This document shows, one piece after another, positions 1-64,000 of a DNA stretch of 64,000 nt. How positions within the stretch are numbered: the first letter of the stretch is position 1; every line of letters starts with the position of its first letter. Origin of the DNA: Euglena gracilis (Eukaryota). The position numbers and the translations under genes were made by a program. The stretch covers positions 32,403,455-32,467,454 of the forward strand of contig CP154954.1 of the NCBI GenBank assembly GCA_039621445.1, written 5' to 3'. The notes under the pieces were generated by a model that was not told the origin of the DNA, did not search any database, and worked only from the letters and a program-made list of their open reading frames with translations.

Positions 1-231
1 CTTCCTGTATCATTGCACGTTCCTGCCCTGTTTCAGCCCTCTCAGCCTACATCAGCCTCACGACGACACTCAATGCTACCCACTCTTCGCCCTTCTGGGT
101 TTCCTGGGAACCGGATGATACTCAATGCCTTATGTTTGGGGTCGCCCCATCTGTGCACAGCCTTCCCCCCGTACACTTCAAATTCAGTAGGCTGTGCCAC
201 TAGTTGGTGGATTTGGTTCGCCCCACCACCG
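1..231 (+). mobile_element. 3' UTR/terminus of a CRE-like non-LTR element (remainder lies outside the window)
   Basis: Pyrimidine-rich stretch ending in the shared 3' motif at 176-231 (CTTCAAATTCAGTAGGCTGTGCCACTAGTTGGTGGATTTGGTTCGCCCCACCACCG). Confidence 0.7.
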
Positions 232-283
232 TTCTGCACAATCATTCGTTGTGACTAAAATACTTCGACAATTGACAAATTTG

Positions 284-820
284 CGTTGGTGGGCGAACCG
301 AGTCCACCGACCAGTGGCACAGCCTACTGGTTTGAGCAGAGCTCGGACTCGGAGAGCTCGGAGTTCGGGGGTGTGGCCATGTACCGGATGCCGTTAATTC
401 CTCCAAGGTCCCGTGGGAGGTTATGGGTGCTCCAGGGAAGGCTGTTTATGGGCGAGAGGCCCATAAACTTTTCTATGGCTTTTCTATGACTTCGGGCTTG
501 GTTTTGACCATTGGAGCGTGGGAAAATTGGTTAAAAAGCATTGGTTGTTTTTGCTCAGAAAGAAAAACGCGTTGCCAAAGGGGTGAGATATTTTACAGTG
601 AAGTACATGCGTGGTGCGAGGGTGAGAAAGAGTCCTTGTCCCATGTCCTCGAATTTTGGACTTTTGGACATCTTAGGGTCCACGGGTTGAGTACCGGTGG
701 TCTGGCAGTCCTTGTTCCTTGTCCTCGCCTTTCTTTGTGTAACAATTGTTGAACGATAGTTTTGAATATCACTTGTTGCGGCATTTCTTGTTTGGTTTGT
801 TTGTGTCCCCAGAAGGGAAA
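284..820 (-). mobile_element. Short non-coding remnant ending in the shared 3' motif
   Basis: Motif at 284-336 on the minus strand; no recognisable coding sequence upstream; the 5' boundary is uncertain. Confidence 0.5.
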
Positions 821-1433
821 CGGTGGAGGGGCGAACGGAACCCACCCACCAGTTGCGCAGCCTACTGGATTTGAGGGTCCGCGGAAGGTTATGGTATTTC
901 ACAGCTGACACAGGGCAAGGCGGGAGGGAAATGGGCAAGACCCATGTTCAATATAGCGTGTGTGTGGGAGGGGTAAGAAGCAGGGCGGATCTAGGGTCAC
1001 CGGCTGGTGGCCCATGCGGTTTGGTCGGCGGTGTGGTGAGGAGAGGTGGGAGCGTGCCGAGGTGGGGGGCGGCGGTTGGTGGTTGTCTGTGTGTGTCTTG
1101 CTTGGTTTTCGTCGTTTTTTTTAGGGGCTATAGCCGGCTTGCTGGGTCGCGCGCGCACTTTCTTCTCACCTTGTGGAGTCCGGGGCGGGCGGGCTACCCT
1201 TTGCGTGTGCGTTGCTTTTGCCGGCTCCACTCCCATTTGTTGCCTCGTTGGGCGGATACCTTTCGCCTGGCGTGTGGGCTCTGTTTTTTTTTGGCGGCTT
1301 CGTTTTTTTTTGTGGGGGGGGGGCGCCTTTTGGGGGGGTGGTTCCGTGGTGAACCTCCGCGATTTGCGGGTTGTGGCTGTCTTGGTCTTGGTCTTGCGCG
1401 CTTTTGGTGCTGTCTGCGGTGGGGGTTGGGGAC

Positions 1434-4400
1434 TTACCATGGGTGGAGGGCCTGCTCCACGCGGTCCCTGGCGGATACCTGCCGCGCAACGTGGCGCATG
1501 AGTGTCACCGGTAGTGCTTCCTGCTTTTCTTGCATGGCCCTTGTCTTTGGCCATCCCCGCATGTCTGCGGTGGCCCTTTTGGTGACCTCAAACAGCACCG
1601 CCTGGCAGAGGTCCGAAGGCCTCGTTGCCCCTGTGACCAGTTGATGAGGAGAACATCGGCCGGTCTGTTGTTCGCCAAACACTCTGCCTCCTTCTCCACC
1701 GCAATGTTGTACAGGGCACACATCGCTGCAAAAGCATCTCGGAATGCATTGTGCCGTTCGGTGTTTCCATTCTGCTCGCAGCAGACGAATGATCCCCGAA
1801 GGGGTCAATGGATCCTCGACACAGTGGGCACCCCTGCAGCGTGACCCCTGAAGGGAGGATGGACAGGCCAAGCCACCGCTGCAGTAGCAGCCAGTATTGG
1901 ATGTCCGAGAAAGCTGTGTGCTGTGCCTTTCTGGGCAAAGTCCGTATCCATCCCGTTTCCACCGGTCCCTTTGGCAAGCCCTTCTCACCCGGTCCCTGGC
2001 AAAGCCGACCGCGTCGACTCACTGGCTCTGCATTTCCGCCACTTTCTCCGCCCACCACCGTTGGGAGGCGTGTTCTGGTGCTGCGGAGAGAGTGGGGTGG
2101 TGCCTGCGGGCCAGCTGGCCACGGGATCCACGTTGGGGCCAAGCTGTTGATGCAACCGTTGTAGCCTGTCTTGCATTTCCGGGGATGGGGTTGCCAACAC
2201 CGAGGCTGGCACCCCCACTGCTTGCCCAGGTTCAACAAGGCCGCCATCCGTGCCGCGGGTTGCAACACGTCGGGGTCCGAGATTCCGAGTCCCCCTTGGC
2301 GGATGGGCAGGGAGACTTGATCCCGTGAACTCTCGGTGATTCCCAGTCCGAGGAGATCTTGTACGGCTTCCTCCAGCCATGCCCTGAGAATGAGCGGGCA
2401 GTCCCGTGCGTTTTCTCTCTCCGTTGATCGGAGGAGGTGGACCACCCGACATCCGTCAAGGCAGTACCGCAAGAGTGCGTGCTGCACTTGCCCCTCTGGG
2501 TGGCCCCTGAGCCGTTACAGGAGCAAGGTCGCCCTGTCCACGGTCTCTTCCCATACGGCTTGGCATTGTGTGCTCTTGGCGTGTCCTCTTGTGCTGTGTG
2601 ATGCTCCCGCGGGGCATCAATCTGGACGCCCAGGGTCGTGATGCCCCTCTGTCCTCCAAAAGGAATCACGGGCACTTGTCTTCCCAAGTGGTCTTCTGCC
2701 AAACCGTCTGGGTAATGTGGCCCGGCTTGATAGACTGTTCTGCATCCCAGGTCCCCAAAAATTGCACTTGGCCAAATTGAGGTGGAGGCCTAGGGCTAGG
2801 CCTAGGCCTAGGACCGTGCTGATGTCATGGAGGCGGGCCAACACCACTGCTGGTTTCCCCACGATGTGGCCGTCGCCAAAGCGCCAAGTCCCGGGCAAAG
2901 CACTGGTCAAGGGCGTAGTCCAAGTCCAGTGCAAATCCCAAGGGCCCGCATGCGTCGCCTTGATGCACTCCGATCTGGCTTGTACACAGGAAGCGCCCTT
3001 GGCAGAACAACGGACTTGGTCCACTGTAGCAAAAGCGCAGCCAGTTGTACGCCGTGTGTACCTTGGCCAAGCATCCCCGGAGCATTGCATCCCTGCTGAT
3101 GAAGTTGAAGGCATTGCACATATCCACCTGCAACACCACGTGGTCGTTATCCCCTTGGAGGTGGCTTGACTGGACGAGCGTTGCAGGCCCATGCCCACCA
3201 TCTCGGCGGCGTTTCACACTCCCACCCCGCACTGCCGCGGTTGTAGGGCTGCCATCAACATCCTCACCGCTTCAGAATGGAGAAGGCACTTGCCCACCAC
3301 TCGCCGGAGGGTGTCACCGACGGCAATCGGCCGCACCCCCCCATCCTTCTTGCGGAGCAGGATGAGCGTGGAGGCGCATGGTACTTCTCGCACGCTCTCC
3401 GGGATGTGGTCAGGGCCGTCGCAGCAAGCTTGCCGAGGGCTTGGACCAGGCCACCCCCGGGCCCCAGCTTTCGGCAACACTCACTGAGGTGGATTGGACT
3501 TAGACCCCGGGGGGAAGGAGACCACGGCTGCCCAGGCCCGCTTGGACCACTGCTCGTCCCTCTCCTCGTCGTGCATGCCCTCGTCCCCAGGCGGCAGGCA
3601 ATCGAGGTGGGCAAATCCCCTGACGGGACCAAGTGCGGCTGTGCTGGGGGATGGAGGTCCCTCAGTACGGCTTCCATACCCGGTTCCTGCAAGTTGACCA
3701 GCGCATCTGACACCAACAGCTTAGCGGCCTTGGGCAGTGCGCCTTCCTCCACCAAAGCCCTGATTTTCCCCACCTGTGATGGTGACATTTCCTCTTCCTC
3801 CTCCCGCTTGGCCTGTGCCCTTGTGCGCGCCGGTTGGTCCAATGGGGTCTGCCGTGCTTGGGCGTTTTTTTTTTCCGCCTCGGCCCACAAGGTTCCCAAC
3901 TGGCCTTGCTGAAAGAGACGCAGCCGTCCGTCCATGTCATGTGCTGCGTGCCGCTGGTGCTTGCATCCACCCCGGCCTGATGAACGCAAGACCAGCTTTG
4001 GGAAACATATGAGACGGTGGAGCGCCTCCCATGTTGGCACTGGGACTGCCACATCCCTCACTAGATGTGCCAGCTCCTGGGTGATGGCGGTGCGACACAT
4101 TGCTGGGATGTGTCTCACTGTGGGCACATGCACGACGAGCACCTCATCAAACGTGGGCGTCATTTGTGGGCATCGGCTTGTGGTTGGTGTTCCCGTTTGT
4201 GGCGCGGCTGCATCCCTCGGGGGGATGAGAGGCACGGGGCCCCGTGTTGCCTCCGCGGTGTCGAGGCTTTGCGGTGCCACCTTGCAGTTCCTGCATCTCT
4301 CGCTTTGGGGCACGAGTGAGCGGAAGGGGCCTGCGCAGACCCGTACCCTCAGCATTTGGAGGACTGCCGACGGCAACACTTGGCCGTGCGACACATGGTG

Positions 4401-4937
4401 CGCGGCCAGGAGCGACACCAATGCTTTGCGGGACTTGGTGGTGAGGGCTTCTGGGCACGATGAAAAGGGACACATGAGGGTTCGTGGTCCCTCTGCTTCT
4501 GCTTCTTCCTCATCGTCCTTAGCCGCCGCATCATCCCCTTGCTTTCCTTCGACGTGGCGGCCGAGTGCCACGGGAACCCGTGGCGTTTCCCTGCTTTCTG
4601 CCCCCTTCCCTCCCCTTGGGGGTGTTCTTCTTGGTGGCGCCTTTGGCTTGGGGGTGGTGGTGGCTGTGCTGCTGCTCGCTGAGGTGCGGAGGTTCACCAC
4701 GTCCTGGCCCCTTACGAACTCCAAAAGTGCTACACCGGTGTCGTGGCTTACACCCGAACTGTCGCTGCGATGCCTCTTGTTCCGCAGGCAACCAATTGAC
4801 TCCTCCTCTGTGTTCATGTTCTGGTTGACGACTTGAACTTCTTTCCTTTCCTTGATACTTGTGCTTCAGGCGACGTTATCTCAAGGATGGGCAAGATGTT
4901 CAATGAGCTTGGACCCCACCAGGGGCTTTCAAGACAT
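1434..4937 (-). pseudogene. Fragmented RT/RLE polyprotein of element A
   Basis: Across several frames: CCHH-like finger CPFSSC...AHH, VRPIAVGDTLRRVVGK, LQVDMCNAFN, GVHQGDACGPLGFAL, QVSLPIRQGGLGI, CPLC..DPFGDH and RPADVLL, with stops, frameshifts and deletions. Confidence 0.88.
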
Positions 4938-4952
4938 GGTAGTTGTGCGCCA

Positions 4953-4975
4953 CGAAAGAATAGACAGTCAGAAAG
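4953..4975 (-). other. Spliced-leader exon relic (variant CTTTCTGACTGTCTATTCTTTCG)
   Basis: Resembles the euglenid SL; followed 15 nt later by an ATG (4937) in ACCATG context. Confidence 0.75.
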
Positions 4976-5005
4976 ACACTCGGAACCGCCTATTTTTGGC
5001 CAAAG

Positions 5006-6145
5006 CGGTGGTGGGGCGGACTGAGTCCACCGACCACTGGCACAGCCTACTGGATTTGATTTGTGTTCAGGGGGTAAGGCTATGTACAGAAGCGACAGTC
5101 TGTGCTGGGGACGGGAGATGGGAGGGGAGGGAAAAGGGGAAGAGATGTGAGCTTAGAGAAGGGTGCGAGGTGGGGCAGCCATTGATCAACAGCCGGAGTA
5201 GCTGCCGGGCACAAGGTCCTCAGGTTGTGGTTGAAAATCCTCTGCCACGTGGGTCATCATGCGTCACTACGGAGCTCGCGCCTTGTTTACAACGCGGCGG
5301 AGATGGAGGTACCGAGAGGAACCTTTCCCAAGCCTTTGGCGGTCATCGGGCAGCCTCTCACCGAAGAGATGCGTAGAAAAATGCGGGTAATTGAAGGTGG
5401 CCACGACGGGCCTTTGTTCGTGGTGCTTTGGCCATAAGGTTCGCATGGCTTAAGGGGCTGACGTAGGCGGCATGCTTGCACCTCCCCGTTACTGGACAGA
5501 GTAAGGTTGATGAAGGCTTGTTTCACCACCGTCAGCCAGCTCCTCGGGGCACTGTCCCCAAGCAAGCTGCTTCGCCAGCTCCCTGGCCAGGGCCATGCTC
5601 AGGCCCTGCCAACAGTTGGCCTCCGTTGCTCGTCTCTCCCACGATTCGTGCTGCCCCATGAGTAGACGTACGCATTGGCCAACGAAGGCAAGGGCCGCAT
5701 CACCCATGCCCTCATAGCAATCCAAGACAAAGGGAATGAACGTCCACCCCTTCGTTGGCAGCCAGCACCATACTTCTTGACTTTGTCCTCCTCTTTTGAT
5801 TCGTGCCATCTGCCAAGGTCCTCTGTCCCAGGTCGTGTTCGGGAGGGTGCTAAGTGGTGGCGTACCGTCATGTCGATTGCGGCTAGACCATTGGCATCGT
5901 ACCTCATGACAAAGACATCCCGGGGCCGTGAACCATCAGGGGCAGCTCCCTCTCGTCTCGCTGGGAACACAGCCTTTTGAGCAAGCCCCAAGAGGTAGGA
6001 TTGTACCGCCCCGTGTCGCCGAACAATATTGTGTCGGTGACAACGGACGAGATCCAGGGGATTGTGGCACCTTGGGCATCCTGATGGTCCGGCTTTCAGT
6101 TGTCCGACATGATATGCGAACAAAAAAACATAGACAGTCAGAAAG
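5006..6145 (-). mobile_element. Short CRE-like copy, family F: SL + Zn knuckle/RLE + 3' end only
   Basis: ORF 5599-6123 has CPRCH...RRHGAVQ...RPRDVFV...AIDMTVRH; 3' motif at 5006-5059; SL-like sequence at 6117-6145. Confidence 0.85.
6117..6145 (-). other. Spliced-leader exon relic (CTTTCTGACTGTCTATGTTTTTTTGTTCG)
   Basis: SL-like, sharing the GACTG variant with 4953-4975; ATG 6 nt downstream. Confidence 0.7.
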
Positions 6146-6194
6146 CGACGAATTCCTACGACTTTTCGACGACTTTTTACGACGACGTTCTGAG

Positions 6195-6370
6195 TAAAGG
6201 TTTCATCAAAGGGTACACAATTATCTCTCTGGAGCAGAAAAGCTCAACTGACATGTCAAATGAAGCCCCATGCAATGGCTTGGGCATCGGTGATGCCTTC
6301 AGCCAGCGCAAGAACCCTCATGCCCCCCAGGGAATTACAGGCCCTGGTCCAGTGGTCCCTGGGTTGGCTG
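6195..6370 (+). pseudogene. Inverted fragment of a CRE-like ORF (segment just before the Zn knuckle)
   Basis: QMKPHAMAWASVMPS...ALVQWSLG matches QRKPHAMAW...QWSLG in elements E and B. Confidence 0.75.
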
Positions 6371-6448
6371 GAAGTACTATCCCTGTTTCACTGTACTTTG
6401 CTGTACCATCTGTGCTGTAACATAGCGATCACTGTTCCAATTTGCACT

Positions 6449-7015
6449 ATGGCCCCAGGGCCTTCTAAACATTTCAGAGAGGTGGTCCCAGGGCCCCAGA
6501 CTTTTGCCATGATGCTCCCAGATTCTGCCCCAGGGCTCAACACATTTCAAACCAAATCTGGCACAGAAAAGTTTTTCAGAGATCTTGCCCCAGGGACCAA
6601 GGCCTCAGCCATGATGCTGTCCAATTTTGCCCCAAGGCTCAACACATTTCAAGCCAAAACTGGCACAGAAAAGTTTTTCACAGATGTGGCCCCAGGGCCC
6701 AAGGCTTTTGCCATGATGCTGTCAAATTTTGCCACAGGGCTCAACACTTTTCCAACTAAATCTGGCACAGAAAAGTTTTTCAGAGATGTTGCCCCAGGGC
6801 CCAAGGCTTCAGCCAACACATTTCAAGCCAAAACTGGCACAGAAAAGTTTTTCACAGATGTGGCCCCAGGGCCCAAGGCTTCAGCCATGATGCTGTCAAA
6901 TTTGGCCCCAGGGCTCAACACGTCTCAAGCCAAAACGGGCACGGAAAAGTGTTTCACAGATGTGGCTCCAGGGCCCAAGGCCGTAATGCCGTCAAATTTT
7001 GCCCCAGGGCTCAGC
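6449..7015 (+). repeat. Coding tandem repeat, 102-bp (34-aa) period, about 5.5 copies
   Basis: GCCATGATGCT recurs at 6506, 6608 and 6710; unit AMMLSNFAPxLNTFQAKTGTEKFFxDVAPGPKA stays in frame; one unit is shortened. Confidence 0.92.
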
Positions 7016-7051
7016 ACAATTCCAGCCGTAATAGCGTGGGGTTTCCACCTA

Positions 7052-7105
7052 CGGGGAAGAGGCGGGCTACTGTCGTGTGGCGACGTTGAAGAAAACCCTG
7101 GCCCA
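7052..7105 (+). other. 2A/StopGo peptide RGRGGLLSCGDVEENPGP
   Basis: Canonical D(V/I)ExNPGP, very close to T2A (EGRGSLLTCGDVEENPGP). Confidence 0.93.
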
Positions 7106-9978
7106 CGCACAGGGTAGCCAACGGAGAGAGGCCGCCAAACACGAAGGCAGGATGCTGCTCTTTCACGACCGACTGAAAGTGGGACCAACCTGGACCCGGA
7201 ATTATCGGTGGCCATTGAATTGGATGACCCATTGCCTGCCCTTGCCGCGCCCACGACTGTCCCGGTTACAGCAGCGACGGCAGCCATGGAAACAGATGGC
7301 CCACCCCAGCCATTTCTGCCGGGCTGCAGAACGCCTGGGACCCCCTTCTCACAACGCTGTCCGACGCTCGAACCAACCTGGATGGCATCGCACAGGACCT
7401 CAGGGGCACGGTCTCACACATCCCTCGTGGCGCCGTACAGGCGGTCTCCCAACTCTACACCTCTCTTCTGAAGGACTACAACAGACACCCTTCATGGGAG
7501 TCCTCACACGCACTCTGGTGCATGCCCAAGGCAGTGCTGGCACCCTTGCCACGCGCTGGCAGGAATCACTGGGCTCAGTTGGGAAGGACCATCAGTACAG
7601 TACTCTTCAGGGGATGGCACACGGCCCATTGCTGCCGGGGAAACCCTCCGACGCCTGGTGGCAAAAGTGCTAATGCGCCACACAGAAGTCCGCCGCTCCC
7701 TGGCTACCGCCTTGCCACAACAGCTGGGGGTAGGTGTACCGGACGCATGCGCATTGATAAGCATGGGCATTCAGCAGATAGTTGACGGCCTGTCCCATAT
7801 CGGGAAGGTTGACTGGGGGTTACTCCAGCTGGATTTCTCAAATGCATTCAATTGCATATCAAGAGAGAACTTACTGGCCGAGGTCGCCGATAGATTTCCC
7901 CTCCCTGCTGCCGTGGTTGGAGAGCTGCTACGCACGCCATTCTCGGTTGTATCTGGGAAAGACATCCCTCCGAAGCAAGTCTGGTGTGCAGCAAGGGGAC
8001 CCGTGCGGGCCGGCCGCATTTGCCCTCGGGATACAGCCATTGCTGGACAAACTGCAAGGCATCGTGGGCTGGCAAGCCTGGTACCTGGATGATGCCCACG
8101 TCATGGGCACACCGGAGCAGCTTGAGAGGGCAGTTTGGTTGATTGTATCTGAGGGACCACGGATTGGTGTAGGTCTCAACTTGGCGAAATGCAGACTGTG
8201 TGGTCCAGCCTTTGTGGAGCACGGAGAAGGCATCTTTCAGGGCGTCCCGGTCGAGCCTTTCACAGCCGGCACCGGCATTCGCGCACTCGGCGCGCCTGTT
8301 TGCCACCCGGGTGGAACGCCTGAATTTGCCTCCCTCCTTTGGGAGGAGCGCCTCACCGGTGTCCAGAAGGCGTGCCACCTGTTACAATTGGTGCCGTCAC
8401 CGCATCTACAATTCACTGTGCTCAGGCAATGCCTTGATGCCTGCAAAGTGAATGATTTGCTGCGAACCACGCGCCTCTCGGGAGCTAAAATAAAATGCCA
8501 TTCCTCCTCCAGCATCCTACGGGACACAATGTCGGTCATCACCGCCCGCCCAATGGACGACAAACAATGGGCACAGGCCTCACTTCCTGTCCGCTTGGGA
8601 GGACTGGGGATCCGAGACCCAGAAGCAGCCAGAACACCGGCCAGATGGGCAGCTATCCTGGGTTTCCTCTCCCGAGTGGACAGCACTCTGGGCCAACCGG
8701 AAGGCTGCCCTCAGCTTCCACGCGACCATGGCGAGACGGGCTTGCTAATTTCGAGTCTCACCAAAGGGTTGGCACCTCTCACTGACATCCTTGCGGACCC
8801 AAGCAAAGTGAGCTCCCTGTCCCCCACAATGACGAGACAGAAGTTTTGGACATATGAGGTCGTAAAAGTACGGGCTGACCTACTTTTGGGCAGCTTTGCA
8901 GGAAACGACGCAGTCCGTTTTTCCTGCCAGCGGAAGCCACACGCCATGGCCTGGGCTGCGGTTAATCCCTCTGCTCCACTGAAAACACTCATTCCACCAG
9001 CCGAATTTAGAGCGCTGACGCAATGGTCTCTAGGGTGTGCAATTTGCCCGACAATGCCAGATGGTTCCTTGCCAGAATGCCCTCGTTGCCACCAGCAAAT
9101 GGACTTTGGCGGAAATCGCCTTGTCTGCTGCCCAAAAAACAACACTTTGCGGCGACATGGTGCCCTTCAAACGTTTGTCGTGGAGCTTGCAAGGAAGGCG
9201 GGATTCATGGCCCGAAGAGAAGAGGTGGCAGACAACCAGACAAGGCTCGGCGATGTCTTCATTACCAGGGACGATGCTGACGGACCCGCAGCAGTGGATG
9301 TCACGGTGCGTCACCCGCTCCAGCCAGCCACTCCGGTCTCCACAAAAGAAGCCGTAGCACGGTGGCACGAATTACAGGAAGCCGAAAAATGCCGCAAATA
9401 CGCAGCCACCTGTGAACGCCTTGGGTGGACGTTCATTCATTCATTTGTTCGTTCGTTCGTTCATCCCATTCGTGCTGGACTGCTTTGGGGGCGTGGGGGA
9501 GCAGGCTGCAACCTTCATCACCAAATGCCTCCGCACTGTATTGGCTCAAACAGGTGTTTTTTCAACGACGCTCATCTAAAGCCTCCGTCTGGCAAACCCT
9601 GAGTCTCACATTGGCAAGAGAAGTGGCCCGCCAGCTGGCATGCGGTGCGGTGGCGGAGCCATCTGGAGAGGTGGATCCCACCACCCATAGCCCATATGCA
9701 ATGGATTGAGCAAAGATGAGATACCAATCTCACATCCCATCCCTCCAAAAAAAAAACCGCAAGCACACACAAAACACACACACACACACACACCAGCCAC
9801 CACGCCCTCCGCCTCTCACCCCCAACGCACCTCATCCGCCAAGTTTCCCCTCGTCCCTCCGTCTTCGCTGCTACCAAGACCGCTCGGCTTTACACGCCTT
9901 CTCCTGTACCTCTACCTCTGACAGACTGCTGCTTCCGCTTCTGTATATAGCCCTCCCCCTGAGCACTCAAATCCAGTA

Positions 9979-10202
9979 AACCCCCCCCCCAAATAACCCC
10001 CCCCCCCCCCGTTTGTTATTTGGGCACCCGAACTGGGGTCCCAGGGGGGGTGTTATTTGGGGGGTGTTATTTTTACATGGAAAACCAAAGGAAAACAGGG
10101 GGGGGGGTGTTATTTGGGCGCTCGAATCGGCCCCGAGGGGGGGGGGGGTTATTTAGGGGGGGGTGTTATTTGGGGGGGGGGGGTGTTATTTGGGGGGGGG
10201 TT
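9979..10202. mobile_element. MITE with TA target-site duplication (Tc1/mariner-type signature)
   Basis: TIRs AACCCCCCCCCCAAATAAC... / ...GTTATTTGGGGGGGGGTT; TA at 9977-9978 and 10203-10204; removing it restores ATCCAGTAGGCTGTGCC. Confidence 0.9.
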
Positions 10203-10311
10203 TAGGCTGTGCCACTAGTCGGTGGACTCGGCTCGCCCCACCACCGTGTCCTTCTCCAGTGAGAAGAAGGCTGCAAGTCGTCTTTTTTTTTCCACATGAG
10301 ACAAAAGTACT

Positions 10312-13300
10312 GTGGTGGGGCGAACCGAATCCACCGACCAGTGGCACAGCCTACTGGATTTGAGTGTTCCGAGGAGACAGGGGCTATGGACAGATGGGGG
10401 AACCCCATGGATAGGCAGAGGTATCGACTGTCGCAGGGCTCAGCGGGTGGAAAACGGGCAAGGCCCATCTTCATTATAAAGTATAAAGCGCAGGGGGATG
10501 ACAGGGTGAGGAGGTTCGCGGTGCGTGGGAGAAAGTGGGTGAGGAGGGGGTTGGAGGGGAGGGAGGGTAAGGTGCCCGCGGGCAGCGGCAGTAGAGGCTT
10601 GTGCCTGTAGCGTTGAACCGTATTTCCGTGTTCTGGGAGCAGTGGCTGCTTCGTAGGCTGTCTTGGTGCGCCCTCTGTGCCGGGAATGCCGGTAGCGGAT
10701 GAATGCCTTTGTGTATCGTTTGCGCCGATGGCCTCGCCCTTTGGGCGGCCATCTGCGTCGTGCCTTGTCCTGATCTTTTGTCGGAGGTAGATGAGCCGCC
10801 GGTGAAGACGTGTAGTGGCCAGCCGGGGTCAGCCGGGTCGAGGTCCGTGTTGCTGGTATCGCTGTCAGATGTTAGACATAGTGAATCAGCGAAGCACATG
10901 CTTCGGTCGTAGCAACTGAGTGATCTGCTTGAACAGGGCCATGCCAAGCTCTGGTAGCTCTCAGCCTGCCGCGTCAAACGCACGTCGCCTTGATCCCAGG
11001 AGGTCGATCGTTCGATCAGTCTTGTCAGCAGCTTGGCGCTCTCCGGGCCCAGGCCTCCCCATGTCCCAAATGCCAGCGTGGCAAAGGACCAGCCCCCGTT
11101 TCGGCACAATATGTAGTACTTGGCGTGCTTTGCGGTCTCCTTCCGTCTGAGGAAGGTTCTCCATCGTTCCCTGGACGCTGTCCTCTCAGCAGACTGCCAG
11201 CCGTGTGCAACCGCGATGTCTACCGCGGTCGGTTTCCCGTCTTGCCATGTTGCCAGCAACAGGTCCGCTGGTCGCAGGGAGGCGTCTGGCTGGTTTGGTA
11301 CTGGCACCTCGCGTTGGACACTCTGGCCGTTCGCGGACAGGAGGTTGAATAAGGCTTCCTGAACGGCGTTGTGTCGGCTTGCAAAGTTGTTCCGAATGCA
11401 GCACATGTCGTGATCCCCGTGGATGTCTGCCACAGAATGGCACCCCGCGCACGTGGTTGGCGTGTCAGCCAGGGGCAGCCCAAGCCACCACTTCAGGCCA
11501 AGGCAGTAGTCGGCGGGCTCAATCACCGTGTGCAGAGCCTCATTGGGGGCTGCTGCCATCCAGCCGTGGCCGATACCGTTGAGCTGTTCCATAAGACGTG
11601 TCTGGTCCCTTGCAGACCACGTGGCGATGAGGGCGTCCACATGGGCCTTGGATAGTTGGGTCTGCCACCATTTCTGCGAGGTGTCATTTGCCGACGCAGA
11701 GGCGAAGGCTGCTGATGCTGTCAGCCGGTTGCTCTCAGGGTGACGGGTGCCGAGGACGGAGCCAATGTCACTGGCGGCTTGCTGGCACAGCCGGTCGTCC
11801 GGGTCGGCCGCGTAGCTTGGACATGCGACCCGCTTATGTCCATGTGTGTAGAACTGGCACAGGGCGGCGGTACGGGCTGCTGCTTGGTGGGAGGCGGGAA
11901 TACGAAGGCCACACCCACCTTGTGACAGCGGTAGCGAGGCCTGCAGGCTGTGGTCTGTGCTGAGGGCTTGGCCGATGATGTCCTCAAAGGCACCGAAGAT
12001 CGTCTCACTGCACCGAATCACTTCACCCTGCGCCTGGTAGGGATCAGAGGCGCGCAGGAGGTGGTTAACTCTGCAGCCGTCCAGTCAAGACCTCAGGATG
12101 TGGTGCGCCAGCTGGGGGTCAGTGACCGAGGTGACTAGGTCCGCAGCTGTTCCAGCTTGGTTGTTGCCTCCGTCCATGCTGCCACTGTGTGCCCTGCCGT
12201 GGTTGGGAAGTCGACGGGGCAGCCCAGGACAGTGATCCCAGAGCCCTCGACCCAGGGTACAACTTGAACCTTCTCGCGGTCAGGGAGTGCGCCAGCAGCC
12301 GGACCCCATACGACGCATTTCGCCGGGTTCAATTGGACCCCGTTGCGTGCGCCTTCGGTCCGCAGGAACTCGAGGCACTTCTGCAAAGCCCAGGGCTCAC
12401 CGACAAGCACCCCATCATCCAGGTACCATGAGGACCAGAGCAACTCTGCTTGCTGGCTGATGGTCTCGCTGATGGTGTGGAGGCCCACTGCAAAGCCGAT
12501 GGGTCCCAGGGGGCAACGCTGGTGTGTGCCTCTCGTGGAGTGGAGCACGCGTCCTCCGCTGAACAACGGTGCCGGCTGGCCGTAGGCGAAGCGCAGGTAG
12601 TTGAAAAGCGCTGGAGTGCGCGTTTGCGCTTCTTGTAGAAGGACATTTCTGTCCGGTGTGAAGGCGTTCTTCAGGTCCACCTGAAGAATGGCCCAGTTCC
12701 CCTGCGGATCCAGTTTCCGGACCAGACTCTGGGTTGCCATGGCGACGGATTCGGACGCATTGGGGACCCCAACCCCTACCTGCAGGGGACTCAGCCGGCC
12801 CACTTAGTCCTTGGCGGCGCCGGTGTGTAGGAGGAGGGCTTTCCCAACCAATCGCCGAAGGGGAATCGCGCTTACCTGCCGTGACTCCCCGGTGCACCGT
12901 GGACCACATTATGATCAACCTGGTGGACAACTCCCCTATTGCCGAGCGCCCACCAAGACGGGCCGATGGAGCCTCTTGTCCTGCGGGGACATTGAAAGCA
13001 ACCCAGGTCCGCCGGGAGGCAGAAAGAGGTCAGCCACGTCGGTTGTCGTGTCCGCGGAGGCGCCTCGTGACAGCACAAAACGATTTAGCACACCCAGCTG
13101 ACGACACACCCGCGGCTGTGGTGGTCGACCAAAGCGGAAAGAACTCTGACCTCCGTCACGGTGGCCCGCCCGGAATCACCATCCCGCCCCAGCCGGCCAA
13201 CCTCCAGGAGGTCTTCCTCTGCCGCGCAAACACGGTCCTTCATGTGCCTGCGGCCAACCAACGTGACGTGTCCGAGACCCTCTCCAATGTCATAGAGGAA

Positions 13301-13836
13301 TACGTCAGCAGGCCAACCATGGACAGCCTGTTCGCCACCCTCGCCTTCCCCAAACTGGTGCTTCGGACAGTCCAAAGTGCGGGGCGTGAGGCCGATGAGG
13401 ACATCTCCACCGCGATCAGGCGGCGCGTCCAACTGTTCCGGCAAGGGGACAATGGAACGCTGATGACAGCGCTGAGAAGCGCCACCCGCCTCCCACCAGC
13501 GTCCATCGAGACGCGGGCAGCCAAAAGAGCACGCACCGAGCCCGCCGCCATACCGGCCGCTGTTCTCCGCCGTGCCCGCACGTTGGTGGGGGAAGGGGCC
13601 CCTGCGAAGGCCCTGCAAGTTCTCTTGTTCGAAGGAACCCACCGCTCTTCCGATCCGGCTGTCTGGGTCAAACTGCAGGAGTTGCATCCCGCTGGACGCC
13701 CAGTAAGCCTCAATGCGCTGCCCGGCGAAGTACCACCGTTCCCGGATGGTAAACAGGTGCGGTGGAAGGAGCTCCTCAGGGACGCAATACTCCGTTTCCC
13801 TCGGACCTCCTCGCCGGGCCCTTCTGGTTTGCGCCC
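10312..13836 (-). mobile_element. CRE-like non-LTR retrotransposon, family C, with inverted 5' part
   Basis: Minus strand: LQVDLKNAF, WYLDDGVL, CAGC..H..C, RHNAVQ, RPADLLL..AVDIAV and the 3' motif at 10312-10364. Plus strand ~12865-13836: 2A and pre-RT region ending SSPGPSGLRP. Confidence 0.92.
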
Positions 13837-13914
13837 TTGCGCCTTGCCGCCTTATTTTTTTTTTGGATTACTCTGGTGTGCTGGGTTCGGCCGAAGTCCT
13901 GTGCGGGTGAGAGT
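11215..13914 (+). repeat. 2.7-kb direct duplication, copy 1
   Basis: Near-identical to 36963-39663. Confidence 0.97.
12952..13011 (+). other. 2A peptide TKTGRWSLLSCGDIESNPGP
   Basis: Canonical DIExNPGP in ORF 12811-13101. Confidence 0.9.
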
Positions 13915-14279
13915 TGTCGGCTGCCGCTGGCGTCGGCAGCCAAAAATTTCCCAGAAAATTCCCAAAAACCCCAGTAGGAATATCCAAAGCAAGTCAACCG
14001 CCACGCGAGTGGAATTGGAACACCAGCAAATTCCAGCAAGAATTTGAGAATTCGAATTGAGAATCACAAGAGCACAAAAGTCAATTGAAAATTGAAAGAT
14101 CAAAAAGGACAATTCAATTATCCAAGGAAATCAAGGCATTCACTTCCACATTCTTTCTCCCACTCAACACCTGAATTCAAAGGTACTTGCCCACCCTCTC
14201 AAGCCCCAGGTTTGTTGTGCTCTGCTGTTTGATCCTAAGTAGGTGGGTTGGTTTTGTCCTTGTTCACCTTTTGATCCAA

Positions 14280-15586
14280 ATGTTTGAAAAGTCAAAACAG
14301 TGGAGGCTAAAAACGATCCTACGCGGGGAGACAGGGGGACCTGGGTCGGGGGTGCACACCTCACCCCCATTACCGCCTGTGGATTTATTTGAAAACGGTG
14401 CCCAACTAGCCAAAGGCCCTGGCCTGAGCCCACCAGGGCCAGAAAAGGGAAATTGTGGCCCCAGCGAAAGCAGCAGCCCCCCCGGGCGAGCAGGGTCCCC
14501 CAAGACCCCCAACATGGTACGCAGAGGTGGCTTCACTGACTCTGTCAGTGAAGAATTTTTAGATTCTGTTGATGACAAAGAATTCAAGGAATACAGTGAC
14601 CAATTCAAATTGTTGGGAATTGAATTCAGTGATACCCAAACAGAGGAACAAAGAAAAAGGGAGGCCGAACTTCTGGCGTCTCAGAGGGAGTTTTGGAAAC
14701 TCAGATGTGAAGCAGCCATTGGACATTCTCATGGCCCTGACTCATCTTCTCCATGTCAATCTTGTAAACCGTCAGGGGTAAGCCCAACAAGCTCACTGCC
14801 AGGAGAACCTGAAGTTAAACAAGAAAGTTTTGACCCTTGTCCAAATGTTTTGCAAATGAGAGTTGTGCGGTGTGAATCTGAATCTGGACAGCTGAGTGTC
14901 AAATCAGACAGTGTGGAAACTTCAGAGGTCACAAAACCTGAAACTTTTTATGACCCTTCGGATGAGTGGTGGCAAAAAGTTGAGGCAGGTATCACAGAAT
15001 TGTTTTCAAACACTTTTTCCCTGAACGAGAGGCTGACGAAACTGGAGGAAGTGCCCAGCCAAAGTGAGTCCAGCCACTTGGAGGGACGGATGGCTGAAAT
15101 TGAAACCCGTCTGAGAAATTTGGCAGATGGTTTTCATGACCTTTTGACACGAACTTGCAGTGAAATTGAACACCTTTTTCTGAAAGCATCCAGTCCCTGT
15201 GTGAGAAGAGCGAGGCTCTGTCAAAACGGCTGGAGAGTGAAGAAAAGATTCTGGAGGAACGGCTGAAAATGTTTGAAATCACTGAAAAGTTACAGCCCAG
15301 TGAAAAATTTCCAAGTCCAGAAAATTTTGTGCCTGCGAACCTGACTTCTGGACATGTCACAAATTTGCAGCCGTCATCAGTGTCTTCTGAGAAATCTTCC
15401 TCAGATTTTGCCGCACAGCCAAGAAAATTAAGACAGACAAAAAAATTCTGGAGGCCTGCCAAAAGCAGTTGGAACGACTTTCCGTTTTTGAGACCAAGTT
15501 GGTTTCAAGATTGGTGGGGTTGGGACTGTCATTTAAATCCCTGGAACAGCTGGTGGTGGTTTCCACCGCATCACTGGTGGTGGTGA
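14280..15586 (+). pseudogene. Repeat-unit ORF copy 1 (frameshift near 15175)
   Basis: ORFs 14187-15266 and 15269-15586 together match the intact paralogs; one base is missing in CACC(G)TTTTTC. Confidence 0.8.
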
Positions 15587-18500
15587 TTTTTTGAGGTCTT
15601 TTCACAGGTCTAACCACTGACTGGCACCGCACAGCACTTTACAGATCAGTATGTTTTTGTGGTTTGCTTGTGGCTTTGTGATTGTTTTGTGATACGTTTT
15701 TCATGGTGATCTGGTGTTGGAGGCAGATGCGTAATCAGCCAGAAGTTTAAATCTGGATTTTCAGTTTACAGAGTTTGGCTTATGGAAAAACAGCCAAGAC
15801 AAACATTTTGAATCTGGTTTCTGGGGTGCTTGCTTTTCCCCAGTTGCTTTCCACTTAAATGGAGACGCCCAGCCACGATGCTTGGGAATTTCTCCTAGTG
15901 TTCAGGCAGCCAGATCAATGATCTTTCAGTTTCAGTTTCAGAGTTTTCAGTTTTCGGTTCTTGTCCCAAATGTCATTTGGGGTGGGGCACGGCATTGACA
16001 TGTGTCACCATCCCCGACGGGGACAAATCAGACATTTCAGGTTGGAATTTTGGTTTGTGTTTTTGCTGGTCCCTTTTGTCACGGGACAGTTTTTCCAGAG
16101 AGAAACTTACCCCCGGACAGGGACATATGTTGGAGAATCGGCACAGTTTTTTGGTATTTTTCAGTCCAGTTTTATTGTGGTTTTCGAGTGTGGCAGCCCA
16201 GCAGTCCTGTGGCAGGTTTTATCTGGGTTTTTGCCAAATCCTGAGGCAGGGGAGACCTCTAATGGACCACTCGAACCAAAAAGGTTTTTGGAAAGCGCGC
16301 AAAGAGGGGTTCCGAGGGTGGGGCTAGACCCAGGCCAGGAATAAACACCCCTGTGGCCACCCATCTAAGGGCTCAGGAAACAGTTTTCAGTTTTTCAGTC
16401 TTGGGAACCAAGGTGGATTAACCCCAGGAGGAAAAGACACCCCTGAGGAAAATTCATTTTTGGGCCCAGCAGTGGCATCATCAGTGGCATTCAGTTCAGT
16501 TTTTCAGTGAAAAATCTGTTGATCTGTGGGTAACACTTTCTGCGGCATTTTTTCGGCTGTGGAGTTTGCTTGAGGGAGAAAAACTCAGAAGTGGGGGACG
16601 CCTCACAATGCAAAACTCCCAATGGTAATTTTTGCAGTTTGAGACTTGCTTATACAGTTTTCGTGTGACCCATTTGATGGATCAAGATACAGATTTTAAG
16701 TGCCGTTTTGGTTCAGAGTTCAGTGGCATTTTCAGGTTCGGTTCAGTGAGAAAATTCAGAAATCTGCCTTCTGTGTTGCCAGTGGTGAATTTTGTGCGTG
16801 TGTGTGTGCCTTGTCATGCAGGTTCAAGCAGCAATCACGAAATGAAGGAGCAAAGCAGTCAAGTTATCAAGGATTTTGACTGAATTTATTGAATTCAAAG
16901 ACTTCAACAGTTTGCAAAGAATTGACTTCAAAGACTGGGATGAACATTTCGATGAGATGAGAACCGATTTCAATGACATCAATGGGACCCAAGCAATTGA
17001 ATCACATGATTACGATTGGCATGATTACAATTGTGGATCGTTTATGGAATCCCAGAATGGTGGGTACATTTATTTTACTGAAGTGCTGGGGAGAGAAGCT
17101 TAACGACCTCAAGAGCCTGCAGTGGGCAGTGGCCCGATGCACGGCCAAAGCCCAGGTCCAGGCCCAGGTTGGCTGCTCCCACAGCGCTGAATCAGATTTT
17201 TCATGTTTTTGGGTCTCAGGATTTTGCATGTGGTTTGGAGCCATTTTTTCTCCCTCCTCGTGCAGCTGGGGGGGGGGGGGGCTGTGTTGAGCCCTGTTTT
17301 TGTTGGTGTGGTGGATCAAAATCAGTTTTGGCTTTACGGTTGGAATTTTTTGACTCAGAATTGGATACCCCTGTGAGACGTTTGGGTGGGGACAGGAATG
17401 CATCATATTGTGACCGTGATTGTTTTGGTCACACCCCAGATGTGACGGGGTTTGATGAAATTTCCATTTTCCCCATTTTATTTGTCGAATGGGGATTCTG
17501 ATTTTGCAGCCAGGAATTTTTAACCCATGGCCCTCCCCACATTGGTTGACGGTGGGGGGGGGGGCGTCATTGTGAAGGCCCGTCCTTTGACATGTGTGAG
17601 ATTTCAGTCGGTTTGGATATTACGGCCCAGGTTTGTGATTTTTTGTTTGGAAGCTGAAGCCAGATTGACCTCCATGGCCCCATGTGACTGGGGGGGGGGG
17701 GCAGCGAAAAATCGCTTTGGCTGAGAAAATTGGATTTGAATTTTCAGTATTTTTGAGTTTGCCATGTCATTTGACCCCCATTGCCCCGTGTGATTGGGGG
17801 GGGGGGGGCAGTGAATTTAAATTGGCAAGCCGGATTTATTGGTTTTACGGCTCCAGTGAATCGGTTGGACCCACAGCTGGGCCGGATGGCCTGGCCCCTC
17901 AACAACGGTATGCTGCTGGATGCTTTTGTTTGGGTTGGTTGTTCTCAGCTGGATGTCAGAGGTTGGAATTCTGGATTGGATTTTGTTGAGGGCTTTTGTA
18001 GGCCCTGTGTTGGACCCAGATTTTTGATTTTTTGATGATTTTTGTTCCTGGAGGATTTTTACACAAAGAGTTGGAAAAAGCCTGGGATTTTAATAATTTT
18101 TCTGGTGGACGACAAAACGAGTTGGAGCTTTAGAACTCAGTTTTTTGATTCGGTTTGGATAATGGATATTGGTCAAAGGCATTTTTTCATGGAACACAGC
18201 TTGGAGGCATCCGAACTCGGGGGGGGGGGGGGGACCCTGGACCGCAGATGACCCCTCCTCCGTCCATAGGCCCTGTTGTGGGCCAATGAAAAAAAAAACC
18301 AGCCACGTGGGCACTAAAGCCCTGTGATATAGTGGCTGTGGGCCAATGTGAAGCCCTGTTCTCTTTGCGTTCAAAAAAGTCAGCCCAGTCATTTTCGGTT
18401 GGAATGAATGACAAGGAAGTGAGCGTGCACACACACAAAACACACAACCGCACACGCACACGAACCCGCACACCCATTGTACACTATTCCATATGACCGC

Positions 18501-19333
18501 TTACCCTCTCACTTTTCACTTTTGCTTACCATTTGCCTTTTTCTTACCCAACTGTCCCGAATTGGAAAGGAATGCCTAGGTTTCTCTTTTTCTTTTCCCC
18601 ACACAAGTCATTTTCTGAGGCGCTGTTGGCCAAAGTCCCTGATTTTTTTTAAAGAAATCGACAAATGAAGTCTCACACAATGAAAGCTGCCAAAAAGGAT
18701 TTTCACCAAGGGGGGCAGCGTGGGACTTAGGCCTTGGGGTGGAGTGCCCAGAGTTTGTTTCGTTTGGAATCGTTTTTCAGATTTGTGTTCAAAGACCCGT
18801 TTCCCCATGCTTGTCGGAGGAAAGGGGTGGGGGGCTTCCCCCGTAGACCTCATTTTTCAGAGTCCCCCAAGGTGCCCGATATTATGGCTGGGGCGGGGGT
18901 CCGACTCGTAACACAGATTTTCAAAAAAAAAAGCGACAGGACCCGTTTCAAAAAAAAACAGAATTTTCGCCCCCCACAAAAAAAATCATTTTCACTCTCC
19001 CCGGTTTTGTTCGGGGGGGGGGGCAGAAAAACGGGTCCGACTAACGTCGCAAGGGAGGGGGTGTCGGCTGCCGCTGGCGTCGGCAGCCAAAAATTTCCCA
19101 GAAAATTCCCAAAAACCACAGTAGGAATATCCAAAGCAAGTCAACCGCCACGCGAGTGGAATTGGAACACCAGCAAATTCCAGCAAGAATTTGAGAATTC
19201 GAATTGAGAATCACAAGAGCACAAAAGTCAATTGAAAATTGAAAGATCAAAAAGGACAATTGAATTATCCAAGGAAATCAATTCATTCATTTCCACATTC
19301 TTTCTCCCACTCAACACCTGAATTCAAAGGTAC

Positions 19334-20638
19334 TTGCCCACCCTCTCAAGCCCCAGGTTTGTTGTGCTCTGCTGTTTGATCCTAAGTAGGTGGGTTGGTT
19401 TTGTCCTTGCTCACCTTTTGATCCAAATGTTTGAAAAGGCAAAACAGTGGAGGCTAAAAACGATCCTACGCGGGGAGACAGGGGGACCTGGGTCGGGGGG
19501 GCACACCTCACCCCCATTACCGCCTGTGGATTTATTTGAGAACGGGGCCCAACTTGCCAAAGGCCCTGGCCTGAGCCCACCAGGGCCAGAAAAGGGAAAT
19601 TGTGGCCCCAGCGAAAGCAGCAGCCCCCCCGGGCGAGCAGGGTCCCCCAAGACCCCCAACATGGTACGCAGAGGTGGCTTCACTGACAGTGACCAATTCA
19701 AATTGTTGGGAATTGAATTCAGTGATACCCAAACAGAGGAACAAAGAAAAAGGGAGGCTGAACTTCTGGCGTCTCAGAGGGAGTTTTGGAAACTCAGATG
19801 TGAAGCAGCCATTGGACATTCTCATGGCCCTGACTCATCTTCTCCATGTCAATCTTGTAAACCGTCAGGGGTAAGCCCAACAAGTTCACTGCCAGGAGAA
19901 CCTGAAGTTAAACAAGAAAGTTTCGACCCTTGTCCAAATGTTTTGCAAATGAGAGTTGTGCGGTGTGAATCTGAATCCGGACAGCTGAGTGTCAAATCAG
20001 ACAGTGTGGAAACTTCAGAGGTCGCAAAACCTGAAACTTTTTATGACCCTTCGGATGAGTGGTGGCAAAAAGTTGAGGCAGGTATCACAGAATTGTTTTC
20101 AAACACTTTTTCTCTGAACGAGAGGCTGACGAAACTGGAGGAAGTGCCCAGCCAAAGTGAGTCCAGCCACTTGGAGGGACGGATGGCTGAAATTGAAACC
20201 CGTCTGAGAAATTTGGCAGATGGTTTTCATGCCCTTTTGACACGAACTTGCAGTGAAATTGAACACCGTTTTTCTGAAAGCATCCAGTCCCTGTGTGAGA
20301 AGGGCGAGGCTCTGTCAAAACGGCTGGAGAGTGAAGAAAAGATTCTGGAGGAACGGCTGAAAATGTTTGAAATGACTGAAAAGTTACAGCCCAGTGAAAA
20401 ATTTCCAAGTCCAGAAAATTTTGTGCCTGTGAACCTGACTTCTGGACATGTCACAAATTTGCAGCCGTCATCAGTGTCTTCTGAGAAATCTTCCTCAGAT
20501 TTTGCCGCACAGCCAAGAAAATTAAGACAGACAAAAAAATTCTGGAGGCCTGCCAAAAGCAGTTGGAACGACTTTCAGTTTTTGAGACCAAGTTGGTTTC
20601 AAGATTGGTGGGGTTGGGACTGGCATTTAAATCACTAG
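19334..20638 (+). CDS. Repeat-unit ORF copy 2, unknown coiled-coil protein (18-aa in-frame deletion, premature stop near C-terminus)
   Basis: 434-aa ORF paralogous to the other units. Confidence 0.6.
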   Translation: MPTLSSPRFVVLCCLILSRWVGFVLAHLLIQMFEKAKQWRLKTILRGETGGPGSGGHTSPPLPPVDLFENGAQLAKGPGLSPPGPEKGNCGPSESSSPPGRAGSPKTPNMVRRGGFTDSDQFKLLGIEFSDTQTEEQRKREAELLASQREFWKLRCEAAIGHSHGPDSSSPCQSCKPSGVSPTSSLPGEPEVKQESFDPCPNVLQMRVVRCESESGQLSVKSDSVETSEVAKPETFYDPSDEWWQKVEAGITELFSNTFSLNERLTKLEEVPSQSESSHLEGRMAEIETRLRNLADGFHALLTRTCSEIEHRFSESIQSLCEKGEALSKRLESEEKILEERLKMFEMTEKLQPSEKFPSPENFVPVNLTSGHVTNLQPSSVSSEKSSSDFAAQPRKLRQTKKFWRPAKSSWNDFQFLRPSWFQDWWGWDWHLNH

Positions 20639-23600
20639 AACAGCTGGGGGTGGTTTCCACCGAATCAATGGTGGTGGTGATTTTTTGAGGTCTTTTCACA
20701 GGTCTAACCACTGACTGGCACCGCACAGCACTTTACAGATCAGTATGTTTTTGTGGTTTGCTTGTGGCTTTGTGATTGTTTTGTAATACGTTTTTCATGG
20801 TGATCTGGTGTTGGAGGCAGATGCGTAATCAGCCAGAAGTTTAAATCTGGATTTTCAGTTTACAGAGTTTGGCTTATGGAAAAACAGCCAAGACAAACAT
20901 TTTGAATCTGGTTTCTGGGGTGCATGTTTTTCCCCAGTTGCTTTCCACTTAAATGGAGACGCCCAGCCACGATGCTTGGGAATTTCTCCTAGTGTTCAGG
21001 CAGCCACATCAATGATCTTTCAGTTTCAGTTTCAGAGTTTTCAGTTTTCGGTTCTTGTCCCAAATGTCATTTGGGGTGGGGCACGGCATTGACATGTGTC
21101 ACCATCCCCGACGGGGACAAATCAGACATTTCAGGTTGGAATTTTGGTTTGTGTTTTTGCTGGTCCCTTTTGTCACGGGACAGTTTTTCCAGAGAGAAAC
21201 TTACCCCCGGACAGGGACATATGTTGGAGAATCGGCACAGTTTTTTGGTATTTTTCAGTCCAGTTTTATTGTGGTTTTCGAGTGTGGCAGCCCAGCAGTC
21301 CTGTGGCAGGTTTTATCTGGGTTTTTGCCAAATCCTGAGGCAGGGGAGACCTCTAATGGACCACTCGAACCAAAAAGGTTTTTGGAAAGCGCGCAAAGAG
21401 GGGTTCCGAGGGTGGGGCTAGACCCAGGCCAGGAATAAACACCACTGTGGCCACCCATCTAAGGGCTCAGGAAACAGTTTTCAGTTTTTCAGTCTTGGGA
21501 ACCAAGGTGGATTAACCCCAGGAGGAAAAGACACCCCTGAGGAAAATTCATTTTTGGGCCCAGCAGTGGCATCATCAGTGGCATTCAGTTCAGTTTTTCA
21601 GTGAAAAATCTGTTGATCTGTGGGTAACACTTTCTGCGGCATTTTTTCGGCTGTGGAGTTTGAAAAAAGAAAAAAAACTCAGAAGTGGGGGACGCCTCAC
21701 AATGCAAAACTCCCAATGGTAATTTTTGCAGTTTGAGACTTGCTTATACAGTTTTCGTGTGACCCATTTGATGGATCAAGATACAGATTTTAAGTGCCGT
21801 TTTGGTTCAGAGTTCAGTGGCATTTTCAGGTTCGGTTCAGTGAGAAAATTCAGAAATCTGCCTTCTGTGTTGCCAGTGGTGAATTTTGTGCGTGTGTGTG
21901 TGCCTTGTCATGCAGGTTCAAGCAGCAATCACGAAATGAAGGAGCAAAGCAGTCAAGTTATCAAGGATTTTGACTGAATTTATTGAATTCAAAGACTTCA
22001 ACAGTTTGCAAAGAATTGACTTCAAAGACTGGGATGAACATTTCGATGAGATGAGAACCGATTTCAATGACATCAATGGGACCCAAGCAATTGAATCACA
22101 TGATTACGATTGGCATGATTACAATTGTGGATCGTTTATGGAATCCCAGAATGGTGGGTACATTTATTTTACTGAAGTGCTGGGGAGAGAAGCTTAACGA
22201 CCTCAAGAGCCTGCAGTGGGCAGTGGCCCGATGCACGGCCAAAGCCCAGGTCCAGGCCCAGGTTGGCTGCTCCCACAGCGCTGAATCAGATTTTTCATGT
22301 TTTTGGGTCTCAGGATTTTGCATGTGGTTTGGAGCCATGTTTTCTCCTCCCTCGTGGAGCTGGGGGGGGGGCTGTGTTGAGCCCTTTGTTTTTGTTGGTG
22401 TGGTGGATCAAAATCAGTTTTGGCTTTACGGTTGGAATTTTTTGACTCAGAATTGGATACCCCTGTGAGACGTTTGGGTGGGGACAGGAATGCATCATAT
22501 TGTGACCGTGATTGTTTTGGTCACACCCCAGATGTGACGGGGTTTGATGAAATTTCCATTTTCCCCATTTTATTTGTCGAATGGGGATTCTGATTTTGCA
22601 GCCAGGAATTTTTAACCCATGGCCCTCCCCACATTGGTTGACGGTGGGGGGGGGGCGACATTGTGAAGGCCCGTCCTTTGACATGTGTGAGATTTCAGTC
22701 GGTTTGGATATTACGGCCCAGGTTTGTGATTTTTTGTTTGGAGGCTGAAGCCAGATTGACCCCCATGGCCCCATGTGACTGGGGGGGGGGCAGCTAAAAA
22801 TCGCTTTGGCTGAGAAAATTGGATTTGAATTTTCAGTATTTTTGAGTTTGCCATGTCATTTGACCCCCATTGCCCCGTGTGATTGGGGGGGGGGGCAGTG
22901 AATTTAAATTGGCAAGCCGGATTTGTTGGTTTTACGGCTCCAGTGAATCGGTTGGACCCACAGCTGGGCCGGATGGCCTGGCCCCTCAACAACGGTATGC
23001 TGCTGGATGCTTTTGTTTGGGTTGGTTGTTCTCAGCTGGATGTCAGAGGTTGGAATTCTGGATTGGATTTTGTTGAGGGCTTTTGTAGGCCCTGTGTTGG
23101 ACCCAGATTTTTGATTTTTTTGATGATTTTTGTTGCTGGAGGATTTTTACACAAAGAGTTGGAAAAAGCCTGGGATTTTAATAATTTTTCTGGTGGACGA
23201 CAAGACGAGTTGGAGCTTTAGAACTCAGTTTTTTGATTCGGTTTGGATAATGGATATTGGTCAAAGGCATTTTTTCATGGAACACAGCTTGGAGGCATCC
23301 GAACTCGGGGGGGGGGACCCTGGACCGGAGATGACCCCTCCTCCGTCCATAGGCCCTGTTGTGGGCCAATGAAAAAAAAAACCAGCCACGTGGGCACTAA
23401 AGCCCTGTGATATAGTGGCTGTGGGCCAATGTGAAGCCCTGTTCTCTTTGCGTTCAAAAAAGTCAGCCCAGTCATTTTCGGTTGGAATGCATGACAAGGA
23501 AGTGAGCGTGCATACACACAAAACACACAACCGCACACGCACACGAACCCGCACACCCATTGTACACTATTCCATATGACCGCTTACCCTCTCACTTTTC

Positions 23601-24510
23601 ACTTTTGCTTACCATTTGCCTTTTTCTTACCCAACTGTCCCGAATTGGAAAGGAATGCCTAGGTTTCTCTTTTTCTTTTCCCCACACAAGTCATTTTCTG
23701 AGGCGCTGTTGGCCAAAGTCCCTGATTTTTTTTAAAAAAATCGACAAATGAAGTCTCACACAATGAAAGCTGCCAAAAAGGATTTTCACCAAGGGGGGCA
23801 GCGTGGGACTTAGGCCTTGGGGTGGAGTGCCCAGAGTTTGTTTCGTTTGGAATCGTTTTTCAGATTTGTGTTCAAAGACCCGTTTCCCCATGCTTGTCGG
23901 AGGAAAGGGGTGGGGGGCTTCCCCCGTAGGCCTGATTTTTCAGAGTCCCCCAAGGTGCCCGATATTATGGCTGGGGGGGGGTCCGACTCGTAACACAGAT
24001 TTTTAAAAAAAAAAGCGACAGGACCCGTTTCAAAAAAAAACAGAATTTTCGCCCCCCACAAAAAAAAATCATTTTCACTCTCCCCGTTTTTGTTCGGGGG
24101 GGGGGGGCAGAAAAACGGGTCCGACTAACGTCGCAAGGGAGGGGGTGTCGGCTGCCGCTGGCGTCGGCAGCCAAAAATTTCCCAGAAAATTCCCAAAAAC
24201 CCCAGTAGGAATATCCAAAGCAAGTCAACCGCCACGCGAGTGGAATTGGAACACCAGCAAATTCCAGCAAGAATTTGAGAATTCGAATTGAGAATCACAA
24301 GAGCACAAAAGTCAATTGAAAATTGAAAGATCAAAAAGGACAATTCAATTATCCAAGGAAATCAAGGCATTCATTTCCACATTCTTTCTCCCACTCAACA
24401 CCTGAATTCAAAGGTACTTGCCCACCCTCTCAAGCCCCAGGTTTGTTGTGCTCTGCTGTTTGATCCTAAGTAGGTGGGTTGGTTTTGTCCTTGCTCACCT
24501 TTTGATCCAA

Positions 24511-25824
24511 ATGTTTGAAAAGGCAAAACAGTGGAGGCTAAAAACGATCCTACGCGGGGAGATAGGGGGACCTGGGTCGGGGGGGCACACCTCACCCCCA
24601 TTACCGCCTGTGGATTTATTTCAAAACGGGGCCCAACTTGCCAAAGGCCCTGGCCTGAGCCCACCAGGGCCAGAAAAGGGAAATTGTGGCCCCAGCGAAA
24701 GCAGCAGCCCCCCCGGGCGAGCAGGGTCCCCCAAGACCCCCAACATGGTACGCAGAGGTGGCTTCACTGACTCTGTCAGTGAAGAATTTTTAGATTCTGT
24801 TGATGACAAAGAATTCAAGGAATACAGTGACCAATTCAAATTGTTGGGAATTGAATTCAGTGATACCCAAACAGAGGAACAAAGAAAAAGGGAGGCTGAA
24901 CTTCTGGCGTCTCAGAGGGAGTTTTGGAAACTCAGATGTGAAGCAGCCATTGGACATTCTCATGGCCCTGACTCATGTTCTCCATGTCAATCTTGTAAAC
25001 CGTCAGGGGTAAGCCCAACAAGCTCACTGCCAGGAGAACCTGAAGTTAAACAAGAAAGTTTTGACCCTTGTCCAAATGTTTTGCAAATGAGAGTTGTGCG
25101 GTGTGAATCTGAATCCGGACAGCTGAGTGTCAAATCAGACAGTGTGGAAACTTCAGAGGTCACAAAACCTGAAACTTTTTATGACCCTTGGGATGAGTGG
25201 TGGCAAAAAGTTGAGGCAGGTATCACAGAATTGTTTTCAAACACTTTTTCTCTGAACGAGAGGCTGACGAAACTGGAGGAAGTACCCAGCCAAAGTGAGT
25301 CCAGCCACTTGGAGGGACGGATGGCTGAAATTGAAACCCGTCTGAGAAATTTGGCAGATGGTTTTCATGACCTTTTCACACGAACTTGCAGTGAAATTGA
25401 ACACCGTTTTTCTGAAAGCATCCAGTCCCTGTGTGAGAAGGGCGAGGCTCTGTCAAAACGGCTGGAGAGTGAAGAAAAGATTCTGGAGGAACGGCTGAAA
25501 ATGTTTGAACTACGAATCGCTGAAAAGTTACAGCCCAGTGAAATAAAATCACCAAGTCCAGAAAATTTTGTGTCCGTTAACCTGAATTCTGGACATGTCA
25601 CAAATCTGCAGCCGTCATCAGTGTCTTCTGAAAAATCTTCCTCAGATTTTGCCACTCAGCGAAGAAAATTCAGACAAACGAAGAAAATCTGGAGACCTGC
25701 CAAAAACAGTTGGAATGACTTTCAATTTTTGAGACCAAGTTGGTTTCAGGATTGGTGGGGTTGGGACTGGTACACAAATCCCTGGAACAGCTGGGGGTGG
25801 TTTCCACCGTACCAGTGGTGGTAG
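24511..25824 (+). CDS. Repeat-unit ORF copy 3, unknown Pro-rich/coiled-coil/Trp-rich protein
   Basis: Open frame from ATG 24511 (MFEKAKQ) to ...WGWFPPYQWW; heptad-like E/K/L segment. Confidence 0.65.
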   Translation: MFEKAKQWRLKTILRGEIGGPGSGGHTSPPLPPVDLFQNGAQLAKGPGLSPPGPEKGNCGPSESSSPPGRAGSPKTPNMVRRGGFTDSVSEEFLDSVDDKEFKEYSDQFKLLGIEFSDTQTEEQRKREAELLASQREFWKLRCEAAIGHSHGPDSCSPCQSCKPSGVSPTSSLPGEPEVKQESFDPCPNVLQMRVVRCESESGQLSVKSDSVETSEVTKPETFYDPWDEWWQKVEAGITELFSNTFSLNERLTKLEEVPSQSESSHLEGRMAEIETRLRNLADGFHDLFTRTCSEIEHRFSESIQSLCEKGEALSKRLESEEKILEERLKMFELRIAEKLQPSEIKSPSPENFVSVNLNSGHVTNLQPSSVSSEKSSSDFATQRRKFRQTKKIWRPAKNSWNDFQFLRPSWFQDWWGWDWYTNPWNSWGWFPPYQWW

Positions 25825-28800
25825 TGATTTTTTTTCAGCAGGTCTAACCACTGACTGACACAGCACAGCACTTCACAGTGTCGAGTATGTTTCTGTGGGT
25901 TGTTTTGTGATTGTTTTGTGATACGTTTTTCATGGTGATTTGGTGTTGGAGGCAGATGCGCAATCAGCCAGAATTTAAATCTGGATTTTCAGTTCACAGA
26001 GTTTGGCTTATGGAAAAACAGCCAAGTCAAACATTTTGAATCTGGTTTCTGGGGTGCATGTTTTTCCCCAGTTGCTTTCCACTTAAATGGAGACGCCCAG
26101 CCACGATGCTTGGGATTTTTCTCCTAGTGTTCAGGCAGCCAGATCAATGATATTCAGTTTCAGAGTTTTCAGTTTTCGGTTGTCCCAAATGTCATTTGGG
26201 GTGGGGCACGGCATTGACATGTGTCACCATCCCAGATGGGGACAAATCAGGCATCTCAGGTGGAATTTTGATTTGTGTTTTTTCTGGTCCCTTTTGTCGC
26301 GGGACAGTTTTTCCAGAGAGAAACTTTACCCCGGACAAGGACAAATGTTGGAGAATCGGCACAGTTTTTTGGGATTTTTTCAGTCCAGTTTCATTCTGGT
26401 TTTCGAGTGCGGCAGCCCAGCAGGCCTGTGGAGGTTTTATCTGGGTTTTTGCCAAATCCTGAGGTAGGGGAGAGACCACTCGCAACCAAACAGTTTTTGG
26501 GAAAGCGCGCAAAGAGGGGTTCCAAGGGTGGGGCTAGACCCAGGCCAGGAATAAACACCCCTGTGGCCACCCATCTAAGGGCTCAGGAAAACAGTTGGAA
26601 ACAGTTTTCAATTTTCAGTCCAAGTTGGAACCAAGGTGGATTAACCCCAGGAGGAAAAGGCACCCCTGAGGAAAATTCATTTTTGGGCCCATCGGTGGCA
26701 GCATCATCATTCAGTTCAGGTTTTCAGTGAAAAATCTGTTGATCTGTGGGTAGCACTTTCTGTTGCATTTTTTTCAGCTGTAGGAGTCTGCTTAAGGGAG
26801 AATCACATGAGCCTCACAATGCAAAACTCCTGAGGCAATTTTTACAGTTTGGGGCTTGCATACACAGTTTTCGTGTGACCCATTTGATGGATCATGATCA
26901 GATTTTTAAGTGCCGTTTTGGTTCAGAGTTCAGTGGCATTTGCAGGTTCGGTTCAATGAGAAAATTCAGAAATCTGCCTTGTGTGTTGCCAGTGGTGAAT
27001 TTTGTGCGTGTGTGTTACTTTGTCTTGCAGGTTTTGCAAGCAAGCAAGAAATCAAGCACCAAAAAAGAATCAACACAAGAGATTTTGAGAATTTCGAGTT
27101 TGATGACTTATTCAACAAGTTCAAGTTTGTTGACCAGGACAATGATGATTACATTGACATTGAACAACAAAGCAGACAAGTCATCAAGGAATTTGATTGA
27201 ATTTATTGAATTCAAAAATTGCACCAGTTTGCAAAGAAAGGACTTCAAAGACTGGGATTATGAACATTTCAAGTCGAGTTGGAGAACAGACTTAATGAAA
27301 TCAATGGGACCCAAACAATTGAATCACATGATTCTGATTGTCATGATTACAATTCTGTGCTGGGGAGAGAAGCTCAAAGCTGGGATATGGATCGATTGGT
27401 GAATTTCATGTTCTGGCCAAGGAGTTTGAGTTTTTTGGACTTCAGTCACCTGGCTGGGGGAGAAGTCTAATGGCTGACCTCCACCGAGCCTTTGACACAA
27501 TTGCCCAAACAAGGGGCAAGCCGAGATTCAAACTGGTGGGCAGCTCCCATGGTGCCAGGGGCTGAGTTGCAGTTTTCTTGTTTCCGAGTGGTTGGACTGG
27601 GTTCGCTCTCCCTCTTCCTGTGTTGCTGGGGGGGGGTGTTGAGCCACATGAGCTGTGTTGGTGTGGTGGATCAAAATCAGTTTTGGCTTTACGGTTGGCA
27701 TTTTTGACTCAGAATTGGATACCCCTGTGAGACGTTTGGGTGGGGACAGGAATGCATCATATTGTGACCGTGATTGTTTTGGTCATACCCCAGATGTGAC
27801 GGGGTTTGATGAAATTTCCATTTTCCCCATTTTTTTTGTCGAATGGGGATTCTGATTTTGCAGCCAGGAATTTTTAACCCATGGCCCTCCCCGCACTGGT
27901 TGACGGTGGGGGGGGGCGGCATTGTGAAGGCCCGTCCTTTGACATGTGTGAGATTTCAGCCGGTTTGGATATTACGGCCCAGGTTTGTGATTTTTTTGTT
28001 TGGAGGCTGAAGCCAGATTGACCCCCATGGCCCCATGTGACTGGGGAGGGGGGCAGTGAAAAATCGCTTTGGCTGAGAAAATTGGATATAAAGTTTCAGT
28101 ATTTTTGAGTTTGCCATGTCATTTGACCCCCATTGCCCCGTATGACTGGGGGGGGGGGGCAGTGAATTTTAATTGGCAAGCCGAATTGGTTGGTTTCGGC
28201 TGTGAATTGGTTGTGCCCAGGGTTGGGCTGGAATGGCCTGGCCCCTATGCAACGGTATGCTGTTCGATGTTGCTTCTGTGGGTTGGACTTTGTTTGCTGG
28301 ATGTGGTGGCAGTTTGGAATTCTCGATGTTGAGGGCTCTTGTAGGCCCTGGACTTGTGGGTTGGACCCAGATTTTTGATTTTTTGAGGATTTTTGTTTCT
28401 GGAGGATTTTTACACAAAGAGTTGGAAAAAACCTGGGATTTCGATGATTTTTCTGGAGGATGGAAAACGAGTTGGGATTTTAAAACTCAGTTTTTTGATT
28501 CGGTTTGGACTATTGGATATTCGTCAAAGGCATTTTTTTCATGGAACACAGCTTGGAGGCATCCGAACTCGGGGGGGGGGACCCTGGACCGGAGATGACC
28601 CCTCCTCCGTCCATAGGCCCTGTTGTGGGCCAATGAAAAGGAAAGAAAACCAGCGACGTGGGCAGGTAAAGCCCTGTGATATAGTGGCTGAGGGCCAATG
28701 TGAAGCCCTGTTCTCTTTGCATTCAAAAAAAATCGATCGGCCCAGTCATTTTCGGTTGGAATGCATGACAAGGAAGTGAGCGTGCATACACACAAAACAC

Positions 28801-29813
28801 ACAACTGCACACGCACACAAACCTGCACACATCTGTACACTATTCCCGCCGTATATAACCGTCTTACCCTCTCACCATTGCACCCATTCACCTTCAACCT
28901 TTTCCTCACCCTTCTGTCCCGAATTGGAAAGGAATGCCTAGGTTTCTCTTTTTCTTTCCCCACACAAGTCATTTTTTGAGGCACTGTTGGCCAAAGTCCC
29001 TGATTTTTTTTTAAAAAAATCGACAAATGAAGTTTCACACAATGAAAGCTGCCAAAAGGATTTTCACCAAGGGGGTAGCGTGGGACTTAGGCCTTGGGGT
29101 GGAGTGCCCAGAGTTGGTTTCACTCAGAATTTTCAGATTTTGTGTTCAAAGACCCGTTCCCCATGCTTGTCGGAGGAAAGGGGTGGGGGGGCTTCCCCCG
29201 TAGACCTGATTTTTCAGAGTCCCCCAAGGTGCCCGATATTATGGCTGGGGGGGGGTCACACGCGTAACGCTGATTGTCAAAAAAAAAAAGCGACAGGACC
29301 CGTTTTTTTTTAAAAAAAAACCCAAACGGAATTTTCGCCCCCCACAAAAAAAAAACTCCTTCTCCCCGTTTTTGCTCGGGGGGGGGGGGGCAGAAAAACG
29401 GGTCCGACTAACGTCGCAAGGGAGGGGGTGTCGGCTGCCGCTGGCGTCGGCAGCCAAAAATTTCCCAGAAAATTCCCAAAAACCCCCAGTAGGAACCACC
29501 AGAGCAAGTCAACCGCCACGCGAGTGGAATTGGAACCCCAGCAAATTCCAGCAAGAATTTTAGAATTCGATTTGAGAATCACAAGAGCAGAAAAGTCAAT
29601 TGAGAATTGAAAGATCAAAAAGGACAATTCAATTATTCCAAGAAACCAAGGCATTGCTTTCCAACTGATCTTCTACCTCAAGCAGCAGGTTTCCTGAACC
29701 CAGGTACTCCCAACCCTCCAAGTCAGGTTTGTCTTGTGCTGCTGATTTGCTCACCTAAGTAGGTGGGTTGGTTTTTGTCTTTGTGGATTCATCCTGAAAG
29801 TTCAAGTTGAGAA

Positions 29814-31112
29814 ATGGGAAAAAACCAACAGCGGAGGGAAAAAAAGATTCTACGCGGGGCAACCGGGGACCCCGGGTCGGGGGGGCACACCTCACCCCCT
29901 TTACCGCCGGTTGGCATGTTCGAAAACGGGGCCCAATTTCAGAAAGGCCCTGGCCTGAGCCCTCCAGGTCCAGAAAAAAGTGGTTGCGGCCTCGGCAGCC
30001 CCCACGGGCGTGCGGGGTCCTCCCCGACCCCCAACATGGTACGCAGAGGTGGCTTCACTGACTCTGTCAGTGAAGAATTTTTAGATTCCGTTGATGACAA
30101 AGAAATCAAAGAATACTGTGACCAATTCAAATTGTTGGGAATTGAATTCAGTGATACCCAAACAGAGGAACAAAGAAAAAGGGAGGCTGAAATTCTAGCG
30201 TCTCAGAGGGAGTTTTGGAGGCTCAGATGTGAAGCAGCCATTGGACATTCTCATGGCCCTGATTCATGTTCTCCATGTCAATCTTGTAAAACATCAGGGG
30301 TAAGCCCAACAAGTTCACTGCCAGGAGAGCCTGAAATTAAACCAGAAAGTGTTGACCCTTGTCCAAATGTTTTGCACATAAGAGGTGTGCGGTGTGAATC
30401 TGAATCCGGACAGCTGAGTGTCAAATCAGACAGTGTGGGAACTTCAGAGGTCACAAAACCTGAAACTTTTTATGACCCTTGGGATGAGTGGTGGCAAAAA
30501 GTTGAGGCAGGTATCACAGAATTATTTTCAAACACTTTTTCTCTGAACCAGAGACTGACGAAACTGGAGGAAGTGCCCAGCCAAAGTGAGTCCAGCCACT
30601 TGGAGGGACGGATGGCTGAATTTGAAACCCGTCTGAGAAATTTGGCAGATGGTTTTCATGACCTTTTCACACGAACTTGCAGTGAAATTGAAAATCGTTT
30701 TTCTGAAAGCATCCAGTCCCTGTGTGAGAAGGGCGAGGCTCTGTCAAAACAGCTGGAGAGTGAAGAAAAGATTCTGGAGGAACGGCTGAAAATGCTTGAA
30801 CTACAAATCGCTGAAAAGTTACAGCCCAGTGAAAAATCACCAAGTCCAGAAAATTTTGTGTCCGTGAACCTGACTTCTGGGCATGTCACAAATTTGCAGC
30901 CGTCTTCAGTGTCTTCTGAAAAATCTTCCTCAGATTTTGCCACACAGCCAAAAAATTTCAGACAGACAAAAAAATTCTGGAGGCCTGCCAACAGTTGGAA
31001 CGACTTTCAGTTTTTGAGACCAAGTTGGTTTCAAGATTGGTGGGGTTGGGACTGGCATTTAAATCCCTGGAACAGCTGGGGGTGGTTTCCACCGTATCAA
31101 TGGTGGTGGTGA
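29814..31112 (+). CDS. Repeat-unit ORF copy 4, 432 aa, unknown protein
   Basis: ATG-initiated intact ORF, paralogous to the other units. Confidence 0.65.
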   Translation: MGKNQQRREKKILRGATGDPGSGGHTSPPLPPVGMFENGAQFQKGPGLSPPGPEKSGCGLGSPHGRAGSSPTPNMVRRGGFTDSVSEEFLDSVDDKEIKEYCDQFKLLGIEFSDTQTEEQRKREAEILASQREFWRLRCEAAIGHSHGPDSCSPCQSCKTSGVSPTSSLPGEPEIKPESVDPCPNVLHIRGVRCESESGQLSVKSDSVGTSEVTKPETFYDPWDEWWQKVEAGITELFSNTFSLNQRLTKLEEVPSQSESSHLEGRMAEFETRLRNLADGFHDLFTRTCSEIENRFSESIQSLCEKGEALSKQLESEEKILEERLKMLELQIAEKLQPSEKSPSPENFVSVNLTSGHVTNLQPSSVSSEKSSSDFATQPKNFRQTKKFWRPANSWNDFQFLRPSWFQDWWGWDWHLNPWNSWGWFPPYQWWW

Positions 31113-34100
31113 ATTTTCTTTCAGCACAGGTCTAACCACTGACTGGCACCGCACAACACTTTACAGTGATCAGTATGTTTTTGTGGTTTGTTTGTGGCTT
31201 TGTGATTTTTGTTTCATACTTCTCATGGTGATCTGGTGTTGGAGGCAGATGCACAATCAGCCAGAATATAAATCTGGATTTTCAGTTCACAGAGTTTGGC
31301 TTATGGGAAAACAGCCAAGTCAAACATTTTGAATCTGGTTTCTGGGGTGCATGTTTTTTCCCAGTTGCTTTCCACTTAAATGGAGACGCCCAGCCACGAT
31401 GCTTGGGAATTTCTCCTAGTGTTCAGGCAGCCAGATCAATGATCTTTCATTTTCAGTTTCAGAGTTTTCAGTTTTCGGTTGTCCCAAATGTCATTTGGGG
31501 TGGGGCACGATGTTGACCTGTGTCACCATCCTTGACAGGGACAAAACACACATCTCAGGTGGGATTTTCAATTGTGTTTTTTCTGGTCCCTTTTGTCACG
31601 GGACAGTTTTTCCAGAGAGAAACTTCACCCCGGACAAGGACACATGTTGGAGAATCGGCACAGTTTTTGAGATTTTTCAGTCCAGTTTCATTGTGGTTTT
31701 CGAGTGTGGCAGCCCAGCAGTCCTGTGGCAGGTTTTATCTGGGTTTTTACCAAGTCCTGAGGCAGGGGAGACCTCTAATGGACCACTCGAACCAAAACGT
31801 TTTTCGGGAAAGCGCGCAAAGAGGGGTTCCAAGGGTGGGGCTAGACCCAGGCCAGGAATAAACACCCCTGTGGCCACCCATCTAAGGGCTCAGGATACAG
31901 TTTTCAGTTTTTCAGTCTTGGGAACCAAGGTGGATTAACCCCAGGAGGAAAAGACACCCCTGAGGAAAATTCATTTACGGGCCCATCATCATTTGGTCCA
32001 GTTTTTCAGTGAAAAATCTGTTGATCTGTGGGTTGCACTTTCTGCGGCAATTTTTCAGCTGTGGAGTTTGCTTGAGGGAGAAAAACTCAGAAGTGGGGGA
32101 CGCCTCACAATGCAAAACTCCTGAGGGTAATTTTTACAGTTTGAGGGTTGTTGTAGCAGTTTTCGTGTAACCCATTTGATGGATCAAGATCAGATTTTCA
32201 GTGCCGTTTCCTGGTTCAGAGTTCAGTGGTTTTTCAGTGAGGAAATTCAGAAATCTGCCTTCTGTGTTGCCAGTGGTGAATTTTGCGTGCGTGTGTGTGT
32301 CCTTTGTCATGCAGGTTTTGCAAGCAATCAAGCAATCAATCACGAAATGAAGGAGCAAAGCAGTCAAATTATCAAGGATTTTGACTGAATTTATTGAATT
32401 CAAGGATTTCAACAAAGAAATGACTTCAAAGACTGGGATTGTGAACATTGGAAGAACAATGACATTTATGAGACCCAAGCAATTGAATCACAGGATTACG
32501 ATTGTCATGATTACAACTGTGGATTGTTTATGGAATCACAGAATGGTGGATGTATTTATTTTACTCAAGTGCTGTGAAGCGTAATGTGGCTGACCCCAAA
32601 GCGCCTGCAGTGGGCAGTGACCCGATGCACGGCCAGGTCCAGGCCCAGGTTGGCACAGCACTGAATCAGATTTTTCATGGTTTTGGATCTCAGGATTTTG
32701 CTTGTGGTTTGGAGCCATTTTTTCTCCCTCCTCGTGCAGCTGGGGGGGGGGGGGGCTGCGTTGAGCCCTGTTTTTTGTTGGTGTGGTGGATCAAAATCAG
32801 TTTTGGCTTTACGGTTGGAATTTTTTGACTCAGAATTGGATACCCTGTGAGACGTTTGGGTGGGGACAGGAATGCGTCATTTTGTGACCGTGTTTGTTTT
32901 GGTCATACCCCAGATATGTCGGGGTTTGATGAAATTTCCATTGTTCCCATTTTATTTGTCGAATGAGGATTCTGATTTTGCAGCCAGGAATTTTTAACCC
33001 ATGGCCCTCCCCACATTGGTTGACGGTGGGGGGGGGCGACATTGTGAAGGCCCGTCCTTTGACATGTATGAGATTTCAGCCGGTTTGGATATTACGGCCC
33101 AGGTTTGTGATTTTTTTGTTTGGAGGCTGAAGCCAGATTGACCCCATGGCCCCATGTGACTGGGGGGGGGCAGCGAAAAATCGCTTTGGCTGAGAAAATT
33201 GGATTTGAATTTTCAGTATTTTTGAGTTTGCCATGTCATTTGACCATTTGACCCCCATTGCCCCGTGTGATTGGGGGGGGGGGGGGGCAGTTAATTTTAA
33301 TTGGCAAGCCGAATTGGTCCGTTTTACGGCTGTGAATTGGTTGAGCTGGGCTGGATGGCCTGGCCCCTCGGTGTGCTGCTGGATGTTGCTTCTGTTGGGT
33401 TGGTTGCTCTCGGTTGGACTTTGTTTGTTGTACGAGGCAGTTGGAATTTTGGATCTTGTTGAGGGCTTTTGTAGGCCCTGGGTTGGACTCAGATTTTTGA
33501 ATTTTTGAGGATTTTTGTTGCTGGAGGATTTTTACACAAAGAGTTGGAAAAAACCTGGGATTTTGATAATTTTTCTGGTGGGTGGCAAAACGAGTTGGAG
33601 TTTTAGAACTCAGTTTTTTGATTCGGTTGGATTATGGACATTCGTCAAAGGCATTTTTTCCATGGAACACAGCTTGGAGGCATCCGAACTCGGGGGGGGG
33701 GACCCTGGACCGGAGATGACCCCTCCTCCGTCCAAAGGCCCTGGTGTGGGCCAATGAAAAAAAGAAACCCAGCCACGTGGGCATTAAAGCCCTGTGACAT
33801 AGTGGCTGAGGGCCAATGTGAAGCCCTGTTTTCTTTGCGTTCAAAAAAGTCGGCCCAGTCATTTTCGGTTAAAATGCATGACAAGGAAGTAAGCGTGCAC
33901 ACACACACAACACACAACCGCACATGAACCCGCACACCCATTGTACACTATTCCCGCCGTATATACCCGTCTTACCCTCTCACCATTGCACCCATTCACC
34001 TTCAGCCTTTTCCTTACCCTTTCTGTCCCGAATTGGAAAGGAATGCCTGGGTTTCTCTTTTTTTTTCCCCACACAAGTTGTTTTCTGAGGCACTGTTGGC

Positions 34101-34924
34101 CAAAGTCCCTGATTTTTTTTAAAAAAAAATAGACAAATGAAGTTTCACACAATGAAAGCTGCCAAAAAGGATTATCACCAAGGGGGCAGCGTGGGACTTA
34201 GGCCTTGGGGTGGAGTGCCCAGAGTTTGTTTCGTTTGGAATCGTTTTTCAGATTTATGTTCAAAGACCCGTTTCCCCATGCTTGTCGGAGGAAAGGGGTG
34301 GGGGGGGCTTCCCCCGAAGACCTGATTTTTCCAGAGTCCCCCAAGGTGCCCGATATTATGGCTGGGGGGGGGGTCGACTCGTAACACCGATGTTAAAAAA
34401 AAAAAAAAACCGACAGGACCCGTTTCAAAAAAAAACAGAATTTTCGCCCCCCACAAAAAAAAATCATTTTCACTCTCCCCGGTTTTGTTCGGGGGGGGGG
34501 CAGAAAAACGGGTCCGACTAACGTCACAAGGGAGGGGGTGTCGGCTGCCGCTGGCGTCGGCAGCCAAAAATTTCCCAGAAAATTCCCAAAAACCCCTGGT
34601 AGGAATATCCAAGGCAAGTCAACCGCCACGCGAGTGGAATTGGAACCCCAGCAAATTCCAGCAAGAATTTGAGAATTTGATTTGAGGATCACAGAAGTAG
34701 AAACGTCAATTGAGAATTGAAGAATCAAAAGAATCAATTCAATTATTCCAAGAAACCAAGGCATTGCTTTCCAACCTGATCTCCTATCCCAAGCAGCAGG
34801 TTTTCTGAACCCAGGTACTCCCAACCCTCCAAGTCAGGTTTGTCTTGTGCTGCTGATTTGCTCACCTAAGTAGGTGGGTTGGTTTTTGTCTTTGTGGATT
34901 CATCCTGAAAGTTCTAGTTGGAAA

Positions 34925-35896
34925 ATGGGAAAAAACCAACAATGGAGGGGAAAAACGATCCTACGCGGGGCAACGAGGGACCCTGGGTCGGGGGGGCACA
35001 CCTCACCCCCATTACCGCCTGTGGATTTGTTTGAAAACGGGGCCCAACTTACCAAAGGCCCTGGCCTGAGCCCACCAGGGCCAGAAAAAGGGATTTGTGG
35101 CCCCAGCGAAAGCAGCCCCCCCGGGCGAGCAGGGTCCCCCAAGCCCCCCAACATGGTACGCAGAGGTGGCTTCACTGACTCCGTCAGTGAAGAATTTTTG
35201 GAATCAGTCGATGACAAATCTCAATTGCAAAGTCTTCCAGTGGAAGTTCTGCAGGGTTTGTTCAAGGTTGGTGTTCTGTGGGCTTTAATTGTGGGTTCTC
35301 CTGACGATCCAGTGCAATGCACACTGAAAAGTTTGGAATGCAGAATAAATCACATTGAAAAATTTTGGCAGGCTTTGTCACGTGAGCCCAGCCACTCAGA
35401 GGGACAGGACACAGAAACAGATTTTTTGACTCGAAACTCAAAGTGGATTATTAACAAGATTCAGTCCCTGAATGTTGAGGGCGAGGCTCTGACGAAACAG
35501 CTGAAAGAAGTGACAGATTCATTGGAAAGGCAGAAATGGAAAAATGGAAGGTTGACTGAGCAAATTAAAATGTTGGAACTGCAAATCACCGAAACGTTGC
35601 AGCCCAGTGAACTGAAATTACCAAGTCCAGAAAATTTTGTGTCTGTGAACCTGAATTCTGGACATGTCACAAATTTGCAGCCGTCATCAGCGTCTTCTGA
35701 AAAATCTTCCTCAGATTTTGCCGCACAGCCAAGAAAATTCAGACAGACGAAAAAATTCTGGAGGCCTGTCAAAAACAGTTGGAATGACTTTCAATTTTCG
35801 AGACCAAGTTGGTTTCATGATTGGTGGGCTTGGGACTCGTACACAAATCCCTGGAACAGCTGGGGGTGGTTTCCACCGAATCAATGGTGGTGGTGA
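34925..35896 (+). CDS. Repeat-unit ORF copy 5, variant with a different central segment
   Basis: Shares N- and C-termini with its paralogs; ~35220-35460 is unrelated but in frame. Confidence 0.6.
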   Translation: MGKNQQWRGKTILRGATRDPGSGGHTSPPLPPVDLFENGAQLTKGPGLSPPGPEKGICGPSESSPPGRAGSPKPPNMVRRGGFTDSVSEEFLESVDDKSQLQSLPVEVLQGLFKVGVLWALIVGSPDDPVQCTLKSLECRINHIEKFWQALSREPSHSEGQDTETDFLTRNSKWIINKIQSLNVEGEALTKQLKEVTDSLERQKWKNGRLTEQIKMLELQITETLQPSELKLPSPENFVSVNLNSGHVTNLQPSSASSEKSSSDFAAQPRKFRQTKKFWRPVKNSWNDFQFSRPSWFHDWWAWDSYTNPWNSWGWFPPNQWWW

Positions 35897-36962
35897 TTAT
35901 CTTTCAGCATAGGTCTAACCACTGACTGGCACCGCACAGCACTTTACAGTGATCAGTATGCTTTTGTGGTTTGTTTGTGGCTTTGTGATTTTTGTTTCGT
36001 ACTTCCTTTGTGTGATCTGGTCGGAGGCAGATGCGTAATCAGCCAGAAGTTTAAATCTGGATTTTCAGTTCACAGAGTTTGGCTTATGGAAAAACTGCCA
36101 AGTCAAACATTTTTGAATCTGGTTTCTGGGGTGCATGTTTCTCCCCAGTTGCTTTCCACTTAAATGGAGACGCCCAGCCACGATGCTTGGGAATTTCTCC
36201 TAGTGTTCAGGCAGCCAGATCAACGATATTCAGTTTCAGAGTTTTCAGTTTTCGGTTGTCCCAAATGTCATTTGGGGTGGGGCACGGCATTGACATGTGT
36301 CACCATCCCCGACGGGGACAAATCAGACATTTCAGGTTGGAATTTTGGTTTGTGTTTTTGCTGGTCCTTTTTGTCACGGGACAGTTTTTCCAGAGAGAAA
36401 CTTACCCCCGGACAGGGACATACGTTGGAGAATCGGCACAGTTTTTTGGGATTTTTCAGTCCAGTTTCATTGTGGTTTTCGAGTGTGGCAGCCCAGCAGT
36501 CCTGTGGCAGGTTTTATCTGGGTTTTTGCCAAGTCCTGAGGTGGATGGGAGACCTCTGATGACCACTCGAACCAAAAAGTTTTCGGGAAAGCGCGCAAAG
36601 AGGGGTTCCAAGGGTGGGGCTAGACCCAGGCAAGGAATAAACACCCCTGTGGCCACCCATCTAAGGGCTCAGGAAAGGTTTCAATTTTCAGTCTTGGGAA
36701 CCAAGGTGGATTAACCCCAGGAGGAAAAGACACCCCTGAGGAAAATTCATTTACGGGCCCATCATCATTTGGTCCAGTTTTTCAGTGAAAAATCTGTTGA
36801 TCTGTGGGTTGCACTTTCTGCGGCAATTTTTCAGCTGTGGAGTTTGCTTGAGGGAGAAAAACTCAGAAGTGGGGGACGCCTCACAATGCAAAACTCCTGA
36901 GGGTAATTTTTACAGTTTGAGGGTTGTTGGAGCAGTTTTCGTGTAACCCATTTGATGGATTG

Positions 36963-39663
36963 GATGTCTACCGCGGTCGGTTTCCCGTCTTGCCATGTTG
37001 CCAGCAACAGGTCCGCTGGTCGCAGGGAGGCGTCTGGCTGGTTTGGTACTGGCACCTCGCGTTGGACACTCTGGCCGTTCGCGGGCAGGAGGTTGAATAA
37101 GGCTTCCTGAACGGCGTTGTGTCGGCTTGCAAAGTTGTTCCGAATGCAGCACATGTCGTGATCCCCGTGGATGTCTGCCACAGAATGGCACCCCGCGCAC
37201 GTGGTTGGCGTGTCAGCCAGGGGCAGCCCAAGCCACCACTTTAGGCCAAGGCAGTAGTCGGCGGGCTCAATCACCGTGTGCAGAGCCTCATTGGGGGCTG
37301 CTGCCATCCAGCCGTGGCCGATACCGTTGAGCTGTTCCATAAGACGTGTCTGGTCCCTTGCAGACCACGTGGCGATGAGGGCGTCCACATGGGCCTTGGA
37401 TAGTTGGGTCTGCCACCATTTCTGCGAGGTGTCATTTGCCGATGCAGAGGCGAAGGCTGCTGATGCTGTCAGCCGGTTGCTCTCAGGGTGACGGGTGCCG
37501 AGGACGGAACCAAGGTCACTGGCGGCTTGCTGGCAGAGCCGGTCGTCCGGGGCGGCCGCGTAGCTTGGACATGCGACCCGCTTATGTCCATGTGTGTAGA
37601 ACTGGCACAGGGCGGCGGTACGGGCTGCTGCTTGGTGGGAGGCGGGAATACGAAGGCCACACCCACCTTGTGACAGCGGTAGCGAGGCCTGCAGGCGGTG
37701 GTCTGTGCTGAGGGCTTGGCCGATGATGTCCTCAAAGGCACCGAAGATCGTCTCACTGCACCGAATCACTTCACCCTGCGCCTGGTAGGGATCAGAGGCG
37801 CGCAGGAGGTGGTTAACTCTGCAGCCGTCCAGTCAAGACCTCAGGATGTGGTGCGCCAGCTGGGGGTCAGTGACCGAGGTGACTAGGTCCGCAGCCTGAT
37901 CCAGCTTGGTTGTTGCCTCCGTCCATGCTGCCACTGTGTGCCCTGCCGTGGTTGGGAAGTCGACGGGGCAGCCCAGGACAGTGATCCCAGAGCCCTCGAC
38001 CCAGGGTACAACTTGAACCTTCTCGCGGTCAGGGAGTGCGCCAGCAGCCGGACCCCATACGACGCATTTCGCCGGGTTCAATTGGACCCCGTTGCGTGCG
38101 CCTTCGGTCCGCAGGAACTCGAGGCACTTCTGCAAAGCCCAGGGCTGACCGACAAGCACCCCATCATCCAGGTACCATGAGGACCAGAGCAACTCTGCTT
38201 GCTGGCTGATGGTCTCGCTGATGGTGTGGAGGCCCACTGCAAAGCCGATGGGTCCCAGGGGGCAACGCTGGTGTGTGCCTCTCGTGGAGTGGAGCACGCG
38301 TCCTCCGCTGAACAACGGTGCCGGCTGGCCGTAGGCGAAGCGCAGGTAGTTGAAAAGCGCTGGAGTGCGCGTTTGCGCTTCTTGTAGAAGGACATTTCTG
38401 TCCGGTGTGTTGAAGGCGTTCTTCAGGTCCACCTGAAGAATGGCCCAGTTCCCCTGCGGATCCAGTTTCCGGACCAGACTTTGGGTTGCCATGGCGACGG
38501 ATTCGGACGCATTGGGGACCCCAACCCCTACCTGCAGGGGACTCAGCCGGCCCACTTAGTCCTTGGCGGCGCTGGTGTGTAGGAGGGCTTTCCCAACCAA
38601 TCGCCGAAGGGGAATCGCGCTTACCTGCCGTGACTCCCCGGTGCACCGTGGACCACATTATGATCAACCTGGTGGACAACTCCCCTATTGCCGAGCGCCC
38701 ACCAAGACGGGCCGAGGGAGCCTCTTGTCCTGCGGGGACATTGAAAGCAACCCAGGTCCGCCGGGAGGCAGAAAGAGGTCAGCCACGTCGGTTGTCGTGT
38801 CCGCGGAGGCGCCTCGTGACAGCACAAAACGATTTAGCACACCCAGCTGACGACACACCCGCGGCTGTGGTGGTCGACCAAAGCGGAAAGAACTCTGACC
38901 TCCGTCACGGTGGCCCGCCTGGAATCACCATCCCGCCCCAGCCGGCCAACCTCCAGGAGGTCTTCCTCTGCCGCGCAAACACGGTCCTTCATGTGCCTGC
39001 GGCCAACCAACGTGACGTCTCCGAGACCCTCTCCAATGTCATAGAGGAATACGTCAGCAGGCCAACCATGGACAGCCTCTTCGCCACCCTCGCCTTCCCC
39101 AAACTGGTGCTTCGGACAGTCCAAAGTGCGGGGCGTGAGGCCGATGAGGACATCTCCACCGCGATCAGGCGGCGCGTCCAACTGTTCCGGCAAGGGGACA
39201 ATGGAACGCTGATGACAGAGCTGAGAAACGCCACCCGCCTCCCACCAGCGTCCATCGAGACGCGGGCAGCCAAAAGAGCACGCACCGAGCCCGCCGCCAT
39301 ACCGGCCGCTGTTCTCCGCCGTGCCCGCACGTTGGTGGGGGAAGGGGCCCCTGCGAAGGCCCTGCAAGTTCTCCTGTTCGAAGGAACCCACCGCTCTTCC
39401 GATCCGGCTGTCTGGGTCAAACTGCAGGAGTTGCATCCCGCTGGACGCCCAGTAAGCCTCGATGCGCTGCCCGGCGAAGTACCACCGTTCCCGGATGGTA
39501 AACAGGTGCGGTGGAAGGAGCTCCTCAGGGACGCAATACTCCGTTTCCCCCGGACCTCCTCGCCGGGCCCTTCTTGTTTGCGCCCTTGCGCCTTGCCGCC
39601 TTATTTTTTTTTTGGATTACTCTGGTGTGCTGGGTTAGGCCGAAGTCCTGTGCGGGTGAGAGT
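36963..39663 (+). repeat. 2.7-kb direct duplication, copy 2 (part of element C including the inversion and the 2A at 38701-38760)
   Basis: Near-identical to 11215-13914; 2A reads TKTGRGSLLSCGDIESNPGP. Confidence 0.97.
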
Positions 39664-41919
39664 AATGCACATACCAAGTTCTCAAGGAGGGAGGGGGGGA
39701 GAATCGAGGGTGAGGTGAAGGGCGGTGAAGGGCACAGTACGGAGGGGGGATTGCGAGTGTGAGAGGAAAGTGTACAGCGGCTGGGAAGGTTCAATGGAAC
39801 GGCCATGGAGACTGTTGAGTGTTGAGGTTGTGGCAGCGACAAGTTTAGGTTTTGGGGAGTTGGCTCAGGGAAGGCTCTGTTTTCAGTGCGGTAAGGGTTT
39901 GGACGTCATTGTAGACTTGGTCCATTCGTTGCAAGGTGTTTTTTGCTTGTTTTGTGGTTTAATTGGTCTTGTGGTTAGTTATGCGTACGGTTGGCGTGTC
40001 ATGGAGCCTTCGGCCCTGTGGTCAAATTGCTCACTCCGTTTCATATGGGCAATGGGTGGTGGGTTACACCGTTCCAGATGGCTCCGCCACAGTTCCTCAA
40101 GCCTCAGGCGGGCCAGTTCTCTTGCCAATGTCTGACACAGGTTGCTGATGGTTGGGTACCTTTGTTTACTTTTTTGACAAGTTGTGGATGGTTTAAGGAC
40201 AATTTTTTGTTCTGGGTCTAGGGGTCGTAGTGGTCTTCTTTACAGACAATACGGCTGGTGTATGGTGTTGGTTACTTCTGGATCTGTGTCGTTGCCTGCA
40301 TACCGTCCCCAGATTACTTGTCGCGCGATCTCTCGCGCAACAGTGATTGATAGAAGTTGCCATGTGTCTGCTTCAGTTTTGCGTTTTGACCATGCATCTT
40401 GTTGACCGAGGAGAAGTTTCATCAGTGTTGACATTAAGGATAGCGCTTCTTGGCCTAGGCTGCCATAGCAGTCAACAACAAATGGAAGGCAGGTCCACCC
40501 CCTCCTCCCACAGGTGGCGTCATATTTTGAATGCTTTTCTTTCTCTTGGCGTTCATACCATTCAGTTAGTTCAGCTGTGTCACGCAACGGTCTGTACGGT
40601 GCTGCTGTGTGTCTCACTGTGATATCCACTGCTCCAGGACCATTGGCGTCAAGTCTGCTGATGAGGACATCGCCCGGGCGTGTTCTCTCTAGACCTCCTT
40701 GTTCTTTTTTTGCTGTAAACCCAGCATCATGTGCCAGTTGGAACACAAAGTCCTGGATTGCACCATGTCGCCGCGTGATGCCATTTGAGCTGCAGCATAC
40801 AAGGTGATTACCCAGGTTGTCCATTGGCTTGGTGCAGCGTGGGCACGTTGATCCCGTTGGTGGGCAAACTGGTGCTCACAGTGACCACTTTAGAAATCCT
40901 TTGAATTCGGCAGAAGCGACCAATGTTTTCAGTCCAGAGGATGGTGTGACAGAAGCCCAGGCCATTGCGTGGGGCCGCTGTTGGCTTGCGAACCGGACGG
41001 CGTCTTGACCGTGAAGGTTGGAGGATAATACCTTTTGTCGTTGTTTCGCAAAGCATTCACCCCACCACTTCTGTTGAATGTGAGGGCTTTGGGCTTCGTT
41101 CAGGAGTGATACATCCGCGGCCCATGTTTGCGTTGGGGGAGTTCCTTCGAGGATGGATTTGGCAGAGGACAGGCACTCCGCAGTGTCTTTCGGTACTCCT
41201 CGGTCTGCAAGGCCCAGGGTGCGTCTGCCATTGCTGACAAACGTCACAATGCCGGATATACGTGCTGGGAGACGTTCCCGTGATGGGTCCCGAATTCCGA
41301 GTCCGCCATGACGCACGGGTAGGGTGGCCTGAGCCCATTGGTTGTCATCGATTGGGGATCCAACAATGTTGCTCATTGTGTTCCTGATTTCTTTGGTCAA
41401 CAGAGCACATGCGTCATTTGCCTGCCCCAGTTCTGTTGCACGCAGGAGGTCATTAACTTTGCAAGCATCTAGGCAGGTTCGTAAGAGGCAGAACTGAATA
41501 TGGGCTTGCGGCAGGTTCAAAAGGGCCCGGCAAGCTTTCTGCACACCTGTTGCACGTTCAGCCCACACTTCCCCCGCAAAGCCTCCGCTTTGTGGATGGC
41601 ATACCGGGATTCCCAGGGCCCGTATACCAGAATTAGGGGAGTAGTTCACGATTGGGACTGCACGAAGTGGGCTGTTTTGCGGCATTTCAGCACGATTGGC
41701 TTCTGTTGCTGCAGGGCCCCACAGGCGGCATTTTTTTGCGTTGAGGTGTATGCCTAGTAGCGTCCCCTGTCGTTGAATTTCTGTAATTGCTGCATGTAAT
41801 TGTGGGAGGGTTCCCAGGATGTGTCCATCATCCAAATACCACAATTGCAGTGGCACCACGTCTTGCAAGGACTCGACGAGAGATTGCAACGCCAAGGCGA
41901 ATCCGGCTGGGCCACAAGG

Positions 41920-43264
41920 TGAAGGCGGGGGCCCTGGCCCAGATGGCCTTTTCCTTGGCATTGCAATCTCCAATCTGGACTTTTTCAGTGATATCTGAAC
42001 TTGTCCAAAACTTGATCTTTTCTGCCTTCCAACCTTCCCAGATCACTGGCAATAAGATGAAAACAGTACTGAAACTCCACGCAAACAGTACATGACCCTT
42101 GCCACCTGCAAAGTAAGGCAGCAGGATTCAAATTTAAATTAGGATCTGCGCGAACCTACACCCCCCTGCTTCAAGATCTTGTCAACGACAAGGTCACACA
42201 ACACCGTAGGCCAGTGAGCGCTGGGACCCCCGGGTGTCGTTGGGGTGCCCTTGCCATCATTGATGCCTCAATGACAGAAAAGGAATCCCAACCGCCCAGG
42301 GCATCCCCCCAGAGCCTTTGGAAAAACTGTCGCAAACTGGTCCTTCCCCCCTTTTTCGACCAGCTTGCCACAGTAATCCCCAAAGGGTAGGGAGATGGAC
42401 AACAAACAAACAAAACGGGAGAGAATTGTGATTCGGAGGGGAAAAATTACAAAGCAGAAATGCAAAGCGAACTGACGCGATTGTCCACAGCCAAGTCCAA
42501 TTACCACCACCTCGACGCCAAATCACACACGGCAGAGGGTTTCTGCGTAAACGCTCGGATAACCCACAACCAGAGGGGCAGCAGCCAGCGGCATTGCCAC
42601 AGCCGTACGCGGCGATGACCACATTCGACCACCAGTAATTGAAATTGCGCGGCCATCCACAGCCACAGCAGCAGCAGCCTGCAATGTGAAATCTTCCCAC
42701 GAATCTGTCAAATCTTACTCCTGCTGGCGGCTGGCGGCTGCAATCTGCTGCCGCCTCCTCCGCCTCTGGAGTGTTCTGGGCTTGGGCTTGACTCCATCTG
42801 TCTGAACTTCCCTGTCCACAGTGGTAATCCCAGATGATGATTCCAATCTTGGAGATTGTGATGCCACAGGCATGGCCATGTTAGACACATCCTTTGACGT
42901 TTTCTGGCCTTTCAGACTTGACTTCTGAGGTTTGCTGGCCGGATTCCAATTGCTCTTCTCAGGCCATTGGCTCCCTTGGTGGCAATCTTGGCTTGTCTGT
43001 TTGTACGGGAGGTGTACTGTTTGTGAAGGCGGGGGCCCTGGCCCAGATGGCCTTTTCCTTGGCATTGCAATCTCCAATCTGGCCTTTTTCAGTGATATCT
43101 GAACTTGTCCAAAACTTGATCTTTTCTGCCTTCCAACCTTCCCAGATCACTGGCAATAAGATGAAAACAGTACTGAAACTCCACGCAAACAGTACATGAC
43201 CCTTGCCACCTGCAAAGTAAGGCAGCAGGATTCAAATTTAAATTAGGATCTGCGCGAACCTACA
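41920..43264 (-). mobile_element. Non-autonomous LTR retroelement (TRIM-like), 241-bp LTRs
   Basis: Direct repeats 41920-42160 and 43024-43264, each TG...CA; 4-bp TSD AAGG (41916-41919, 43265-43268); purine tract AGCAGGGGGG before the minus-strand 3' LTR; splits the RT motif QGDP|CGP. Confidence 0.95.
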
Positions 43265-46200
43265 AAGGGTCCCCTTGTTGTACGCCAGAGGCACTCCGAA
43301 GGTGTGGTGACCCACAAAAGAGCGGGCTGTGTTCGACGTAGCAACTCTCGAACCAAACGTACGCCTCCGGGCAGCGTTTAGCCACTTCAGCAAGGACTGT
43401 CTTTCTTTTCACGCAATTAAAAGCATTGCTGAAATCTACCTGTAACAAAGCCCAGGTGTTGTCCTGTTGCATGTGCAGGTGATTCACTTCTTGCTGCAGT
43501 CCCATAGAAATGAGTTCACATGCCCCCTGGACCCCTACACCGCATTGTAGTGGCTGCAGTTCTTTAAGGCGGTCCCTGATTTTGGGGTGCCTCATCAAAT
43601 ATTTGTCCACCAATCGGCGCAGGCATTCCCCAGCTGCAATTGGTCGCGTGCCATCCTTCTTTGGGTCAGAAATGGGTTGGTATTGCCAAGCTCATCAAGG
43701 TTTTCGCTTGGATTGCAGGGTTTTCGAAGAGGAGTCAAACGGGCACCAGCGAAAACCCATGCCGCAGAGTTGTGAATTCCGTTTGTCAAACATGTTCGGA
43801 CGAATTGGTCCAAAATTGTGAGGAGTTGTTCTGATTGTGTCCCCAGGGGATCAGAGAGTATGTCTTTAAGATGATCTGGACGAAGTCCAGACGGTCCTGG
43901 TGAGGACTCCTTCGGGAAAGACATGACTGCTTTCCGTATTTCAATTAGGCGCTCCCTGGTTGCATCTTCACTGAGATCGAATTCGAGGCGAGGGAAGTCC
44001 GGAGGCAGATTTTGCCTTCCAGGTTGGGGTTCAGGAGGGTGCAAGGCAGCCAACCGTTCCAAGATTAGCGGGTCATCTGCATCTTGGATTCCATCAGAAG
44101 TCAGCATGCGGCAGGCTTTACTGACCGCCCCATGGCTGACAAGGCTTTGAACACGGTTGCACAATCTTTCTTGGCTTTCTGCATCGAAATTTTTTGTTTG
44201 ACTTCGTGTTCTCTTCTTTGGGTTTTGTGCATCGCGAATTTGGCGAGTCTCATCCCACGAATCTTCTGTGGACCGGTTGAGGTAGGCATTGGCTCTCTCA
44301 GTAATTTTCCGTCCAACTGCAGCCCAATGGCTTTTCCCGCTCCGCTTCAGTGGAGCAAGCACAGCTTGTGGGAAGCACCAAAGTGTGTGTAGGGTTTCCC
44401 ATCCTGGTTTTGATACAAAGCGACTGAGGGTGCTGCAAAAGGCGAGCCCAACGTTTCGCAACGCTCACCGTGGGATATGGACCAACGTGCCCCGCGTGTC
44501 TTGGGAAATTTCTTCCCAAGATGGCTGCAGTGGTGGGCAAGGTTGCGAGAAAGGAGTGACTTGCAGCGTATCAGCGTTCGTCGAGGATTGCGCTGGTGCT
44601 ACAGCCACGGGGTGCTGCGGCCTTCGACCATTTAGGCACTCTTGCTCTTGCCCTTGTGGTGAGGACGGCACAAAATTCTCAATCATCCCCTGGCCCTGCG
44701 GCGCACACCCGTGAATTTCGGAAATCGCTGAGCGCACCCGGGACTCTAGTTCGTCAATGACCATGATTTGCTCAGCTGCAGCTGCCCCGGGGCATTACAA
44801 CCTGGGACAAAGTAGGCGAGAACAGCGGCGTCGAGTGCATTGGAAACCAAGATCCAAGGAGTGGTCGCTCCGTCGGCGGCACAGCAGAGGTCTGTGCGGC
44901 TGAGGCCATTTCAACGTCCTCCTGCTGGGGAGGGCGGGTTTTTGTGGGACCTGGGTTGCTTTCAATGTCGCCACAACTGGCAAGGCTTTTACCCCTGCCA
45001 CACCAGGGGGGACTGTACCCATACCGCGTTTTTTCCTGGTCAATCGGTTGCCGTACGTGGTTGGCGTGCCCTGGGGCCACATTTGACAACTTAGAAGGCC
45101 CTGAGGCCATAGTGCAAGTTGGTCGTCCGCAATGGGGCCGGGTGCTAGGTCGCAGGGATAGGGGTCCTTCACGTGGGGTTATCCGGTGAATAGGTCCTGG
45201 CTCAAGCTGAACGTCACCACAAACTGTGACATCTTGGTGTGTGGGCCTCTCGGTTTTGACAGCGTGGTTAGGGCTTATGTCACCTTGTTGGTCACCGCGT
45301 TGGCAGTTTGGTTGTCTTTGTGCTGTCCGTCGTGCCCTCCGGACGTGACGGTTAACAGAAACTGCTGATCTTGTCGGACGTAACAAGGCCATGATGTCCA
45401 GGATATCAACGGTGTGTACATTCAATGGGGAGAGGTCGGACGAGGAGGGCTCCGTTGGAGGTACTCTGGGGAAAGTGCTATCGGCCGGAGAACGTTGGGT
45501 AGTGTCATTAGGTGAATGGGGGGCAGGAAGAAATGAAAAGCCTCGCCGATGTTGCATACTTCGGACCATAAACATGTCAGCAACCACATAATGGCATGCA
45601 CACTCGATGGGGAGTCGTGACGTGGTGGTCGATGTGGCCATAGCCCTATGAGCACAAACAGAACTCCTCTCAAAACTTCCCAACATTCGGTGAGCTCATA
45701 GACGGTAGTGTCCTCAACCAGGACATCGGTAGGGAAGGCGTCTCGGAACGTTTGAAGTTCTGCATCCACCTCTTGAAGGCTCGCCAGCAGTCTGTGCCGA
45801 ACGAAGTTTTCTTGAGGTCCCCTGGAGACAGGGATTGTCGGTCTTTCCATGGTGGCCAGAAGGAAGTAGATGGGTCCTGGTTGTGTTTGGACGTCACCAT
45901 GGGTGGTGATTCGTTCCCCCCTTCCAGTCGGCTGGTGTCCTGCTGAAAACTTTTCCCGGGTTTGTTCTGCCGTGTATCCTCGGCTTGTTACAGAGTGTAC
46001 TTTTGCTGTCTCAGTAGATGGAAATACTGTGGCTGAAAAAAACAGGGCAGGTTTCCCTGTGGTGCAAGCACCAACCTGCCGAGGCAGTGATGGTTTCAAT
46101 GTCACACAAAGTGCATTTCAGCCAGTATGTAGCTTTGGGAAGAAGTGTACGGGAGGAGCCATCGGGGCCTTGCCGCAATGGTATTTCGGCCTTGATCCGA

Positions 46201-48309
46201 AAGAAATCAGTCATGTTCATGGCAACAAGTTGGTCCAATAGATCCATGACTTCACCACAGGGTCCATCAAATGCCGTCGGCGGCATTTGATGGACCTGGA
46301 TGAAAATGCGTCTTCCGGATTCTTCCCCCCGTGTGGGCCTGCAGAGCAGAGGTGTATGTTGCCGACTGTTTCTGCCATGTGGAATTTTTTTGTGGCAGCA
46401 CAAGAGTAATAGTCCGACAGGGAGTCATTTGAGTCATCAAGATCGCTGGCGGTCCATACAGACGGGGAAAGACGATCAGCCAATCCAACCTCACACGCAA
46501 ACTGTAACGGTCTGGGCATGTCATCCATCTGCCAAATTCTTGGGCAGTATCGCCAGGCAATGGGCAGGGTTGGCTCTCGGGAGGGTGTCAGCCTCTTCTT
46601 TGTCCTCGGGGGGCGGACTGCTTCTGCTGCAGGCACTTTTTGTTTGATTTTTTGTGCGATAGCTCGGCGTACTTTTTCTGTGTGCAACATGTCCACTCCC
46701 TCCTCATGTTGTTCGTCTGGTCGGTGTTGATGAAGAATCTGGGCGATTCTGATCCGTTCCAGGATGAGGTTCTTTTTTGGTGGGTGGGGGGGGGCGATTG
46801 CACAACGTTTGGCGCTGCCAGTGGCAACGTGAGTTTCATGTCTGTGTGCACCAATTTTTGTGACTGCCGAATGTCCACTGTTCTGCCAATGTCGACCCAC
46901 TTTTCCTGAATGTTGGCCAGTTTTCTGGCGACCATCTCGTGAAATAAAATGCCTCCTGCTTGCTGTCTCATGCGCCTTCTCCAAAAAAATTCTTCCCTGA
47001 AGGACCGAAACTCTGGTGTTTCCCAAACTGGGACCCCTTCAAGGGGGGTGTTGGGTGGGGAGGCTGGTAAATCTGTTGCCTGGGGGGGGTCTTGCCATTG
47101 AAAGGGGCTGGGTTCCTCCTGCAGGATCACTGTGCCCAGTTTTGCCCACTGTGTGCCATCAAACATGGTGGGTTTTGTTGGAATTTTAAAAATGCGAAAT
47201 GGTGGGCCTGGCCCCCCCCCTCTTGCAGGGGGGCTGATATTGGGGGCTGGTGCTGAGATCTTTTGGGGTTGCATTTGGCTGGGGTTGATGATCCTCCTCT
47301 TTTGGGTGGGGGGGGGTTGTTTTGCAGACTCCCTTTGATACGGAGTTGCCTTGGGATGAAATTCTTGATCCACTTGTTTTACTGGGTGAAGGTATTGTGT
47401 TGAGTTGTCCCCTCTTTGGGGGGGACTTTGTGAGACAAAAGACAAAGGGAAAGCTGCAGGCAGAAGAGCACATTGGAAGGCTGATGGTGATGCCAGTACC
47501 ACATCTGGGATTAAGGGTGCTGGCAGGCTAGGGTTGTGTAATGGTGTTGGGGGGTACTTCTGAACTCTGGCCTGTGCTGAGAAAGGCTCTGAGGCTTCTG
47601 AAGAGTTCAGCCTCTCTCCTTCTCTGCTCCTCTTCTCTGATCCAATTCTTCCTCTGGTCATCTTCTCTGCTCCAGTTTGATTGCAGTGGTTGCTGAGATT
47701 GCTGGGGTTCACCCCAAAGGTTGGTCTGTGATGGAATGTACATTTGTATGATTGATGTGACAGATGGACATACTTGATTTCTGCCCACTGGTGGGCATTG
47801 GAATGGGTTGTTCACTGGAATGCCCACTGATGGGCCTGACTGTGGAATGCCCACTGATGGGCTTGCTGTACAGGGGGGCCCCAGACTCACTTGCTGATGG
47901 AGCTGGGGCTGAGGAGAACTCTGTTGAGATATATGATAACTGGGTCGACCTCTCTGCCATGGGGGCTTGTAATCTCTTCCAAACCTTCTCTGTAGGTACT
48001 CTTTATGCTCTTCCCTCTCTTGCCATGTCCTCTTCTTTCTCTGTGAGCTGCTGTGTTGACTTTCTCTGTCACTATGTACAGGGCGGTCAGCAATGAGTCG
48101 TTGTGCCACAGCAGTGGTTAGCACCGGCACCAACAGCGGTAACAACATCTTGGCCAGCAGCTCCAACTGTCCAGTGTCCACTGCAACAGTAGGTGTACTT
48201 GAAGGGTTGGTTGTGGTAGCAGCTTGGTTGACAAGGGGTGTATTGTCTTGAGTCTTGGGGTCTTCTGGAGGGCCATCCGGCCACTTTGCAGCCATGGTGA
48301 TTATGCAGA

Positions 48310-48334
48310 CGAAAAAAAATAGACACTCAGAAAG
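48310..48334 (-). other. Euglenid spliced-leader exon copy CTTTCTGAGTGTCTATTTTTTTTCG
   Basis: Matches 25 nt of the 26-nt Euglena SL as I recall it; 14 nt upstream of the element's ATG. Confidence 0.92.
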
Positions 48335-51300
48335 CCTGATGAGTGTCTTATGAGAATTTTTTTTTGGAAATTGGAACTCTCCGACCTGTCTTCAGCGGCC
48401 TAGGAGGATCACTCCGAGCCGAAGTCCTGTGCGGGTGAGAGTAATGCACATACCAAGTTCTCAGGGTGGGAGGGGCGAGAGTCGAAGGTGAAATAGAAGG
48501 GCGGTGAGGGGCACAGTACGGAGGGGAGATAGCGAGTGTGAGAGGAAAGTGTACAGCGGCAGGGAAGGTTCAATAGAACGGCCACGGGGACTGTTGAGTG
48601 TTGAGGTTGTGGCAGCGACAAGTTTAGGTTTGGGTTTAGGGGAGTTGGCGCAGGGAAGGCTCTGTTTTCAGTGCGGTAAGGGTTTGGACGTGTTTTTAGT
48701 CTCGTGGTTGGTTATGCGTACGGTTGGTGTGTCATGGAGCCTTCGGCCCTGTGGTCAAATTGCTTACTCCGTCTCATATGGGCAATGGGTGGTGGGATCC
48801 ACCGTTCCAGATGGCTCCACCACTGTTCCTCAAGCCAATTGACAGCCACTTCTCTTGTCAATGTGGGACACAGGTTGCCGATGGTTGGGTACCGTTGTTT
48901 ACTTTTTTGACAAGTTATGAATGGTTTAAGGACAATTGTTTGTTCTGGGTCTAGGGGTCGTAGTGGTCTTCTTTACAGACAATACGGCTGGTGTATGGTG
49001 TTGGTTACGTCTGGATCTGTGTCGTTGCCTGCATACCGTCCCCAGATTACTTGTCGCGCGATCTCTCGCGCAACAGTGATTGATAGAAGTTGCCATGTGT
49101 CGGCCTCAGTTTTGCGTTTTGACCATGCATCTTGTTGACCGAGGAGAAGCTTCATCAGTGTTGACATTAAGGATAGCGCTTCTTGGCCTAAGCCGCCATA
49201 GCAGTCAACAACAAATGGAATGCAGGTCCATCCCATCCTCCCACAGGTGGCGTCATATTTTGAATGTTTTTCCTTCTCTTGGCGTTCATACCATTCAGTT
49301 AGATCAGCTGCGTCACGCAACGGTCTGTACGGTGCTGCTGTGTGTCTCACTGTGATATCCACTGCTCCAGGACCATTGGCGTCAAGTCTGCTGATGAGGA
49401 CATCGCCCGGGCGTGTTCTCTCTAGACCTCCTTGTTCTTTTTTTGCTGTAAACCCAGCATCATGTGCCAGTTGGAACACAAAGTCCTGGATTGCACCATG
49501 TCGCCGCGTGATGCCATTTGAGCTGCAGCATACAAGGTGATTACCCAGGTTGTCCATTGGCTTGGTGCAGCGTGGGCACGTTGATCCCGTTGGTGGGCAA
49601 ACTGGTGCTCCCAGTGACCACTTTAGAAATCCTTTGAATTCGGCAGAAGCAACCAATGTTTTCAGTCCAGAGGATGGTGTGACAGAAGCCCAGGCCATTG
49701 CGTGGGGCCGCTGTTGGCTTGCGAACCGGACGGCGTCTTGACCGTGAAGGTTGGAGGATAATACCTTTTGTCGTTGTTTCGCAAAGCATTCACCCCACCA
49801 CTTCTGTTGAATGTGAGGGCTTTGGGCTTCGTTCAAGAGTGATACATCCGCGGCCCATGTGTGCGTTGGGGGAGTTCCTTCGAGGATGGATTTGGCAGAG
49901 GACAGGCACTCCGCAGTGTCTTTCGGTACTCCTCGGTCTGCCAGGCCCAGGGTGCGTCTGCCATTGCTGACAAACGTCACAATGCCGGATATCCGTGCTG
50001 GGAGACGTTCCCGTGATGGGTCCCGAATTCCGAGTCCGCCATGACGCACAGGTAGGGTGGCCTGAGCCCATTGGTTGTCATCGATGAGGGATCCAACAAT
50101 GTTGCTCATTGTGTTCCTGATTTCTTTGGTCAACAGAGCACATGCGTCATTTGCCTGCCCCAGTTCTGTTGCACGCAGGAGGTCATTAACTTTGCATGCA
50201 TCTAGGCAGGTTCGTAAGAGGCAGAACTGAATATGGGCCTGCGGCAGGTTCAAAAGGGCCCGGCAAGCTTTTGCACACTTGTTGCACGTTCAGCCCACAC
50301 TTCCCCCGCAAAGCCTCCACTTTGTGGATAGCATACCGGGATCCCAGGGCCCGTATACCAGAATCGGGGGAGTAGTTCACGATTGGGACTGCACGAAGTG
50401 GGCTGTTTTGCGGCATTTCAGCACGATTGGCTTCTGTTGCTGCAGGGCCCCACAGGCGGCATTTTTTTTTTTTGTTGTGTATGCCTAGTAGCGTCCCCTG
50501 TCGTTGAATTTCTGTAATTGCTGCATGTAATTGTGGGAGGGTTCCCAGGATGTGTCCATCATCCAAATACCACAATTGGAGTGGCACCACGTCTTGCAAG
50601 GACTCAACGAGAGATTGCAGCGCCAAGGCGAATCCGGCTGGGCCACAAGGGTCCCCTTGTTGTACGCCAGAGGCACTCCGAAGGTGTGATGACCCACAAA
50701 AGAGCGGGCTGTGTTCGACGTAGCAACTCTCGAACCAAACGTACGCCTCCGGGCAGCGTTTAGCCACTTCAGCAAGGACTGTCTTTCTTTTCACGCAATT
50801 AAAAGCATTGCTGAAATCTACCTGTAACAAAGCCTAGGTGCTGTCCTGTTGCATGTGCAGGTGATTTACTTCTTGCTGCAGTCCCATAGCAATGAGTTCA
50901 CATGCCCCCTGGACCCCTACACCGCATTGTAGTGGCTGCAGTTCTTTAAGGCGGTCCCTGATTTTGGGGTGCCTCATCAAATATTTGCCCACCAATCGGC
51001 GCAGGCATTCCCCAGCTGCAATTGGTCGCGTGCCATCCTTCTTTGGGTCAGGAATGGGGTTGGCATTGCCAAGCTCATCAAGGTTTTCGCTTGGATTGCA
51101 GGGTTTTCGAAGAGGAGTCAAACGGGCACCAGCGAAAATCCATGCCACTGAGTTGTCAATTCCGTTTGTCAAACATGTTCGGATGAATTGGTCCAAAATT
51201 GTGAGGAGTTGTTCAGATTGTGTCCCCAGGGGATCAGAGAGCATGTCTTTGAGATGATCTGGACGAAGTCCAAACGGTCCCGGTGAGGACTCCTTCGGGA

Positions 51301-52274
51301 ATGACATGACTGCTTTCCGTATTTCAATTAGGCGCTCCCTGGTTGCATCTTCACTGAGATCGAATTCGAGGCGAGGGAAGTCCGGAGGCAGATTTTGCCT
51401 TCCAGGTTGGGGTTCAGGAGGGTGCAAGGCAGCCAACCGTTCCAAGATTAGCGGGTCATCTGCATCTTGGATTCCATCAGAAGTCAGCATGCGGCAGGCT
51501 TTACTGACCGCCCCATGGCTGACAAGGCTTTGAACACGGTTGCACAATCTTTCTTGGCTTTCTGCATCGAAATTTTTTGTCTGACTTCGTGTTCTCTTCT
51601 TTGGGTTTTGTGCATCGCGAATTTGGCGAGTCTCATCCCACGAATCTTCTGTGGACCGGTTGAGGTAGGCATTGGCTCTCTCAGTAATTTTCCGTCCAAC
51701 TGCAGCCCAATGGCTTTTCCCGCTGCGCTTCAATGGAGCAAGCACAGCTTTTGGGAAGCACCAAAGTGCGTGTAGGGTCTCCCATCCTGGCTTGGACACA
51801 AAGCGACTGAGGGTGCTGCAAAAGGCGAGCCCAACGTTTCGCAACGCTCACCGTGGGATATGGACCAACGTGCCTCGACTGTCTTGGGAAATTTCTTCCC
51901 AAGATGGCTGCAGTGGTGGGCAAGGTTGCGAAAAGGGAGTGACTTGCACCGTATCAGCGTTCGTCGAGGATTGCGCTGGTGCTGGGGCCACGGGGGGCTG
52001 CGGCCTTCGACCATTTAGGCACTCTTGCTCTTGCCCTTGTGGTGAGGACGGCACAAAATTCTTCATCATTCCCCTGGCCCTGCGGCGCACACCCGGGGCC
52101 CCCGTTCAAACTGGGAAACGGCATTATAGCCTGGGACAAAGTAGGCGAGAACAGCGGCGTCGAGTGCATTGGAAACCAAGATCCAAGGAGTGGTCGCTCC
52201 GTCGGCGGCACAGCAGAGGTCTGTGCGGCTGAGGCCATTTCAACGTCCTCCTGCTGGGGAGGGCGGGTTTTTGT

Positions 52275-52335
52275 GGGACCTGGGTTGCTTTCAATGTCGC
52301 CACAACTGGCAAGGCTTTTACCCCTGCCACACCAG
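52275..52335 (-). other. 2A peptide CGRGKSLASCGDIESNPGP
   Basis: Canonical motif; same peptide in copy 1 at 44946-45005. Confidence 0.9.
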
Positions 52336-53609
52336 GGGGGACTGTACCCATACCGCGTTTTTTCCTGGTCAATCAGTTGCCGTACATGGTTGGCGTGCCC
52401 TGGGGCCACAGTTGACAACTTAGAAGGCCCTGGGGCCAGAGGGCAAGTCGGTCGTCGGCAATGGGGCCGGGTGCTAGGTCGCAGGGATAGGGGTCCTTCA
52501 CGTGGGGTTATCCGGTGAATAGGTCCCGGCTCGAGCTGAACGTCACCACAAAGTGTGACATCTTGGTGTGTGGGCCTTTCGGCTATGACAGCGTCGTTAG
52601 GGCTTATGTCACCGTGTTGGTCACCTCGTTGGTAGTTTGGTTGTCTTTGTGCTGTCCGTCGTGCCCTCCGGACATGACGGTCAACAGAAACTACTGATCT
52701 TGTCGGACGTAAGAAGGCCATGATGTCCAGGATATCAACGGTGTGCACATTCAATGGGGAGAGGTCGGACGAGGAGGGCTCCGTTGGGGGTACTCTGGGG
52801 AAAGTGCCTCTCGGCCGGAGAACGTTGGTAGTGTCATTAGGTGAATAGGGGGCAGGTAGAGGTGAAAGGCCTCGCCGATGTTGCATACTTCGGACCATAA
52901 ACAAGTCAGCAACCACATAATGGCATGCACACTCGATGGGGAGTCGTGACGTGGTGGTCGATGTGGCCATAGCCCTATGAGCACAAACAGAACTCCTCCC
53001 AAAACTTCCCAACATTCGGTGAGCTCATAGACGGTAGTGTCCTCAACCAGGACATCGGTAGGGAAGGCGTCTCGGAAAGTTTGAAGTTCTGCATCCACCT
53101 CTTGAAGGCTCGCAAGCAATCTGTGCCGAACGAAGTTTTCTTGAAGTCCCCTGGAGACAGGGATTGTCGGTCTTTCCATGGTGGCCAGACGGAAGTAGAT
53201 GGGTCCTGGTTGTGTTTGGACGTCACCATGGGTGGTGATTCGTTCCCCCCTTCCAGTCGGCTGGTGTCCTGCTGAAAACTTTTCCCGGGTTTGTTCTGCC
53301 GTGTATCCTCGGCTTGTTACAGAGTGTACTTTTGCTGTCTCAGTAGATGGAAATACTGTGGCTGAAAAAAACAGGGCAGGTTTCCCTGTGGTGCAAGCAC
53401 CAACCTGCCGAGGCAGTGATGGTTTCAATGTCACACAAAGTGCATTTCAGCCAGTATGTAGCTTTGGGAAGAAGTGATTGGGAGGAGCCATCGGGGCCTT
53501 TCCGCAACGGTAGTTCGGCCTTGATCCGAAAGAAATCAGTCATGTTCATGGCAACAAGTTGGTCCAATAGATCCATGACTTCACCACAGGGGCCATTAAC
53601 TGCCGTCAG

Positions 53610-53675
53610 CGGGCCTGGATTGGTTTCCACATCACCCATTGTTGTCAGGGAATCACCTCGCCCCGTCTTCAGATA
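53610..53675 (-). other. 2A peptide LKTGRGDSLTTMGDVETNPGP
   Basis: Canonical motif; deleted down to ...HPGP in copy 1 (~46291). Confidence 0.88.
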
Positions 53676-55699
53676 CGCGTCTTCCGGCTTCTTCCCCCCG
53701 TGTGGGCTTGCAGAGCGGGGGTGTATGTTGCCGACTGTTTCTGCCATGCGGATTTTTTTTGTGCCAGCACAAGAGTAATAGTCCGACAGGGAGTCATTTG
53801 AGTCATCAAGATCGCTGGCGGTCCATACAGACGGGGAAAGACGATCAGCCAATCCAACCTCACACGCAAACTGTAACGGTCTGGGCATGTCTTCCATCTG
53901 CCAAATTCTTGGGCAGTATCGCCAGGCAATGGGCAGGGTTGGTTCTCGGGAGGGTGTCAGCCTCTTCTTTGTCCTCGGGGGGCAGACTGCTTCTGCTGCA
54001 GGCACTTTTTGTTTGATTTTTTGTGCGATAGCTCGGCGTACTTTATCTATGTGCGACATGTCCACTCCCTCCTCACGTTGTTCCTCTGGTCGGTATTGAT
54101 GAAGAATCTGGGCGATTCTGATCCGTTCCAGGATAAGTACTTTTTTGGTGGGGGGGGCGATTGCACAACGTTTGGCGCTGCCAGTGGCAACGTGAGTTTC
54201 ATGTCTGTGTGCACCATTTTTTGTGACTGCCGAATGTCCACTGTTCTGCCGATGTCGACCCACTTTTCCTGAATGTTGGCCAGTTTTCTGGCGACCATCT
54301 CGTGAAATAAAATGCCTCCTGCTTGCTGTCTCATGCGCCTTCTCCAAAAAAAATTCTTCGCTGAGGGACCGAAACTCTGGTTTTTCCCAAACTGGGACCC
54401 CTTCCAGGGGGGTGTTGGGTGGGGAGGCTGGTAAATCTTTTGCCTGGGGGGGGTCTTGCCATGGAAAGGGGCTGGGTTCCTCCTGCAGGATCACTGTGCC
54501 CAGTTTGGCCCACTGTGTGCCATCAAACGTGGTGGGTTTTGTTGGAATTTTAAAAATGCGAAACGGTGGGCCTGGCCCCCCCCCTCTTGCAGGGGGGGCT
54601 GATATTGGGGGGGGTGCTGAGATTTTTTGGAGTTGCATTGGGCTGGGGTTGATGATCCTCCTCTTTTGGGTTGGGGGGGTTGTTTTGCCAACTCATTTTG
54701 ATTTGGAGTTGCCTTGGGATGAAATTCTTGATCCATTTGTTTTACTGGGTGAACATATTGTGTTGAGTTGTCCCCTCTTTGGGGGGGATTTTGTGAGACA
54801 AAAGGGAAAGCTGCAGGCAGAAAAGCAAAGGCTGATGGTGATGCCAGTACCACATCTGGGATTAAGGGTGCTGGCAGGCCAGGGTTGTGTAATGGTGTTG
54901 GGAGGGGGGGGACTTGAGTACTCTGGCCTGTGCTGAGAAAGGCTCTGAGGCTTCTGAAGAGTTCAGCCTCTCTCCTTCTCTGCTCTTCTTCTCTGGTCCA
55001 ATTCTTCCTCTGGTCATCTTCTCTGCTCCAGTTTGATTGCAGTGGTTGCTGAGATTGCTGGGGTTCACCCCAAAGGTTGGTCTGTGATGGAATGTACATT
55101 TGTATGATTGATGTGACAGATGGACATACTTGACTTCTACCCACTGGTGGGCATTGGAATGGGCTGTTCATTGGAATGCCCACTGATGGGCCTGACTGTT
55201 GAATGCCCAATGCTGGGCTTGCTGTACAGGGGGGCCCCAGACTCACTTGCTGATGGAGCTGGGGCTGAGGAGAACTCTGTTGAGATATATGATAACTGGG
55301 TCGACCTCTCTGCCATGGGGGCTTGTAATCTCTTCCAAACCTTCTCTGTAGGTACTCTTCATGCTCTTCCCTCTCTTGCCACGTCCTCTTCCTTCTATGT
55401 GAGCTGCTGTCTTGACTTTCTCTGTCACTATGTACAGGGCGGTCAGCAGTGAGTCGTTGTGCCACAGCAGTGGTTAGCACAGGCACCAACAGCGGTAACA
55501 ACATCTTGGCCAGCAGCTCCAACTGTCCAGTGTCCACTGCAGAAGTAGGTGTACTTGAAGGGTTGGTTGTGGTAGCAGCTTGATTGACAAGGGGTGTATT
55601 GTCTTGAGTCTTGGGGTCTTCTGGAGGGCCATCCGGCCCCTTTGCAGCCATGGTGGTTATGCAGACGAAAAAACTTCTTTTTTTATTTATTTATGCAGA

Positions 55700-55721
55700 C
55701 GAAAAAAAATAGACACTCAGA
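55700..55721 (-). other. Spliced-leader exon copy (5'-shortened) TCTGAGTGTCTATTTTTTTTCG
   Basis: Identical to the last 22 nt of the SL copy at 48310-48334. Confidence 0.9.
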
Positions 55722-55769
55722 TCCATATCGTTTTCTTGTCTGGCGGTTTTCTCTTGCGGCTTTTGGAAA

Positions 55770-57150
55770 CGGTGGTGGGGCGAACCGAATCCACCGACCA
55801 GTGGCACAGCCTACTGGATTTGAGTGTTCGAGGGTGCGAGGCTATATACAACGAAGGAGCGTGGGTCGAGCGGTGAGAGCAAGGGCAAAGCCCAAGCAGA
55901 GAGTGATGGTGGGTGGAGAGGAGTGAAGTGTGCATGCGCGGTGGTGTTCTCCGGCTTTGTGGCTCCGGAAAGCTGGTGCAACGAGGAGCATTTTCACCTT
56001 ATGAGTTCAGGATCATACGATCTGTGGCTCTTTCGGCCAACCGCAGCTGCCGTGCAACTGCACGGGCCAGGGTGATGGCCAGGTTTTCGGTCAATTCCTG
56101 AAGTTTTCGTTGTTTGGCTGTTCCAGAATATGAATTGGTCGCGAGGCGTAAGACATCGCGTAGCAGTTTGGAGGCTGCCGGTCCTGTGCAACCCCAGGGG
56201 TTAAATGCAGCCCCGATGTACTCCCACTGGTGGCGGGCGCACCGTTCTTCAGCTTGTGTTCTCTTGTGCATTTCAGCGTCTGGTAAAGTGCGCTGAACTC
56301 GGGTCAAGTTCAGAGGCCACCGTGATGGGGCCAGCGGGGGTTCAATGGTGACATCCACAGCGAGATGCTTCCCTTTGTTCCACCCCAGGAGAAGGAGATC
56401 AGCGTCACGGGTGCCACCCTCGCATCCCTGTTCTTTGCGAAGAGTGATGCCGGAGCGCTGGCACAGGTCAAAATGGCGTCACGAACACAGTTGTGCCTTT
56501 CTGTTATGCCATTCCTTCTGCAAGCCAGGAGGTGATCGCCAAATGGATCGACTGCCTCAGCACACAGGGGGCACAGGAGCATGTCCGTTGTTGGGATCAG
56601 GGGTAAGCCAGTCCAGAAGCGTAGAAGCAGTCTGTATTCGTCCGGAGCCAGGACGGTATTCACCGACCTGGATGGTAAGACGGTCATCCAATTTTGAAGG
56701 AAGGCAGAGGATTGGCAACGAAGCCTGGCAATGTCCCGAAGAGGTGCACCCTCCTCCAAAGTTGCCACGCGCACGGCGTGGAAACGTTCGGCCCACCACG
56801 ATTGAGTGGAGTGATCTGGGGTGGAACAGGCCAAGGAAGAAGGGTTGGCGATCCAGGAAGCCAATGGTTCGCTGTGTGCGGCCCAAGTGTCACGAGCCAG
56901 TTTGGCGACGGGGATGGTATCTGGTAGCGGGAGCAAGCGCCAGGGCGGAGGGATATTGAAGCCTGGCGCTCGTTGGGAAAAACCCACGCAAGCAGCCAAA
57001 CGGGCAGCTGGTCTTTCCAACTGGGGTCTGTGATGCCCCACCCTGTCTTATTGCACGGCAAGGTGATTTGTTTCCAATGCAAGGCAGACAGGGGTGCCCC
57101 CACAATGTCACAGGCAGCACTCCGGATGGAGTCGGAGATCACTTGCACAC
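55770..57150 (-). mobile_element. 5'-truncated CRE-like retrotransposon, family D
   Basis: WKQITLP...GWGI, CPLCAEAVDPFGDHLLAC, RHNCVRD, RLE ...DVTIEP...GAAFNPWG; 3' motif at 55770-55824. Confidence 0.9.
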
Positions 57151-57671
57151 TGTGAGTCCCGGAGTCCCGCAGAAAGAGCGCGTTATGCTTTTGAATTCCG
57201 TTCGCGGAAGCAAACGTGCGGAGAGAAGGGAACGTGGGAAGAGAAAAAAAGGGGGAGAGAAGCCAGAGCGCCTCACGGAATGCGCCCAAAAGAGTACTTC
57301 AGGCATTGATTCCTTTGCAGGGTGCTCACTATTCTGATTTCTTTCCATCTCTTCCTTCTCTCATGTTTTCCAGCGCGCTTTGTGGCCCAAAACTGCCCGG
57401 TTTGGGGTGTGGTTGGGTTGATTTTTCCATAATATCTCGACAATGAAGCAAAATAAGCCCTTGGAATGCCCTATCCAACCACGACTTATTTTCCCCTAAC
57501 TCTTTGTGTCACCATCCGAGTTACCATCCGGGTGAAATTTTGCTCCTTTTGTGAGGCTTTCTTCCTCTCACAGTAACTACCTCCAAACATGGTGAAAATT
57601 TGAGGGCTTTATCCAGAAAGCTTTAAACCTAATGTCTTCGATTTCCTAAACCCCTTGGTTTAAAACCCCAA

Positions 57672-57690
57672 GTGATTCCTTCTCTTTTAG
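57672..57690 (+). promoter_or_regulatory. Putative trans-splice acceptor (pyrimidine tract + AG) of the prohibitin gene
   Basis: GTGATTCCTTCTCTTTTAG ends 19 nt before ATG 57710. Confidence 0.6.
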
Positions 57691-57709
57691 TTCTCCACCC
57701 ATCCGCACA

Positions 57710-57904
57710 ATGGACCCTCAGAAGAAGTTGAAAGATTTGCAGAAGTGGGCCACCGAGTCCTTCTCCAAGAAGCCTCCTGCCGGAGGTGGTGCCATTGCGA
57801 AGGCTGTAGCAGGAATTGGCGTTGCAGCTTGCCTTGCAAATTCCTTCTTCTTCGTGGAAGGAGGACACAAGGCAATCGTCTTCAATGCCTTCTCTGGCCT
57901 TGGG
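57710..57904 (+). CDS. PHB2: Prohibitin (PHB2-like), first coding exon
   Basis: N-terminal extension and hydrophobic segment, then NSFFFVEGGHKAIVFNAFSG matching prohibitin SxFxVEGGHRAIxFNR; GTATGC donor at 57905. No further exon recognised. Confidence 0.85.
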
Positions 57905-60245
57905 GTATGCCAAAGGTTAAGAATGTTTGTTTACTTTGATGAAGATAAAGTTACTTGTAATTGTGAGACCCTCACCCCCCCGCAAAGTGGACAAAGTTTT
58001 CTGTCAAATTTTGGTTCACCTCCCTGAAGGCCAAAATTTCACCCCCCAAAGTGTCCGGCCCCCTGGAGTGGCCGTTTCGGGTTCCGACGGTTTGGAGGTA
58101 TGCCTTTGGGGGGGGGGCGAGGGGTGTCCGGGCATTTTCTTTGGGCAAAAACAGACGTTCTCCACCCCCACAAAAAATTTTTGTAGGCGCCCTACCCCCC
58201 CCCCAATAAAGCCCCCCCCTCGGTTTTCGACCAACGTTCCGAATAGTGCCCCCCCCCCCGAATGGAATCCTCTCCCATGGATTGTGTGTCATTTGGGACG
58301 GCGAGGTAGGGGTTGAAGGCTGAATAGATTGCCTGAATGCTAGGAACTGGGGGGGGGGGGCAGGATTGACGGTTTTTTTTTAAAAAAACAACAAAAAAAA
58401 ACTTTTTTTTAAAAAAGCGCCAAAAAAAACATGTTTTTTTGAAAAGCAAAAATTTGACCTTTTTCCTTGCGAAACCGCCATTTTTGAGGAAAATTTTTCG
58501 GGAGTGGTTCGGGTCACCGGGGGGGGGGGTCACGGGGAAACACCACATTTTCGGTGGCTAAAAATAGGAATCACCGAAAATGATTTTTCGGGGAGAAATC
58601 CTTTTTAGGCTCCAAATTAGGAATCCCCCAACTTAAAGTTGGTATTTTGACACCAAATTAGGCATCGGAGACAAGGCACAGGGGGGGGAGGGGGGGTCCG
58701 AGGGGGGGGTTGGAAGCTGTACAGGGGGGGGAGGGGGGGGTCCCCAGAAAATCACAACTGTACTGCCTACCCCCGAGACAGTTGCGACATTTTTCGTCCA
58801 ATTGAGGTTGGCAATGGTGGATTTTGCGAAATTCAGATGCATTTTGCAAAATATTTGTGTTTTGTAAAAAGAGTGGTAGCCAGTATTTTCACTTTAACAC
58901 TTAGCAGAAAGGCAGGAAGCAGCTTCAATCACTCCCCCTTGGCACACCATGCGGAATTGAGCCAGGGTTGATGTTTTTTTTTGTTCTTCAACAAAGAACA
59001 AAAAATATGTTTTTTTTCCGAAAAAACCACACAAAAACATGTTTTCTTTTTTAGAAAAGCAAAAATTGACCTTTTTCCTTGCAAAATGGCCATTTTTTGA
59101 GGAAAAGGTTTTAAGGTCATTTTTTTGGTCATCAAAAGTGACATATTTTTAGTTTTTCCAGACCCTTCATCCGGCACCTTTAATGGACTACGAGGCTGTA
59201 GAGGTGAAAAAAGACTTTTTTTAAAAAAAAAAGTTTCAAAAAAATTCCCCCAAACCCCCATGAGGTTTTTTTTGTTTTTTTAAAAAAAAACATATTTTTT
59301 CTTAGGGGGTACTCCCCCGTGCCGCCCCCCCAGTTACACCTGTATGACCCCCCCCGTGACCCGAGAATCGATCTTTTGCCATTCTTTTTTAAAAGCATTT
59401 TTTTTAAAAAAAACAAGGAACTTTCTTGTATCCTTGTCCGCCCAATGCACTTTCACACCCAAAAGTGGCCAAAAATCTTTTCCCCTGAAAGAAGTGCCCA
59501 AAACTGGTGCATTTCCCCACCCAAAACGGAATTTTGACCCCCCCCTTAATTGAGCATTTGGGTCCGGGAAAATTTTTTTTCATGCGCCGAAGGCGCCGAA
59601 ATTTTTTTTGCCCTATTTCTAAAGGAATTTTGACCCCCCCTTATTTGACCCCCCCCTTATTTGACCCCGCGACCCCCCCTTCGTGACCCCCCCATGACCC
59701 CCCCCCGCGACCCGCACCACCCCTTTAAAAAAGTATGTTTTTTTGTTTAAAAAAAAACAAGCCGTTTTAAAATATTTTCATCTGTCTCGGGGGGGTTGGA
59801 AGTGGGGGGGGGAGGGGGGGGGTCCCGGGAGGGGGGGTTGGAACTGTACAGGGGGGGGGAGGGGGGGTCCCAAGGTTTGACCAACTGTACTGCCTTGTCC
59901 CCATCACCATTCCAAATTTTGCAAAGTTTATGCCTCAAAATTCTGAATCTACCTGAATATTTTGTCAAATTAGGCATCAACGGCCAAGTTATTTTTCAGA
60001 AAAAAAATTGGCCGAAAAGGGTCTTAGGCCGGGTCGGGGGGGGGGGGGTCACGGGGGGAATATCCCCTCTAAAGTTTTTTTCATGACATGATTTTTGGGG
60101 CCAGATTGCCTCAATGCCAGGGGCCCCGAGCGAGAAATTGGTGATGGACTTTTTGGTGGTCGGTAGCGACTACCATCACCCCCCCTGGAGGTTAGGACGG
60201 GGGGGGGGGGGGGTTGGGGGCTTCGCCCCTAAAGGAATTTCTATA

Positions 60246-60351
60246 CAAAAATCGACCGACACTAACAGATTCAGCAGGGGCGCCGGGCGCAAGCGAGCGA
60301 AGCGAGCCGCCCGGCGCCCCTGCTGAATCTGTTAGTGTCGGTCGATTTTTC
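60246..60351. mobile_element. Hairpin MITE, 43-bp perfect arms, TA-flanked
   Basis: 60247-60289 is the reverse complement of 60308-60350 with an 18-nt loop; TA on both sides. Confidence 0.85.
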
Positions 60352-60448
60352 TAAAACCTATTTTGTCTGGGCCCGACGCCTGTCTTGATATTCATTCGAC
60401 CGAACCGCCTGGACGGAAATATGGTCAAAAAAGTGGTTTTTGGCCCAT

Positions 60449-60612
60449 TAACGGGCGCCTGAATGGAAATCGACTGACATAAACGGCGCCTGAATGGAAA
60501 TCGACCGACATAAACGGGCGCCTGAATGGAAATCGACTGACATAAACGGGCGCCTGAATGGAAATCGACTGTCATAAACGGGCGCCTGAATGGAAATCGA
60601 CTGACATAAACG
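60449..60612 (+). repeat. 32-bp minisatellite AAACGGGCGCCTGAATGGAAATCGACTGACAT, about 5 copies
   Basis: Direct head-to-tail repeats. Confidence 0.92.
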
Positions 60613-60790
60613 GTTTCCGATGTCTTGGAAATCGACCAACCTTTTGTTTCCTTTTTTGAACGCCTTTTTGTTCCGTTTTGGGACATTTTCAGTTTCAGCC
60701 TGAAACCTGTTAATGTCGACCAACATTTTGTCTCTTTTTTTTCGGAATGCTTTTTTCTTTTTTTCAATCTCTATATCAAGAACTGCTTCT

Positions 60791-60894
60791 TAAACGCAGA
60801 CTCTGACCTGAGTCTGCGTTTCGAAACGCAGACTCAGGCCGAATAACAGACTCAGCGTTTCGAAACAGAGACTCAGGCCAGAGTCTGCGTTTTA
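60791..60894. mobile_element. Small palindromic MITE-like element
   Basis: TAAACGCAGACTCTGACCTGAGTCT... inverted as ...AGACTCAGGCCAGAGTCTGCGTTTTA, with internal palindromes. Confidence 0.7.
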
Positions 60895-61324
60895 TTACAA
60901 ACACAGATTTTGACCAAAGCCATGAACACAGCCTTTTGCTATGAACACAGCCTTGGCCCGAAATCCGATGATGTCAATATAATTGCAATACAGGCGTCGA
61001 GCCCAGAAAATAGGGTTGACATTGCCAAATAACTCCTCACCCGAAAGCTTTTCTTTTAGATGACCAGTGATGACAATTGGTTCAGGACACATATGCCGAA
61101 TGCTTTTTCTGAAGATCCAGAAAATAATAATCTTAAGTACCGTCCTTCCGTCTGTTCCATCCAAAGTTCAGCCAGCTGTGATCACCTGGCCACAAAATTT
61201 GGTTTTTGTCTGATCCAGAACTCCTCCACAACCCCATAGGACCAAAAATGTCGAAAAAATGGAAATACAAAATGTCCAAAAAATCACTAAAAATTCCCAA
61301 TCTGACTAGCAACAGATTTCAATG

Positions 61325-61476
61325 GAGTGGAAATCGACTTTCATAAACGGGCGCCTGAATGGAAATCGACTGTCGTAAACGGGCGCCTGAATGGAAATCG
61401 ACTGACATAAACGGGCGCCTGAATGGAAATCGACCGACATAAACGGGCGCCTGAATGGAAATCGACCGACATAAAC
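61325..61476 (+). repeat. Second block of the 32-bp minisatellite
   Basis: Same unit and orientation as 60449-60612. Confidence 0.9.
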
Positions 61477-62896
61477 AATTTCAGCTTGAAATCCGTTAAT
61501 GTCAGTAGAATTTCAAGACAGGCGTCGGGCCCAGAAAATAGGTTTTAATGGAGAAACTTCACCGGTGAAGTTCACCGGTGAAGGTCACCGCCATGTATTT
61601 CCAATGAAGAGGGGGGGGGGAGGGGGGGTCCCGCCCGAAAAACCCAAAGTCACCGCCTGATCTCCCCTAAATGACCCCCCTCTTGTCCCGGCCCAGACCC
61701 CGGAGGGTAACTTAGGCGGGGGGGGGGGTCACTTAGGGGGGGTCGGAAAAAAAGGGTGTCGGACACCCCCCACCCCTTTTTTCGGAATTTTTTTTGTGAA
61801 ATTTGTGTTCTCTGGCATCATTTCCACTAGAAGGAAAACTCACGATTCTGAAAATCTCAAAAAAATCGGTCGTTTTTGAAGACTTTTTTCTTGAAAAAAT
61901 TTCCATTGTCTGGGCCGGGACCCCGGAGGGTCATTTAGGGGGGGGGGGTCGTTTAGGGGGGGGTAATGGTAGTCGCCACCGACCATGGTCGCTAGCGACC
62001 ATTTTCTAGCGAATAGTCACCAGCGACCATTGGTCGGGCCGACTAGTCGGCCCGACCACCATTTTTAGTCCACCCCCCCCTCTAAAAAAGTTTTTAACCC
62101 CCCCCCTCCAAAAAAATTTCATTCAAATGACTCGAAACCCACCCAAATGCCCCAGAAACTCCCATTCGGGGTCCATTTGCAAAAAATTTTGGGTAATATC
62201 TTCTTTTTGATCCAGTTCTGTGAAACTTGGGAGTGAAGGGGCTCCGTGCGGAAAATCGTGGGTTACCAAATTGCGGGTCGGGCCGACCTGACCGGCCCGA
62301 CCTGTGGGTGCTTATCGACCTGTGTTGGTCGGGCCGACCAGGTCGGGCCGACCCACAATATTCCGCACTACCCCCCCCTTCTGGAGATTTAAGCCCCCCC
62401 TGAAAAAAAACGTTTATCCAAATCACCCCAAAACCAGTCAAAACCCACTTAAATGGCTTGAGAACACCCCAATCGGGGGTGAATATGCAAAAACTTGGGG
62501 GGGGGGGAATGCCCAAAAAGGGGTCGCACCGTCAAATAGGGGGTGCTTCAGCACAGAATCCCCCCGGGCAGTCAATTACCACCCCCCCCCCCCTAATTGA
62601 CCGTGGGACCTCTCCACGGGACCCCCCTTTTGGTCAATTAGGGGGGGGGGTCAATTAGGGGGGGGGTACCGTCAATTAGGGGGGGGTACCATCAATTAGG
62701 GGGTGCTTCAGCACGGAATCCCCCCGGGTAGTCAATTAGGGGGGGGGGTCGAAAAATTTTTCCCCGGGGCGATCGGTCAATTAGGGGGGGGGTCAATTAG
62801 GGGGGGGGGGGGGTGGTGGTAGGGGGTTGAAAAAATTTTCCTGGGGCGTTTGGTCAATTATTAGAGGGGGGTTTGAATTAGGGGGGGGGAGGTGGT

Positions 62897-63495
62897 AACA
62901 AAATCCCTTTGCTGCCGGACCGTTTTGTGAGCATGCGCAATCAGACACCCATTGTCGGAGTGCGCCTTCAGCGCCCTTGGTCGTCTAGCGGGGGGGGGGG
63001 CTGCCACCCCCCGCCCCCCCCCCCCCCCCAAACAAAATCCCTTTGGTCGTCTAGCGGGGGGGGGGGGGGCTGCCCCCCCCCCCCCCCCGCACCCCCCGCC
63101 CCCCAATAACAAAATCCCTTTGGTGCCGGACCGTTTTGTGTGCATGCGCAATCAGACACGCATTGTCAGAGGGCGCCTTCGGCGCCCTTGGTCGTCTAGC
63201 GGGGGGGGGGGTTACCGCCCCCCCCCCCCGCACCCCCCCCCGCCCCCAATGACAAAATCCCTTTTCTGCCGGACCGTTTTGTGTGCATGCGCAATCAGAC
63301 ACCCATTGTCGCAGGCGCCTTCAGCGCCCTTGGTCGTCTAGCCGGGGGGGGGGGGCTGCGGGGCCCCGCCCCCCCACCTCCCCCCCGCACCTCCCCCCCC
63401 CCCCCAATGACTAAATCCCTTCGCTGCCGGACCGTTTTGTGAGCATCCGCAATCAGACACCGATTGTCGGATGGCGCCTTCGCCCTTGGTCGTCT
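62897..63495 (+). repeat. Tandem ~150-bp repeats separated by G/C runs
   Basis: AAATCCCTT..TGCCGGACCGTTTTGTG.GCAT.CGCAATCAGACAC...CCCTTGGTCGTCTA occurs four times plus one deleted copy. Confidence 0.88.
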
Positions 63496-63667
63496 AACCC
63501 GGAGCCCAACCCCAACCCTAACCCGAAACCCTAAACCTAACCCTAACCTTGAACGTAACCCGAACCCTAACCCTAAACCAAACCCTAAACCTTAAACGTA
63601 ACCTGAACCCTAACCCCAACCCTAACCCGAAACCCTAACCCTGTACCAAACCCTAATCCGAACCCTG
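63495..63667 (+). repeat. Degenerate interstitial (CCCTAA)n telomere-like tract
   Basis: Many CCCTAA/CCCGAA/CCTAAA variants over ~170 bp. Confidence 0.8.
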
Positions 63668-64000
63668 GCCCGGTCCTAGGCGGTAGACTGGGGGGGGGGG
63701 GTCCTGGGTGGTCGGCCGACTAGTCGGCCGACCACCCAATTGGTCGGCCGACTAGGCCTGGTCGGCAGCTAGTCGGCGAGACAGGGGGGGGGGGGTCCTG
63801 GGTGGTCGGCGGACTAGTCGGCCGACCACCCACTCTAATGTAGTTACGGGCCAGTCTCGCCGACTTTTTATGAAGAAAATTGTATGCAAACTAGTCGGTG
63901 GCTAGTCGGTGGGCATAAAAATGGTCTGTGGCGGGTCCAAACCACCCGGAAATGGTCCGGATGGGGCCAAATAAGTGCCTTACACCAACAGGAACACCCT

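What the first reader, a model, noticed from the sequence alone, without database searches (positions are those of the whole stretch)
43013..43196. Miniature LTR element with a Tf1-like 11-nt self-priming site instead of a tRNA PBS
Seen: on the minus strand the 5' LTR is followed immediately by CAAACAGTACA (43023-43013), not TGG. Its exact 11-nt complement TGTACTGTTTG lies inside the LTR (43196-43186), about 40 nt downstream of an AT-rich TTTAAA box. Known: S. pombe Tf1 primes with the first 11 nt of its own transcript. Inference: a self-priming non-autonomous LTR element in a euglenid, recently inserted (LTRs differ very little, TSD intact).
Basis: partly seen in the sequence, partly recalled or inferred. 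Interest (0 to 1): 0.78.

Follow-up and report, generated by a model that had tools for sequence, protein, structure and literature searches.

The report
Small LTR retroelement, probably self-primed
A 1.35-kb non-coding LTR retrotransposon sits inside a reverse-transcriptase gene, and the site where its DNA copying must start matches a piece of its own repeat rather than a tRNA end, as in the self-priming known from fission-yeast Tf1 and some plant elements.

Summary
On the minus strand lie two 241-nt LTRs (TG..CA, 1 difference), an 863-nt non-coding interior, a purine tract before the 3' LTR and a 4-bp target duplication. An uninterrupted paralogue in the same window (50647-50650) and contigs of two DNA runs show the empty site. 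The 11 nt that abut the 5' LTR (43023-43013) are the exact complement of LTR positions 69-79 (43196-43186). No TGG follows for 56 nt. A match this long arose in 4 of 20000 shuffles and 92 of 20000 real-sequence controls.

This meets a published working criterion for predicted self-priming. That is my best reading (0.55), but it is not shown:
- The transcript start is unmapped.
- The TTTAAA box region carries indels in related copies.
- Neither 11-mer showed a listed change in related copies, so covariation cannot be judged.
- The match is part of a longer imperfect inverted repeat (LTR 55-100 against 243-287) that gives a second, 9-bp register.
- No autonomous partner, host tRNA set or organism name could be obtained.

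Predicted self-priming is already reported in fungi, vertebrates and 12% of surveyed plant elements. I class this as a new member of a known kind, of modest interest.

The parts
43265..43268 (-). 5' copy of the 4-bp target-site duplication (CCTT on the minus strand)
   Evidence: the empty-site joint has 4 letters that fit both sides
43024..43264 (-). 5' LTR, 241 nt, TGTAGG...CCTTCA
43236..43241 (-). TTTAAA box (LTR 24-29); the surrounding stretch (LTR about 13-36) has indels in related copies
   Evidence: table 4, read on the 3' LTR at 42125-42148
43210..43229 (-). pyrimidine-rich tract ending in CAG (LTR 36-55), splice-acceptor-like by eye; the long inverted repeat begins at its last base
   Evidence: sequence; pair list; inference only
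43186..43196 (-). candidate self-primer, LTR 69-79 (TGTACTGTTTG)
43165..43173 (-). second copy of the motif, LTR 92-100 (GTACTGTTT), complementary to 9 nt of the primer site; changed in related copies
   Evidence: (T98>C and neighbouring changes)
43013..43023 (-). primer-binding site, 11 nt (CAAACAGTACA), starting at the first base after the LTR
42978..43011 (-). leader arm of the extended inverted repeat (element 254-287), including a second PBS-like copy at 42994-43003
42161..43023 (-). internal region, 863 nt, no recognisable coding domain
   Evidence: 0 Pfam families for the 143-aa and 207-aa frames
42809..42810 (-). place where contigs of both RNA-type runs branch: another species shares the 3' part and differs upstream
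   Evidence: tables 7 and 8 (records 4 and 6)
42161..42172 (-). polypurine tract (GAAGCAGGGGGG) abutting the 3' LTR
41920..42160 (-). 3' LTR, 241 nt
41916..41919 (-). 3' copy of the target-site duplication
50647..50650 (-). empty target site in an uninterrupted paralogue of the host reverse-transcriptase element

Best explanation
This is a recently inserted, non-autonomous LTR retrotransposon of 1345 bp: 241-nt LTRs, a non-coding interior, a polypurine tract and a 4-bp target duplication. It must be copied and integrated by enzymes of an unseen autonomous partner. Minus-strand DNA synthesis is most likely primed by the element's own RNA. LTR positions 69-79 fold back onto the 11 nt that abut the 5' LTR. 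An RNase H cut after G79 would leave a 3'-OH that is extended through U5. The strong-stop DNA would then transfer to the 3' LTR, as in Tf1. Shown: the anatomy, the insertion, the exact complementarity and its register, and related copies in other data sets. Inferred: that the pairing forms in vivo, the cut, the transcript start and the source of the enzymes.
For: Anatomy and insertion. The 11/11 complement at offset 0 from the LTR end arose in 4 of 20000 shuffles and 92 of 20000 real-sequence controls. The 11-mer occurs nowhere else in the window. No TGG lies within the first 56 nt after the LTR (sequence printed). Only the minus orientation has a purine tract, and the plus orientation gives at most a 6-nt LTR complement. 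The element meets the published prediction criterion (PMC6317226). In related copies about 3-5% diverged, the primer site is unchanged in three contigs: X15 record 3 and X2 record 12 with every difference accounted for, and X16 record 5 with 15 of 16 accounted for. The LTR 11-mer is unchanged in X16 record 5, with 14 of 14 differences accounted for. The base just outside the duplex (43012) differs in all four runs. The element family forms closed LTR-plus-interior cycles in one RNA run and one run guessed to be RNA.
Against: The transcript start is unknown. The TTTAAA box region is not conserved. Neither 11-mer varies among the listed differences, so there is no covariation, and the related contigs share their changes and are probably one lineage. 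The unconstrained minimum-energy fold does not use the 11/11 pairing. It pairs the primer site with LTR 92-100 and pairs LTR 69-86 with a second PBS-like copy (-65.4 kcal/mol; -67.2 against -62.7 when the 11/11 pairing is forced). The extended duplex is matched by 139 of 1500 real-sequence controls. One family variant (T238>C) would break the drawable U5-end duplex of a Tf1-like three-duplex structure. No partner with an RNase H was found. Host tRNAs, including half-tRNAs, could not be compared.
Confidence: 0.55

Rival explanations
1. The primer is a cellular RNA, such as a tRNA half or another small RNA. The LTR-to-leader complementarity is then a long leader stem with another role, for example packaging, dimerisation or control of translation.
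For: The 11-mer is part of a longer imperfect inverted repeat, LTR 55-100 against 243-287, with helices 55-62:280-287, 69-79:262-271, 80-86:254-259 and 92-100:243-251. Half-tRNA primer sites without TGG are known in plant copia lineages (PMC6317226). No host tRNA set was available for comparison.
Against: The perfect 11-nt match ends exactly at the LTR boundary, where a primer must sit. No tRNA or Rfam family lies in the window, and the 11-mer has no other copy there. The stem as a whole is not unusual for this window (139 of 1500 controls).
Confidence: 0.22
2. The element is self-primed, but from the second register or from an internal position. Either LTR 92-100 is the primer, or the RNA begins upstream of position 69 and the primer is cut out of the inside of the transcript.
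For: The unconstrained fold pairs 92-100 with 243-251. The inverted repeat reaches back to LTR 55, which only matters if that part is transcribed.
Against: Related copies carry T98>C and nearby changes that disrupt the 92-100 helix, while 69-79 stays intact among the listed differences. The second register is only 9 bp and stops 1 nt short of the LTR end.
Confidence: 0.1
3. The complementarity is chance in a defective relic with no working primer site.
For: 92 of 20000 real-sequence controls reach 11 nt. Only one insertion is seen in the window.
Against: LTRs with 1 difference in 241 and an intact duplication point to recent, successful reverse transcription and integration. Related copies exist in DNA and RNA-type runs.
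Confidence: 0.06

Closest known systems
Tf1/Tf2 of Schizosaccharomyces pombe and the Tf1/sushi group (Tj1, Tosmo, Tcry, Tcn1)
   Same: There is no tRNA-type primer site. An 11-nt stretch of the 5' LTR is the exact complement of the sequence that follows the LTR's terminal CA. [quoted passage not shown]
   Different: Tf1-group elements are autonomous chromoviruses with gag, protease, RT, integrase and a chromodomain, and this one encodes nothing. In Tf1 the primer is the mapped 5' end of the mRNA and a three-duplex 'pretzel' structure is required (PMC10085805, passage). Here the start is unmapped and the two extra duplexes can be drawn but have no support.
Plant lineages predicted to self-prime (Tcn1 chromoviruses; TAR Ty1/copia, including Houba and Osr-1)
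   Same: The prediction rests on the same sequence criterion. [quoted passage not shown]
   Different: Those are full-length coding elements of land plants. The host here is an unnamed eukaryote and the element is a short deletion-type derivative.
TRIMs (terminal-repeat retrotransposons in miniature) and other small non-autonomous LTR elements
   Same: Terminal direct repeats of 100-250 bp, a short non-coding interior that starts with a primer site and ends with a purine tract, and dependence on a partner (PMC6934838, passage).
   Different: TRIMs are described there as under 1000 bp with a tRNA-complementary primer site. This element is 1345 bp and has a self-complementary site. Bivalve TRIMs also lack a canonical site, but no mechanism was proposed for them.

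Membership tests
LTR retrotransposon | Two direct long terminal repeats ending TG...CA | tested here: met
   241 nt each, 1 difference; termini TGTAGG and CCTTCA form a 5-of-6 inverted pair
LTR retrotransposon | Short target-site duplication with a matching empty site | tested here: met
   4 bp. The paralogous empty site at 50647-50650 and the joint 41915>43265 in DNA runs X2 and X9 may be paralogous copies rather than alleles.
LTR retrotransposon | Polypurine tract abutting the 3' LTR | tested here: met
   42172..42161, 11 of 12 purines
LTR retrotransposon | Primer site complementary to the 3' end of a tRNA (starts TGG) | tested here: not met
   No TGG in the first 56 nt after the LTR (sequence). 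Host tRNAs were not available.
TRIM / small non-autonomous LTR element | No coding capacity for gag or pol | tested here: met
   0 Pfam families for the two longest internal frames, at E up to 0.01 and up to 1
TRIM / small non-autonomous LTR element | Total length under about 1000 bp (as defined in PMC6934838) | tested here: not met
   1345 bp
TRIM / small non-autonomous LTR element | Several copies, with an identifiable autonomous partner | tested here: inconclusive
   Variant copies 90-99% alike occur in four runs. No partner was found: window scan, protein search (uninformative), pattern scans.
Self-priming LTR elements (Tf1 type) | At least 10 bp of the 5' LTR complementary to sequence starting 0-5 bp after the LTR | tested here: met
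   11 of 11 at offset 0; criterion from PMC6317226
Self-priming LTR elements (Tf1 type) | The self-primer is the 5' end of the element's mRNA | not testable with these tools
   Only contigs were served, and contigs cannot show RNA starts
Self-priming LTR elements (Tf1 type) | RNase H cut at the end of the duplex yields the primer | not testable with these tools
   Needs cDNA intermediates and the partner's enzyme
Self-priming LTR elements (Tf1 type) | Three-duplex 'pretzel' structure: PBS-adjacent sequences pair with LTR sequences downstream of the primer | tested here: inconclusive
   Two duplexes can be drawn: 80-86 with 254-259 and 124-129 with 235-240 (my count of positions in the constrained fold). 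There is no covariation, and the family variant T238>C would break the second.
Tf1/sushi chromovirus clade | RT/integrase phylogeny and a chromodomain | not testable with these tools
   The element has no coding sequence and no partner was found

The most novel reading that the evidence does not exclude
The self-primer is not the 5' end of the RNA but lies inside it. The LTR carries a pyrimidine tract ending in CAG at positions 36-55, and the long inverted repeat begins at its last base. If the host matures its RNAs by spliced-leader trans-splicing (as euglenids are known to, from recall), the element's 5' end might be set by trans-splicing or by read-through transcription. An RNase H cut after G79 would then discard whatever lies upstream. 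The element would need no precise promoter of its own and could still rebuild full LTRs.
Probability: 0.07. Interest if true: 0.75.

Novelty: new member of a known kind. Interest (0 to 1): 0.35.

Why it matters
If confirmed, predicted self-priming would extend from fungi, vertebrates and plants to another eukaryotic lineage. It would also show that a stripped-down, non-coding derivative keeps only the cis signals: self-primer, primer site, purine tract and LTR ends. Its autonomous partner should then have an RNase H able to cut an RNA duplex. The practical gain is a short motif pair that can be used to find the partner and related families in the host genome. The mechanism itself is already known, so the gain is modest.

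Tried and rejected
- **Whole genome:** none is held for this window. Copy census, partner search and comparison with host tRNAs were therefore impossible.
- **Window scans:** no tRNA or tmRNA and no Rfam family. The bacterial-type promoter and terminator scan was uninformative.
- **Other LTR copies in the window:** none, neither solo nor paired.
- **Pattern scans with a conserved U5 stretch:** 0 matches in viral contigs. Metagenome contigs gave 1 match (L001), a 24-nt chance match in a 62% G+C contig.
- **Protein search for a longer relative of the 207-aa internal frame:** none among 670 candidates. This is uninformative, because the host element's own RT finds only relatives of 57% identity or less from metagenomes, so the organism's proteins are not in that collection.
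- **ESM Atlas:** closed or not holding the sequences.
- **Earlier findings of this scan:** nothing, in four look-ups.
- **Primary Tf1 papers and the Tf1/Tf2 review:** not held.
- **Plus-strand orientation of the element:** rejected, with no purine tract and at most a 6-nt LTR complement.
- **Poly(A) or leader-joined ends in RNA contigs:** none among the loose ends listed (9 rows not shown). Contigs drop such tips, so nothing follows.
- **Parts of the stretch without RNA-run cover:** no conclusion drawn.

Full report
**Observation.** Reading 41500-44500 on the minus strand, with repeat finding and BLAST of the window against itself, shows two direct repeats, 43264..43023 and 42160..41919, that differ at one position (LTR position 182). 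Trimmed to TG..CA, each LTR is 241 nt (TGTAGG...CCTTCA). The 11 nt that follow the 5' LTR (CAAACAGTACA, 43023..43013) are the exact reverse complement of LTR positions 69-79 (43196..43186), with the match starting at offset 0 from the LTR end. With up to one mismatch, the 11-mer occurs nowhere else in the 64 kb (3 matches, all in the element). The first TGG after the LTR lies 57 nt downstream (sequence).

**Chance.** I asked how often a complement of 11 nt or more, starting 0-3 nt after a 241-nt segment, is found inside that segment. It arose in 4 of 20000 mononucleotide shuffles of the LTR. It arose in 92 of 20000 controls of the same geometry taken at random places and strands of this window. 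The window is rich in repeats and local hairpins, so the second figure is the harsher control. The match is unlikely to be chance, but the case is not overwhelming.

**Anatomy and insertion.**
- The 3' LTR is preceded by GAAGCAGGGGGG (42172..42161, 11 of 12 purines).
- In the opposite orientation there is no purine tract, and the sequence after the LTR has at most a 6-nt complement in the LTR. The element therefore reads on the minus strand.
- The 863-nt interior has open frames of 143 and 207 aa with no Pfam match at E up to 0.01 or up to 1.
- The element interrupts a reverse-transcriptase frame (RVT_1...QGDP | CGPAGF...YLDDG).
- The window holds an uninterrupted paralogue of that host element. 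Segment 39639-41919 aligns to 48418-50650 (93.8%) and 43265-44711 aligns to 50647-52095 (97.1%). The two alignments overlap by exactly 4 nt. Printing the three junctions shows CCTT duplicated on either side of the insertion.
- Contigs of two DNA runs (X2, X9) also join 41915 to 43265, with 4 letters fitting both sides. Because the host element is repeated, these may be paralogues rather than empty alleles.
- One difference in 241 between the LTRs, at a position where related copies agree with the 3' LTR (43083), fits a recent insertion.

**A longer inverted repeat.**
- The unconstrained fold of the RNA from 43196 to 42985 (-65.4 kcal/mol, z = -2.36, 2 of 200 shuffles fold as well) does not use the 11/11 pairing. 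It pairs the primer site with a second copy of the motif (LTR 92-100, 9 bp). It pairs LTR 69-86 with a second PBS-like copy downstream (element 254-271).
- Duplex folding of LTR 40-120 against element 225-300 gives helices 55-62:280-287, 69-79:262-271 (one bulge), 80-86:254-259 and 92-100:243-251, and -48.7 kcal/mol in all. That energy is reached by 5 of 1000 dinucleotide shuffles, but also by 139 of 1500 real-sequence controls from the window.
- Forcing the 11/11 pairing costs about 4.5 kcal/mol (-62.7 against -67.2).
- So the primer site has two possible partners. The first, 69-79, is perfect and reaches the LTR boundary. The second, 92-100, is shorter.

**Related copies.**
- A word search of public runs listed 24 runs, of which 20 hold the stretch or a part of it (14 hold half of its words or more). 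These include one metatranscriptome and several runs guessed to be RNA. Organisms are coded.
- I laid 4 of the 24 (X15 RNA, X16 RNA by guess, X2 and X9 DNA) at 80% likeness. All are contigs, so starts, ends and strands of RNAs cannot be read.
- In X16 one 1131-nt contig (depth 205) runs interior - LTR - interior with a 30-nt overlap of its ends. In X15 two contigs close the same cycle. This is what a de Bruijn assembly gives for R-U5...U3-R transcripts with R of 30 nt or more. Circles, tandems or DNA in the library would give the same picture.
- These copies differ from the window at about 3-5% of positions. Among the 40 differences listed (14 more not shown), none lies in either 11-mer.
- Counting differences per contig, the primer site is intact in X15 record 3 (8 of 8 accounted for), in X2 record 12 (3 of 3) and in X16 record 5 (15 of 16). 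The LTR 11-mer is intact in X16 record 5 (14 of 14). In X9 record 21, which carries both 11-mers, 6 of 8 differences are accounted for.
- The base just outside the duplex (43012) and LTR position 238 differ in all four runs.
- LTR positions 88, 90, 98, 102 and 105 differ too, which disrupts the second register.
- The stretch around the TTTAAA box carries several indels in every run.
- The contigs share most of their changes and are probably one lineage. The evidence for constraint is therefore weak, and covariation cannot be judged.
- In both RNA-type runs a further contig shares 42809 downstream and differs upstream (records 4 and 6; depth 342 in X16). It may be the partner or another derivative. 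I could not follow it.

**Searches that did not help.**
- No genome is held.
- The window has no tRNA or Rfam family.
- A conserved U5 pattern found nothing in viral contigs and only a 24-nt chance match in metagenome contigs.
- A protein search with the 207-aa internal frame found no longer relative. The host element's RT finds only metagenome proteins of 57% identity or less, so the organism itself is not in that collection and the negative result says nothing.
- The scan's earlier notes were empty.
- The claim 'euglenid' could not be tested.

**What is known (passages seen, not whole papers).**
- Priming needs a three-duplex 'pretzel' structure. In it, sequences adjacent to the primer site pair with LTR sequences downstream of the self-primer. 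The LTR always ends in CA before the site (PMC10085805).
- Tj1 of S. japonicus is read the same way (PMC4600332).
- A survey of plant elements predicted self-priming for 12% of them (Tcn1 and TAR lineages). Its criterion was a complement of at least 10 bp to a region starting 0-5 bp after the 5' LTR (PMC6317226). I did not open its Additional files 1 and 5, which list the sites.
- TRIMs are described as under 1000 bp with a tRNA-type site. Bivalve TRIMs lack one, and no mechanism was proposed for them (PMC6934838).
- Euglena gracilis is reported to hold many LTR elements, Ty3-like ones among them (PMC11252322; bioRxiv 10.64898/2026.05.21.726589).
- Searches of the held library found no paper that joins self-priming with Euglena or with a miniature non-autonomous LTR element, apart from the bivalve paper's mention.
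- The primary papers of Levin, of Lin and Levin, and of Butler et al. were seen only as citations, and three look-ups by id failed.

**Mechanism.**
- Best reading (0.55): a partner's Gag packages the RNA. LTR 69-79 anneals to the 11 nt after U5. The partner's RNase H cuts after G79. The 3'-OH is extended through U5 to the cut. The strong-stop DNA moves to the 3' LTR, from which 79..1 are copied. The purine tract primes the plus strand. Integrase makes the 4-bp duplication.
- Only the cis anatomy is shown. Every enzymatic step is inferred by analogy.
- This scheme does not need the RNA to begin exactly at position 69, because anything upstream of the cut is discarded and restored from the 3' LTR. 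An upstream start would therefore not refute self-priming as such.
- Rivals: a cellular primer, such as a tRNA half, with the inverted repeat serving as a leader stem (0.22); self-priming from the second register or from inside a longer 5' end (0.10); chance in a relic (0.06).

**Verdict.** The element works like a Tf1-type self-primer by the sequence criterion. Membership of the Tf1/sushi clade cannot be tested without coding sequence. It is TRIM-like but longer than the usual definition. Novelty: a new member of a known kind. Interest 0.35.

Noticed in passing
window 39639-48317 and 48418-55673: The host of the insertion is itself a repeat unit of about 7.3-8.8 kb, present twice head to tail (94-97% alike). 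It encodes an RVT_1 reverse transcriptase. By eye, its C-terminal part carries a Cys/His cluster followed by a PD...D-type motif (40243-40875, minus), with no Pfam match. Its relatives in the protein collection come only from metagenomes, at 57% identity or less.
   Followed up: partly
window 38560-38850 (+), 44772-45695 (-), 45422-46117 (-): Open frames near the reverse-transcriptase elements contain 2A-like peptide words (GDIESNPGP twice, also GDVQLEPGP and GDVQTQPGP). The link of NPGP to ribosome-skipping 2A peptides is recalled, not tested.
   Followed up: no
window about 13866-36960: Five tandem copies of a unit of about 5.1 kb (spacings 5084-5300), with long open frames and no credible Pfam match (one frame gave a weak sub-threshold FlxA hit, E 0.0017). 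The array is flanked by a 2.7-kb direct repeat, 11215-13914 and 36963-39663, 98.9% alike.
   Followed up: no
window 42809/42810: In both RNA-type runs a second, more abundant contig path shares the element's 3' part and diverges upstream of 42809. It may be the autonomous partner or another deletion derivative.
   Followed up: partly
window 60421-61546 and 6436-6981: Short tandem arrays: a 32-nt period in two blocks (60421-60649 and 61286-61546) and a 102-nt period (6436-6981).
   Followed up: no
Read laying, table 7: Many loose ends of the DNA-run contigs (X2, X9) end in the same 19-letter word, which I recall as a library adapter. It is an artefact of those assemblies, not biology.
   Followed up: no
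L001 2001-2024: The only metagenome match to the U5 pattern is a 24-nt identity inside a 62% G+C contig with no other likeness to the element. It is a chance match.
   Followed up: yes

What the first reader, a model, noticed from the sequence alone, without database searches (positions are those of the whole stretch)
52275..53675. Four tandem 2A/2A-like peptides segment an RLE-type retrotransposon polyprotein
Seen in B copy 2: GDVETNPGP (53610), GDVQTQPGP (53201), GDVQLEPGP (52521) and GDIESNPGP (52275); three are preceded by a GRG leader. Spacing implies products of about 680, 136, 227, 82 and 1100 aa. The 136-aa piece has CTLC...HH..C, and the last piece is RT-RLE. Families C and E also have a canonical 2A before the RT region. 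Known: D(V/I)ExNPGP causes ribosomal skipping; to my knowledge 2A in non-LTR elements is described mostly in APE-type elements such as L1Tc, typically as single copies. Inference: a modular cargo polyprotein in which the two non-canonical sites are leaky or dead.
Basis: partly seen in the sequence, partly recalled or inferred. Interest (0 to 1): 0.85.

Follow-up and report, generated by a model that had tools for sequence, protein, structure and literature searches.

The report
Multi-2A polyprotein in R2-like retrotransposon
A dead copy of a very abundant jumping gene carries four ribosome-skipping (2A-type) motifs, two intact and two degenerate, ahead of its copying enzyme, and intact relatives from environmental samples show that cutting one long protein into several pieces with 2A signals is normal for this group.

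Summary
All four motifs lie on the minus strand at the stated coordinates. The window holds 10 D[VI]xxxPGP matches, against 0.12 expected by chance.

They sit in a 7.4-kb polyadenylated non-LTR retrotransposon (55720 to 48357). Its C-terminal 438 aa folds, with high confidence, like the thumb, zinc-knuckle and restriction-like endonuclease of R2. No APE domain was found.

This copy and its head-to-tail twin are dead: five frame changes and two in-frame stops. Motif 2 is out of frame with motif 1 here. Many other genomic copies differ by one base at 53365 and at 52826, which puts all four motifs in one frame.

Intact relatives (unnamed metagenome proteins, 1613-1849 aa) are single ORFs with three canonical 2As each. 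These separate an SLBP-type RNA-binding domain, a small Cys2-His-Cys module and a Dam-like methyltransferase-like module from RT-RLE.

- **Motifs 1, 2 and 4** align to those ancestral 2A positions.
- **Motif 2 (GDVQTQPGP)** is a degenerate ancestral site.
- **Motif 3 (GDVQLEPGP)** has no counterpart.

Expected products of an intact B element are therefore three, not five. Segment 2 is the zinc module; segments 1, 3 and 4 have no detectable relatives.

Verdict: a new variant of a known kind, of moderate to high interest.

The parts
48357..55720 (-). B copy 2, full-length but dead element. 5' end CTGAGTGTCTATTTTTTTT at 55720, ATG 55651-55649, stop 48975-48973, 3' UTR, A9 tail 48365-48357.
   Evidence: loose end at 55673 in other copies
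53613..55651 (-). Segment 1 (~680 aa, Q/P-rich). Its frame is uncertain: two frames are open over 54490-54050, and several indel variants occur among genomic copies. No family found.
   Evidence: SLBP-like HMM: no hit
53610..53666 (-). 2A no. 1, canonical: TGRGDSLTTMGDVETNPGP
   Evidence: aligns to the first 2A of P0038/P0039
53204..53609 (-). Segment 2 (136 aa), a small Cys2-His-Cys module (C-x2-C-x13-H-x4-C by direct count on CTLCDIETITASAGWCLHHRETC, taking the first His; x14/x3 with the second). It is broken by a 1-nt frame change near 53365.
   Evidence: HMM of the module from relatives hits it at E 1.1e-7 (copy 1: 1.4e-7); tblastn P0038 190-295; 53365 variant
53201..53257 (-). 2A no. 2, degenerate: TGRGERITTHGDVQTQPGP (E to Q, N to Q), at an ancestral 2A position
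   Evidence: P0038 308-374 (canonical GDVESNPGP) aligns to 53266-53057
52524..53200 (-). Segment 3 (227 aa), an orphan. Only its first ~45 aa resemble the start of the Dam-like segment of P0038. No NPPF core. A frame change lies near 52826.
   Evidence: Dam-like HMM: no hit; hhalign prob 0.2
52521..52577 (-). 2A no. 3, degenerate: ...QDVTLCGDVQLEPGP (E to Q, N to E). No GRG leader and no counterpart in relatives.
52278..52520 (-). Segment 4 (82 aa), an orphan
   Evidence: the 5 retroelement-like hits of 1.84e9 representatives matched best around 2A no. 4; a sixth hit was a repeat protein matching D residues 74-114
52275..52331 (-). 2A no. 4, canonical: CGRGKSLASCGDIESNPGP, the conserved 2A directly before the RT protein
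   Evidence: P0038 623-668 aligns to 52343-52209; same position in families C and E
48973..52274 (-). RT-RLE protein (~1100 aa): N-terminal domain, RT (Pfam RVT_1 at about 50830-50450), thumb/linker, CCHC knuckle (C238..C255, about 49578-49525), RLE (RPGD..AVDITV, about 49410-49350). Broken by a frame change and a 55-nt deletion near 52096-52119, stops at 51850-51848 and 50836-50834, and two 1-nt differences at 50341 and 50271.
39639..48330 (-). B copy 1, head-to-tail with copy 2 and 95-97% identical. It shares the frame changes, carries motifs 2-4 at 45872, 45192 and 44946, has lost motif 1, and holds a 1346-bp insertion (41919-43264).
38701..38763 (+). Family C 2A (TGRGSLLSCGDIESNPGP). Its duplicate at 12952-13014 has GRW. 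It lies 155 nt upstream of, and out of frame with, the RT N-terminal domain (38915-39583).
7046..7108 (+). Family E 2A (RGRGGLLSCGDVEENPGP), with a stop 4 codons later and RT fragments downstream (7381-9458).

Best explanation
The region is the 5' two-thirds of a dead copy of a very high-copy, polyadenylated non-LTR retrotransposon of the R2-like, restriction-like-endonuclease (RLE) type. In this lineage the single long ORF is a StopGo polyprotein. Accessory modules are strung upstream of RT-RLE. Each ends in a T2A-like peptide, (T/S)GRGxxLLxCGD(V/I)ExNPG|P, so a translating ribosome releases each module and goes on. This gives RNA-binding and accessory proteins in excess over, but coupled to, the RT-RLE enzyme, and does the job of ORF1/ORF2 without a second initiation. 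In family B the first and last 2As (nos. 1 and 4) are canonical. No. 2 sits at an ancestral 2A position but has lost the essential Glu and Asn. No. 3 is a further decayed or incipient copy. An intact B element would therefore most likely make three products: segment 1; a fused segment 2-3-4 of about 445 aa that carries the Cys2-His-Cys module; and RT-RLE. Shown: the motifs, their homology to canonical 2As of intact relatives, the RLE fold, the dead state of this locus, and the existence of in-frame variants. Inferred: skipping activity, inactivity of nos. 2 and 3, and the roles of the modules.
For: The motifs are real and far above chance.

Intact relatives: P0038, P0039 and P0042 (1613-1849 aa, single ORFs) each have 3 canonical 2As followed by RT and RPGD-type RLE. 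Fragments P0043-P0048 hold 2-4 canonical 2As each, or up to 5 with near-canonical ones. (tblastn) aligns P0038's three 2A regions to B nos. 1, 2 and 4, and its RT-RLE (742-1734, 51-53% identity) to 51943-48982.

Modules: the Cys2-His-Cys module HMM hits segment 2 at E 1e-7. SLBP_RNA_bind is above Pfam's cut-off in P0039 (50.6 bits) and P0042 (72.7 bits).

RLE type: a profile of 16 relatives matches R2Tg at E 1.9e-21, with a second stretch on R2's CCHC/RHN/PD..D region. The AF2 model has pLDDT 91.1 and pTM 0.89. All 7 PDB matches at E <= 0.001 are R2 proteins, with Prp8 next. No APE family appeared in 9 window pieces or 6 relatives. An A9 tail is present.

Frames: other genomic copies are one base shorter at 53365 (X1 13095 of 24528 depth; X13 1140 of 1558). 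They are one base longer at 52826 (X1 15222 of 68474; X13 531 of 728; X15 7.3 of 7.3). The stop at 51850 is changed in every contig laid. With these, nos. 1-4 are 136, 227 and 82 codons apart in one open frame (54692-51957).

Inactivity of nos. 2 and 3: a mutational scan found E14 and N16 intolerant (passage read).
Against: No copy in the window is intact, so nothing here can be translated as proposed. No full-length genomic copy of B itself could be read, because no genome is held. At 52826 only 22% of the depth in run X1 carries the in-frame form, so frameshifted variants are themselves abundant. Continuity between 2A no. 4 and RT is broken in both window copies and could not be checked in other copies. 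In copy 1 the two frames overlap only in 44794-44775. Whether nos. 2 and 3 are degenerate in all B copies is unknown: the 40 best-supported substitution rows show none in those codons, but 401 rows were not shown. Skipping activity was not measured for any of these peptides. The evidence for transcription is weak: contigs from runs guessed to be RNA, which may hold DNA.
Confidence: 0.75

Rival explanations
1. All four sites skip, giving five products, because the host ribosome tolerates Q or E in place of the canonical Glu/Asn.
For: GDV and PGP are kept intact at both odd sites in both copies, and no. 2 keeps the GRG leader. The differences from canonical codons need 2-3 base changes each, so they are old, not fresh decay. 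Class B 2As accept His for Asn (PMC12338488, section 7).
Against: A deep mutational scan of two class A peptides found no active substitution at E14 or N16 except E14H (passage). All 9 2As of the three intact relatives P0038, P0039 and P0042 are canonical, and the fragments P0043-P0048 add near-canonical forms (GVE-, GDAE-, NIE-NPGP) but none with a replaced Glu or Asn.
Confidence: 0.07
2. Motif 3, or motifs 2 and 3, are chance look-alikes and not derived from 2A.
For: No. 3 has no GRG leader and no counterpart in any relative. The HMM and phmmer searches give nothing around it.
Against: GD[VI]xxxPGP is expected 0.01 times per 64-kb window. No. 2 aligns with a canonical 2A of P0038 and shares TGRG..TT.GDV with no. 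1. No. 3 keeps the Cys-Gly-Asp-Val context (LCGDV) seen in family 2As.
Confidence: 0.1
3. The element has several separate or frameshift-linked ORFs (as ORF1/ORF2, or programmed frameshifting) and is not one polyprotein. The frame changes seen in both copies would then be its native state.
For: Both window copies share the frame changes. The frameshifted forms make up a large share of the depth in run X1. Families C and E are also out of frame after their 2A.
Against: Intact relatives are single ORFs. The two window copies are tandem duplicates with shared stops, so they are not independent. In-frame variants exist at both sites between the motifs. A 2A makes sense only inside a continuous frame.
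Confidence: 0.08
4. The 2A block is a piece of an RNA virus captured by, or inserted next to, a retrotransposon.
For: From recall, the peptides are close to the insect-virus T2A peptide. 2A is mainly viral (PMC12338488).
Against: The segments between the 2As have no viral family hits. The same 2A type sits at conserved positions in at least three element families in the window and in RT-RLE relatives. The whole unit is repeated to very high depth as DNA.
Confidence: 0.03

Closest known systems
2A-bearing non-LTR retrotransposons of the APE type (L1Tc/Ingi of trypanosomes; CR1, L2, Crack, Rex1-like elements of sea urchin, amphioxus and molluscs; Odon et al. 2013, PMC3708506)
   Same: A class A D(V/I)ExNPGP peptide in frame upstream of the enzymatic protein of a non-LTR element, taken to release an N-terminal piece during translation.
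   Different: Those elements carry an APE endonuclease and, in the passages I read, one 2A near the N-terminus of ORF1 or ORF2. The authors linked 2A to 'young' APE-type elements. Here the endonuclease is a C-terminal RLE, no APE is present, and there are three to four 2A positions that separate distinct modules.
R2 retrotransposons (R2Bm, R2Tg; PDB 8gh6, 9dou, 9nl3)
   Same: Best RT profile match. The same thumb, linker, CCHC knuckle and PD-(D/E)xK endonuclease order and fold at the C-terminus. A single ORF.
   Different: R2 has N-terminal zinc-finger/Myb DNA-binding domains and no 2A, and it targets 28S rDNA. Here the N-terminal region is a chain of 2A-separated modules, the tail is poly(A), and no target specificity could be established. 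Identity to R2 is only 13-14% over the fold match.
Multi-2A polyproteins of picorna-like viruses (several 2A-NPGP per genome; PMC11512398 seen in listing only; passages of bioRxiv 10.64898/2026.09.24.754024)
   Same: Several 2As at different places partition one polyprotein into separate products. Back-to-back 2As occur too: P0047 has two, 15 aa apart between the end of one motif and the start of the next.
   Different: Those are RNA viruses with capsid and RdRp. This is a genomic retrotransposon.
Dualen/RandI and other 2A-bearing ORF2p-like proteins with fused accessory domains (Haematococcus, Symbiodinium; bioRxiv 10.64898/2026.06.17.732966, passages)
   Same: 2A-like peptides ahead of non-LTR enzymes that carry extra N-terminal domains (deubiquitinases there). 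Dualen also has an RLE.
   Different: Dualen keeps an APE domain. The cargo differs (DUB/PPR there, versus SLBP-like, zinc module and Dam-like here). That text describes a 2A before the endonuclease, not a chain of 2A-separated modules.
DAM-carrying retrotransposons (DIRS and LTR elements; bioRxiv 10.64898/2026.05.21.726589)
   Same: Relatives P0038, P0039 and P0043 carry a WANPPF module with sub-threshold Pfam Dam hits and a methyltransferase-like predicted fold.
   Different: That work reports DAM in DIRS and LTR elements. In the sections and passages I read, non-LTR elements appear only in the introduction. Family B in the window has no detectable Dam-like core.

Membership tests
Class A 2A / StopGo peptide | C-terminal D(V/I)ExNPG|P motif | tested here: met
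   Nos. 1 (GDVETNPGP) and 4 (GDIESNPGP) meet it. Nos. 2 (GDVQTQPGP) and 3 (GDVQLEPGP) do not, and are scored as not met for those two sites.
Class A 2A / StopGo peptide | Lies inside one continuous ORF, between two coding parts | tested here: inconclusive
   Broken in both window copies. In-frame variants exist among other genomic copies for nos. 1-4. The single ORF is intact in relatives P0038, P0039 and P0042. The link between no. 4 and RT in B itself was not resolved.
Class A 2A / StopGo peptide | Co-translational separation at Gly|Pro | not testable with these tools
   Needs reporter translation assays.
RLE-type (R2-like) non-LTR retrotransposon | Non-LTR-type reverse transcriptase | tested here: met
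   Pfam RVT_1 at 3e-9 and 37.3 bits, above the cut-off of 29.6. The profile of relatives matches R2 proteins best (E 1.9e-21), then LINE-1 ORF2p.
RLE-type (R2-like) non-LTR retrotransposon | C-terminal CCHC knuckle plus PD-(D/E)xK restriction-like endonuclease after the RT thumb | tested here: met
   C238, C241, H251, C255, R263-H264, R293-P294 and D311 are conserved in 40 sequences. HMM alignment to the R2Tg RLE. The AF2 model (pLDDT 91.1) has R2 proteins as its top 7 PDB matches, E 2.6e-8 to 4.6e-6.
RLE-type (R2-like) non-LTR retrotransposon | No APE (Exo_endo_phos) domain | tested here: met
   No such Pfam hit in 9 window pieces at E <= 0.01, nor in 6 relatives at E <= 0.1.
RLE-type (R2-like) non-LTR retrotransposon | Site-specific insertion, target-site duplication | tested here: inconclusive
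   Only two tandem copies could be read. The 5' ends are identical (CTGAGTGTCT...), the flanks differ, and no duplication was recognised.
Named RLE clade (R2, R4, NeSL, CRE, Hero, Dualen) | RT phylogeny with reference elements | not tested
   No reference set (Repbase) is on hand. Only PDB chains could be compared.
DAM-carrying retrotransposon (Dam-like N6-adenine methyltransferase cargo) | Dam domain with (D/N)PP(Y/F) motif, in family B of the window | tested here: not met
   The Dam-like module HMM from relatives finds nothing in B. hhalign of segment 3 (X at the break) gives probability 0.2.
DAM-carrying retrotransposon (Dam-like N6-adenine methyltransferase cargo) | Same feature, in relatives P0038, P0039 and P0043 | tested here: inconclusive
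   Pfam Dam at 26.4 and 22.9 bits, below the cut-off of 28.1, and no hit in P0043. WANPPF is present in 3 of the 3 sequences that cover it. AF2 gives pLDDT 68.6. Foldseek's best match is a cap adenosine-N6 methyltransferase at E 0.011. VIA-align's top 50 rows are nearly all methyltransferase or methyltransferase-fold entries: Z 7.3 at best, EcoDam and T4 Dam at 6.0, and all below the tool's Z 8 caution line.
SLBP-type RNA-binding domain cargo | Pfam SLBP_RNA_bind above cut-off | tested here: not met
   Not found in B. Met in relatives P0039 (50.6 bits) and P0042 (72.7 bits) against a cut-off of 27; P0038 is below it at 20.1.

The most novel reading that the evidence does not exclude
In this R2-like lineage the 2A peptide is a cassette boundary as well as a processing signal. 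The same modules (SLBP-type RNA binder, Cys2-His-Cys module, Dam-like methyltransferase-like module) occur in different orders and copy numbers between 2As in different relatives. P0038 and P0039 have SLBP, zinc module, Dam-like, RT. P0043 has Dam-like, zinc module, RT. P0044 has Dam-like, zinc module, zinc module. P0042 has unknown, unknown, SLBP, RT. Because each piece is released on its own, modules can be gained, duplicated, swapped or lost without regard to folding context. Decay of an internal 2A, as in family B nos. 2 and 3, then fuses neighbours into new proteins. This would also be the first non-LTR lineage carrying a Dam-like methyltransferase and a histone-mRNA-type RNA-binding domain.
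Probability: 0.4. Interest if true: 0.75.

Novelty: new variant of a known kind. Interest (0 to 1): 0.6.

Why it matters
2A peptides in retrotransposons were tied to 'young' APE-type elements, mostly as one site near the N-terminus. Here a lineage of the 'ancient' RLE type uses three or more 2As to turn one ORF into a multi-protein operon. This fills the role of ORF1 and of accessory genes.

It matters for three reasons:
- It bears on how single-ORF retrotransposons acquire RNA-binding and chromatin-related helpers.
- It offers a natural series of canonical, near-canonical and decayed T2A-like peptides in one context, for testing sequence rules of StopGo.
- It points to unnamed environmental eukaryotes as a rich source of such elements.

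The window copy itself is an ordinary dead repeat. The value lies in the family architecture.

Tried and rejected
- **Whole genome:** none is held, so there was no census of B copies.
- **Single-sequence PDB search** with P0040 gave nothing. The profile searches of A2 and A3 found no methyltransferase by sequence. A2's only non-R2 hits were two chains matched by their last ~19 residues at the 2A columns. I take these to be leftover 2A tags of expression constructs (inference).
- **phmmer of the D piece** (segment 3 tail, no. 3, segment 4, no. 4) against 1.84e9 representatives gave 6 hits. Five matched best at the no. 4 region and one was a repeat protein, so nothing was learned about segments 3 and 4.
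- **Region search with the P0043 Dam-like part** found only itself.
- **Metagenome scan** used the 2A pattern. Of 76 stretches, 3 were relatives, and none was a close one.
- **Pfam** found nothing in segments 1-4, in the 5.1-kb repeat ORF, or in P0044-P0047. **Rfam** found nothing in the window. Earlier findings of the scan held nothing relevant.
- **Transcription:** contigs of runs guessed to be RNA, and of one leaf-litter metatranscriptome, cover 28 and 23 of 30 bins at 90-99% likeness. They may hold DNA, so this is no proof of expression, and the small shares are no evidence of habitat.
- **Segment 1 frame:** attempts to fix it from the indel table failed, because several subfamilies differ.
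- **Literature:** 0 papers held all of 'restriction-like endonuclease', 'non-LTR' and '2A peptide'. A looser search gave only the two 2013 papers, which tie 2A to APE-type elements.
- **Supplements are closed.** The supplementary lists of 2A-bearing RT contigs in the 2025-2026 papers may already contain this family.
Full report
**Observation.** A six-frame scan finds four D[VI]xxxPGP motifs on the minus strand at the stated places:
- GDVETNPGP, 53633-53610
- GDVQTQPGP, 53224-53201
- GDVQLEPGP, 52544-52521
- GDIESNPGP, 52298-52275

Three carry a GRG leader. The window holds 6 canonical and 10 relaxed motifs. 300 Markov simulations gave means of 0.0 and 0.12. In this copy motif 2 is in another frame than the other three.

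**The element.** A self-comparison shows two head-to-tail copies on the minus strand. Copy 2 runs 55720-48357. Copy 1 runs 48330-39639 and holds a 1346-bp insertion. They are 95-97% identical. Copy 2 starts with CTGAGTGTCTATTTTTTTT, has a ~600-nt 3' UTR and ends in A9.

Its coding region is in pieces, with five frame changes and in-frame stops at 51850-51848 and 50836-50834. Copy 1 shares most of these lesions and has lost motif 1 through a ~40-nt deletion. The two copies are therefore duplicates of an already dead copy, not independent insertions. The rest of the window is full of fragments of related elements.

**RLE type.**
- Pfam finds RVT_1.
- A profile of 16 relatives matches R2 proteins best (R2Tg, E 1.9e-21). 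A second stretch aligns C..C..H..C, RHN, RPGD and VDxTV with the R2Tg endonuclease.
- The last 438 aa, aligned with 39 relatives, fold with pLDDT 91.1 and pTM 0.89.
- All 7 PDB matches at E <= 0.001 are R2 proteins. Prp8 and small PD-(D/E)xK nucleases follow.
- No APE domain appears.

The clade within the RLE group could not be named, because no reference set is available.

**Abundance and frames.** No genome is held. About half of the element's sampled words are held by 14 DNA runs of one coded organism and one run of another. Contigs of four runs laid on copy 2 give a summed word depth near 1e5 in run X1, so this is a very high-copy family.

Other copies differ from copy 2 at these places:

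| Place | Difference | X1 depth | X13 depth | X15 depth |
|---|---|---|---|---|
| 53365 | one base fewer | 13095 of 24528 | 1140 of 1558 | - |
| 52826 | one base more | 15222 of 68474 | 531 of 728 | 7.3 of 7.3 |
| 51850 | another letter | all contigs laid | all contigs laid | all contigs laid |
| 50341 | one base more | 10087 of 10459 | 340 of 491 | none |
| 50271 | one base more | 7336 of 32589 | 1264 of 2535 | none |

409-1 and 680+1 are multiples of three, and the frames concerned are open across those points. Such copies therefore carry motifs 1-4 in one open frame, 136, 227 and 82 codons apart. The frameshifted forms are also abundant.

The link between motif 4 and RT is broken in both window copies. 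Copy 2 lacks 55 nt there, and other copies could not be read at that place. This step rests on the relatives.

**Relatives.** The C-terminal piece finds only unnamed metagenome proteins, at most 57% identical. A search for longer proteins with the RT N-terminal piece found six. P0038 (1736 aa), P0039 (1849 aa) and P0042 (1613 aa) are single ORFs, each with three canonical 2As upstream of RT-RLE. P0040 and P0041 are RT-RLE alone. Fragments P0043-P0048 hold 2-4 canonical 2As each, or up to 5 counting near-canonical forms such as GVEPNPGP, GDAESNPGP and NIESNPGP. In P0047 two 2As lie 15 aa apart between the end of one motif and the start of the next.

Most of these peptides read (T/S)GRGxxLLxCGD(V/I)ExNPGP. 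From recall, that is close to the T2A peptide used in biotechnology.

**Modules.**
- SLBP_RNA_bind is above Pfam's cut-off in P0039 and P0042.
- A ~100-aa Cys2-His-Cys module recurs. A local HMM (built from eight stretches of seven of these relatives, so their own matches are by construction) also hits P0039 at 5e-4 and a second P0047 stretch at 1e-4.
- A WANPPF module gives sub-threshold Dam hits. Its predicted fold (pLDDT 68.6) has adenine-N6 and other class I methyltransferases as its nearest solved structures: Foldseek E 0.011 at best and VIA-align Z 7.3, with EcoDam and T4 Dam at 6.0. That is suggestive, not proof.
- Module order differs between relatives.

**Family B against the relatives.** tblastn aligns:
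- the first 2A plus zinc module of P0038 to 53666-53352 (motif 1 and segment 2);
- its second 2A (GDVESNPGP) plus the next ~45 aa to 53266-53057 (motif 2);
- its third 2A to 52343-52209 (motif 4).

Motif 3 has no counterpart. Segment 2 is the zinc module (E 1.1e-7). B has no detectable SLBP-like or Dam-like core. Segments 3 and 4 are orphans among 1.84e9 representatives. Segment 1 has no family.

The codons of motifs 2 and 3 differ from canonical ones by two to three changes each, so the degeneration is old.

**Mechanism.** Established knowledge of class A 2A, plus a mutational scan (passage read: D12, E14 and N16 intolerant, except E14H), imply that motifs 1 and 4 skip and motifs 2 and 3 do not. 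An intact B element would then give three products: segment 1, a fused segment 2-3-4, and RT-RLE. Activity itself is inferred.

**Literature.**
- Odon 2013 (PMC3708506, passages) and its commentary (PMC3894237, passages) place 2A in APE-type elements.
- PMC12338488 (section 7 read) reports up to three 2As per eukaryotic gene.
- bioRxiv 10.64898/2026.06.17.732966 (passages) reports 2A before APE-type ORF2p and in Dualen.
- bioRxiv 10.64898/2026.09.24.754024 (section 31 read) reports 580 RT-bearing contigs with 2A, mostly non-LTR-like, without the architecture seen here.
- bioRxiv 10.64898/2026.05.21.726589 (abstract and sections 5 and 6 read) reports DAM in DIRS and LTR elements.

Searches found no paper that joins 2A with RLE-type elements. 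Supplements could not be read.

**Verdict.** This is a new variant of a known kind.

Noticed in passing
window 13915-36960 (+), flanked by 11215-13914 and 36963-39663: About 4.5 tandem units of 5.1 kb (85-98% identical, GC ~46% against 55-60% around). Each has an ORF of up to 472 aa (coiled-coil-like middle, Trp-rich end ...WNSWGWFPPYQWW) with no Pfam hit. The array lies between two 2.7-kb direct repeats that are 98.9% identical and hold retroelement fragments.
   Followed up: partly
window 41919-43264: A 1346-bp insertion in the RT of B copy 1, bounded by two 242-bp direct repeats (99.6% identical by blastn) with start-to-start spacing 1104. It looks like a miniature terminal-repeat element.
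   Followed up: partly
window 48356-48321 (-): Between the A9 tail of copy 2 and the 5' end of copy 1 lie 26 nt. A perfect 9-bp inverted repeat with a 10-nt loop (AGACACTCA / TGAGTGTCT) spans that spacer and the first bases of copy 1.
   Followed up: no
window 6472-7024 (+): Imperfect ~100-bp tandem repeats encode a repeated peptide (...TGTEKFFTDVAPGPKASAMMLSNFAPGLNT...) directly upstream of the family E 2A at 7082.
   Followed up: no
L002 386-475 (metagenome contig): A GGRGSILTCGDVESNPGP peptide near the start of a 557-aa ORF with C2H2-like zinc fingers and no RT. The same 2A type may therefore occur in another kind of gene or mobile element.
   Followed up: no
P0042 (relative), residues 330-622: Its three 2As read W-V-(R/H)-x-(L/V)...DGD(I/V)ExNPGP. 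This resembles the hybrid class A/B form described in a passage of bioRxiv 10.64898/2026.09.24.754024, unlike the GRG..LLxCGD form of the other relatives.
   Followed up: no
window 55721-56600 (-): The 3' end (RLE C-terminus and 3' UTR) of another RLE-family element abuts the 5' end of B copy 2, so different elements of this group lie head to tail.
   Followed up: no
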